From assembly GCF_963853765.1 (NCBI RefSeq), contig NC_088857.1, positions 9,796,001-9,860,000 on the forward strand: DNA of 64,000 bases, given 5' to 3'. Made by a program: the position numbers and the translations under genes. Below are positions 1 to 64,000 of this stretch, piece after piece. The first letter of the stretch is position 1. Each line of letters starts with the position of its first letter. A model generated the notes under the pieces. The model had not been told where the DNA came from, searched no databases, and saw only the letters and a program-made list of their open reading frames with translations. Source of the DNA: Magallana gigas. Its lineage: Eukaryota.

Positions 1-366
1 TTGTTGATTGCTGGGTTGTTGTTGTCGGTAACGTTGTAGATGACTGCGTTGTTGAGGGTTGTGGCGTGGTCGATGTTTGAGTTGTAGTTGTCGGTAATGT
101 TGTGGATGACTGCGTTGTAGAGGGGGATGGTGTCGTGGATTGCTGGGTTGTTGTTGTCGGCAGTGTTGTCGAAGCTTGTGTTGTTGAGGGCAGTGGAGTT
201 GTCGGTAATTCGGTTGTGGTTGTCGTATGTCCGTGTCCTCCATGGCTATGTGTCGTGTGGTTCACTGACACTGTTAGAATTGTCAAAACATTAGTTCAAC
301 TAAATACGTCAAAATTGGGTCGGAATGTCAATGAACAATGGATACCATCTTGCACACACACACACA

Positions 367-417
<51 letters not shown>

Positions 418-2264
418 CTCCATGAGCAGACGACTGATGACAAATGCAGTGGAAGTGTTCACAGCTGGCTCCCTGGTTGGAGGAACACACATGCGATGTA
501 CAGTCTGCGTCGTTATGACACCCTATTAAAAATATAGTACTTAAAATCAAAGTATTGCAATAATTTTGTTATGATTGTGGTGCTTTTTGATATGTGCAGC
601 ACGCTGTTCTATTGTTTGCCCATTCAATCGTTGACGCTCTCTGCTATAATGCTAGATCATAAATATTTGAAAATAATCTTGGCGATTTTACTATAAACAT
701 ATCAACTATATTCATGTAGCAAATACACAGATATAAATTCGCGTCGACTGATATGGTAAAAGTGTGTTTATAGCTTAAGATATCAACACTCTGAAGGGGT
801 TTAGGTCACGATTGGAAATACTAGTAATAAGGCCAAATTGATTACAGTTTTAATGCCATATGTAATAGATACCAGACTAAGTAATAAGGTCCTGACATTT
901 AAAGTTTTAGACAATCTATACTGACGAATGAAAGATTTGGCGTATACCAAATCAAAAGATTGTGCGTGTGTGTGTGTACGTCTGTCTCACCGTTTGAAAC
1001 AGCATCTCTTCGTAATCCCTGGACCCCATCTGTGAACGAAAATGTCATAAAACATAATGAGATTTTTTCGATAAGAATTCTGTACTCAGTGGCACATGTT
1101 AAAAATCAGCGTAAGAATATAAAATGAACTGGTTTTTTTTATTACGATAATGAAAAAAAAGGTGCAGCAATATTAACAAATATGGTCTGCCTGCTAAGAT
1201 TGATATGAAAGTCGTGTATTTGTAACTATTTCATATAGTAATTATTGCTCAAGAAAACCAAACTTAAAGATCGTTTTAGATCCAATCAACAGTATTTATT
1301 GGTTTTACAGCTTGAAAAAGAAAATAAAAAAACTCTAAAACGTATGAAGGACATGATATTATTCAAAATCTCATAAGTTATAAATTCATAGTCTAAATTT
1401 CAGTACCAAAAACATGTGAGAAAAATTTTGCCATGTTCGCTAACACTTTGTCGTTACAAAATTCTTTGCTGCTAAAATTGCATATATTTTTCGGAAATTG
1501 TACAAAGTAATGTTTTGTGGTGTTTGTTTATTAAAGCAGTTGCAGATTTGTTCGTTTGTTTGTTTGTTTGTTTTTTTGTAAAAAAGTTTTTCGAATGAAG
1601 AATTCACAAAATGTGTCATGCTTAGTGTGCTGCAGCACCTTGCATCGAAAATATCCTATGGTAGCAAAATAAAAATCGCAAAATTTGCAAAAATATCATA
1701 TCGTACTTCGCGTGTTAAATTTTTCACTAAAACAATAATGTCAGTAAATGTTCAATTACAATTAAAGCAACCAGTTTACCAGCACCATGAAATGATGTCA
1801 ACTTTGTCAACAGTAAATGAGAGAAACCTTCATTACATTGCATCCAACCAGTTATATTACTCCACCAAACAACTATGCATATAATTTATATACGGTCTTG
1901 GAATTGATTTTTGTAATAATGTATTGCTGTCATCAACAAATACGTGTAATAACGTATTGCTGTCATCAACAAATACGCGTAATAACGTATTTCTGTCATC
2001 AACAAATACGCGTAATAACATATTGCTGTCATCAACAAATACAGGTAATAAAAAGCTCATTTCCTAGCTTTCTTTCTCGGTTTTTCATCTAAATTAGTTC
2101 ACATACCTTCTTGATATTCCCTGATGGCCAAGGACAGACATCCTGTGACTAAATGAGAAAAAGACGAATTCAGTTATCTTTGCTAACACGAACGGATTGT
2201 AAATATTGGCATATATTTTACGGTTTGACTTACCAAGGAAAAAAGCGACATATATTCTCAACAT
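1..2264 (-). CDS. Secreted mucin-like protein, 5' part: signal peptide, short propeptide, 6-Cys module, His/Gly linker, Thr/Ser/Pro/Gln-rich region; continues off the left edge
   Basis: Exons 2264-2234, 2148-2107, 1029-991, 522-418 and 270-<1 are all joined by phase-1 GT-AG introns. They give MLRIYVAFFLVTGCLSLAIREYQEDGVQGLRRDAVSNGCHNDADCTSHVCSSNQGASCEHFHCICHQSSAHGVSVNHTTHSHGGHGHTTTTTELPTTPLPSTTQASTTLPTTTTQQSTTPSPSTTQSSTTLPTTTTQ..., with no stop to position 1. Confidence 0.82.
353..413. repeat. Compound (CA)n(CT)n microsatellite in a mucin intron
   Basis: Directly visible; it produces the spurious SLSL/RERE ORFs. Confidence 0.97.
1914..2052. repeat. 33-bp minisatellite, about 4 copies (GTAATAACGTATTGCTGTCATCAACAAATACGC), intronic
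   Basis: Four near-identical tandem units are visible. Confidence 0.93.
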
Positions 2265-2470
2265 TCTGGCCAAGGGGTTATGATAAGAATTTGGTCACCT
2301 TGAGCCAATTATTCAATCTCTCTTGACATTACGGGGATAAAGAAAGCACCTTCATCTTAACAACATTTTGCTGAAACCAGGGTCTAAAATATGTGAAAGA
2401 TCGCTATTCATTTCGAATTCCTTCATATGCTCAATTTTTGTAAATTGTTGACCATAATCAAATCTAACAC

Positions 2471-5400
2471 ATGGTCAGTCAAAAAAAGATAGAGTTACAC
2501 GTTTACAAAACCACACTCTTATAAATTCAATGCGAGATCGAACTCTGTACATATTATTCAATATCTTGAACAGATTCTGCGACATTTTAGAAGCTGGGCT
2601 GCAGACTATCAGGTAACTTGGCGACAGTCCACCTGTCGAAGAATTTACCTGATTTACTGACCGCACGCTGTATCTCTCTTGTTTACAGACAACACTGTGT
2701 GAATAAGGACAGTGCACCTCTCGACATCGAATGAACGAATGGGTTATTGTCTTTGTTTCCAGACATGTTAGAGGCGCCGCATCAGTACAAGTATCTTTTA
2801 GATAAAACAGATCAGTAATTTAATATAACATATCAGTATTATATTAAAAAAGCTATATGGTTTTAATTCTGTAAAAACTAACTGATATTACATCAAATTA
2901 AGTTGATAATTTTACATTTTAATCATATGATTGCTATCATCCTTATTTTAAAAAAATGGTAAAGAGAACTAGGAGACGAAGAAATTTACAAATATTTTAT
3001 GGTCTGTAAAATCAAAGACTTGGATTCATAGACATTGGAAGGTTTGAGAAGCTTACACATTTTTATAATTTAACAACACAACGATTTGAAAACTACACTG
3101 CTTAATATACTGTAATTTCCTTTCAAAAGTGCAGGAGATAAAGCAGCATTTCATGGCCTGGTGTTGATCGTGGTTCTTTGACAAATAGTAAATACCAAAA
3201 TTTGTAGACATTCAATGCACAAGATGCGCGGATCTAGTGGGCAATTGGCCTGGAGAGTCTAAATTCACACTTGTTTAATTAACGTTTCCGAAAAGAGGTA
3301 TTGGAACCACCCCTCCTATCCCCACCCCAACCTTTGCAATTAGAATTAGCCTTCCACCACTCCCCCCCCCCCCCAATCTAGGGGGTCTGGATCTGTGCAT
3401 GTAACTAAGCCAGGTTTTTTAAAATATGTAATCACTTTGACAACGTTCTTGAAAACTGGGGAGTCGCATAGATTAACCATCTTGGCTAGCTAAGGGTGAC
3501 GATCCACGGTGTTTCTCTATTCACAATATTTCTAGTTCTACTGCAGTATTCATTTTGTGCAAAGTAGTCGGAACCGGTGGGGGGGGGGGTGTAGGCGGGA
3601 CTGAGACCCCCCCCCCCCCCACACACACACACACACTTGGTTAGACCTAACCATCAGTCACATAGCATCAAGGAGGGACCAGCCCCCCCCCCCCCCCCCC
3701 CCACACACAAAAACACTTTTTATCGCAGCAAGCATAATTTTTCCTTAAAATGAAGTATCAGGAAGCTGCCCACCGCCCCCACATTTTCGGAAGAATGTAA
3801 GGAATTGAAATGAAAATAGAAATATTAACATCACCCTTGGCTACTGAAGATAAAATAACATGACCGAACAAATTAAGCTACTCCCTCCTGTTGATTATTC
3901 TAAAATAAATCACCGTCTTTTCCTAACTTTGATTTTCGGGGGCGCACCGGATCAAAACCTATTATTAATAAATTTTAGAGTTATCCCCCTTATTAAAGAA
4001 CTCTTCTTGAATGTAAATATCGTCTGCACATTGTGGCATCAGGTACGTGTGAATATATTAAAGTTGTAAATCAGTAATACATGATAACTTCTCATTCATA
4101 ATAGGGTTAATGAATCAAAGGTTTCATTCAAAATAGGGTTAATGAATCAAAGGTTTCATCCATATTAGGATTAATGTATCAAAGGTTTCACAAAAGTCAT
4201 GCTAAAGATAACTTGATTAATTAAACCAAAGATGACAGATGCTTACAGTTACAGTTCAGTAACGTTAGGCCTTTCGTAATTTTTTTGTACTGTATAACAT
4301 TACAAACGTACCACAAAACCTATAGATATTTGGTTTTAACTTATGCAAAATGTTGGCTTTAGAGTCACTGAAAAAGTGGTTCGACGGTGGTCAGTAAAAG
4401 TCTTTTTTAAAAAGTTTTTTTTTTCTCGGAGATGGGGGTGGTATGTTGTGTTTGTTTTGAATTTGTTTTGAGAAGAAAATGTCCTGGGTCCGGGTCAATA
4501 AAACACAAGTACTTAATTAATATATTTGTTGTTTTTATATTTTAGCTTCCTTTTCTTGATGCAGAAGACAGATTTCAGAACGTTGCAGAAAGAAGAAAAC
4601 GGTGAGGAAGATAATGATGCATACACACACGACACACCCAAGAAAAGACGTACAGTTGATGTAATTATACTTGCTTATAAATGTTATAATCGAAAAGAAA
4701 ATGTGCTATAAGAGCTTTTATATTCATCATCCAGTTTTAAAATCAAATTCCAAGTAGAATACAATAATCAATTGTGCGGAGCCCCTGTAAAGCTATAAAA
4801 TTATTGAAATTAGTCAGACATCTCGTTACATAAAAATGGAGAATGAAAAGTGTTGATTAAAGAGGGAAATATTTGCATGCAAATGTACTGTAAAGGTGTG
4901 CAGTTGTATGTGTTTATTTCAGAAAGAAGGTTTTGTGACACCAACAACCCCTGACATACCGAAATCATCCCCTTATTACCAGTGCGATGACAGAAACAGT
5001 CTCCTTACCACACCCGACATAGCTGAAGGTAAGGATGTCGAGCGCACCTGTCCATTGGCAAGTGCTTAGCAGCGTTTCCAGCGAGAGAACAAATTAATTA
5101 CACTGTTCTTTAATTTTTGCTCTCTGATTTAAGGATAATTTCTCTGCGACAACTCCAATTAACGTTGATATTGTTTCTTATGAGATGCATACAATAGATT
5201 AGGACTGTTTTAAATTGTAATTGTATACCAACATCTTCACGTGAAATCTTTTTATTCAGGGTCTGGTGAACTCTTCGGTGACAATTTTTTGACGTTGTAT
5301 CCGACGTTCTTACCTTCTGAAACGTCCGAAGATCTCTCTAATTCTGAGATACAGAATGAAGAGAACTATGAGTCCAATACGGAAACTCAGTTTAATCAAC

Positions 5401-5731
5401 CATCTAAAGATTCATTAAATATAGGCTCAATGTCGTCACAATCAGCTGAAATGACGACACCGTCAACCGAGGCAACAGACGACAGTTCAGAAAGGGAAGA
5501 TTCTGAGGGGTCGCCTCAAAGCATTTATGATGACTTGAGCATTGCTGACTTAATTAAAGGTGATGTTCGATTTGGATTTTTGCATTAAGAAATATATCCT
5601 TAATATACGGATAGCATTTTTCTCTGTATATATGAGAGATAATAAATAGATTGGGTTACTTTCAGACATGAGTGAGAAGTCAATGAAAGTTTACATGCAC
5701 TGGATGGAATTATTTCGGTAATAACAATTGA

Positions 5732-5794
<63 letters not shown>

Positions 5795-5982
5795 AAACAA
5801 TTTAACATATTCCACACGTTCTTTATAGAGATGGAGAAAAGTTTGAAGAGGGCGTCCCTTCTCTTATCGATGAGTTACTGAATCAGGCTAAGCGGATAGA
5901 GGAGGATCTTATAGAACAGAAAGAGGCCCTTCGTCAGAGGATCTACAGAATCACGCAGACTCTGCGGGTGGATGACCTTTAA
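2471..5982 (+). CDS. Uncharacterised acidic protein with a basic NLS-like motif and a C-terminal TEX12-like coiled-coil helix
   Basis: Phase-consistent exons: (ATG 2471-2473?), 2574-2612, 2689-2698, 2763-2790, 3979-4042, 4565-4660, 4923-5028, 5260-5559, 5831-5982. Protein reads ...VIPLIKELFLNVNIVCTLWHQKTDF...TPKKRRTVDKEGFVTP...(S/E/T-rich)...IDELLNQAKRIEEDLIEQKEALRQRIYRITQTLRVDDL*. AATAAA at 6121. The 5' microexons and the last acceptor (needs the weaker GAG at 5830) are uncertain. Confidence 0.65.
3224..3401. mobile_element. Short MITE-like element with ATGCGCGGATCYAG-type terminal inverted repeats
   Basis: atgcgcggatctag ... ctggatctgtgcat; a related copy lies at 32035-32202. Confidence 0.55.
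4099..4190. repeat. About 30-bp tandem repeat, 3 copies (ATAGGGTTAATGAATCAAAGGTTTCA core)
   Basis: Directly visible; the third copy is diverged. Confidence 0.85.
5737..5791. repeat. (CT)n microsatellite
   Basis: Directly visible. Confidence 0.97.
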
Positions 5983-6506
5983 AACTACTACTGTGGCAGC
6001 GGCCCCATTATACTGTAAATTAATCGGATTCTATACTGATTGGTTTGTGTTTTAGCGTTAACTAAACGAAATGATTCTACAATCTCTGTTTTATCATGAC
6101 ATGAAAGTCCTAATAATTAAAATAAATTTGTCTGCTTATCTTTATAAAGTCTGAGAAGTTCTTTTATCGTAATTGTACAAAAGAAAATTTAAAAGACTTG
6201 ATTGTCATATTTTATTAAAATTACAAAGCTATAACAAAGTTGATGAACATCACTGACAACTAGGTCAAGATTGTTCATCATGCATTTTTCAAGTAAGTGC
6301 TTTAAAATGAAATATTCATGTATAATTATGTGAAATCAAATTATGTCGAAAATATAATAAATTCAAAAAGATTAGCATATTCTTGCAAACATCTTAGTTC
6401 TAATAAAAAGTATTAATATGGACAGTACATTTTAGAAATGTATGGAAAAATTAAAGTCTCGTTTCTCAAGTAAAGTAGCGTACGTTTAAATAGGTCGTCA
6501 TGGTGC

Positions 6507-9500
6507 TCACGTCCCTTCTGAACTTTCACACACGAAAGGAAGTTCCACTGAATTGTTTGTCACATAGTAGGAGTAATCTCGTTCTGGTATCCACTGCCAC
6601 TCTCCGTTTCTGTATGTCAATATCAAACCCACTGATCGGTTGCCTGTTCTAGCTTTAAGGTCACGTGACCAGTTCGTATAAGTCACATGTGTATGGTCAT
6701 TATTTATCCACGATTTATCTCGTGTGTAGTATATACTCCCTATCCGTGCGTTTAAAGATCCATTTGGAAAATCGTTTTCTAGAATAGAAAAAATGATTTA
6801 TTTTTATTATTTCATTTTACGTTAAAGAAGACAAGACTGATATTTTAATTTGGTGCCTCACCAGGATTGATTTTCTCAATATCGAGCCATTTTCCGTAAG
6901 ACGTCCCATACCAGACCAACAGTTCATTGTTAGGATGGACGTCTTTAATTGTGTAGTAGAATTTCTTGGACCCACAGTTGAATGTGTCTGTATTTTCCTC
7001 GAATGCATTTCTGGCACAATTAACATATCGCAACCAGTTACTTATGTTCTCATTTTTACCGTCTATGAACAGCTTACGTGGACCAGAATCTATCTTAAAA
7101 TAACAACAAAATAAAATATGTGAAAGATGAAATTATTGCTCCATTAACTAGAAATTTGCGATTCATTGTTTCAAAATACTACACGTCTTACTTGCCAGCA
7201 ATAAGTAAAGTCTGTTGGGTTTTCGACAAATTCTCCCTCATATTCATCAAGAATAGTATGTTTGGGTACGAATGCGTCAGCCCACACGCCCATGTTAGCT
7301 CGCGGGATGAGTGACCGCCGGATGGAGAATCCTGGGGGAGTCGTCAGTTGCGCCCTGTTGGGGAGACTCGGGGAGATCTGAGGATGGGATGCATGGTGTT
7401 AATGATGCTATGAACATCAGAGACAGAAATCCGGTGTCATGGTAATGCGTGAACAGTCTTACCTCGTTCTTTCTTAAAACATTTAATGTGCTCTGTTCCA
7501 GCGTACCCTCGAAATAATGCTTACAATCTGAAAACAGAGCATGGAGATGATTTTTCATATATCAAATATTTACATTTTTTTGCCCACTTATATAAAACAA
7601 GTTCAATTTTCGCGAAAAAAAGTGATAATGTTCTATCTGTACATACATACATTCTAAGATCAATGCAAAACTCACACTCTCTTTCCATTTTTTTCTTCTC
7701 TCGCATAAGATATTCTTCCTGTAAAATATACTGTGGCGTTAAGAAAAGTTAAATACAATTTTCCGGTAGTTTTATATCCAACGGTTAATCATTGTATATT
7801 TTACCTCGTGTTTAAGGTGGATAAAATCTGTGTTGTCAAATATCCTGTCTTTATTTCCTGAAAAAAAAAAAGATACCGGCTCAAGGCTTTAAATCAAGTT
7901 ACGCATCATGCGTTAATATTTGATAAAATTAAAAATAAACAGCAACATATATTCAGTTGTAATGCATAACAAAGTAACCCCTTTTCTAAAGTCGAGATGG
8001 ATTTTCAAGACAAAATTTAATTTAGTACACCAGTCAAAATCTTGTTGATGCAAAATTAATAGTAGATTCATTGACTAATTTTTGTATAACTCTATGGTTT
8101 TGTTATAAGATTACGTTCAATGACTTACTATGAAGATACCCAGCAATGAAACTCTCTTCCTCCTTCGAGTTAATCACTGCAAGATAACCTCCCTCTTGAT
8201 GACACACATATGACGCATCGTCACGTGACTTTTTCTCCGGATGGAAGCTGTAACAATGATTGGTCCATTTCAGAGAGTGATGGCCGCCACATTCTGCTGT
8301 ATGAATCGAACACACTGTTTGCAATAAAGATTCGAATACATGATTAGTTGGCATTAATAATATCAATGTCTTAAAGTTATTCCATTCTCGTAAGTTAATA
8401 TATATTCAAAACGACACTGACCTAATGAACCTATGAAAAGAAATGAAAGGATCCTTTTCTCGTTGAGCTTTGGCATGACTGGAACCTTACTGCTTTTTGG
8501 GTAGTTCTATAGGATGTAAACATGTAAAAAAAAAAAAAGTACTTAACAAATCTTAGAATTACTTAAATAAAGAAATACATGTTAAAGCATCAGAGATCTA
8601 TTTCTCCTTACCAATTTAAATACGTTTCAACCTGTAATAAGCGATACGATTAATATATATGTATATGCCCTTATTATAAATATCTTTTTTTCTGAGAAAG
8701 ATTAAGAGTGTAAATTTTCGATCTATTTTTATTTTCAACATTATAACAAATTCTTATTTTTTCCATAAATCATTAATTTATTTCCTGAGTCATGCGCTGA
8801 TTCGACAAAACGATTGATGATTCCTGCTTTCACAAAAAAAAATATAACGCACAAGGTCGCATAAACCTTGCAAAAGCTTGCAATTTTTATATAATATGAT
8901 GTGTTTGTCGTTAACGCCCCTCCGTGTTTGACAGGAGTGTGGGATCATACCATACCACACACGAAAACATCAAAGCGAAAACATGCGGTTAAATAAACAT
9001 GTTTATTTATTTGAAGAATATTCATTGAGTAGAATTGTACCAATCAAAGATAGCAGTTGGATACCACGTTCTTTCCTTGTTCTCAATTGTTTTTTTTCTT
9101 TTCTTATAAAGTGTTTCTTAACAAGATTGTTGAAGCTATGAGCAATAATGGTTAATGAATACCATATACATGTATTAATTAATCCAGCACCCAGTAATAC
9201 AAATATTTACAGTGTTTTTGTGTCACCATCCCTCCCACCACTTATATTTTCGGCGCTTTAATCTTGCGATTTTGTTTCATTTCTCTGTTCACTGTTTTTT
9301 CCTGTTGTTTTTCAACACAGTCTTTTGGGTTCTTGTTTTTTTTTATGTTTTTTTTTGAAAGAGGGATTGTTAATTTTGCTTTTGTTTTTGATTTCACATT
9401 CCAAATGTTTAAACTATTCAATCAATTATCTATCTGTACATAATTAGAGAAGTTTGATTTGATATATATAATTATGATTAACATTTTATTACTAACTTCG

Positions 9501-9601
9501 GTATTTATTTGTTCTGCATTTTCTAGAACTAAGGTAAAATAACAGAATAAACAGAAAAGCAATGCACATACTGTATGAGTTTTGTGTGTTGTACAGAACA
9601 T
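6507..9601 (-). CDS. C-type lectin-domain protein with a PR/SET (PRDM7/9-like) methyltransferase domain inserted within the lectin fold, about 347 aa
   Basis: Exons 9601(or 9528)-9497, 8506-8491, 8296-8129, 7527-7463, 7377-7192, 7093-6862 and 6778-6507 chain in one frame (1044 nt from ATG 9601). CTL N-half: ECGG..NHCYSF..KKSRDDASYVCHQEGGYLAVINSKEEESFI. PR/SET: PNRAQLTTPPGFSIRRSLIPRANMGVW..EYEG..DGKNENISNWLRYVNCAR..EEN..KFYYTIKDVHPNNELLVWYGTSYG. CTL C-half: ARIG..YTNW..GLILTY..GEWQW..PFVCES. The first exon is ambiguous (alternative 10069-10036). Confidence 0.88.
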
Positions 9602-11138
9602 TTTGTGTATGTATAGTACAATCATTTAGTACATTCTAATACAGATAGTGGCCTTTAATTAGAAATGAAGTCAAGGTCGGCAATGAACACATAAGCAGAC
9701 TTATCAAGGGCTCATTTACGTCATGATAATAGAATACGGACATTATGTACAATACTATAACTCCTACCACTCTTCGAAGATACGAACGTCCACCCTCCGA
9801 CAGCAAACTACATGATTTCTTCACAGTGAATTTAATTCTACACCACGTTCTTTCAATAAAGTTTAAATCATATCTTTATCAATATAATTAAAAAAAATTA
9901 AAACACTTCAATTTTATAAAGGATTTTTTTTTACTGAATTCTTTTTTATGTATTTATTCCATTAATTGATTGTTTTTGACCTAGTATATATTGTATAGAA
10001 GTAATTCATAAAATTAAAACAAGAGTAAAACTTACTGTTGATCAAAGCATTAGCCCATAAAGTAGTCATCTAACACTATACAGCAGAAAAAGTTGACATA
10101 AGAAAGGTTATTGAAGATGGATCGATCGTTCATACTTCTATACCGTCGTGACTCAGTCATGTAAACCGCTTAAATTCTACAGCTATAAATACACAGTAAA
10201 ATTGATTGAATGTTCATTATTAAATTTTAGCGGTTATTTTTTGACGCTTTGTATAGTTAAGCTATTAATACTTCTTGTTACCAGAATAAGTACGATTAAG
10301 CTTGCAGACGACACATGATTGCCCCAGTTGTCATTTGTCGTGTCACTCTCGATCCCTGAACTTCCGGTGGGTCACATCTACGTCCAATATTCCAGCACCA
10401 CCGGGCACGAAACCTTTAATCTTTGTTATAATTTTAGATCTTAGAGAAATTCACTATATCTATGGTGTTTGTGATGCGTTTCTCCGGTTTTGTTGTTTCG
10501 TTGTATTTTTTTGTTTTGTTTTTTTGCATAACTGTGTCTTTTACTATTCTAGTAATTAACAATTTTTAATTGTCACTAAGTCCATAGTCATGACTTTGGA
10601 CTCACCGACAATGAAAAATTGTTAATAAGTAAAAGACAATCGTATAGCAAGACACAAGCCACTGTGCATCACACTGCTGCCTCAGTAGGAGTTTCCGGGG
10701 ACACGAGATGCGTTTATCCAAATATCATACCTGCGATATCGACGCGTGTGCGATATATTTCTAAAATCATGGTTCCAGAAGTTGAGTAAATTAATCAGAA
10801 AAGTAAGTCTCAATGCTAAAGTGATTAACGAATGATAAGATATCTGTTCAACAATGCCTTCTTTCTTTTACTTCTAAAAGGTGATACAGATTATCTGCAA
10901 AACTTCAAAATATTGTATCGGCTCATATTAACTGCCATTAGTTGCAATCTGTGTGTCTTATGAATTATTTACCTCTATTCATTGTTCCTATCTTAACTTA
11001 TTAACAAATTTGCTGTTTTGGGTTATAGATTTATTGATGAAAATATTTTAAAGAACTGTGTAGGCTAACTTCGAAAGCTGTATGACAGATGATGATACAT
11101 CCCCCATCCCACACTAACGCACTGCTTGATCTCTAACC

Positions 11139-11508
11139 GCTTCCTGGGCTGCGTTCAAGATTGTAGCTGCTACGTTCGGCTACGCTGTTGAGCGGTAAGT
11201 TTACCTAGCCTAACCTAGTAGATATTAGTATAGCCTATATATTTTATGCTAAGCAGAAAATTCGAGATGGCCACATGTATAACCACGTAGCAATAAACAT
11301 AAAATCTCTTTGCTTAGTGATGTTTTGTTCATCCTATAAGTTATAATGAATTTTAACAAGTACATATCAAACTTTGTCGATGTAATCAGTCTTTAGTTGA
11401 AAATTTCTAACTTAATTCAAATCTGAGACCTAGCGGTCCGTTCAATAGACCTAGATATCTACGACCTAGTGGCTAGGCTAGCTGCTACGATCATGAGCGC
11501 AGCCCTGG
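11139..11508. mobile_element. MITE-like element with ~30-bp imperfect TIRs (GGGCTGCG.. termini, possibly PIF/Harbinger-like)
   Basis: Left ctgggctgcgttcaagattgtagctgcta; reverse complement of the right end is ccagggctgcgctcatgatcgtagcagcta. Superfamily assignment is tentative. Confidence 0.6.
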
Positions 11509-12844
11509 ACACCTCGGCGTAGTGTACGTCATGGTAACTATGACAACAAATGAAAAACAATCATCTATATATGATTTATTTTCTCTTATAGGTAAACATA
11601 ATTACACCAACTTTATGAATTAATGACAATAATAGATTTCAACTTGTAATTTAAGGCATTACCAAATATTTCTCTCAATAAAGCAAAGGACTTGTTGTAA
11701 AATACAGTGTCATTATAATTACGCAGGTAAACATTCACCGTTTTAATAAGTAACAAGAATTTGCTGACTTTTACACGTGAAGTCTTGAAATTAGGCTACA
11801 TATCTGCTTATTTTTTTTTTTTTACATAAATCCTCGAAATACATACTGTCTGAAATCTAAAAGTATACAAGTCTTATTATAATTGTATAAACTTATGTTT
11901 CTATTAAGTATTTCAGATTCACATTTCATATTCAAGCAGTTGTACATTATCACTTATTTCCAACTTTTTTTCCATGAACAAATTACAAAAATGAGACATG
12001 GGTATATACAAAATTGTGTCATTCAAAAACTAAGCACACGGAACACGTTGAATAAACATGTTTAATTTCACTTGCAGGTTCTTTGATTACATAATATATG
12101 ATTCTAACAACAATGCCAAAACTCAATATTACACAGAGTGCATAAGAAATGACATCAGAATACGCCCAATTTACAAAACACACGCAGAGCATGGATATTG
12201 AAATGATATAGTGAATGAGAAACAATGACTAGAGAAAACGTCTACTAGAGATGCCATAAAATGTGATAGTACATCATGGAGAGGGGAGGGTACCTGGAAC
12301 TACCTGCCCTCAAACCCATCACCCCCAGGCAGAAATCTTCCACCTAGAGTTCACCCAATACAATAGAACCACAATTGTTACCATCAAATTAAGATTTTGT
12401 GACATTAAACAACTGATACATTAAAACAGATCGATCTTGTTTCAATAATTCAAAACAAGTTCTCTGAATTTCTTTTAATTGCGATGTGAAAAATATGGCT
12501 TATGGGGGAATACCCAACTTTCTGCTGAGTAAGAAAGTTATTGTGTCACTGTGATGAAACAAAACTGATTCATACGTAAATTATGCCTTTTAACCTTGCA
12601 CTCAAAATGCATTTTGATGATCTTGATATTCATTCTTGAACTGACTATTTGTCAACTACATGTAGAAAGAAGGGATGTAATTCAATGTTGTTTGCATCTT
12701 TTACCAGGATGACAACCTGCAACCATAATCAAGGTCAAATGTTGAAATTGCTAACGACTGACTTCAAAGGCAACAAAGTCTATGCTATTATAGTAGGATT
12801 AAAAGCTGTCAATGTGACAGCATACTGCGTTTTCATTTCTGTGA

Positions 12845-13404
12845 ACAGTGTCCATAGTCCAATTGTCAACCCTGAATTGAAAACATTACCTATCCAGTGA
12901 AATAGGGTACTCAATATGCAATATATTGCCAAAAAATTACTAAGTTCGAAAGCTGATATCTTTTCAATAAAATATCAAAAATCAAAAACCCAAGTAATAT
13001 GCTCATGACTCAGTTCAACAGCTTGTATTTAAAAAAATTTATCAAAAATCAAATCCAAGTAATATGCACCTCTCTGGTATATATGTACAATTGATCTGAA
13101 AAACAACAGCTTCCTATCTTAAAAACTATGGGAGGATAGGGGTACCCTTTATGCAATATTATGCGAAAATTATGGCTAAGTTAAACAGCTTGTATTTTTT
13201 TCCAAAATTATCAAAAATCAAAATCCAAAAAGTATTCACATCTCTGATATATGAACAATTAATCTGCAAAACAGCAACTTCCTATTTCAAAAACTGTAGG
13301 AGGACTTATCCGTAAAATAAGGGTACCCTTTTGGAAGCTGCCCGCCCATCAACCATTTTCACCATTTCAATAACTGAATTTTTCCTTTACAAAACCCGGT
13401 TAAA
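12845..13404. mobile_element. Degenerate non-autonomous Helitron/Helentron-like (HINE-type) element with internal ~165-bp tandem units
   Basis: Repeated blocks atcaaaaatcaaa(t/a)ccaagtaatatg...cttcctat..aaaaact.t.ggagga..agggtaccct, then a CCGC-like microsatellite remnant and a subterminal hairpin ending aaaacccggtt. This layout is typical of bivalve HINE elements; boundaries are approximate. Confidence 0.5.
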
Positions 13405-15221
13405 ACTTTTCAAATGCATGTCTGGCAGCAATACCCTCTAACAGTAACAAGAATTAACAAGACTTAGGCTCTTGTCCAAAATCTGATTCTGCAGTTTGGG
13501 TGAAACATATTTCATATAAAGAACTGTTCAAGAACTGTTAAAATCTTTCACTTCCGGAAATCAATTTAATTTTTAAAAATATATCAAACATTCCTATTTG
13601 CGTCTCTTGTTTAATGGTTCATTAACCATTTTATTGGGAAAAATGATATAAAATACTATTGCCCTAAAAATATTAAGTACATTGTAAACAATTAATACAG
13701 GGTTTTTTTCCACAAGGTATTGCATCACAGTATTTGATGGATTTCCAAACAACATATCATTTTCAGAACTTTATACCAAACAGTTTCAAATTCATTATGA
13801 ATTACACTGTAGACTTTGAACACATGAGATAACGTACATGTAATAGTATGATATATGGCATATTCTGGTTATATAGTTTTCAGAAATGATCTAAATCTAA
13901 CACAGAAAGCGGATATGTAGACCATTAACAGCACACATAATATACATGCAATCACTTCTGAATTATACAATAAAGTACATGTATGAAGTACTGAGAGTTT
14001 AATGGCCGACTCGCACAATAAAAATCATTGAAACAGTCCTTAAATTCCAGTAATATTCACACCATAAAAATTGTGAGCTTTACATAAGCTGTATTTCATC
14101 AGATTTGGAACTACCTTATAAAAAGATGAGACATGAACCATGAGCAGCAATCAAGATTTAGAGTCGAATGACAAATTCAATATTAAAAATTCTAAACAGT
14201 AACTAAGGTGTCCTAAAACAAGTGTTGTATTTCTCACAGACGCCCATCCACACTTGTTGACCACACACACAAGAGATTCAAGGCAACTACAATGTTGTCT
14301 GTCAAGCTATATGTGTATAATTTTGAAGAAACAAAGATCATTTATTGAATATTGATAAAAATACATTGGTTACAGATTATTTTATTGTCTTTCGATGTAA
14401 AAACTATGAGTATTGGTTTTCTTTTTTAAACTTTTAAGGCATATCAGAGATCTGTAATGTTCACAAAAATTTGTGAATCAACCAAAAATTTGCATATTCA
14501 ATGAAAAATTGCATTTTCAAAATATTCTTACATTATAAGACTGAAAAAAACCCATTTGATTAGCAGCTTTACAATGAAGTTAAAAAAAAACTTGAGAAAA
14601 AAGTTGCTCCTGAATACATGCCCATGTTTACTGAGATTGACTATTTCCTTAAGAATTGATGACATACCGAATGCCTACAAACGTCAAGAACAGAGAAATG
14701 GACGGAACATTTCCATACCTTCATTGCAAACAAAGCACTACACTCCCACTTAATCAAAACTTTGTTTTTTTCCTGACACAGAATATCAATATACACATGT
14801 TATTTAAATGCAATATATATGTTAATTCATGTATCAGATTTGATAAGCATGAAAAAGATCTTACCATTACCATTAATTGATATCATAGATAATTTATTTA
14901 GGATCTCAACTTAACAAACAGTGTACTTCCAAAAACAGAGATTATGTACTTCCAAAAACAGAGATTATCTCTGCCACAATTTTCAAAGATTTTGTATGAA
15001 GTTCATACACACAACACATGAAAAAAATCTTTGTAATAAATATTCACCATTAAGGTAATAAAGATATGATATATATGTAATATGACACGAACTCCACAAT
15101 CGGAGACATAAACTCTGATCACATTTTCAAAATGATACATCTTTTAAACATTTCACTTGTACTCTTGAACAAAATAAGACCAATAGCACTGACAAATACA
15201 TACATGTACACTGTACATATT

Positions 15222-15225
<4 letters not shown>

Positions 15226-15270
<45 letters not shown>
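15226..15270. repeat. (CT)n microsatellite, probably in the SIAH 3' UTR
   Basis: Directly visible. Confidence 0.95.
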
Positions 15271-15271
<1 letters not shown>

Positions 15272-15549
15272 ACACACACGTACAATACCATATCTTGCTT
15301 CCACTAATGAGATAAAGAGCATTACATCTCTTTGGCATTCCTTGTTTTTGATAAATTCATAATGCATTTAATTTTGCCGAGTACCTCTCAAGTCAAGACA
15401 AAATATAAGCATTATGGTAAAAGGTAGGTAGAATTCTGTGAGATATCTAAGCCCAGCAATGCTTACGTAAATCAACTTCTTCTCTGACTATGGAATCTTA
15501 AAATTTGAGGGAGGGACAGTCTTTGGCTTGTCTGTACACGCCCACCCCC

Positions 15550-18500
15550 TCAACACATGGATATGGTGACATTGATGCCAAGGTTACCATGGTCAGCGAA
15601 CAACTGGGCAATGTTTGTGTCAAACACTAGACAATCACTGGCAACAATGGCAGATTGGACTCCGTCGTGGATACTTCGCGGAGTGGCCTCCCAAGACAGC
15701 CGCCGACGATGGCCGTTCAGCTCCAGTCTGAAATGTAAAACCATTCTCAGTGATTCAACCTTTTTTTCCAATACAAATCACATAAATGACTAATTAAGAT
15801 CAACCCCCCTTCCTGAAACTTTCAGTTTTATGTAAAGAGAATTTGACAATCAAAAGAGTTTCTATTTACATTCTTGTATCAGTTATTTCATTAAAGTTTA
15901 AAATCTCAGCAGATTGTAAAAATAAGTTGTGCAAAATGACCAACGTGATATTGCTTTCTCTAGCCTGCTCTATCATAGCAATAATAGAAACTTCTACTAT
16001 TAAATAAGAAAGGTGAACACTTGAATCTAAAAGAGTTTTTACTGGTTAGTTCTTTTTTTCTGTTTTGACTGGTTTATTAATAAGGAAAGACTTACATTTT
16101 AAGTCGAAAGGTTATTTATTTCTTGCTAAGACTATCTGTACCTGTAAGCAAAGTTCTCGGCCTGTTTGCGTGTACCAATCAGCTGTACTATGGCATAAAA
16201 CATTTGTTGTCCCTCCAACTTTTCCTGTTTTTCCAGGACTAACATAAAATTGTGACCAAAACAAGACTGCATCATAACCCAGTCTACTGCCCCTGGTAGA
16301 TTTATGTCAGTAGCCAGGAACACAATGTCTTCACCTGAAAGCAAAACAGTCTGTCCATTGCAGGTCTGAACTACACACTGTGAAATCATCTAGATTCTTG
16401 TGAAATTATGGATTTTCTTTGACATATATATTGAAAAAAGACAGGGTTGATAATTTGTGAGTAAAGGGTATCCATTGAAATTGAACCTCCACCAATATTA
16501 ATGCTTCTACTTTATGTTATTGGACATTTTAATCAAACAGTTTTGATGAGAAAGAGAGAGACAGAGAACAAGAGAGAGACAGAGAAAGAGAGAGAGATTT
16601 TTTTTTTTACCCTGGAGGGTGGTGATGCTCTTGTGTTGCTGCATGAGATGACCCATGACCTGCTCCAGTGACCCCTGCCATTTACAGGAAGCTCCGGGAC
16701 AGGGACAACAATACGGTCTATAAAAAATACATCAAAAATTAAAACAAACCACTTTGGTACAAGAGGATACCTAATTGTTGAGAATCATTTGAAAAAAATC
16801 AACATTCATTCAATTTACAGGGTATTGTCAAGGAAATCACTAATGGAAAGTTCTTAAGTAACTTTTCTACATTTCTTCTCAAAACTGAAGAAAAAATTTG
16901 ATGCAGTTTACAAATAATCATTTCTACTTTTCACAACTATTCTAAAACAATAACTGTTAAATAAACTCTTTTATCGCTTTTTGATTGTACATACAGTTAC
17001 ATACATCAATAAAACAGAAGTTTGATAAACACAATAATTAACAAGTGCCAGTATTTTCTTTCTTTATACACAAAGAGCTGAAAGATTTTATCTCAGTCTA
17101 TCAAAGATACTGAGCAGAGATAATATGGTTTACATCGAGTTGTGAAAAACTTCCTCGTACGTATCTGCCCTACATGTTCATTCCCAATTCTACAGAAACA
17201 GAATCACCATTGTGTGACATAAATATAGTTTTTGTCTATACTCAGCTAATATTTTCAACATGACAAGATAAGGAAGACTTGTAATTAGTGATGATGGTAT
17301 CAGATATACTTGACCTATATTCACAGGTCTCCTCATGCTCCTGTTTGTCTGTGTGTAGGAGAGTGACCGGACAACCACTGGAGGAATATTTACAGGGAAA
17401 CATCACCGTTGTGGCGACTTTCTCCATGGCAAGATTCCTTATATTACCTACAGCAAAACGAAGCATGCATTGGTACATGTACTAACATTTAAAATATAAA
17501 AAAAAAACATTGTTTAATTCTTCAATGTAAAATGAATGATGTATCAGCAATTAATAGTTTACAAATCAGATACTTTTTAAAAAATATAACAGCTACATAG
17601 ATTCAAAATATCGAATGAAATTTCTTCGCTTAAGTTATGACCAAATTATATGATAGTATGTCATATTTTTAAAATTTTCAGTGGCACATTGAGAAAATAT
17701 TAGCCCTCTTGTTTTTCTCAGGGTTTATCTTACCTAATGGCCCACGACACGTGGGACATATGTTCAGTTTCTGTTTACACGGCTGACAGACAATATGGCC
17801 ACTCTGACACTGGGTGATGGGAGGGAGAGCATAGTCAAAGCAGACCGGGCACTCAAAGAGGGAGGCCAGGTCTGAGTTACTGCTCCCCGCAGCAGCTGTG
17901 GACAGAAACAACCAAACAATCAAAGTACGGTCAAAGCACCGAAGTATGTAATGGATCACAATTATTACATTACCATACCTGTAAACTTATCAATATATAC
18001 ATGTACATACAAAACATTTGAAAATATTAATGAAAACAGTGAATAAACACTTTAATGCTTTCATTAATCTTCAGATGTTTCAAAAACTATTGTGAAAACT
18101 TGAATAGACAATTTTTTGTTAGTCATTCTTTAGAGAGCTTAAATTGATGTACCAGGTATTGACAATCTGAAAATGACTGGAAATATAAAATACTTCATGT
18201 ATATGTATTATCTTTCCTACAATTGGTCTCAAATTTCAAGAATTTTTTAAAATATGCATCTTTAAAGAATGATGTAAAATATCTCTATTTCAGCTTTCAC
18301 AATACAGAAATTCTTGAAACATCTACCGGTACATTTCAAATATCATGTAAACCCTTCATAGTCACTTGCACCTTTTTGGATCCTATATTGTGGTACCCGG
18401 TACTTACTAAGCTTAAGAGAAAGAGTGCAACTTAAGATGGTGGAAAATCCAATAGATCTAAATACAAATGTATCAACATCTACCAGTGCTGTTATTAATA

Positions 18501-19989
18501 TTCGTATCATCTTATATGTGGCAGATTATATACATAGATCCTAACCAAATATTGATCAAATTTTAAAGCTGTCCATGTTTAAGAATTGCTAACGTCAAAT
18601 ATAATAATGAGCAAGACATTCCAATAATAACTCGTGTCCACTTATTATCTTTCAATAAATTCACCATAATGAGCACCCATAAAACTGAATTGATAATAAA
18701 TTTGTATTATATTACAATGTTTATGTACCAGAAAGGCCTAACAAGATAAAAAGTGCAGATTATTTGCCATATTTCAATACTGAGTTCAACATATTTAAAA
18801 ATTCTATATACGGTAAGCTAATTTATAATGAAATACGCCATGTAATATTCTGACTGCTGTTTATTTTAAATGAACTCTAAATATCAGGAACATCACATTA
18901 TTCAGAAACAATCCAACAATCGGAACTAATGTACCATACACCACCAATCCTAGTGCTTGATATTTACATGTAAGAAATGTGATGGTTTTTCAACCATAAG
19001 AAAAAAGTTTTCATATATATGAAGTCGCAATTACTGCATAAAATCAAATTCTGTAAAATTCTGTGTTTTCTTGTGTCTTCCAAAATACCAAGCTGCACTT
19101 CAAGTAACTAAAATACCTGATGTGCATATGGCTATATATTTTATTTACTGAATGTATTTGGACCTATCCTGCTCTTCCTTTATCTTTTTGTACATGTATA
19201 TACATGTACGTGAATTCTCCAGCTACCTCATGGCATAATATATTGTGAGAAAAACAAATGATACCCCAAAAAATTAAAACGACTGTGCTAGTTTACTCAT
19301 CAGCTCAAACAGGATTAAAAATTGTATTTAATGAACCCATTATTTTGGTCATTATTCACAGGTGCATGTATTACAGTTATCTGTACATACTGTGGAATCA
19401 TTTGAAATGTCATGAAATACCAATTTTTTCATATGCTTTTGTGATATGTAAGTTCATGGACTCCTAATCTCTATAATGTATACAGAATTTATCATATGAT
19501 CTAATTGTTGAGGATGTAAATACATGGAGTGAACTACAGAATCAATGAACATTCGCCATCACAAACTCTAATGACTCCACTGTATTTATAAACTCTAACT
19601 TTGTATCGCTTTCATTTCAAAGACATAAGGTACACAATGTACAATAAAATCTTTGGTTCACTTACCAATCATTTCAGTACTCACATCGGGTATATTGTTA
19701 CACATATTCAAAGTTCTCTTGACGATGTGTCAGGTAGAATAGTGTAGAAATAAACAGGTGATAATAAATATACTGCTGTCCTTTCACATGTAATTAGCTA
19801 GTTATCACATACGATACATTAAAAAAAAATCAATCATATCTGCTAGCTCTGTGTACCATCCTGTCTATAATATCTGACTGCAAAGTATTCTGAAGCTATT
19901 CAAATCCATGCTTGTCTCTTTTGGCATATCTTACAAAATCTTAAAGATGCAAGGGGTGGATCTGGTTTAGTATATTCAGATAAGTTTGT

Positions 19990-20030
<41 letters not shown>

Positions 20031-22083
20031 CTATGTGAAAACCTAATTTAATGTGAAATTGGAATTTTTATTTTTCAGAAAATGTTTGTTTTTTTCTTTA
20101 TCATGAACATCATTTATCCTTTCCTATCATGTATCAACCCTATTGTATCGTGCGTCACCATGAATATCCTATCGTTTATCTTGTAAAAATATAACATTTT
20201 TGGTACTGTACCAGTATGTCAGTGTTCAGATTTACTTTTAATTGACCATATTGTAACCCACTTTTTCAGTCTTAAATTCCAGTCACTAGCATTTATGTCA
20301 ATTTATGAAATTCCATCTGATCCTCACCACTTCCCACAAACCCTTGGCATACCATGCTATCAAAAGTCGTGATTTTTTTTCATCATGATCTTATTTTAAA
20401 TCAGCCAAATAATGAAAGATGCCATACCTGGTGCAGTAATATCAGCCTGTATAGACATTGATATTGACAAGTTGGACAAACGTTTTAATGCCTAGTGTAT
20501 GCAATTACTAGGAATAATGTGAAATATTACAGATAAATTGAATTCATTGGAAGAGTATAAGACTGAGGTAAGTAAATCCTCAATGTACAAGTGCATGTCT
20601 CTGTTGATACACAATCAGGTGTACTTATTATTGCAGCATTGATTGATACATGCATCATGAAGGCTCAAACAGATAGACTAGATAAATAAAGGATTTGAGC
20701 TATTTGTGTTAAAGACACTATTGAATAAACAGTACCAAAACATTGTCGATTAAATCAGATATGTTTTGCATTTTTTGATTGGTCGAAGGGTTTCAGCAAA
20801 CCCAATCAAAATTCATGAAAAAAATCCCAACTTTTGATAGCACAATATGCCAAGGGTTCGTGAGGAGCGGTGTGTACGTATCAGAAAGCCTGGACTAGGG
20901 AAGAGGATATCTGACAGCATATCATTAGTATAGTTGTAAAGTTTACATCAAACTTTGAATTCTGTTGTTAATTACACATAAATCCTTCAGTAGCTGTTTA
21001 CCTGTCAAATAGCGACTCTCAATCTACATGTGAGTTCATCATACTTCACTTTACAAGATAATAAAAGCATTTAAGGAACAAGTACTTGAAAATATGAAAA
21101 CACACTGATCATGACACTTTATGTTTTCTTTACAATAACATTTATTTGCATATACATTGTTCTTTCCCACTGTAAGTCCATATGGAGGAACTGCAATTAT
21201 TTTTCTATAATCGCAATTGCTCTGTCTTTATACTATGACGTCATAAAGGTGTGATGTTATATACTTTTCCATGACGTTATAAATTTAAACCACTATACAA
21301 TACATCATGTGTTTTTCTCCAACTCCATAAAATTGATGCATTTAATTAAAACATGTCTTATAATAACATTTAATTTTTTTTATGGAATTACTGTTATTAA
21401 ACATATCACTGATTCTGTTAACAAATCTATGTAAATTAAAAAGATACATTACAGTCTGAATGTTTATTTTTGATACAATAGCTAAATGCCTAGGTCTAGG
21501 CTAATACAGGGTATTCGCAAGTGGTAAAATGCAAATATAAGTAATAAACAACGATTATTTAGTGAACATGGCGTTATGAATAGCAACTGCTCTGCTGGCA
21601 TATTTTCCATGATGCGCTAGCGCGCATCATGGAATATGCCAACAGAGCAATTGCTATTCATAACACCATGTTCACTAAATAACGTTGTTTATTTCTTAAA
21701 TATCCTAATTTTACATACCCGACATTTTTTGATACAGTGAGACAAAGGTTGGTTTTACAATTCACATGTTAGTTTTTGGCTTTTAGGAAAAACTCTTAAA
21801 ATATGTGCTAGTTTGTGAGTTAATTTCTAAGAATGCACACGGTGTTTGAATATTAGCAAGTAGAGTTTGTCACCAATACCAACACATAAACTGCAAAGGA
21901 TTGTGTATAAACATATGATTGTGTACTATTGAGGGACGTGCATACAAAATGAACATACACACACTTACTAGAAACATACTACTCACCTAAGACTGATTGT
22001 GTAGTGGTTACATTAGAGGATCCCCCATTGTGAATTTGTCGGGGCTGTTTACCCGAGGAAGACGGCTGACGACTGAGGCTCAT
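15550..22083 (-). CDS. SIAH1: E3 ubiquitin-protein ligase SIAH1/sina
   Basis: Exons 22083-21987, 17895-17734, 17447-17315, 16717-16611, 16334-16142 and 15727-15550 have consistent phases. RING: [47 protein letters not shown]; then [11 protein letters not shown], the zinc fingers, [28 protein letters not shown], and C-terminal [17 protein letters not shown]. Confidence 0.97.
19387..19430. mobile_element. Solo terminus of the TACTGTGGAATCATT MITE family
   Basis: Same 15-bp terminus as the element at 35377-35600; no partner end was seen. Confidence 0.4.
19991..20029. repeat. (CT)n(CA)n microsatellite in a SIAH intron
   Basis: Directly visible. Confidence 0.93.
21543..21693. repeat. About 150-bp near-perfect palindrome (hairpin element) in a SIAH intron
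   Basis: Arm aataaacaacgattatttagtgaacatggcgttatgaatagcaactgctctgctggcatatt..ccatgatgcgc pairs with its reverse complement across a TAGC centre. Confidence 0.92.
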
Positions 22084-22675
22084 TATAGCTGTTGTCCAAT
22101 CAAGGACACGCTAGGAGCTGGATAAAAGAAGGAGAACACTTAACATTGACAAAGTATGATAAACTTTGTAAGATGTCATCGGGTCAGGCTGAATTGCATG
22201 TAGTTCAGACACACCAAAATAATCATAGCAATTAAAGAGAGAACTTCAGAGTATATCCGTGATTTTTTTAAAAATCCATTGTTACATATGGATATATATT
22301 CATCATGAAAGCTATTTTAACCATCATAACGAAGTTACTCTAACGTTCACCATCCATTCCTCAATTTTGAACGGTATCCTATTTTTGAATACATAGATCA
22401 TTTTGTCTTTTCGTTCCATGTTTTTTGTTATATGCCTTGAGGATCTAGCCATAAAATAATTTCTTAATAATGTAAATAGGACACATTCGTCATACATGGG
22501 ATACAGTGCCAGGAATAATGGCGGATACGAACAATAACATTGACATTATAACAGACGTCGTAGACCAATGTTTATCTTCTGAAACTTTAAAGGATGTTTA
22601 TTAAATGTCATGGAATTATTTTTTAATGAAATCAAAAGTTTCTCTACACTACAAAGCATTCTAACCTGCGCCAAA

Positions 22676-22765
22676 GACAGATTGTTGTAGTAGCACTCTT
22701 GCCCGTCACCTCTCGATCGGTGTATAACGTCATCAAATATGCAGACTATGTTACTTCCGGCTTTG
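22676..22765 (-). promoter_or_regulatory. Probable SIAH non-coding first exon and promoter
   Basis: On the minus strand: donor GCAG|gttaga at about 22676, a GC-richer island, a TGACGT half-CRE, and ETS motif CCGGAAGT (22753-22760). The acceptor tccag upstream of the SIAH ATG requires an upstream exon. Confidence 0.45.
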
Positions 22766-24623
22766 CATGAGGGATAATTTCAAAAAGTAAAGATTCCTTT
22801 TTCATGCGATCAATTCATTCTTCTCTAAAACTGTACAATGATAACTTTTGGAAAAGGGTATTTAAAAAAAACTTTTTCAGTTTTCCACACTGTTGATAAA
22901 TGATGAGCAAACATTAGGATAGTAGCAAAAGTTTTTACATGTTATTAACAGAACCCCAATTCCTTATCTTGAATTATTGGACTTCGATCCCGATGTTCTG
23001 CTGGAATTATTGTGAGTCACAATGATGCTATGTGCGGTAAACACAGACAATGTGCGCAGAAATAAAATGCATTGATAGTATTAAATTTATAAGTTTTATA
23101 TTCGTAATATCTCTTATAACACATTTTTGTCCCTGGTTATACTAAATTCCTAAAATGTGTCGACTTTTCAACATACATGTATACGTACATGTATTTATAA
23201 AGGAGAATTCTTATAAGCAGTTATTAAAAATCATTAAATACAAATTTTCTTTAAATTAAAATGGAAATAATTATCTAGTGCTGTCGATCTGGCGAACAAG
23301 TTATTATAGGTACCTGATATGTTCACATTATACGTACAATTTATGATGGGAAGTTCAAATACTGCACGTGATTTCAAATTAGTATTTAGTAATAGAGTAT
23401 AATGATTTGTCCATTGTCTGATAATAAGACATATTTCTATAATCTGGTCAAAGTTAGCTATATAGAACATGCATATGTCAAATCGCATATTTGTCACCAA
23501 TATATTAACAAGGTTATAATTACTATTATGACACCCTTTCTATCGCCCCCCTTTCCCACCCCTACCCCCGGGGGACACAGAAACTTTCCGTATAAGTTTG
23601 CTGAATTTTAAGGTTTTTAGGAGAAAAAAAAGAAAGAAATAGTTGTATTTTTATCTAGATTTCTTATAGAATTTAGTAACAAACTCCTTCCTGTTGACAA
23701 CTATATTACGCCTCTTTTAACAAATTAGATTAATTAATAGATCGACTGGGGTAGCTCCTTATCAAAGCCAGCCCAAGTTTGTATTCATTTCTTCTTTTTT
23801 TTTTCTTATTTAAATCTTTGATGAAATCACACCGTGTCCTTATTTGGCTGTTTTGACAGTAGGGCGTTTAAAATTGATATTGTGAATTTGTCATGCTGTA
23901 AATTTTGAATAAAATTTTGAACACACAGCTGCCATCCCGTAAACTCAAATTTTACAAAATGACAAATTATTAAGGCCTTCAACGTAATACAAATCCCAAT
24001 TCAAGACGATGGGGTTCATATGGAGCAACTTTAAATTACTACACAATATATGTTCACGACAGAGGGTTCTTTTGAAATAATTATAATCCATTGTGATGGC
24101 CAATGTCATAAAATAGGCTGTTCAATCCTCCATAGCAAAATGCGCCATACACAATACTAATTATAATGTATCAGTGATGATCAACAATGCCAGAAGTAAC
24201 CTTATTAAACCTGTATCAGGATAGACACTTGTTGCAGGGTCTGAAAAAGTTTCAAATTTGAATTGAATCACTTGTCTGAATAGCGCATGTCTGCAGGAAT
24301 GTGGACAGAGGGGTAAGGGGAGCTTACTCAACCGGGTCGTCACGCAAAGATTAAATCTAACAATACAACTTTTAAATGTTGGATGCTTATCAATTAATGT
24401 TTTTATAGAGACTAAAGAACACGGACAAGACAAATAGAATAATTCTGTATAGAGTTACACATCTGGTTAAAGAATCAAGTTAAGTCATCGAGATGCGTTT
24501 CTGTTCGGAACATGTGCTTGGTTCTTACGATCCGATCAAACGGTTTTCCTCGGGAAATCAGGGAGTATTCAGCCATATACCCGAATTTATTCACGTTTTC
24601 TGATTTTTGTTTCAAAATTGTGC

Positions 24624-25637
24624 ATGGCACGTCCCATTCTAATCAAGACCAACAAAAACAGAGGCAAAAGGAAACAGAAAGCTAGTAGATTTGGACGCGT
24701 CGGTGATGAGGCGAGCATTGAAGAGGATGAGGATGAAAACAATGTTTACGTGGTTAGCAAATTATCCTCCTTCCGCCATGGATCAGGGACGATTCCAACT
24801 TTGTGTCCCTCATCTGGTAATTGCTGGGTACATAAATTCGGATCGAAAAACAATGAACTGATGACGCCAGAGGGCGATTTGATCCGATCGTCTTATTTCG
24901 GATTTCTGGTTAACCATTTGGCTTCGGCGGGAGGTGGGGAAATTCTCATGTCTGATTATTACGGCATGAAAGTGAAAATGCTGACAAAATCAGGCGAAAT
25001 AATTGACATCGCAGAAACTGAACCCCTTCATCCGTTTGGTCTCTGTGCTACCGTGGACGACAATTTCATTGTGTGCTTGGTTGACACTGACGACTGTGTT
25101 ATATCAACAGACAGTGTCAGGGGCCTTGCAAGAATTAACCGTGATGGCCAAAAACTTCAGGAAATCAAAAACTCGAGTGAAACTCGTCTGTTCACCAAAC
25201 CATACAGAGTCAGCGAGAACAGAAACTCGGATATTCTTGTTGTGGACTGGACTTCGGAAAGGACGAGCCGACTTGTCGTCTTGGACAAAACAGGGAAGTT
25301 GAAATGTGTCTGTAGAGGAAGACCAAGGAGATTCGGGGAGATGCTGTTCAACCCGAGCGATGTCTGCTGCAATTCCGAATCCTACGTCATAGTGAGTGAC
25401 CTTACTGGTCACGCTGTGCAACTGCTAAGTCCGGAATACCAATTCGTCCAGAATATTCTGGCCTCAAAAGACGGCATAGAATACCCACTGACCTTGGCAC
25501 TGAACCACGACGATCTCTGGGTGGGGTCCGGAAACGGTAAAGTCACGGTTTTAAGACTGTCCAAAAAGACACGTCCAGACGCTAATGGTCACGTGGTGGT
25601 GGAATCCAGTAAAAGCAGACTTTGTGTTATATGCTGA
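24624..25637 (+). CDS. Intronless NHL-type six-bladed beta-propeller protein (TRIM2/3-like C-terminal domain without RING or B-box)
   Basis: 337-aa open frame with repeated blades: PLHPFGLCATVDDNFIVC, LFTKPYRVSENRNSDILVVD, FNPSDVCCNSESYVIVSDLTGHAVQLL, GIEYPLTLALNHDDLWVGSGNGKVTVL. The N-terminus is basic, then acidic. Confidence 0.85.
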   Translation: MARPILIKTNKNRGKRKQKASRFGRVGDEASIEEDEDENNVYVVSKLSSFRHGSGTIPTLCPSSGNCWVHKFGSKNNELMTPEGDLIRSSYFGFLVNHLASAGGGEILMSDYYGMKVKMLTKSGEIIDIAETEPLHPFGLCATVDDNFIVCLVDTDDCVISTDSVRGLARINRDGQKLQEIKNSSETRLFTKPYRVSENRNSDILVVDWTSERTSRLVVLDKTGKLKCVCRGRPRRFGEMLFNPSDVCCNSESYVIVSDLTGHAVQLLSPEYQFVQNILASKDGIEYPLTLALNHDDLWVGSGNGKVTVLRLSKKTRPDANGHVVVESSKSRLCVIC

Positions 25638-25882
25638 TCAGATTGTTGTAAATGGCTTGGATTAACGATGAACAAAATTGATTATTACATATTTATAGAT
25701 ATACTCAAAACATTCGAATACTGTTACGTACATATATATACTTATCTGCAGATATCTTTAGGCGTTCGTTTTAGCGCTTTAAACTGCATCCAACGGATGT
25801 ATGAATATGTATCTTATAGATGTAACAAACTGATATATGCATGAATTTTATTATATGAATTAGCACGCCATGTATATATAAC

Positions 25883-26195
25883 AATAAAATGTTTTTTTGT
25901 GATTCACGCGGGATATGAAGGTGGCGGTAATGGAGAAAAAAAACCGCTGGTTATGTATAAAAAATTTCTGCAAAAATTGCTACCTTCATAACCCACATGA
26001 ATCATCAAAGAAAGCATTCTATCGTTTATATTTACGTTTTTCTCTTAGCAAATTAATAAATTGATCGTGAAAAAGTAAAACAAAATTGACTCAATTATTG
26101 TTAATGAACATCAGTATGATAGATTGAAGAAACAGCCAAATTGTCTCCTATTGGGAATTTGAGTCTGACATCACCTTGATTATTCGAGCAGTCGG
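25883..26195 (+). mobile_element. Palindrome-headed dispersed repeat, copy A (diverged, truncated)
   Basis: acaataaaatg..gattca.gcgggatatgaaggt.gcg ... gctaccttcataaccc..atgaatca..aaagaaagcatt, followed by aaacagccaaat.gtctc...gagtctgacatca, shared with copies B and C. Confidence 0.75.
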
Positions 26196-26239
26196 TAAAT
26201 GTTACATTAGAGTTTTAAAATTCAGAGAATTTAAATATG

Positions 26240-26445
26240 AAAGGGGTTCATTGGTGTCCTCTCTGTAACCATTTGTTGAGAAAAAGTTTGAATTTTGCTT
26301 ATTTAAGTGGTAACTTTGCCTCAAAATAGGGTACCCTATTTTTATCAGTCGGCATGGAATACAAATGAAGTTACAAGTTAAATGAGCAAAAATTCATACT
26401 TTTTCTCAACAAATGGTTGTAGAGAGGACACCAACGAATCCCTTT
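26240..26445. mobile_element. Foldback/MITE-like element with ~68-bp inverted arms and a central palindrome (AAAATAGGGTACCCTATTTT)
   Basis: ggttcattggtgtcctctctgtaaccatttgttgagaaaaagtttgaattttgcttatttaa matches the reverse complement of ttaaatgagcaaaaattcatactttttctcaacaaatggttgtagagaggacaccaacgaatcc. Confidence 0.8.
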
Positions 26446-27541
26446 TATATTTTTTTCAGATTTTTAAATCTGTAGCTGCGCAGTTCGACAGCTGTTCTGA
26501 GTGATTAAAAAGGCATTGTCCTGCTCTTGTATGCATACTTTTCAAACAAAATGACATGTAGGACTTCATATTTTTTTGACAACATTTTTGGTGAGTTCTG
26601 GGCAAAAACAAGCCAGTTCAAGAAATGTTTACATTCTTATCCTCAAATGTACAAGATGGCCGCACATCCCCCTTAAGTCGATGAAGCATCGATAAACGGG
26701 GAGTGTAGATTTTCAATTAAAAACCACTGCTACTGTTCCGTCGCATTATTCTACACGTTACATACATGTATTTGGAGATTGTCACAAAAGGACTCTGAGG
26801 ACCATGTCCACTTTATATCGTCTCAACACCCCATCCCCCTCCTCGGATAATTTAGCCGAGTTTTTAACATAATATATGTAGATAAACAGGAGATCCACCC
26901 CCTGAAAAAAGGCACATAGTCATGTTACAGAAAATAATGCTTTTGATCCCCAACTACAGTAAAAAAAATTATGTTTTAGATTTCTTCCCCTTGCGGCCCC
27001 ATACTTGCAGTTGGGAAGATGTGCAATTGGCACGACCCTAGCATTTTCCTTTAGCAGATTTAAAAAAAAAATACTTTCCTTGCGGCGAAATACATCAATG
27101 ACCATATCATTCCAAAATCATTATCATTCCAAATTTCCCGAAAAATATTTTATCATTGAAATTATTGGAAATAAATGATAAATTTTAAAAATCATGCCCC
27201 ATTTCCCGGGCAGAAGTTTTGAGTATAGATTCATGTTCTCAATTTTAACGGTTTAATAATTGCTCAATGTAAATTATCATGGAATTGAGACTGAATTTTT
27301 TTTCATGTTCTCAATTTTTACGGTTTCATAATCGTTCAGCATAAACTATCATATATGTTAGAAATGAACACTGTGGACAAGACACATGTATAATACATTA
27401 AAAATGTTAATAAACAGATGCTGTATATATATAGTTTATCTACCTTTGGCCATTCTAATCGCGGATTTCCATGTCTCAAAGAACACGATTGAATTTTAAA
27501 AAATACCCAACACTTACATTCATCTTACAAAGAGAAGGCTG

Positions 27542-27549
27542 TATATAAA
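27542..27549 (+). promoter_or_regulatory. TATA box of the giant Kazal-mucin gene (putative)
   Basis: TATATAAA at the start of a GC-richer island, about 140 bp before ATG 27682 and the donor GAG|gtacac. Confidence 0.5.
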
Positions 27550-27681
27550 CTCGTAGTCACTGGAGCGTGACGCCTAGTCCCATATATCGAGGAGTCCAAT
27601 CGAACAGCCGAGAGTCTCGTGCGTGTTCACTTCACCGTGACAGAAAGCGGAGATTCGCCCACAGTATTCCCAGGATATGAC

Positions 27682-30600
27682 ATGTCTCAACAGGCAGAGG
27701 TACACTAAATACTAAATATTCTTAAATATTTCTCTATTTAGTTCTTAGATATCTTATTACTGACATTATATTCATAAAATTCGATTTTAATTGCCCTAAA
27801 CTCAAAGGAAACGTATTTTTTTTGAAATGATATAAAATGTTTCACAGTCTTGTTTATGATTTGCTAGTGGATATCTCTTAACATGTCAAATAAACCTCAA
27901 TATTTAAGAGGGTTTTTTCCGATTAGAAGGTTGATTGGTCCTATACTTATACTTATAATAGATAAAACAATTTGCAACATAATGGTAATAACATTCATCT
28001 GTTCATAGGATAATAATGCACTGATTAGCATGCAATCTATGACAAAGTTCTTTATATAAAACGCATGCAAAATTCGCGTATATGGAACTCCGTAAAAATA
28101 ACTGTGTATAATAGTAGTCCCTTTCTTTGCTTCAAAAACTCTGATCAACAAAGAAGTTCATAATTTAGAAATCAGGAAAATGACTATTTTAGGAAAGTAT
28201 TTGCGACTAGTTGAAGGCATCGTCTCAAGCCAATGGTTTTGTGTCCATTCTATTTCTACAAATAGGTATAGCGCCGTTTCCCATTACAATGTAGTTTGCC
28301 CACACCCATGTTTGAGCGGAACCTACATATAACTAAAAATAGATACAGGTACCTGTAGCAAAAATGATTCTCGAAACCAAGGTACTGATTTTATGATGTC
28401 TGCAACAACTGATTTGCCATAACTTCGGGAAATCTGCATCGAGAAATGAAAATATACATGTAGAACTCTGTATATAACCACAGGGACCAATAACATTAAC
28501 ATTAATTTCAATGTAACCATTTAAACAATAAAATGCTTTCTTTAGTGATTCATTCGGGATATGAAGGTAGCGACATTGCAGAAATAATACATAACCCGAG
28601 TTAGCAGGTTATGTAATTTTTTTCTGCAATGATCGCTACCTTCATAACCCGAATGAATCACTAAAGCATTTTATTGCTTATATTAACATCTTTCTTTTAA
28701 ATAATTAATAAATTGAGCGTACAAAGTAAGTAAAATTTACTTAATTACTGTTTACGTGCATAAGCACGTTAGCTAAAAGAAACAGCCAAATCGTCTCTTG
28801 TGAAACTTTGAGTCTGACATCATCATGGTTATTTCGTGCAGTCCGTGATTTTTCTTAGGTAGTTGTAGGTTTGGACCAATCGATAAACTGGGTGTGTCAA
28901 TTTCTGTCCTGTCACTTTCTTGTCAGTTTCAGTCGCTGTAGATTTCGACCAATCGATAAACGGGGCGTGTAGATTTCAGTCTGGCTGTTTCTATAGAGCT
29001 ATGAATTAACTATAAGTTTCCATAAGAAATAGAGGGAATGATACTTGGTAGATGTAAATATAAATTTATGGTTATGTTAAAACGGGCTTGGCCCCTGCGT
29101 ATATAACTGTTGATATTCTGAACCGTGATAACTTCCAGCAAAATTCAATGAATGTAAATAGAGAATGCATAGTGCTAGTGAAAAGTCTGTTTATATTGGG
29201 TGTGCTTTTACTCAGAATTAAACAGGATTTTTTTTAAAAAGAAATCCACCAGATTAGACACATGTAATTTAAAGCAATATGAGCTGTATTTATTTTTAAC
29301 TTTATTTTGCTGCAAATACCTGCTAGTATGCTAAGACTGTGTGTAACTTAAAATTTTATTATATTAAGTAAGATTATAAAAATTCATTATTTTTTGTCAG
29401 AAGAAAGAATTCTCTTCTAAGGAATATATATAGCAGTTCAACTTTTGTACAGGACGACAATTTTTCAATTTTGCTTCAATTTAGGTTTCTCAACGCCCCC
29501 CCCCCCCCCCAATATGGCTAACAGAAATAAAAAAAAACCATGGTATTTTTTTATTTTAGTAGAAAATAACATTTTCGTAAAAAAAATATCAGCACGAAAA
29601 TTGCAACTCTTATTGCTTTAAACTCTACTTTTATCACGCTTTAAAAAAAGAATCGTTGAAAAGAAACAAAATATTTACTACTTGGTGGAATCAATCCAGC
29701 GACAACAAAATGAAGAAGACCTACGTGTTACCACTAGGCCACGCATATATATAACATTTTCATAGGATTTGAAAAGTCATTCATTGAGATATTTGTTTTA
29801 TTTTCAGTATGACGACCACGTTAAACTAAAATTAATTTAATATAAACAATGATCACAATAGCTGGCGAACATACATGTAATTTTAGTCGGATTTATTTGG
29901 TATAAAGTGGTTCAAATAGTGAAATATCTAACTTTTTATTACATACTGCTAACTATATGTATTTTCCTACATATCCCTTGCAAAACCAGAAGATTTTAAT
30001 GAAGTCGTGTAAGACAATTAAGACTCTTTTTACGTGGTAATTGTGTAAATTGTGTTCTTCTGAATATACTTTAACTAAATGTTGTATAATATTGAAAATG
30101 CCTGATGCTTGCAAAAGCGGTATATTTTAAACGAAGTCGTATACTAAGTGCACAGTGCCTCTTTTGTGGAAATAGAATGGACACAAAACCCACGGCTTGC
30201 GACGATGAGTTGAGGAATGTTTTGAGTTTCATAGGCGTCCGAACCGAGGAGGGGATGGGGGTGGGTTAGATTAGATTAATCTGGCTCTGTTCAACTATAT
30301 CTATTCCGTGAGGTAAGATGTTTATTCAACTGAAATCAAATGGAAATTGTTTTATGACGAGTTACAGTGGAAGTGGTATCCCCAGAACTTTTGAATTTTT
30401 TTGAGTTACCTTTCTTTGGAAGGCGCAGCAAGCTAAATTCTTTGATTTACTCACGTAGATCGCTGTACAAATGTGTCACCCCCTGCGAATGTTATTGTCA
30501 TTTAAATTTAGACCACGTGGTTTTATTTGACCCTTTCAGTGGCTCGTGTTTATAGTTTTAATCATAAAATCTTAGGTACTTGAAGTTAATATAAAATCTA

Positions 30601-33600
30601 GACGTTTATTGGTTTTTAACATTATCTTCATTTAATGGTGGATAAAATTAGTTCTAGAAATAAATATGATAATTGAAATTTAATTTTTTTTTGTGCCATT
30701 GCAACAATTAACATCGTTCCCCCTTTTAGGATTAATTTTTGATCCACGCATGACCTAGTAATAGCATCAATATTGAATCAGACTATAATATTTTATGCAG
30801 AATATTCTTGAAAATACCTCGATATACTAAGTTTTTATACAAAACAGACACCCATTCTTTTTTTTAAAAGCATGGTATTGCACGCCAAAAGCCTCAAACA
30901 TGGCTATGATTTTATCAAGTAACCCAATGTTTATACTTTGAACCACGTGTAGAGAGGTTGAACACGAACGATAACTGTTCTGAATATCATCGTTAAGTTT
31001 AAATAACCTCTAAACGATGAAATAAGATATATACCTTAATAGATTTTCTTGTCTTAACATAAATCAACGTATGATATGATATGAAAAATGACCAGTACTA
31101 ATTACCGTCTTCCTTGGAAGACGGTATAAAGAGTTGAAATAATTTACAGTCTCCGGGTTGTGCACTTCCTTTCCTTTGTGATTGGTTGAAAATACATGAT
31201 GTGAAAATTTACATTTATTTCATTGGTTGAAATACTGTTCGGCGCAAGGGGGATAATTTTCTGATGATCTTTTTCACGTACGACTTAACAAATTTCGTAG
31301 ATTTCAAATCGTAAAAAGTGAGAAAACGAAAAAGCAATACAAATTGCTATTAGCATTTGGTTTTCAGGTCCAAATAGTTGAAAGTAACATTCTATAATAT
31401 CCATTGAAATTATTTGTTTTTCTTTTAGAATTGTTTATTTAAATATTTATACAAAAATGTAAAAAAAAAAAAAATGCGGTATGCCTGATATCGGTCAAGT
31501 TATTTGCACCTTAGATAGATAAATGCAGTGGTATAACTTTGATTTTATCAAAATAATACGAGTCTACGACCCTACATAAGATCTCTTTCACCCTGTAGTT
31601 GATTTCAACTTACAAGCTCAGGTACGCAGTTCTCAATTTTAGACACGCAGGCTTAAACGACACATGACACAAAAATGTTTGGATAAATCCACTCGCCATG
31701 CTATGTAGAGGAAGGTGACATTTATAAAAAAAAAGTTAAACTGTCCTTGATAACTAAGTGCTATTTAGGGTATGTTCTAAAGACGGTAAGCTTTTTAAAA
31801 AAAGCTAAACTTGTGTATTTTGAGAATATTATCCGCACATTTATTACAATAATAATACTTCCGTTCGAACTTTCACAGGAACTGAACAAATCTCCGTGAA
31901 GCCTCGTGAACTTTCATTCGAGCACCTCTGGATTTTTAAATACTTAGTAACGATAAAGAAAACATTCCGAACACATTTGCAGGTGTGTGTAGCGATCTAT
32001 ATGAGCGGATCTTATCAGAACGAAAGGCACAATTCATGTACGCATCAAGAGAAGGGGCGGGGGTCTGACTGGTAAATTCAGTATTTGGTAACTTATTAAC
32101 TTAGCAAAATAAGGCTTTGTTTCCGATCTTCTCCTTTTGGGAAACAGAATAATCCCTTCCCTGGACACCCTCCCCCGGGATGAAATTCTAGATCCGCGCA
32201 TGACGATACGGTTTTACTGTTATTGCTAGAAAAAAATCTTTACTAAAATAGCTTTTAGCTGAAGAAATCAAAAAATCTAAGGTCGATCTCATGTGCATTT
32301 TGTTGAGCATCTGTGATTCTCTTTAAATTAAATTTGAAATAGAAGCTAAGTTTTTTTTTTGTTTTTCAATGAACCGTTAAATTATTCCATAGATCTTGTC
32401 AGCCGTCCCGCTTTCTACAGGTGCCACAAAGTGGTGGTTCAAATGATTTTTTAACAGGATTAGATCTGACAGCAACTGAATAGTGCCAACACTAGTAGTA
32501 TATCATTATGATATAAGGAAAAAATTCGTTCTGGTTTTGACTGTGATCCTTTGTTCTTTATAACATCTTTGATGACAAATTGGACTGGTTTCAGTACAAC
32601 TTAGACTATTCGCAAATTGAATAGAGCAAAAACAAGTAAAGTAGTAAAACTTTGTGGTGACATTGAAACGAAAGAGGGTCAAAAATAGAGATTTGCAGAT
32701 ATTTAATTAACAATATCTTTCATTTACTTACTTGGCTTTGATAGCCTCACGAGAGTGAACATTTACTCATTTCTGACTGAAATTCATCGTACAGTGTAAC
32801 TTTGAAAATTTAAAGGGTGGGCGGTTGGTGACGCTCTCTTTAACCCACCACTGCAAGTTATAAAACAAGTGTTTATACTCTGTTCCAAGATATCCTGGGA
32901 CAGACTATAAAAAAATGTTTACAAATATTAATCATTGGTCTTGGACTTCTAATTCCTCTAGATTTTGACCGAAGAACTTTTTATGACCAGACGTCTAGGT
33001 CATGTTTCATTCTATCATCGATATCTTTCCAGTTTGTGTTACAATTTAAGGATGCTTGTCATTTAAACAATAAAATCCTTTCTTTGAAGAATCATGCGGA
33101 ATACGAAGGTGGCGACATTGCCGAAAAAATCCATAACCCGCAACGATCGCTACCCTTATAACCTGCAACGATCGCTACCCTTATAACCCGAATCGTCAAA
33201 GAAAGCATTTTATTGTTTATATTTTCATCTTTTTTTAACTAGGTAATAAATTGATTGTAAAAAGTAAGTTTAATTCACTAAATTACTGTAAATGTGCATC
33301 AGTATGTTAGCTAAAAGAAACAACTGAATCGTCTCCTGTGGGTCTGACATCATCATGATTATTTTGTGCAGTCCGTGATTTTTCTTACATGGTTGCTGTG
33401 GGTTTCGACCAATCGATAAAAGGGGCGTGTAGATTTTAGCCCTGTCAGTTTCTATAGAGCTATGAATTAACAATAAGTTTCCGTAGGAAACTGAGGGAAT
33501 CATTCTCTCAATATATGTTATAATGATAAAAATTAAATTCTTCATGATGGTTTGATCGGGTTTGTGAGAAATTTGTTGCGTTTTAGCATGGATGTTCCGG

Positions 33601-36600
33601 TTGTTTTTGTCATTTCAGAGATGTGGAAGGGCGTGTGCCCTACTGATATTGGCCTGGGTGCTTTACAGTGTTATGGTTTCATCAGGTAAGGCCAATTATA
33701 CAGTAGCCCTTTTCACAAAAAACTTACGATTAATTTTTATTGTAAGTGAAAACTTACGTTTTTGTTCATGAGCATGCGCGTCAGAAATGAAAGTACGTTG
33801 TTAGGGAAGCTTTTTTTCGTTAATGCAATCCTAAGTGCGCGATTATTAAGAATTAACGTACGAGAATTTTTTCACTTACGAGTGCTTTTGTGAAACTGAC
33901 TTAATATTTCTCTTTCGAGATTCTTAACCCTAAATCTTACACAAATTCTTAAGATTTTTTTTGTGAAAAGGGCTATTGCCTCTTAGCGCTGGGCAACTGC
34001 TACGATCTAGAATGCAGCGCTTTATTCAGTTATTGCGATGCCCCACTCATATTTATACCTCTAGTTGGGGGGGGGGGGGGGGGACAGGACACACACAAAA
34101 ATCCCATTCTGCAACAAAATATCAAAAATATCAACACTTTAAGTTTTACGATTTTATCATAGAATTTTCAAATCGATTACAATGTCGTTACTCCAGGAAA
34201 GGTTTTTCTTCTTCTTTATAGCTATAGGGTAATGAAAAAAAGAAATTACGATATGCTGATAGTTACGTTTGTTGAAATAAAGAATTAAGAGGATAATGCA
34301 AGTATTAAAGTATAGTTAAAGTATTGGCATTTTCTCCCAGACGCCAGACGAGGAAACAAAAACTTTCGAAATCAGGCACGTAACATCGTTTTTTAAAAGT
34401 AAGGGGCCAGACATAAAAAACTATCGTTTATTTAAAAGTAGAAGATGAAAAAAGGGATTGTCGCAAATCATGAAGACCTTAGTGTGGGGGGTGGGGGGTG
34501 GGGGATGCGTATTCCCATAACTTTAAATCCACTGTTAATTCCCTTATTATCGCTTCATTTTTTATATGCTTACACAAAAGTGGTGTGACTCCATGACAAT
34601 TCATATTTCTATATATCTAAATTTAAGAAAAATGTTTGCAGCCAGAAAAGGTTGGGAAGGGGTGAGGGTTCAACTTCTGATGCTGCGTGCTTAGAAATAA
34701 TTGTGTACATTCATTGGTTTTATCAGATTTCTTCTATCATCACTCTGTGAGAAGTTCTAGTGAATCATTAACAATAACACGTACACGATTTATTGTTGAA
34801 TCATGAGAGAAAACATTCTTTTTTTTGCTTTTCAGTATTCCCATTAATATTAAAGTCAAATAAATAAATCGAAAATCAAAATTTATTCCTAAAACTATTT
34901 TCAATGAAATAGTGTGCATCTATCCTGTTTGTAGGTACAATAATCAACATTTATCCAGTATTCGGAAACGTTTTCAAGTGTAGCAATTGCTCATTATTGA
35001 CAAATGTGACAGTATGTGCATCGAACAACAAAACATATAAAAGTGAATGCCACTTGGCCGAATCGAATTGCGTCAACAATGAGAACTGGAAAATTCTTCA
35101 TTATGGAAAATGTAGAGAAAACAGAACAGAAGAAAAAGGTAATGTATAGGCATTTTTGTTTTTACCCTTTATAGTGTAAGAATATATGGAATGGACATAG
35201 TTAAAATCAAGAGTTTTGAGTTATATGTATTAGGCCTAAAACAAAAAAGTTTTACAAATGAATCTCGCGAAAGCAAACCAGTACTTACGATTTTACCTTC
35301 TTGTAATTTTACATTTAAACATCTGTATCGCGAAAGCATTTATCGCAAAATAAAAGAATCTACATTTTCGATATAAATTACTGTGGAATCATTTAAATTC
35401 GAGGGGGCCAATTTTCGTGGATTATGACTTTTTTGCTCATTCGTGGGGATGTAATTTCGTGGATGCGTCTGTTACTGTTTCACAACAAAGATAACTCTTT
35501 CTAAAATTGTTTTCGTTGAGGATTTAAATTCGTTGGGGAGGGCTACTCACGAATACCACGAAAATTAAGCCACCACGAATTCTAATGATTCCACAGTATC
35601 TAAAATAAGTATCTTATGACATCATGCCCCAACTTATAGAATGCTCGCATGGTTTATTTTGTAGCGGAGTCAGACTGGCCTTGGATGGTGCTTCGAATGG
35701 CTCATTCTGAAAACTCGAATGACAGAGGAAAGGGTAAAAGGAGAATAAAGCGACAGGTATTTATAAATAACGTATGTGTCTGTCATATAAAAGAAAAACA
35801 AGAGGTAGGAAAGTGTCCCAAACGGTTAAGCTATGCACTACTCTAAGATATTTATTGCCTTTTATTAAGAGGATCAATTGCTACCCCTTTTCGTATCAGT
35901 ATTTTGTGTATCCACCTCTGGCTCATATAAGTGCTCGTATTCAGTTGGGCATACTTCGAATTAGCTACTGACCTGACATCTTCTGACCGGGATTCGACTT
36001 ATTTAACAAAGCTTGCTTCATATCATTAAGATTATGGCATCGTACATTTTTACTGCAACCCCATTCTATTCTATGGAATTATGATCTGAACTTTGTGGAG
36101 GCCATTCAGTACTACAACGCAAATTTTGGTCAGATTTCCATTGTTCCACTGCACTCGCTCTGAGGCATGGGGCGCCATCATCTTATGAGAAACATTGGAC
36201 GTTTTTACTACCCATAAAGATTGCTCATGATCTGAGGGTGTGTCATGGAATTTACCCAGGTTCAGTTGTGCGGGTTCAAGGTCACTGTTCTAAAACAATG
36301 CATATTTTCTGTCTAGGCCACATGGAAAATGATAAGAATCTAAAGATTGCTTGTGACCTGTAAATAGGTCCTAATCATAAGCTTTGGTCATTTTTCAAGT
36401 TCAAGGTCACTATAAGAAAACTGGTGTATCCATTACTAATTCTTAAGTTATTCTATTTTCTTGGTGGGGTATCATTTGTGAGATGGCTCACAATATCTCC
36501 AGTTGCTAATTAAACCATTAGAGCTAAACTCGAACTTAAAAAACATATATAGTAAATTACTGCTATAACGAATTCCTATTCATCTCCAGGAAAAGTTCTT

Positions 36601-39600
36601 TCATAAATCTATAGAAAATTTTGTACAATTTTGATAAGTTATATTTTCAAAAATTTATCTTAGGAAATGTGACGAAATCCCGACACCTTAACCACTGATC
36701 TATGACAACATTAAACCAAATCGATTGATAGAAACAATTTAACAAACCATTCTTTTGTGGGGGTTCTGGATTAGGAGTGTTTGGAAGAGGTTTAAAGCGA
36801 TATGAGCTGTATTATTTAGAATTTTAGTTTGCTGCAGAAACCTGCTGCTGCTGGTATTATAAGTTTGCATATAGCTTAAATTGTTATGATAAATAAGACT
36901 TGAAAAAACATTATTGTTTGTCAGAAGAAAGATTTCTCTTCTATGGAATATATAACAGATCAATTTTTGTACAGGACGACAATAATTCAATTTTGCTCCA
37001 ATTAAGGCTTCTCAACGGCTTTTCCCACAAAAATATGGCAAACAGAAATTTAAGAACCATGATATTTTTTGTCATTTTAGTAGAAAAAAACATTTTTGTA
37101 AAAAAAAAAAAATTAACATGAAAAATGCAGCTCATGTTGCTTTAAAGAATCTGAACAGTGTTCTTATTATAGATGCAGGGATGTAGAAGGTATTTCATCC
37201 AGGTTAGGGTTAGGAAACATACGAGTGTGAATTATATAAGTTTACTCTTAAGTGAATTCACAAAGACAAAATCATAAACGGTAAATACGCAAACTCATTT
37301 TTCAAATTTTCAAATTTCAAAAGACCATATAAAAAATCGTTGTAGCCGTTATTCATTACACACCTGTAACAAAATATAATATTATACCTTTGATATCTAC
37401 AAAATAAAAGCTAACGCTTGAAATTCGTGATATTTGTTTTATAATGTTTATTTACTCTCTTAACCTACTAGTCAGACCTATCAACGCTATCTCAAACAAC
37501 TACAACTGAGGCCGCCACTACCTCTGCTTCTACAAGCACCACCACGCCTTCAACGACAACCACCACTATGGTTCCATCTACAACAACTGAAAGTAGCACA
37601 ACATCAACAAGTACACAACCCCCAACGAGTACAAGCACCACAACTGAGGCCACCACTACCTCAACAACGGAAACGACTACAACTACAACAAGTACTCCAG
37701 AGACGACTTCGACAAGTACGTCTACAACCACAGCTTTGCCAACGAGCACAAGCACAATTGAAGCCCCAACTACTTCATCAACAACACCGAGCAGCACTGC
37801 AAGTACAAGTACGGAGAGTAGCAGCACTTCTACTAGTACTCCATCCAGTACAACAACTGAGGCTCCTTCTACCACAACCGAACAAATGACTACTACCACA
37901 ACCCCTGAAAGTACAATAGCTTCTACAAGCACCAACACGCCTTCAACGACAACCACCACTCAGGTTCCATCTACAACAACTGAAAGTAGCACAACATCAA
38001 CAAGTACACAACCCCCAACGAGTACAAGCACCACAACTGAGGCCACCACTACCTCACCAACGGAAACGACTACAACTACAACAAGTACTCCAGAGACGAC
38101 TTCGACAAGTACGTCTACAACCACAGCTTTGCCAACGAGCACAAGCACAACTGTAGCCCCAACTACTTCATCAACAACACTGAGCAGCACTGCAAGTACA
38201 AGTACGGAGAGTAGCAGCACTTCTACTAGTACTCCATCCAGTACAACAACTGAGGCTCCTTCTACCACAACCGAACAAATGACTACTACCACAACCCCAG
38301 AAAGTACAACAGCTTCTACAAGCACCACCACGCCTTCAACGACAACCACCACTCAGGTTCCATCTACAACAACTGAAAGTAGCACAACATCAACAAGTAC
38401 ACAACCCCCAACGAGTACAAGCACCACAACTGAGGCCACCACTACCTCAACAACGGAAACGACGTCAACTACAACAAGTACTCCAGAGACAACTTCGACA
38501 AGTATGTCTACAACCACAGCTTTGCCAACGAGCACAAGCACAACTGAAGCCCCAACTACTTCATCAACAACACTGAGCAGCACTGCAAGTACAAGTACGG
38601 AGAGTAGCAGCACTTCTACTAGTACTCCATCCAGTACAACAACTGAGGCTCCTTCTACTTTAGCAGAACAAATGAGTACTACCACAACCCCAGAAAGTAC
38701 AACAGCTTCTTCAAGCACCACCACGCCTTCAACGACAACCACCACTCAGGTTCCATCTACAACAACTGAAAGTAGCACAACATCAACAAGTACACAACCC
38801 CCAACGAGTACAAGCACCACAACTGAGGCCACCACTACCTCACCAACGGAAACGACTACAACTACAACAAGTACTCCAGAGACGACTTCGACAAGTACGT
38901 CTACAACCACAGCTTTGCCAACGAGCACAAGCACAACTGAAGCCCCAACTACTTCATCAACAACTCTGAGCAGCACTGCAAGTACAAGTACGGAGAGTAG
39001 CAGCACTTCCACTAGTACTCCATCCAGTACAACAACTAAGGCTCCTTCTACCACAGCCGAACAAATGACTACTACCACAACCCCAGAAAGTACAACAGCT
39101 TCTACAAACACCACCACGCCTTCAACGACAACCACCACTCAGGTTCCATCTACAACAACTGAAAGTAGCACAACATCAACAAGTTCACAACCCCCAACGA
39201 GTACAAGCACCACAACTGAGGCCACCACTACCTCAACAAGGGAAACGACTACAACTACAACAACTACTCCAGAGACGACCTCGACAAGTACGTCTACAAC
39301 CACAGCTTTGCCAACGAGCACAAGCACAACTGTAGCCCCAACTACTTCATCAACAACACTGAGCAGCACTGCAAGTACAAGTACGGAGAGTAGCAGCACT
39401 TCTACTAGTACTCCATCCAGTACGACAACTGAGACTCCTTCTACCACAACCGAACAAATGACTACTACCACAACCCCAGAAAGTACAACAGCTTCTACAA
39501 GTGCCACCACGCCTTCAACGACAACCACCACTCAGGTTCCATCTACAACAACTGAAAGTAGCACAACATCAACAAGTACACAACCCCCAACGAGTACAAG

Positions 39601-42600
39601 CACCACAACTGAGGCCACCACTACCTCAACAGCGGAAACGACTACAACTACAACAAGTACTCCAGAGACGACTTCGACAAGTACGTCTACAACCACAGCT
39701 TTGCCAACGAGCACAAGCACAACTGTGGCCCCAACTACTTCATCAACAACACTGAGCAGCACTGCAAGTACAAGTACGGAGAGTAGCAGCACTTCTACTA
39801 GTACTCCATCCAGTACAACAACTGAGGCTCCTTCTACTTTAGCAGAACAAATGACTACTACCACAACCCCAGAAAGTACAACAGCTTCTACAAGCACCAC
39901 CACGCCTTCAACGACAACCACCACTCAGGTTCCATCTACAACAACTGAAAGTAGCACAACAACAACAAGTACACAACCCCCAACGAGTACAAGCACAACA
40001 ACTGAGGCCACCACTACCTCAACAACGGAAACGACTACAACTACAACAACTACTCCAGAGACGACTTCGACAAGTACGTCTACAACCACAGCTTTGCCAA
40101 CGAGCACAAGCACAACTGAAGCCCCAACTACTTCATCAACAACACTGAGCAGCACTGCAAGTACAAGTACGGAGAGTAGCAGCACTTCTACTAGTACTCC
40201 ATCCAGTACAACAACTGAGGCTCCTTCTACCACAACCGAACAAATGACTACTACCACAACCCCAGAAAGTACAACAGCTTCTACAAGCACCACCACGCCT
40301 TCAACGACAACCACCACTCAGGTTCCATCTACAACAACTGAAAGTAGCACAACATCAACAAGTACACAGCCCCCAACGAGTACAAGCACCACAACTGAGG
40401 CCACCACTACCTCAACAACAGAAACGACTACAACTACAACAAGTACTCCAGAGACGACTTCAACAAGTACGTCTACAACCACAGCTTTGCCAACGAGCAC
40501 AAGCACAACTGAAGCCCCAACTACTTCATCAACAACACTGAGCAGCACTGCAAGTACAAGTACGGAGAGTAGCAGCACTTCTACTAGTACTCCATCCAGT
40601 ACAACAACTGAGGCTCCTTCTACTTTAGCAGAACAAATGACTACTACCACAACCCCAGAAAGTACAACAGCTTCTACAAGCACCACCACGCCTTCAACGA
40701 CACCCACCACTAAGGTTCCATCTACAACAACTGAAAGTAGCACAACATCAACAAGTACACAACCCCCAACGAGTACAAGCACCACAACTGAGGCCACCAC
40801 TACCTCACCAACGGAAACGACTACAACTACAACAAGTACTCCAGAGACGACTTCGACAAGTACGTCTACAACCACAGCTTTGCCAACGAGCACAAGCACA
40901 ACTGAAGCCCCAACCACTTCATCAACAACACTGAGCAGCACTGCAAGTACAAGTACGGAGAGTAGCAGCACTTCTACTAGTACTCCATCCAGTACAACAA
41001 CTGAGGCTACTTCTACCACAACCGAACAAATGACTACTACCACAACCCCAGAAAGTACAACAGCTTCTACAAGCACCACCACGCCTTCAACGACAACCAC
41101 CACCCAGGTTCCATCTACAACAACTGAAAGTAGCACAACATCAACAAGTACACAACCCCCAACGAGTACAAGAACCACAACTGAGGCCACCACTACCTCA
41201 CCAACGGAAACGACTACAACTACAACAAGTACTCCAGAGACGACTTCGACAAGTACGTCTACAACCACAGCTTTGCCAACGAGCACAAACACAACTGAAG
41301 CCCCAACTACTTCATCAACAACACTGAGCAGCACTGCAAGTACACGTACGGAGAGTAGCAGCACTTCTACTAGTACTCCATCCAGTACAACAACTGAGGC
41401 TCCTTCTACCACAACCGAACAAATGACTACTACCACAACCCCAGAAAGTACAACAGCTTCTACAAGCACCACCACGCCTTCAACGACAACCACCACTCAG
41501 GTTCCATCTACAACAACTGAAAGTAGCACAACATCAACAAGTACACAACCCCCAACGAGTACAAGCACCACAACTGAGGCCACCACTACCTCACCAACGG
41601 AAACGACTACAACTACAATAAGTACTCCAGAGACGACTTCGACAAGTACGTCTACAACCACAGCTTTGCCAACGAGCACAAGCACAACTGAAGCCCCAGC
41701 TACCTTATCAACAACACTGAGCAGCACTGCAAGTACAAGTACGGAGAGTAGCAGCACTTCTACTAGTACTCCATCCAGTACAACAACTGAGGCTCCTTCT
41801 ACCACAACCGAACAAATGACTACTACCACAACCCCAGAAAGTACAACAGCTTCTTCAAGCACCACCACGCCTTCAACGACAACCACCACTCAGGTTCCAT
41901 CTACAACAACTGAAAGTAGCACAACAACAACAAGTACACAACCCCCAACGAGTACAAGCACCACAACTGAGGCCACCACTACCTCAACAACGGAAACGAC
42001 GTCAACTACAACAAGTACTCCAGAGACAACTTCGACAAGTATGTCTACAACCACAGCTTTGCCAACGAGCACAAGCACAACTGAAGCCCCAACTACTTCA
42101 TCAACAACACTGAGCAGCACTGCAAGTACAAGTACGGAGAGTAGCAGCACTTCTACTAGTACTCCATCCAGTACAACAACTGAGGCTCCTTCTACTTTAG
42201 CAGAACAAATGACTACTACCACAACCCCAGAAAGTACAACAGCTTCTACAAGCACCACCACGCCTTCAACGACAACCACCACTCAGGTTCCATCTACAAC
42301 AACTGAAAGTAGCACAACATCAACAAGTACACAACCCCCAACGAGTACAAGCACCACAACTGAGGCCACCACTACCTCACCAACGGAAACGACTACAACT
42401 ACAACAAGTACTCCAGAGACGACTTCGACAAGTACGTCTACAACCACAGCTTTGCCAACGAGCACAAGCACAACTGAAGCCCCAACTACTTCATCAACAA
42501 CTCTGAGCAGCACTGCAAGTACAAGTACGGAGAGTAGCAGCACTTCTACTAGTACTCCATCCAGTACAACAACTGAGGCTCCTTCTACCACAACCGAACA

Positions 42601-45600
42601 AATGACTACTACCACAACCCCAGAAAGTACAACAGCTTCTACAAGCACCACCACGCCTTCAACGACAACCACCACTCAGGTTCCATCTACAACAACTGAA
42701 AGTAGCACAACATCAACAAGTACAGAACCCCCAACGAGTACAAGCACCACAACTGAGGCCACCACTACCTCAACAACGGAAACGACTACAACTACAACAA
42801 GTACTCCAGAGACGACTTCGACAAGTACGTCTACAACCACAGCTTTGCCAACGAGCACAATCACAACTGAAGCCCCAACTACTTCATCAACAACACTGAG
42901 CAGCACTGCAGGTACAAGTACGGAGAGTAGCAGCACTTCTACTAGTACTCCATCAAGTACAACAACTGAGGCTCCTTCTACTTTAGCAGAACAAATGAGT
43001 ACTACCACAACTCCAGAAAGTACAACAGCTTCTACAAGCACCACCACGCCTTCAACGACAACCACCACTCAGGTTCCATCTACAACAACTGAAAGTAGCA
43101 CAACATCAACAAGTACACAACCCCCAACGAGTACAAGCACCACAACTGAGGCCACCACTACCTCAACAGCGGAAACGACTACAACTACAACAAGTACTCC
43201 AGAGACGACTTCGACAAGTACGTCTACAACCACAGCTTTGCCAACGAGCACAAGCACAACTGTGGCCCCAACTACTTCATCAACAACACTGAGCAGCACT
43301 GCAAGTACAAGTACGGAGAGTAGCAGCACTTCTACTAGTACTCCATCCAGTACAACAACTGAGGCTCCTTCTACTTTAGCAGAACAAATGACTACTACCA
43401 CAACCCCAGAAAGTACAACAGCTTCTACAAGCACCACCACGCCTTCAACGACAACCACCACTCAGGTTCCATCTACAACAACTGAAAGTAGCACAACAAC
43501 AACAAGTACACAACCCCCAACGAGTACAAGCACAACAACTGAGGCCACCACTACCTCAACAACGGAAACGACTACAACTACAACAACTACTCCAGAGACG
43601 ACTTCGACAAGTACGTCTACAACCACAGCTTTGCCAACGAGCACAAGCACAACTGAAGCCCCAACTACTTCATCAACAACACTGAGCAGCACTGCAAGTA
43701 CAAGTACGGAGAGTAGCAGCACTTCTACTAGTACTCCATCCAGTACAACAACTGAGGCTCCTTCTACCACAACCGAACAAATGACTACTACCACAACCCC
43801 AGAAAGTACAACAGCTTCTACAAGCACCACCACGCCTTCAACGACAACCACCACTCAGGTTCCATCTACAACAACTGAAAGTAGCACAACATCAACAAGT
43901 ACACAGCCCCCAACGAGTACAAGCACCACAACTGAGGCCACCACTACCTCAACAACAGAAACGACTACAACTACAACAAGTACTCCAGAGACGACTTCAA
44001 CAAGTACGTCTACAACCACAGCTTTGCCAACGAGCACAAGCACAACTGAAGCCCCAACTACTTCATCAACAACACTGAGCAGCACTGCAAGTACAAGTAC
44101 GGAGAGTAGCAGCACTTCTACTAGTACTCCATCCAGTACAACAACTGAGGCTCCTTCTACTTTAGCAGAACAAATGACTACTACCACAACCCCAGAAAGT
44201 ACAACAGCTTCTACAAGCACCACCACGCCTTCAACGACACCCACCACTAAGGTTCCATCTACAACAACTGAAAGTAGCACAACATCAACAAGTACACAAC
44301 CCCCAACGAGTACAAGCACCACAACTGAGGCCACCACTACCTCACCAACGGAAACGACTACAACTACAACAAGTACTCCAGAGACGACTTCGACAAGTAC
44401 GTCTACAACCACAGCTTTGCCAACGAGCACAAGCACAACTGAAGCCCCAACCACTTCATCAACAACACTGAGCAGCACTGCAAGTACAAGTACGGAGAGT
44501 AGCAGCACTTCTACTAGTACTCCATCCAGTACAACAACTGAGGCTACTTCTACCACAACCGAACAAATGACTACTACCACAACCCCAGAAAGTACAACAG
44601 CTTCTACAAGCACCACCACGCCTTCAACGACAACCACCACCCAGGTTCCATCTACAACAACTGAAAGTAGCACAACATCAACAAGTACACAACCCCCAAC
44701 GAGTACAAGAACCACAACTGAGGCCACCACTACCTCACCAACGGAAACGACTACAACTACAACAAGTACTCCAGAGACGACTTCGACAAGTACGTCTACA
44801 ACCACAGCTTTGCCAACGAGCACAAACACAACTGAAGCCCCAACTACTTCATCAACAACACTGAGCAGCACTGCAAGTACACGTACGGAGAGTAGCAGCA
44901 CTTCTACTAGTACTCCATCCAGTACAACAACTGAGGCTCCTTCTACCACAACCGAACAAATGACTACTACCACAACCCCAGAAAGTACAACAGCTTCTAC
45001 AAGCACCACCACGCCTTCAACGACAACCACCACTCAGGTTCCATCTACAACAACTGAAAGTAGCACAACATCAACAAGTACACAACCCCCAACGAGTACA
45101 AGCACCACAACTGAGGCCACCACTACCTCACCAACGGAAACGACTACAACTACAATAAGTACTCCAGAGACGACTTCGACAAGTACGTCTACAACCACAG
45201 CTTTGCCAACGAGCACAAGCACAACTGAAGCCCCAGCTACCTTATCAACAACACTGAGCAGCACTGCAAGTACAAGTACGGAGAGTAGCAGCACTTCTAC
45301 TAGTACTCCATCCAGTACAACAACTGAGGCTCCTTCTACCACAACCGAACAAATGACTACTACCACAACCCCAGAAAGTACAACAGCTTCTTCAAGCACC
45401 ACCACGCCTTCAACGACAACCACCACTCAGGTTCCATCTACAACAACTGAAAGTAGCACAACAACAACAAGTACACAACCCCCAACGAGTACAAGCACCA
45501 CAACTGAGGCCACCACTACCTCAACAACGGAAACGACGTCAACTACAACAAGTACTCCAGAGACAACTTCGACAAGTATGTCTACAACCACAGCTTTGCC

Positions 45601-48600
45601 AACGAGCACAAGCACAACTGAAGCCCCAACTACTTCATCAACAACACTGAGCAGCACTGCAAGTACAAGTACGGAGAGTAGCAGCACTTCTACTAGTACT
45701 CCATCCAGTACAACAACTGAGGCTCCTTCTACTTTAGCAGAACAAATGACTACTACCACAACCCCAGAAAGTACAACAGCTTCTACAAGCACCACCACGC
45801 CTTCAACGACAACCACCACTCAGGTTCCATCTACAACAACTGAAAGTAGCACAACATCAACAAGTACACAACCCCCAACGAGTACAAGCACCACAACTGA
45901 GGCCACCACTACCTCACCAACGGAAACGACTACAACTACAACAAGTACTCCAGAGACGACTTCGACAAGTACGTCTACAACCACAGCTTTGCCAACGAGC
46001 ACAAGCACAACTGAAGCCCCAACTACTTCATCAACAACTCTGAGCAGCACTGCAAGTACAAGTACGGAGAGTAGCAGCACTTCTACTAGTACTCCATCCA
46101 GTACAACAACTGAGGCTCCTTCTACCACAACCGAACAAATGACTACTACCACAACCCCAGAAAGTACAACAGCTTCTACAAGCACCACCACGCCTTCAAC
46201 GACAACCACCACTCAGGTTCCATCTACAACAACTGAAAGTAGCACAACATCAACAAGTACAGAACCCCCAACGAGTACAAGCACCACAACTGAGGCCACC
46301 ACTACCTCAACAACGGAAACGACTACAACTACAACAAGTACTCCAGAGACGACTTCGACAAGTACGTCTACAACCACAGCTTTGCCAACGAGCACAATCA
46401 CAACTGAAGCCCCAACTACTTCATCAACAACACTGAGCAGCACTGCAGGTACAAGTACGGAGAGTAGCAGCACTTCTACTAGTACTCCATCAAGTACAAC
46501 AACTGAGGCTCCTTCTACTTTAGCAGAACAAATGAGTACTACCACAACTCCAGAAAGTACAACAGCTTCTACAAGCACCACCACGCCTTCAACGACAACC
46601 ACCACTCAGGTTCCATCTACAACAACTGAAAGTAGCACAACATCAACAAGTACACAACCCCCAACGAGTACAAGCACCACAACTGAGGCCACCACTACCT
46701 CACCAACGGAAACGACTACAACTACAACAAGTACTCCAGAGACGACTTCGACAAGTACGTCTACAACCACAGCTTTGCCAACGAGCACAAGCACAACTGA
46801 AGCCCCAACTACTTCATCAACAACACTGAGCAGCACTGCAAGTACACGTACGGAGAGTAGCAGCACTTCTACTAGTACTCCATCCAGTACAACAACTGAG
46901 GCTCCTTCTACCACAACCGAACAAATGACTACTACCAACACCCCAGAAAGTACAACAGCTTCTACAAGCACCACCACGCCTTCAACGACAACCACCACTC
47001 AGGTTCCATCTACAACAACTGAAAGTAGCACAACATCAACAAGTACAGAACCCCCAACGAGTACAAGCACCACAACTGAGGCCACCACTACCTCAACAAC
47101 GGAAACGACTACAACTACAACAAGTACTCCAGAGACGACTTCGACAAGTACGTCTACAACCACAGCTTTGCCAACGAGCACAAGCACAACTGAAGCCCCA
47201 ACTACTTCATCAACAACACTGAGCAGCACTGCAAGTACAAGTACGGAGAGTAGCAGCACTTCTACTAGTACTCCATCCAGTACAACAACTGAGGCTCCTT
47301 CTACCACAACCGAACAAATGACTACTACCAACACCCCAGAAAGTACAACAGCTTCTACAAGTGCCACCACGCCTTCAACGACAACCACCACTCAGGTTCC
47401 ATCTACAACAACTGAAAGTAGCACAATATCAACAAGTACACAACCCCCAACGAGTACAAGCACCACAACTGAGGCCACCACTACCTCAACAACGGAAACG
47501 ACTACAACTACAACAACTACTCCAGAGACGACTTCGACAAGTACGTCTACAACCACAGCTTTGCCAACGAGCACAAGCACAACTGAGGCCCCAACTACTT
47601 CATCAACAACACTGAGCAGCACATCAAGTACAAGTACGGAGAGTAGCAGCACTTCTACTAGTACTCCATCCAGTACAACAACTGAGGCTCCTTCTACTTT
47701 AGCAGAACAAATGACTACTACCACAACCCCAGAAAGTACAACAGCTTCTACAAGCACCACCACGCCTTCAACGACAACCACCACTCAGGTTCCATCTACA
47801 ACAACTGAAAGTAGCACAACATCAACAAGTACAGAACCCCCAACGAGTACAAGCACCACAACTGAGGCCACCACTACCTCACCAACGGAAACGACTACAA
47901 CTACAACAAGTACTCCAGAGACGACTTCGACAAGTACGTCTACAACCACAGCTTTGCCAACGAGCACAAGCACAACTGAAGCCCCAACTACTTCATCAAC
48001 AACACTGAGCAGCACTGCAAGTACAAGTACGGAGAGTAGCAGCACTTCTACTAGTACTCCATCCAGTACAACAACTGAGGCTCCTTCTACCACAACCGAA
48101 CAAATGACTACTACCACAACCCCAAAAAGTACAACAGCTTCTACAAGTGCCACCACGCCTTCAACGACAACCACCACTCAGGTTCCATCTACAACAACTG
48201 AAAGTAGCACAACATCAACAAGTACACAACCCCCAACGAGTACAAGCACCACAACTGAGGCCACCACTACCTCAACAACGGAAACGACTACAACTACAAC
48301 AAGTACTCCAGAGACGACTTCGACAAGTACGTCTACAACCACAGCTTTGCCAACGAGCACAAGCACAACTGAGGCCCCAACTACTTCATCAACAACACTG
48401 AGCAGCACTGCAAGTACAAGTACGGAGAGTAGCAGCACCTCTACTAGTACTCCATCCAGTACAACAACTGAGGCTCCTTCTACTTTAGCACAACAAATGA
48501 CTACTACCACAACCCCAGAAAGTACAACAGCTTCTACAAGTGCCACCACGCCTTCAACGACAACCACCACTCAGGTTCCATCTACAACAACTGAAAGTAG

Positions 48601-51600
48601 CACAATATCAACAAGTACACAACCCCCAACGAGTACAAGCACCACAACTGAGGCCACCACTACCTCAACAACGGAAACGACTACAACTACAACAACTACT
48701 CCAGAGACGACTTCGACAAGTACGTCTACAACCACAGCTTTGCCAACGAGCACAAGCACAACTGAGGCCCCAACTACTTCATCAACAACACTGAGCAGCA
48801 CATCAAGTACAAGTACGGAGAGTAGCAGCACTTCTACTAGTACTCCATCCAGTACAACAACTGAGGCTCCTTCTACTTTAGCAGAACAAATGACTACTAC
48901 CACAACCCCAGAAAGTACAACAGCTTCTACAAGCACCACCACGCCTTCAACGACAACCACCACTCAGGTTCCATCTACAACAACTGAAAGTAGCACAACA
49001 TCAACAAGTACAGAACCCCCAACGAGTACAAGCACCACAACTGAGGCCACCACTACCTCACCAACGGAAACGACTACAACTACAACAAGTACTCCAGAGA
49101 CGACTTCGACAAGTACGTCTACAACCACAGCTTTGCCAACGAGCACAAGCACAACTGAAGCCCCAACTACTTCATCAACAACACTGAGCAGCACTGCAAG
49201 TACAAGTACGGAGAGTAGCAGCACTTCTACTAGTACTCCATCCAGTACAACAACTGAGGCTCCTTCTACCACAACCGAACAAATGACTACTACCACAACC
49301 CCAAAAAGTACAACAGCTTCTACAAGTGCCACCACGCCTTCAACGACAACCACCACTCAGGTTCCATCTACAACAACTGAAAGTAGCACAACATCAACAA
49401 GTACACAACCCCCAACGAGTACAAGCACCACAACTGAGGCCACCACTACCTCAACAACGGAAACGACTACAACTACAACAAGTACTCCAGAGACGACTTC
49501 GACAAGTACGTCTACAACCACAGCTTTGCCAACGAGCACAAGCACAACTGAGGCCCCAACTACTTCATCAACAACACTGAGCAGCACTGCAAGTACAAGT
49601 ACGGAGAGTAGCAGCACCTCTACTAGTACTCCATCCAGTACAACAACTGAGGCTCCTTCTACTTTAGCACAACAAATGACTACTACCACAACCCCAGAAA
49701 GTACAACAGCTTCTACAAGCACCACCACGCCTTCAACGACAACCACCACTCAGGTTCCATCTACAACAACTGAAAGTAGCACAACATCAACAAGTACAGA
49801 ACCCCCAACGAGTACAAGCACCACAACTGAGGCCACCACTACCTCAACAACGGAAACGACTACAACTACAACAACTACTCCAGAGACGACTTCGACAAGT
49901 ACGTCTACAACCACAGCTTTGCCAACGAGCACAAGCACAACTGAAGCCCCAACTACTTCATCAACAACACTGAGCAGCACTGCAAGTACAAGTACGGAGA
50001 GTAGCAGCACTTCTACTAGTACTCCATCAAGTACAACAACTGAGGCTCCTTCTAGTTTAGCAGAACAAATGACTACTACCACAACCCCAGAAAGTACAAC
50101 AGCTTCTACAAGCACCACCACGCCTTCAACGACAACCACTACTCAGGTTCCATCTACAACAACTGAAAGTAGCACAACATCAACAAGTACACAACCCCCA
50201 ACAAGTACAAGCACCACAACTGAGGCCACCACTACCTCAACAACGGAAACGACTACAACTACAACAAGTACTCCAGAGACGACTTCGACAAGTACGTCTA
50301 CAACCACAGCTTTGCCAACGAGCACAAGCACAACTGAGGCCCCAACTACTTCATCAACAACACTGAGCAGCACTGCAAGTACAAGTACGGAGAGTAGCAG
50401 CACTTCTACTAGTACTCCATCCAGTACAACAACTGAGGCTCCTTCTACCACAACCGAACAAATGAGTACTACCACAACCCCAGAAAGTACAACAGCTTCT
50501 ACAAGCACCACCACGCCTTCAACGACAACCACCACTCAGGTTCCATCTACAACAACTGAAAGTAGCACAACATCAACAAGTACACAACCCCCAACGAGTA
50601 CAAGCACCACAACTGAGGCCACCACTACCTCAACAACGGAAACGACTACAACTATAACAAGTACTCCAGAGACGACTTCGACAAGTATGTCTACAACCAC
50701 AGCTTTGCCAACGAGCACAAGCACAACTGAAGCCCCAACTACTTCATCAACAACACTGAGCAGCACTGCAAGTACAAGTACGGAGAGTAGCAGCACTTCT
50801 ACTAGTACTCCATCAAGTACAACAACTGAGGCTCCTTCTAGTTTAGCAGAACAAATGACTACTACCACAACCCCAGAAAGTACAACAGCTTCTACAAGCA
50901 CCACCACGCCTTCAACGACAACCACTACTCAGGTTCCATCTACAACAACTGAAAGTAGCACAACATCAACAAGTACACAACCCCCAACAAGTACAAGCAC
51001 CACAACTGAGGCCACCACTACCTCAACAACGGAAACGACTACAACTACAACAAGTACTCCAGAGACGACTTCGACAAGTACGTCTACAACCACAGCTTTG
51101 CCAACGAGCACAAGCACAACTGAAGCCCCAACTACTTCATCAACAACACTGAGCAGCACTGCAAGTACAAGTACGGAGAGTAGCAGCACTTCTACTAGTA
51201 CTCCATCCAGTACAACAACTGAGGCTCCTTCTACCACAACCGAACAAATGAGTACTACCACAACCCCAGAAAGTACAACAGCTTCTACAAGCACCACCAC
51301 GCCTTCAACGACAACCACCACTCAGGTTCCATCTACAACAACTGAAAGTAGCACAACATCAACAAGTACACAACCCCCAACGAGTACAAGCACCACAACT
51401 GAGGCCACCACTACCTCAACAACGGAAACGACTACAACTACAACAAGTACTCCAGAGACGACTTCGACAAGTACGTCTACAACCACAGCTTTGCCAACGA
51501 GCACAAGCACAACTGAAGCCCCAACTACTTCATCAACAACACTGAGCAGCACTGCAAGTACAAGTACGGAGAGTAGCAGCACTTCTACTAGTACTCCATC

Positions 51601-54600
51601 CAGTACAACAACTGAGGCTCCTTCTACCACAACCGAACAAATGAGTACTACCACAACCCCAGAAAGTACAACAGCTTCTACAAGCACCACCACGCCTTCA
51701 ACGACAACCACCACCCAGGTTCCATCTACAACAACTGAAAGTAGCACAACATCAACAAGTACACAACCCCCAACGAGTACAAGCACCACAACTGAGGCCA
51801 CCACTACCTCAACAACGGAAACGACTACAACTACAACAAGTACTCCAGAGACGACTTCGACAAGTATGTCTACAATCACAGCTTTGCCAACGAGCACAAG
51901 CACAACTGAAGCCCCAACTACTTCATCAACAACACTGAACAGCACTGCAAGTACAAGTACGGAGAGTAGCAGCACTTCTACTAGTACTCCATCCAGTACA
52001 ACAACTGAGGCTCCTTCTACCACAACCGAACAAATGAGTACTACCACAACCCCAGAAAGTACAACAGCTTCTACAAGCACCACCACGCCTTCAACGACAA
52101 CCACCACTCAGGTTCCATCTACAACAACTGAAAGTAGCACAACATCAACAAGTACACAACCCCCAACGAGTACAAGCACCACAACTGAGGCCACCACTAC
52201 CTCAACAACGGAAACGACTACAACTACAACAAGTACTCCAGAGACGACTTCGACAAGTACGTCTACAACAACAGCTTTGCCAACGAGCACAAGCACAACT
52301 GAAGCCCCAACTACTTCATCAACAACACTGAGCAGCACTGCAAGTACAAGTACGGAGAGTAGCAGCACTTCTACTAGTACTCCATCAAGTTCAACAACTG
52401 AGGCTCCTTCTACCACAACCGTACAAATGACTACTATCACAACCCCAGAAAGTACAACAGCTTCTACAAGCACCACCACGCCTTCAACGACAACCACTAC
52501 TCAGGTTCCATCTACAACAACTGAAAGTAGCACAACATCAACAAGTACACAACCCCCAACAAGTACAAGCACCACAACTGAGGCCACCACTACCTCTACA
52601 ACGGAAACGACTACAACTACAACAAGTACTCCAGAGACGACTTCGACAAGTACGTCTACAACCACAGCTTTGCCAACGAGCACAAGCACAACTGAAGCCC
52701 CAACTACTTCATCAACAACACTGAGCAGCACTGCAAGTACAAGTACGGAGAGTAGCAGCACTTCTACTAGTACTCCATCCAGTACAACAACTGAGGCTCC
52801 TTCTACCACAACCGTACAAATGACTACTATCACAACCCCAGAAAGTACAACAGCTTCTACAAGCACCACCACGCCTTCAACGACAACCACCACTCAGGTT
52901 CCATCTACAACAACTGAAAGTAGCAAAGCATCAACAAGTACACAACCCCCAACGAGTAGAAGCACCACAACTGAGGCCACCACTACCTCAACAACGGAAA
53001 CGACTACAACTACAACAACTACTCCAGAGACGACTTCGACAAGTACGTCTACAACCACAGCTTTGCCAACGAGCACAAGCACAACTGAAGCCCCAACTAC
53101 TTCATCAACAACACTGAACAGCACTGCAAGTACAAGTACGGAGAGTAGCAGCACTTCTACTAGTACTCCATCAAGTACAACAACTGAGGCTCCTTCTAGT
53201 TTAGCAGAACAAATGACTACTACCACAACCCCAGAAAGTACAACAGCTTCTTCAAGCACCACCACGCCTTCAACGACAACCACCACTCAGGTTCCATCTA
53301 CAACAACTGAAAGTAGCACAACATCAACAAGTACACAACCCCCAACGAGTACAAGCACCACAACTGAGGCCACCACTACCTCAACAACGGAAACGACTAC
53401 AACTACAACAAGTACTCCAGAGACGACTTCGACAAGTACGTCTACAACCACAGCTTTGCCAACGAGCACAAGCACAACTGAGGCCCCAACTACTTCATCA
53501 ACAACACTGAGCAGCACTGCAAGTACAAGTTCGGAGAGTAGCAGCACCTCTACTAGTACTCCATCCAGTACAACAACTGAGGCTCCTTCTACTTTAGCAG
53601 AACAAATGACTACTACCACAACCCCAGAAAGTACAACAGCTTCTACAAGCACCACCACGCCTTCAACGACAACCACCACTCAGGTTCCATCTACAACAAC
53701 TGAAAGTAGCACAACATCAACAAGTACAGAACCCCCAACGAGTACAAGCACCACAACTGAGGCCACCACTACCTCAACAACGGAAACGACTACAACTACA
53801 ACAACTACTCCAGAGACGACTTCGACAAGTATGTCTACAACCACAGCTTTGCCAACGAGCACAAGCACAACTGAAGCCCCAACTACTTCATCAACAACAC
53901 TGAGCAGCACTGCAAGTACAAGTACGGAGAGTAGCAGCACTTCTACTAGTACTCCATCAAGTACAACAACTGAGGCTCCTTCTAGTTTAGCAGAACAAAT
54001 GACTACTACCACAACCCCAGAAAGTACAACAGCTTCTACAAGCACCACCACGCCTTCAACGACAACCACTACTCAGGTTCCATCTACAACAACTGAAAGT
54101 AGCACAACATCAACAAGTACACAACCCCCAACAAGTACAAGCACCACAACTGAGGCCACCACTACCTCAACAACGGAAACGACTACAACTACAACAAGTA
54201 CTCCAGAGACGACTTCGACAAGTACGTCTACAACCACAGCTTTGCCAACGAGCACAAGCACAACTGAGGCCCCAACTACTTCATCAACAACACTGAGCAG
54301 CACTGCAAGTACAAGTACGGAGAGTAGCAGCACTTCTACTAGTACTCCATCCAGTACAACAACTGAGGCTCCTTCTACCACAACCGAACAAATGAGTACT
54401 ACCACAACCCCAGAAAGTACAACAGCTTCTACAAGCACCACCACGCCTTCAACGACAACCACCACTCAGGTTCCATCTACAACAACTGAAAGTAGCACAA
54501 CATCAACAAGTACACAACCCCCAACGAGTACAAGCACCACAACTGAGGCCACCACTACCTCAACAACGGAAACGACTACAACTATAACAAGTACTCCAGA

Positions 54601-57600
54601 GACGACTTCGACAAGTATGTCTACAACCACAGCTTTGCCAACGAGCACAAGCACAACTGAAGCCCCAACTACTTCATCAACAACACTGAGCAGCACTGCA
54701 AGTACAAGTACGGAGAGTAGCAGCACTTCTACTAGTACTCCATCAAGTACAACAACTGAGGCTCCTTCTAGTTTAGCAGAACAAATGACTACTACCACAA
54801 CCCCAGAAAGTACAACAGCTTCTACAAGCACCACCACGCCTTCAACGACAACCACTACTCAGGTTCCATCTACAACAACTGAAAGTAGCACAACATCAAC
54901 AAGTACACAACCCCCAACAAGTACAAGCACCACAACTGAGGCCACCACTACCTCAACAACGGAAACGACTACAACTACAACAACTACTCCAGAGACGACT
55001 TCGACAAGTACGTCTACAACCACAGCTTTGCCAACGAGCACAAGCACAACTGAAGCCCCAACTACTTCATCAACAACACTGAGCAGCACTGCAAGTACAA
55101 GTACGGAGAGTAGCAGCACTTCTACTAGTACTCCATCCAGTACAACAACTGAGGCTCCTTCTACCACAACCGAACAAATGAGTACTACCACAACCCCAGA
55201 AAGTACAACAGCTTCTACAAGCACCACCACGCCTTCAACGACAACCACCACTCAGGTTCCATCTACAACAACTGAAAGTAGCACAACATCAACAAGTACA
55301 CAACCCCCAACGAGTACAAGCACCACAACTGAGGCCACCACTACCTCAACAACGGAAACGACTACAACTACAACAAGTACTCCAGAGACGACTTCGACAA
55401 GTACGTCTACAACCACAGCTTTGCCAACGAGCACAAGCACAACTGAAGCCCCAACTACTTCATCAACAACACTGAGCAGCACTGCAAGTACAAGTACGGA
55501 GAGTAGAAGCACTTCTACTAGTACTCCATCAAGTACAACAACTGAGGCTCCTTCTAGTTTAGCAGAACAAATGACTACTACCACAACCCCAGAAAGTACA
55601 ACAGCTTCTACAAGCACCACCACGCCTTCAACGACAACCACTACTCAGGTTCCATCTACAACAACTGAAAGTAGCACAACATCAACAAGTACACAACCCC
55701 CAACAAGTACAAGCACCACAACTGAGGCCACCACTACCTCAACAACGGAAACGACTACAACTACAACAAGTACTCCAGAGACGACTTCGACAAGTACGTC
55801 TACAACCACAGCTTTGCCAACGAGCACAAGCACAACTGTGGCCCCAACTACTTCATCAACAACACTGAGCAGCACTGCAAGTACAAGTACGGAGAGTAGC
55901 AGCACTTCTACTAGTACTCCATCCAGTACAACAACTGAGGCTCCTTCTACCACAACCGAACAAATGAGTACTACCACAACCCCAGAAAGTACAACAGCTT
56001 CTACAAGCACCACCACGCCTTCAACGACAACCACCACTCAGGTTCCATCTACAACAACTGAAAGTAGCACAACATCAACAAGTACACAACCCCCAACGAG
56101 TACAAGCACCACAACTGAGGCCACCACTACCTCAACAACGGAAACGACTACAACTACAACAAGTACTCCAGAGACGACTTCGACAAGTACGTCTACAACC
56201 ACAGCTTTGCCAACGAGCACAAGCACAACTGAAGCCCCAACTACTTCATCAACAACACTGAGCAGCACTGCAAGTACAAGTACGGAGAGTAGAAGCACTT
56301 CTACTAGTACTCCATCAAGTACAACAACTGAGGCTCCTTCTAGTTTAGCAGAACAAATGACTACTACCACAACCCCAGAAAGTACAACAGCTTCTACAAG
56401 CACCACCACGCCTTCAACGACAACCACTACTCAGGTTCCATCTACAACAACTGAAAGTAGCACAACATCAACAAGTACACAACCCCCAACAAGTACAAGC
56501 ACCACAACTGAGGCCACCACTACCTCAACAACGGAAACGACTACAACTACAACAAGTACTCCAGAGACGACTTCGACAAGTACGTCTACAACCACAGCTT
56601 TGCCAACGAGCACAAGCACAACTGAAGCCCCAACTACTTCATCAACAACACTGAGCAGCACTGCAAGTACAAGTACGGAGAGTAGCAGCACTTCTACTAG
56701 TACTCCATCCAGTACATCAACTGAGGCTCCTTCTACCACAACCGAACAAATGAGTACTACCACAACCCCAGAAAGTACAACAGCTTCTACAAGCACCACC
56801 ACGCCTTCAACGACAACCACCACTCAGGTTCCATCTACAACAACTGAAAGTAGCACAACATCAACAAGTACACAACCCCCAACGAGTACAAGCACCACAA
56901 CTGAGGCCACCACTACCTCAACAACGGAAACGACTACAACTACAACAAGTACTCCAGAGACGACTTCGACAAGTACGTCTACAACCACAGCTTTGCCAAC
57001 GAGCACAAGCACAACTGAAGCCCCAACTACTTCATCAACAACACTGAGCAGCACTGCAAGTACAAGTACGGAGAGTAGCAGCACTTCTACTAGTACTCCA
57101 TCCAGTACAACAACTGAGGCTCCTTCTACCACAACCGAACAAATGAGTACTACCACAACCCCAGAAAGTACAACAGCTTCTACAAGCACCACCACGCCTT
57201 CAACGACAACCACCACCCAGGTTCCATCTACAACAACTGAAAGTAGCACAACATCAACAAGTACACAACCCCCAACGAGTACAAGCACCACAACTGAGGC
57301 CACCACTACCTCAACAACGGAAACGACTACAACTACAACAAGTACTCCAGAGACGACTTCGACAAGTATGTCTACAATCACAGCTTTGCCAACGAGCACA
57401 AGCACAACTGAAGCCCCAACTACTTCATCAACAACACTGAACAGCACTGCAAGTACAAGTACGGAGAGTAGCAGCACTTCTACTAGTACTCCATCCAGTA
57501 CAACAACTGAGGCTCCTTCTACCACAACCGAACAAATGAGTACTACCACAACCCCAGAAAGTACAACAGCTTCTACAAGCACCACCACGCCTTCAACGAC

Positions 57601-60600
57601 AACCACCACTCAGGTTCCATCTACAACAACTGAAAGTAGCACAACATCAACAAGTACACAACCCCCAACGAGTACAAGCACCACAACTGAGGCCACCACT
57701 ACCTCAACAACGGAAACGACTACAACTACAACAAGTACTCCAGAGACGACTTCGACAAGTACGTCTACAACAACAGCTTTGCCAACGAGCACAAGCACAA
57801 CTGAAGCCCCAACTACTTCATCAACAACACTGAGCAGCACTGCAAGTACAAGTACGGAGAGTAGCAGCACTTCTACTAGTACTCCATCAAGTTCAACAAC
57901 TGAGGCTCCTTCTACCACAACCGTACAAATGACTACTATCACAACCCCAGAAAGTACAACAGCTTCTACAAGCACCACCACGCCTTCAACGACAACCACT
58001 ACTCAGGTTCCATCTACAACAACTGAAAGTAGCACAACATCAACAAGTACACAACCCCCAACAAGTACAAGCACCACAACTGAGGCCACCACTACCTCTA
58101 CAACGGAAACGACTACAACTACAACAAGTACTCCAGAGACGACTTCGACAAGTACGTCTACAACCACAGCTTTGCCAACGAGCACAAGCACAACTGAAGC
58201 CCCAACTACTTCATCAACAACACTGAGCAGCACTGCAAGTACAAGTACGGAGAGTAGCAGCACTTCTACTAGTACTCCATCCAGTACAACAACTGAGGCT
58301 CCTTCTACCACAACCGAACAAATGACTACTACCAACACCCCAGAAAGTACAACAGCTTCTACAAGTGCCACCACGCCTTCAACGACAACCACCACTCAGG
58401 TTCCATCTACAACAACTGAAAGTAGCACAATATCAACAAGTACACAACCCCCAACGAGTACAAGCACCACAACTGAGGCCACCACTACCTCAACAACGGA
58501 AACGACTACAACTACAACAACTACTCCAGAGACGACTTCGACAAGTACGTCTACAACCACAGCTTTGCCAACGAGCACAAGCACAACTGAGGCCCCAACT
58601 ACTTCATCAACAACACTGAGCAGCACATCAAGTACAAGTACGGAGAGTAGCAGCACTTCTACTAGTACTCCATCCAGTACAACAACTGAGGCTCCTTCTA
58701 CTTTAGCAGAACAAATGACTACTACCACAACCCCAGAAAGTACAACAGCTTCTACAAGCACCACCACGCCTTCAACGACAACCACCACTCAGGTTCCATC
58801 TACAACAACTGAAAGTAGCACAACATCAACAAGTACAGAACCCCCAACGAGTACAAGCACCACAACTGAGGCCACCACTACCTCACCAACGGAAACGACT
58901 ACAACTACAACAAGTACTCCAGAGACGACTTCGACAAGTACGTCTACAACCACAGCTTTGCCAACGAGCACAAGCACAACTGAAGCCCCAACTACTTCAT
59001 CAACAACACTGAGCAGCACTGCAAGTACAAGTACGGAGAGTAGCAGCACTTCTACTAGTACTCCATCCAGTACAACAACTGAGGCTCCTTCTACCACAAC
59101 CGAACAAATGACTACTACCACAACCCCAGAAAGTACAACAGCTTCTACAAGTGCCACCACGCCTTCAACGACAACCACCACTCAGGTTCCATCTACAACA
59201 ACTGAAAGTAGCACAACATCAACAAGTACACAACCCCCAACGAGTACAAGCACCACAACTGAGGCCACCACTACCTCAACAACGGAAACGACTACAACTA
59301 CAACAAGTACTCCAGAGACGACTTCGACAAGTACGTCTACAACCACAGCTTTGCCAACGAGCACAAGCACAACTGAGGCCCCAACTACTTCATCAACAAC
59401 ACTGAGCAGCACTGCAAGTACAAGTACGGAGAGTAGCAGCACCTCTACTAGTACTCCATCCAGTACAACAACTGAGGCTCCTTCTACTTTAGCACAACAA
59501 ATGACTACTACCACAACCCCAGAAAGTACAACAGCTTCTACAAGCACCACCACGCCTTCAACGACAACCACCACTCAGGTTCCATCTACAACAACTGAAA
59601 GTAGCACAACATCAACAAGTACAGAACCCCCAACGAGTACAAGCACCACAACTGAGGCCACCACTACCTCAACAACGGAAACGACTACAACTACAACAAC
59701 TACTCCAGAGACGACTTCGACAAGTACGTCTACAACCACAGCTTTGCCAACGAGCACAAGCACAACTGAAGCCCCAACTACTTCATCAACAACACTGAGC
59801 AGCACTGCAAGTACAAGTACGGAGAGTAGCAGCACTTCTACTAGTACTCCATCAAGTACAACAACTGAGGCTCCTTCTAGTTTAGCAGAACAAATGACTA
59901 CTACCACAACCCCAGAAAGTACAACAGCTTCTACAAGCACCACCACGCCTTCAACGACAACCACTACTCAGGTTCCATCTACAACAACTGAAAGTAGCAC
60001 AACATCAACAAGTACACAACCCCCAACAAGTACAAGCACCACAACTGAGGCCACCACTACCTCAACAACGGAAACGACTACAACTACAACAAGTACTCCA
60101 GAGACGACTTCGACAAGTACGTCTACAACCACAGCTTTGCCAACGAGCACAAGCACAACTGAGGCCCCAACTACTTCATCAACAACACTGAGCAGCACTG
60201 CAAGTACAAGTACGGAGAGTAGCAGCACTTCTACTAGTACTCCATCCAGTACAACAACTGAGGCTCCTTCTACCACAACCGAACAAATGAGTACTACCAC
60301 AACCCCAGAAAGTACAACAGCTTCTACAAGCACCACCACGCCTTCAACGACAACCACCACTCAGGTTCCATCTACAACAACTGAAAGTAGCACAACATCA
60401 ACAAGTACACAACCCCCAACGAGTACAAGCACCACAACTGAGGCCACCACTACCTCAACAACGGAAACGACTACAACTATAACAAGTACTCCAGAGACGA
60501 CTTCGACAAGTATGTCTACAACCACAGCTTTGCCAACGAGCACAAGCACAACTGAAGCCCCAACTACTTCATCAACAACACTGAGCAGCACTGCAAGTAC

Positions 60601-63600
60601 AAGTACGGAGAGTAGCAGCACTTCTACTAGTACTCCATCAAGTACAACAACTGAGGCTCCTTCTAGTTTAGCAGAACAAATGACTACTACCACAACCCCA
60701 GAAAGTACAACAGCTTCTACAAGCACCACCACGCCTTCAACGACAACCACTACTCAGGTTCCATCTACAACAACTGAAAGTAGCACAACATCAACAAGTA
60801 CACAACCCCCAACAAGTACAAGCACCACAACTGAGGCCACCACTACCTCAACAACGGAAACGACTACAACTACAACAAGTACTCCAGAGACGACTTCGAC
60901 AAGTACGTCTACAACCACAGCTTTGCCAACGAGCACAAGCACAACTGAAGCCCCAACTACTTCATCAACAACACTGAGCAGCACTGCAAGTACAAGTACG
61001 GAGAGTAGCAGCACTTCTACTAGTACTCCATCCAGTACAACAACTGAGGCTCCTTCTACCACAACCGAACAAATGAGTACTACCACAACCCCAGAAAGTA
61101 CAACAGCTTCTACAAGCACCACCACGCCTTCAACGACAACCACCACTCAGGTTCCATCTACAACAACTGAAAGTAGCACAACATCAACAAGTACACAACC
61201 CCCAACGAGTACAAGCACCACAACTGAGGCCACCACTACCTCAACAACGGAAACGACTACAACTACAACAAGTACTCCAGAGACGACTTCGACAAGTACG
61301 TCTACAACCACAGCTTTGCCAACGAGCACAAGCACAACTGAAGCCCCAACTACTTCATCAACAACACTGAGCAGCACTGCAAGTACAAGTACGGAGAGTA
61401 GCAGCACTTCTACTAGTACTCCATCAAGTACAACAACTGAGGCTCCTTCTACCACAACCGAACAAATGAGTACTACCACAACCCCAGAAAGTACAACAGC
61501 TTCTACAAGCACCACCACGCCTTCAACGACAACCACCACCCAGGTTCCATCTACAACAACTGAAAGTAGCACAACATCAACAAGTACACAACCCCCAACG
61601 AGTACAAGCACCACAACTGAGGCCACCACTACCTCAACAACGGAAACGACTACAACTACAACAAGTACTCCAGAGACGACTTCGACAAGTATGTCTACAA
61701 TCACAGCTTTGCCAACGAGCACAAGCACAACTGAAGCCCCAACTACTTCATCAACAACACTGAACAGCACTGCAAGTACAAGTACGGAGAGTAGCAGCAC
61801 TTCTACTAGTACTCCATCCAGTACAACAACTGAGGCTCCTTCTACCACAACCGAACAAATGACTACTACCACAACCCCAGAAAGTACAACAGCTTCTACA
61901 AGCACCACCACGCCTTCAACGACAACCACCACTCAGGTTCCATCTACAACAACTGAAAGTAGCACAACATCAACAAGTACACAACCCCCAACGAGTACAA
62001 GCACCACAACTGAGGCCACCACTACCTCAACAACGGAAACGACTACAACTACAACAAGTACTCCAGAGACGACTTCGACAAGTACGTCTACAACAACAGC
62101 TTTGCCAACGAGCACAAGCACAACTGAAGCCCCAACTACTTCATCAACAACACTGAGCAGCACTGCAAGTACAAGTACGGAGAGTAGCAGCACTTCTACT
62201 AGTACTCCATCAAGTTCAACAACTGAGGCTCCTTCTACCACAACCGTACAAATGACTACTATCACAACCCCAGAAAGTACAACAGCTTCTACAAGCACCA
62301 CCACGCCTTCAACGACAACCACTACTCAGGTTCCATCTACAACAACTGAAAGTAGCACAACATCAACAAGTACACAACCCCCAACAAGTACAAGCACCAC
62401 AACTGAGGCCACCACTACCTCTACAACGGAAACGACTACAACTACAACAAGTACTCCAGAGACGACTTCGACAAGTACGTCTACAACCACAGCTTTGCCA
62501 ACGAGCACAAGCACAACTGAAGCCCCAACTACTTCATCAACAACACTGAGCAGCACTGCAAGTACAAGTACGGAGAGTAGCAGCACTTCTACTAGTACTC
62601 CATCCAGTACAACAACTGAGGCTCCTTCTACCACAACCGTACAAATGACTACTATCACAACCCCAGAAAGTACAACAGCTTCTACAAGCACCACCACGCC
62701 TTCAACGACAACCACCACTCAGGTTCCATCTACAACAACTGAAAGTAGCAAAGCATCAACAAGTACACAACCCCCAACGAGTAGAAGCACCACAACTGAG
62801 GCCACCACTACCTCAACAACGGAAACGACTACAACTACAACAACTACTCCAGAGACGACTTCGACAAGTACGTCTACAACCACAGCTTTGCCAACGAGCA
62901 CAAGCACAACTGAAGCCCCAACTACTTCATCAACAACACTGAACAGCACTGCAAGTACAAGTACGGAGAGTAGCAGCACTTCTACTAGTACTCCATCAAG
63001 TACAACAACTGAGGCTCCTTCTAGTTTAGCAGAACAAATGACTACTACCACAACCCCAGAAAGTACAACAGCTTCTTCAAGCACCACCACGCCTTCAACG
63101 ACAACCACCACTCAGGTTCCATCTACAACAACTGAAAGTAGCACAACATCAACAAGTACACAACCCCCAACGAGTACAAGCACCACAACTGAGGCCACCA
63201 CTACCTCAACAACGGAAACGACTACAACTACAACAAGTACTCCAGAGACGACTTCGACAAGTACGTCTACAACCACAGCTTTGCCAACGAGCACAAGCAC
63301 AACTGAGGCCCCAACTACTTCATCAACAACACTGAGCAGCACTGCAAGTACAAGTTCGGAGAGTAGCAGCACCTCTACTAGTACTCCATCCAGTACAACA
63401 ACTGAGGCTCCTTCTACTTTAGCAGAACAAATGACTACTACCACAACCCCAGAAAGTACAACAGCTTCTACAAGCACCACCACGCCTTCAACGACAACCA
63501 CCACTCAGGTTCCATCTACAACAACTGAAAGTAGCACAACATCAACAAGTACAGAACCCCCAACGAGTACAAGCACCACAACTGAGGCCACCACTACCTC

Positions 63601-64000
63601 AACAACGGAAACGACTACAACTACAACAACTACTCCAGAGACGACTTCGACAAGTACGTCTACAACCACAGCTTTGCCAACGAGCACAAGCACAACTGAA
63701 GCCCCAACTACTTCATCAACAACACTGAGCAGCACTGCAAGTACAAGTACGGAGAGTAGCAGCACTTCTACTAGTACTCCATCAAGTACAACAACTGAGG
63801 CTCCTTCTAGTTTAGCAGAACAAATGACTACTACCACAACCCCAGAAAGTACAACAGCTTCTACAAGCACCACCACGCCTTCAACGACAACCACTACTCA
63901 GGTTCCATCTACAACAACTGAAAGTAGCACAACATCAACAAGTACACAACCCCCAACAAGTACAAGCACCACAACTGAGGCCACCACTACCTCAACAACG
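27682..64000 (+). CDS. Giant secreted mucin-like protein: signal peptide, Kazal domain, then at least 8,800 aa of Thr/Ser tandem repeats (3' end beyond the window)
   Basis: Exons 27682-27699 (MSQQAE, tentative), 33619-33685 (RCGRACALLILAWVLYSVMVSS), 34935-35138 (GTIINIYPVFG..CSNCSLLTNVTVCASNNKTYKSECHLAESNCVNNENWKILHYGKC; Kazal C-x2-C-x8-C-x10-C-x6-C-x13-C) and 37476->64000. Phases are 0/1/1, and I found no stop in the repeat frame. The ORF track omits it, presumably because it has no stop in the window. Confidence 0.88.
28523..29050 (+). mobile_element. Palindrome-headed dispersed repeat, copy B (best preserved; ~155-bp hairpin at 28523-28679)
   Basis: ctttagtgattcattcgggatatgaaggtagcgacattgcagaaa / tttctgcaatgatcgctaccttcataacccgaatgaatcactaaag; the tail ccaatcgataaa..ggggcgtgt..tttctatagagctatgaattaac is shared with copy C. 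Confidence 0.85.
29269..29621. mobile_element. Non-autonomous Kolobok-like DNA transposon, copy 1
   Basis: TTAA flanks with termini AGCAATATGAGCTG ... CAACTCTTATTGCT; the internal sequence is shared with 36792-37145. A TTAA TSD with RR..YY ends is the Kolobok signature. Confidence 0.72.
32035..32202. mobile_element. MITE-like element with CATGCGCGGATCYAG-type TIRs
   Basis: catgtacgcatcaag ... ctagatccgcgcatg; same family as 3224-3401. Confidence 0.5.
33064..33510 (+). mobile_element. Palindrome-headed dispersed repeat, copy C (hairpin rearranged by a ~24-bp tandem duplication)
   Basis: Homologous to copy B over about 450 bp; caacgatcgctacccttataacc occurs twice. Confidence 0.8.
33704..33975. 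mobile_element. MITE with ~19-bp TIRs (TAGCCCTTTTCACAAAAAA)
   Basis: tagcccttttcacaaaaaa ... ttttttgtgaaaagggcta. Confidence 0.8.
34373..34693. mobile_element. MITE-like element with imperfect TIRs (AGGCACGTARCATC)
   Basis: caggcacgtaacatcg ... tgatgctgcgtgctta; a related fragment lies near 3660-3830. Confidence 0.45.
35377..35600. mobile_element. TA-flanked MITE with 15-bp TIRs (TACTGTGGAATCATT)
   Basis: tactgtggaatcatt ... aatgattccacagta, with internal ttcgtgg/ccacgaa subrepeats. Confidence 0.85.
36792..37145. mobile_element. Non-autonomous Kolobok-like DNA transposon, copy 2
   Basis: TTAA-AGCGATATGAGCTG ... CAGCTCATGTTGCT-TTAA; internal homology with 29269-29621. Confidence 0.78.
37568..64000 (+). 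repeat. Coding tandem array: 393-bp unit, about 67 copies, with higher-order repeats
   Basis: Antisense ORF boundaries recur on an exact 393-bp grid. Unit: QVPSTTTESSTTSTSTQPPTSTSTTTEATTTSTTETTTTTTSTPETTSTSTSTTTALPTSTSTTEAPTTSSTTLSSTASTSTESSSTSTSTPSSTTTEAPSTTTEQMTTTTTPESTTASTSTTTPSTTTTT (67 T, 32 S, 10 P, 9 E). Confidence 0.98.

What the first reader, a model, noticed from the sequence alone, without database searches (positions are those of the whole stretch)
6507..8296. PRDM9-type PR/SET methyltransferase domain inserted inside a C-type lectin fold
Seen in sequence: five consecutive phase-consistent exons read CTL first half (through helix 2), a complete PR/SET domain, then the CTL second half (degenerate WIG motif, YTNW, W-x-W, FVCE). 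This is domain-within-domain, not a simple tandem fusion: the outer CTL Cys pair (YVC / FVC) brackets the whole SET domain. Established knowledge: the PR/SET closely follows the PRDM7/9 pattern and keeps tyrosines at the positions of PRDM9 Y276 (EYEG), Y341 (FYYT) and Y357 (VWYG), but has no KRAB, SSXRD, zinc knuckle or C2H2 array. Inference: a chromatin-writer module re-deployed on a lectin scaffold, possibly a lysine methyltransferase or SAM-binding module for non-histone or pathogen targets. I know of no description of this architecture, but I cannot search.
Basis: partly seen in the sequence, partly recalled or inferred. Interest (0 to 1): 0.92.

Follow-up and report, generated by a model that had tools for sequence, protein, structure and literature searches.

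The report
Oyster lectin fold carrying nested methyltransferase
This Pacific oyster gene is real and transcribed, and it encodes a protein in which a PRDM9-type lysine-methyltransferase domain sits inside a C-type-lectin-like fold behind a signal-peptide-like leader; databases file this oyster-only family of about 15 genes as "PRDM9/set-17", and no paper I could find describes the architecture.

Summary
The core observation holds, but the exon map needs correcting. RNA contigs from three studies confirm three of the four predicted junctions. The 8129^7527 junction is wrong: two micro-exons (7857..7805 and 7718..7676, 96 nt, in frame) lie between.

The CTLD exon starts at 8314, not 8296. An upstream exon (8506..8422, ATG at 8476) adds a signal-peptide-like leader. 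The 363-aa product is identical to RefSeq XP_034337227.2, "histone-lysine N-methyltransferase set-17 [Magallana gigas]".

AlphaFold2 models (pLDDT 84.7 for a 96%-identical allele, 79.2 for a 30%-identical paralogue) show the two lectin halves forming one complete CTLD. For example, 117 of 118 CLEC5A residues align (Z 13.1). The inserted residues 107-259 superpose on PRDM9 (Z 18.4).

The tyrosines matching PRDM9 Y276, Y341 and Y357 and the asparagine matching N320 are invariant. dN/dS is about 0.25.

The genome holds 15 such genes, and relatives were found only in oysters (Ostreidae). The true PRDM9-like gene with a zinc-finger array lies elsewhere and shares an intron position with this family, which points to exon shuffling.

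The CTLD lacks the EPN/QPD and WND calcium/sugar motifs. Function is inferred only: most likely a lectin-fold-targeted lysine methyltransferase of the secretory pathway.

The parts
10036..10122 (-). 5'UTR exon. It carries an upstream ATG (10069..10067) that opens a 17-codon uORF, which ends at TAA 8489..8487 in the next exon.
   Evidence: Joint 8506^10036 in an X1 RNA contig. mRNA contigs L020 and L021 of a close relative align to 10122..10036. Sequence read.
8422..8506 (-). Exon with the start codon (ATG 8476..8474). It encodes residues 1-18 of the signal-peptide-like leader (MPKLNEKRILSFLFIGSL) and ends in phase 1.
   Evidence: Sequence. The splice reproduces RefSeq protein P0106 exactly. 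Colinear mRNA blocks. A hydrophobic 11-mer scores KD 2.56 at residues 9-19.
8129..8314 (-). CTLD N-half exon (residues 19-80): end of the leader, the C27/C39 pair, C56 (SYVC) and both helices. It ends in phase 1.
   Evidence: Pfam Lectin_C positions 2-35 and 2-43, 31.5 bits. RNA contigs cover 8128-8261. The 8314 acceptor comes from P0106/P0035 and mRNA blocks.
7805..7857 (-). It encodes linker residues after CTLD helix 2.
   Evidence: Joints 7856/7^8128/9 and 7717/8^7804/5 in X1, X2 and X3. AG/GT borders.
7676..7718 (-). It encodes part of the long helix (residues 93-119) leading into the pre-SET region.
   Evidence: Joints 7717/8^7804/5 and 7527^7676 in X1, X2 and X3. AG/GT borders. Helix 93-119 in the model.
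7463..7527 (-). Pre-SET exon (YCKHYFEG...), holding the invariant C114, which aligns with the Cys of PRDM9 'EMCQNFF'.
   Evidence: Joints. phmmer alignment to PRDM9 starts at residue 112. C114 is invariant.
7192..7377 (-). PR/SET N-part exon (residues 135-196), holding the GxG-like 'ANMGVW' and Y180 (= PRDM9 Y276). It ends ...YCWQ in phase 0.
   Evidence: Joints. Alignment to PRDM9. The true PRDM9-like gene on C9 has an intron at the same position.
6862..7093 (-). PR/SET C-part exon (residues 197-273), holding NWLRYVNCAR (N221 = PRDM9 N320), Y242 (= Y341) and ELLVWYG (Y258 = Y357).
   Evidence: Pfam PRDM2_PR E 2.2e-21 and SET E 3.4e-8. PDB PRDM9 E 7.5e-16 with residue alignment. Joints.
6276..6778 (-). 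Last exon: CTLD C-half (residues 274-363: degenerate WIGL 'ARIGSIYY', YTNW, W-x-W, PFVCE with C357), stop codon 6509..6507, and 3'UTR to about 6276-6295. It starts in phase 1.
   Evidence: RNA contigs cover 6276-6778. The profile of this exon hits the second half of canonical Lectin_C domains. Strands 282-291, 321-330, 333-338 and 353-360 in the model.

Best explanation
Shown. The locus is one transcribed nine-exon gene of Magallana (Crassostrea) gigas, RefSeq XP_034337227.2, 363 aa. Its layout is:
- residues 1-25: a signal-peptide-like leader
- residues 26-86: the CTLD N-half, with the long-form Cys pair C27/C39 and C56
- residues 87-140: a linker with a long helix that runs into a PRDM9-type pre-SET stretch
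- residues 141-268: a complete PR/SET domain with every catalytic-site residue examined intact
- residues 282-360: the CTLD C-half, ending in C357

In the predicted structure the two halves close into one C-type-lectin-like fold, and the methyltransferase domain emerges from the loop between helix 2 and strand 2. The gene belongs to an oyster-restricted family of about 15 genes per genome and is under purifying selection.

Inferred, origin. A symmetric phase 1-1 cassette of exons taken from the PRDM9-type gene was shuffled into an intron of a CTLD gene before the oyster genera diverged.

Inferred, mechanism. The protein enters the secretory pathway. The PR/SET domain is the conserved constant part and binds SAM to methylate lysines on non-histone targets. 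The CTLD has lost the Ca2+/sugar motifs and has a variable loop region, so it serves as the targeting or recognition scaffold. This resembles the way the lectin domain of polypeptide GalNAc-transferases steers their catalytic domain (an analogy from general knowledge).
For: One transcript: the X2 contig spans 8198 to 6295 across all junctions, with the same joints in X1 and X3, and mRNA contigs of a relative map in nine colinear blocks. The splice is identical to P0106.

PR/SET: Pfam PRDM2_PR E 9e-26. PDB PRDM9 scores E 1.4e-26 against 1.4e-16 for the next PRDM. Foldseek's top hits are PRDM9, and VIA gives Z 18.4. Y180, N221, Y242 and Y258 are invariant in 27 sequences.

CTLD: the Lectin_C N-half hit is above Pfam's cut-off. 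The C-half profile reaches canonical Lectin_C second halves at whole-library E 1e-5 to 7e-4. Whole CTLDs align across model residues 25-363: SPL-2 131 of 138 residues at Z 13.3, CLEC5A 117 of 118 at Z 13.1. The same holds for a 30%-identical paralogue.

Family: there are 15 SET plus C-half loci and no C-half without a SET exon. The layout and Cys pattern are conserved in all subfamilies.

Selection: dN/dS is 0.24-0.26 overall and 0.18 in PR/SET.

Origin: the true PRDM9-like gene with a zinc-finger array is on C9 and has the same intron position, YxWQ|I.

Leader: 12 of 13 members scanned have an N-terminal hydrophobic stretch before the first CTLD cysteine.

The variable loop region (25% identity, 24-39 residues) contrasts with the conserved PR/SET (51% identity).
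Against: No enzymatic, SAM-binding, localisation or ligand data exist. The signal peptide was judged by hydrophobicity and by eye, not with a dedicated predictor. A SET enzyme outside the cytosol or nucleus needs a SAM supply that is not established for animal secretory compartments. The nested fold is a prediction from shallow alignments (27-31 sequences), and I could not inspect coordinates to check the C56-C357 distance or access to the active site. The inner CTLD disulfide and the WIGL motif are missing or degenerate. The dN/dS values rest on only about 56-59 substitutions.
Confidence: 0.55

Rival explanations
1. A secreted or membrane-proximal recognition protein in which the PR/SET domain no longer catalyses anything. 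It would serve as a peptide-, lysine- or SAM-binding surface or as a structural module, as proposed for several PRDM PR domains without detectable activity (general knowledge).
For: The same architectural evidence applies. SAM availability outside the cytosol is doubtful. The pre-SET zinc-knuckle cysteines of PRDM9 are reduced to a single Cys, C114. The post-SET segment is short and runs straight into the CTLD.
Against: The catalytic tyrosine triad and the SAM-contacting asparagine are invariant across all subfamilies. PR/SET is the most conserved part of the protein (51% mean pairwise identity) and has dN/dS of 0.18. That pattern is what an active site under constraint looks like.
Confidence: 0.25
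2. An intracellular, possibly nuclear, histone methyltransferase, as the database names (PRDM9, PRDM7-like, set-17) imply. The hydrophobic N-terminus would not be a cleaved signal, and the CTLD would act as a protein-interaction module inside the cell.
For: The closest solved and sequence relatives of the insert are histone H3K4/K36 methyltransferases. The signal peptide has not been tested. One relative's transcript keeps an upstream ORF in frame with the main ATG, giving a 24-aa N-terminal extension (P0114).
Against: An N-terminal hydrophobic stretch precedes the CTLD in 12 of 13 members scanned. The conserved cysteines C27/C39 and C56/C357 are those that form disulfides in extracellular CTLDs. 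There is no DNA-binding or chromatin-reader domain. In the window's allele the upstream ORF stops 11 nt before the main ATG. The genome has a separate true PRDM9-like gene with a zinc-finger array.
Confidence: 0.15
3. An annotation or assembly artefact: a SET gene nested in the intron of a lectin gene, or a decaying chimeric pseudogene.
For: Pfam does not recognise the C-terminal half on its own. Contig coverage of 8262-8421 was missing in the three runs laid.
Against: Single RNA contigs join the lectin and SET exons in three studies. Full-length 363-366-aa ORFs occur on 1.2-1.4-kb mRNA contigs. The same layout appears in 15 paralogues and six oyster species. dN/dS is about 0.25.
Confidence: 0.03

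Closest known systems
PRDM9/PRDM7 PR/SET domain (PDB 4C1Q, 4IJD, 6NM4)
   Same: It is the best sequence and structure match to residues 107-268: E 1.4e-26, Z 18.4, 34-38% identity. The match includes the pre-SET stretch. The tyrosines at Y276, Y341 and Y357 and the asparagine at N320 are kept, and an intron lies at the same position as in the oyster's own PRDM9-like gene.
   Different: There is no KRAB, SSXRD, pre-SET zinc knuckle (only one Cys remains), ZF1 or C2H2 array. The domain is embedded in a CTLD behind a leader peptide. It is not the PRDM9 orthologue, which lies on C9 at 42.92 Mb.
C. elegans SET-17 (a PRDM9-like SET protein without zinc fingers; the source of the RefSeq name)
   Same: It is a PRDM9-like PR/SET domain without a zinc-finger array (general knowledge; the name appears).
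   Different: To my knowledge SET-17 is a chromatin-associated protein of spermatocytes with no lectin fold and no leader. Orthology was not tested here and is unlikely, given the oyster-restricted distribution.
Bivalve and vertebrate C-type lectin-like domains (e.g. SPL-2 of Saxidomus, 6A7S; codakine, 2VUZ; CLEC5A, 2YHF)
   Same: The whole fold aligns across the two halves: Z 12.9-13.3 with 117-131 residues aligned. The long-form N-terminal Cys pair and the C1-C4 pair are present.
   Different: A guest segment of about 195 residues is inserted between helix 2 and strand 2. The inner C2-C3 disulfide is absent, and so are the EPN/QPD and WND Ca2+/sugar motifs. The WIGL motif is degenerate.
Polypeptide GalNAc-transferases with a ricin-type lectin domain (a functional analogy from general knowledge)
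   Same: A transferase domain is joined to a lectin-type fold in a secretory-pathway protein, and the lectin steers substrate choice.
   Different: The folds, the chemistry (glycosyl versus methyl transfer) and the topology (tandem versus nested) all differ. No relationship was tested.
SMYD methyltransferases (SET domain split by a MYND insertion; general knowledge)
   Same: They are a nested-domain architecture that involves a SET domain.
   Different: The roles are reversed. In SMYD proteins the SET domain is the host that is split; here it is the intact guest and the CTLD is split.
Secreted bacterial SET-domain effectors (e.g. Legionella LegAS4, 8SWI)
   Same: The SET fold is exported from the producing cell. 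8SWI appears among the structural matches at Z 10.0.
   Different: These are bacterial type IV effectors that act on host chromatin. They have no lectin scaffold and no evolutionary link to this PRDM9-derived insert.

Membership tests
C-type lectin-like domain (CTLD fold, Pfam PF00059) | Match to the Lectin_C profile above the curated cut-off | tested here: inconclusive
   P0035 scores 31.5 bits against a cut-off of 22.6, but only profile positions 2-43 of 107 are matched. The C-half alone gives no Pfam hit. However, a profile of C-halves hits the second half of canonical Lectin_C domains at E 1e-5 to 7e-4 in 1.84 billion proteins.
C-type lectin-like domain (CTLD fold, Pfam PF00059) | Double-loop alpha/beta fold with two helices and strands 1-5 | tested here: met
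   Two AlphaFold2 models (pLDDT 84.7 and 79.2) align to whole solved CTLDs across residues 25-363: CLEC5A 117 of 118 residues at Z 13.1, SPL-2 131 of 138 at Z 13.3, LLT1 103 of 108 at Z 11.7. This is prediction, not experiment.
C-type lectin-like domain (CTLD fold, Pfam PF00059) | Conserved cysteines C1-C4 (helix 1 to strand 5) and C2-C3 (strand 3 to the loop after strand 4) | tested here: not met
   C56 and C357 (C1 and C4) and the long-form pair C27/C39 are invariant. Both C2 and C3 are absent in every member: FGLLLTY and W-x-W-x-PE stand in their place. The pairings themselves were not verified.
C-type lectin in the strict sense (Ca2+-dependent carbohydrate binding) | EPN or QPD motif plus WND motif at Ca2+ site 2 | tested here: not met
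   No EPN, QPD or WND occurs in any family member. The loop between YTNW and strand 3 is short, variable (24-39 residues) and of low model confidence.
PRDM family / PRDM9 orthologue | PR/SET domain | tested here: met
   PF21549 E 9.4e-26 and PF00856 E 4.4e-9. PRDM9 structures E 1.4e-26 and Z 18.4.
PRDM family / PRDM9 orthologue | C2H2 zinc-finger array (plus KRAB and SSXRD in PRDM9) | tested here: not met
   Eight family members have no zinc-finger, KRAB or SSXRD Pfam hit, and the protein ends with the CTLD. The gene with PR/SET plus about 13 C2H2 fingers is on C9 at 42.92 Mb.
Active SET lysine methyltransferase | Catalytic tyrosines (PRDM9 Y276, Y341, Y357) and the SAM-contacting Asn of the N(H/C) motif | tested here: met
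   Y180, Y242, Y258 and N221 are invariant in 27 aligned sequences.
Active SET lysine methyltransferase | SAM binding and methyl transfer | not testable with these tools
   This needs recombinant protein and an assay.
Secretory-pathway protein | Cleavable N-terminal signal peptide | tested here: inconclusive
   A hydrophobic 11-mer (KD 1.7-3.0) lies before the first CTLD cysteine in 12 of 13 members. No dedicated predictor or experiment was available.

The most novel reading that the evidence does not exclude
Oysters make a family of secreted or luminal lysine methyltransferases whose catalytic PRDM9-derived domain is presented on a diversifying lectin-like scaffold. These proteins would methylate extracellular, granule-cargo, gamete or microbial proteins. 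That would be an enzymatic arm of invertebrate recognition with no known counterpart, and the first animal SET enzyme working outside the cytosol and nucleus.
Probability: 0.25. Interest if true: 0.9.

Novelty: new variant of a known kind. Interest (0 to 1): 0.72.

Why it matters
Both parts are textbook domains, but the combination is not. A chromatin-writer domain, apparently still catalytically competent, has been shuffled as a phase 1-1 exon cassette into a loop of an extracellular recognition fold. It was then kept, expanded to about 15 copies and conserved across oyster genera.

This matters in three ways.
1. It is a clean natural case of whole-domain insertion into a CTLD by exon shuffling, with the likely donor gene still in the genome.
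2. It raises a testable question: does lysine methylation occur in the secretory pathway or outside cells in animals?
3. It corrects annotation. At least a dozen oyster genes named PRDM9, PRDM7, PRDM12, PRDM16 or set-17 are not PRDM9 orthologues, which affects studies that count or use "PRDM9" in bivalves. The true PRDM9-like gene is on C9.

Tried and rejected
- A per-exon Pfam scan did not recognise the CTLD C-half or the first SET exon alone. I resolved this with a paralogue profile and with structure prediction.
- I looked for paralogues inside the window with tblastn and found none.
- I hoped some paralogues had fused SET and C-half exons that could serve as a long by-reference query. The apparent single HSPs in L014 and L018 cross stop codons or introns.
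I reached the annotated proteins through the exon-9 profile instead.
- Mytilus "PRDM7-like/PRDM7_9" proteins (P0040, P0041) contain SET but no CTLD C-half, so I do not count them as members. P0015 is a bacterial haemolysin-type repeat protein and a spurious profile hit.
- AFDB clusters returned one merged oyster entry (K1RHD7) and otherwise SET-only proteins. No same-architecture entry from another taxon appeared.
The six searches that ran and reading two bivalve CTL surveys found no description of a CTLD-SET protein. One search (secreted SET methyltransferases) returned only bacterial or parasite effectors and unrelated papers.
- The "Prdm9" studied in oyster gonads (PMC12111275, LOC105330008) is the C9 zinc-finger gene, not this family. 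Its qPCR primer sequence occurs in L008.
- Transcripts that skip the SET cassette (a plain lectin isoform) were not seen in the contigs of three runs. Contigs drop rare forms, so this is weak evidence.
- Raw reads of run X20 gave no coverage of the gene, so strand and expression level could not be read.
- Model coordinates are not exposed, so the distances C56-C357 and C114-C236 and the access to the active site could not be measured.
Full report
**1. The observation**

Spliced as proposed, they give an open 306-aa frame. Scanned one exon at a time, the first matches Pfam Lectin_C positions 2-35 (E 3e-5). The fourth matches PRDM2_PR positions 56-121 (E 2e-21) and SET. The last exon alone matches nothing.

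I laid RNA contigs from three independent studies (X1, X2, X3) on window 6100-12000. They confirm joints 6778^6862, 7093^7192 and 7377^7463. They do not show 7527^8129. All three runs pass instead through two micro-exons, 7857..7805 (53 nt) and 7718..7676 (43 nt). Together these add 96 nt, or 32 residues, in frame.

One X2 contig of 1133 nt runs without a mismatch from 8198 in the lectin exon to 6295 in the 3'UTR. The lectin and PR/SET exons therefore belong to one mRNA.

**2. The full gene**

There is also a coding exon 8506..8422 with an ATG at 8476, and a 5'UTR exon ending at 10036.

Splicing 8476..8422, 8314..8129, 7857..7805, 7718..7676, 7527..7463, 7377..7192, 7093..6862 and 6778..6507 gives 363 aa. 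This product is identical to P0106, which is RefSeq XP_034337227.2, "histone-lysine N-methyltransferase set-17 [Magallana gigas]". It is 96% identical, without gaps, to UniProt A0A8W8N442.

Two 1301-nt mRNA contigs from a close relative (L020, L021) map to the window in nine colinear blocks that include the 5'UTR exon and the 8422^8314 junction.

The genome is the Pacific oyster. Proteins labelled Magallana gigas sit on contigs whose lengths equal G000:C1 and G000:C2.

**3. What the parts are**

*PR/SET.* On the whole protein, Pfam gives PRDM2_PR at E 9e-26. Against solved structures, PRDM9 scores E 1.4e-26, ten orders of magnitude better than the next PRDM. The alignment starts in the pre-SET stretch, where EYCKHYF pairs with EMCQNFF. 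Residue alignments put Y180, Y242 and Y258 on PRDM9 Y276, Y341 and Y357, and N221 on N320. These residues are invariant across 27 aligned sequences. Pfam finds no KRAB, SSXRD or zinc-finger domain.

*CTLD.* The N-half passes the Lectin_C cut-off but covers only profile positions 2-43. I built a profile of the last exon from eight paralogues (A1) and searched it against 1.84 billion representative proteins. It found only 33 proteins. The strong hits are family members. The weak ones (E 1e-5 to 7e-4) fall in the second half of canonical Lectin_C domains.

*Structure.* AlphaFold2 on the 96%-identical allele, with a 27-sequence alignment, gave mean pLDDT 84.7 and pTM 0.75. An exhaustive structural comparison then gave two kinds of match:
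- Residues 107-259 superpose on PRDM9 (6NM4) at Z 18.4.
- Residues 25-363 superpose on whole CTLDs with nearly every target residue aligned. SPL-2 of the clam Saxidomus aligns 131 of 138 residues (Z 13.3), CLEC5A 117 of 118 (Z 13.1) and codakine 125 of 129 (Z 12.9).

A second model, of a 30%-identical paralogue from the C2 cluster that has no Pfam lectin hit at all, shows the same nested arrangement: PRDM9 at Z 16.6 and CTLDs at Z 11-11.7 spanning residues 26-368.

The SET domain is inserted between CTLD helix 2 and strand 2, and the pair C56/C357 brackets it.

*What the CTLD lacks.* It has the long-form N-terminal Cys pair (C27/C39). It lacks the inner C2-C3 pair, the EPN/QPD and WND motifs, and a proper WIGL motif. 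It is therefore a C-type-lectin-like fold, not a demonstrated lectin.

**4. Family and origin**

The genome has at least 20 PR/SET exon matches. Fifteen of them are followed by a C-half exon: nine on C1, five in tandem on C2, and this single copy on C5. No C-half exon lacks a SET exon beside it. N-half exons lie upstream where the fetched loci reach far enough. The annotated proteins of all subfamilies share the leader, the four CTLD cysteines, the linker helix and C114.

Relatives were found only in Ostreidae: M. gigas, M. angulata, C. virginica, Saccostrea echinata, S. cucullata and Ostrea edulis. They carry the names PRDM9, PRDM9-like, PRDM7-like, PRDM16-like, PRDM12, "PR domain zinc finger protein 2-like", set-17-like or "uncharacterized". 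The Mytilus hits are SET-only.

The closest non-family SET exon in the genome (47% identity) belongs to a gene on C9. That gene continues into an isolated zinc finger and an array of about 13 C2H2 fingers, so it is the true PRDM9-type gene. Its SET domain is interrupted by an intron at exactly the same place...YAWQ|IYK versus ...YCWQ|IDS.

In the window gene the guest exons 4-8 total 579 nt and are flanked by phase-1 introns on both sides (arithmetic). Together these facts point to classical exon shuffling of a PRDM9-derived cassette into a CTLD intron before the oyster genera split. This is inference.

**5. Is it functional?**

Transcripts appear in at least 14 RNA or RNA-like runs from seven studies.

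Against the relative's mRNAs, dN/dS is 0.24-0.26 overall, 0.18-0.19 in PR/SET and 0.17-0.19 in the CTLD C-half. These figures rest on about 56-59 substitutions.

Across 13 distinct lineages, PR/SET is the best conserved region (51% mean pairwise identity), followed by CTLD strands 3-5 (45%). The loop between strands 2 and 3 is the most variable within the CTLD: 25% identity, 24-39 residues long, and of low model confidence.

Twelve of 13 members scanned have a strongly hydrophobic N-terminal stretch before the first CTLD cysteine.

**6. Mechanism (inferred)**

The leader and the disulfide-type cysteines argue for the secretory pathway. The invariant catalytic residues argue for a working SAM-dependent lysine methyltransferase. 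A degenerate sugar site combined with a variable loop argues that the CTLD is a targeting or recognition scaffold rather than a Ca2+-dependent lectin.

I put about 0.55 on this combined reading. The rivals are a non-catalytic SET used as a binding module (0.25), an intracellular histone methyltransferase as the database names imply (0.15), and an artefact or pseudogene (0.03). The main weakness is that no SAM supply is established for animal secretory compartments, and nothing here tests localisation or activity.

**7. Comparison and novelty**

The insert works like, and derives from, the PRDM9/7 PR/SET domain. The protein nevertheless fails the PRDM membership test because it has no zinc-finger array, and it is not the PRDM9 orthologue. 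The host is a CTLD by fold but fails the strict C-type-lectin test.

The gene models are public, and one UniProt entry already lists both Pfam domains. The sequences are therefore not new. None mentions a SET or PR domain in a CTLD protein. The oyster "Prdm9" studied in gonads is the C9 gene.

I rate this a new variant of known kinds: a nested, lineage-specific architecture with an open and testable functional question.

**8. Earlier notes**

One concerns two possible N-termini and the other a phase 1-1 cassette.

On the first: in this allele the upstream ATG (10069) opens a 17-codon uORF that stops 11 nt before the main ATG. In a relative the frame stays open and gives a 387-aa form (P0114).

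On the second: the cassette is indeed symmetric 1-1, but it spans 7857..6862 rather than 7527..6862. No skipping isoform was seen.

Noticed in passing
G000:C9:42918001-42928000 (L019; also L008): This is the oyster's true PRDM9-type gene: PR/SET exons, an isolated zinc finger, then one exon with about 13 tandem C2H2 fingers (ORF 2055..3251, minus strand). It contains the qPCR primer given for 'PRDM9 LOC105330008' in PMC12111275. Many other oyster genes named PRDM9 or PRDM7 are members of the lectin-SET family instead.
   Followed up: partly
window 10067-10069 to 8487-8489 (minus strand, spliced 10036^8506): A 17-codon upstream ORF in the 5'UTR ends 11 nt before the main ATG. In a close relative's transcript (P0114, L021) the same frame stays open into the main ORF and adds 24 residues ahead of the leader, which could mask the signal peptide.
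   Followed up: partly
window 8261 (minus strand): One X1 RNA contig leaves the window sequence at 8261 with no splice signal. It continues with 54 other letters that would read ...PPLACQKKTG before NHCY, an alternative CTLD start. This is probably a divergent allele or paralogue, or a chimeric contig.
   Followed up: no
window residues 1-202 versus 203-363 of the protein (exons at 8476..7075 versus 7074..6507): All 14 amino-acid differences between the window allele and UniProt A0A8W8N442 fall in the first 202 residues. The C-terminal 161 residues are identical.
   Followed up: no
window 40318-41496 and 43855-45033 (minus strand); 51322-52107, 56824-57609 and 61147-61932 (minus strand): Two tandem copies of a 392-aa ORF and three tandem copies of a 261-aa ORF. 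None has a Pfam match. They may be a tandemly duplicated single-exon gene family or a repeat element.
   Followed up: partly
window 11025-12000 (+ strand by first-mate orientation): A strongly covered stretch in RNA runs (summed contig depth up to 58 in X1, plus raw polyA reads in X20), with several loose ends at 11144, 11416 and 11428. It looks like a neighbouring expressed element or repeat unrelated to the lectin-SET gene.
   Followed up: no
window 5728-5800: A (GA)n/(CT)n microsatellite about 500 bp downstream of the mapped 3' end of the gene (~6276) shows up as poly-Glu-Arg and poly-Ser-Leu ORFs.
   Followed up: no
G000:C1:535001-545000 (L018) and G000:C2:23360001-23370000 (L014): Some family copies look damaged or partial. 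The SET exon at C1:539720 carries two stops. L018 has an extra lone SET exon at 1055-1261. The C2:23366389 C-half scores only E 7e-7. The count of 15 therefore probably includes pseudogenes.
   Followed up: no
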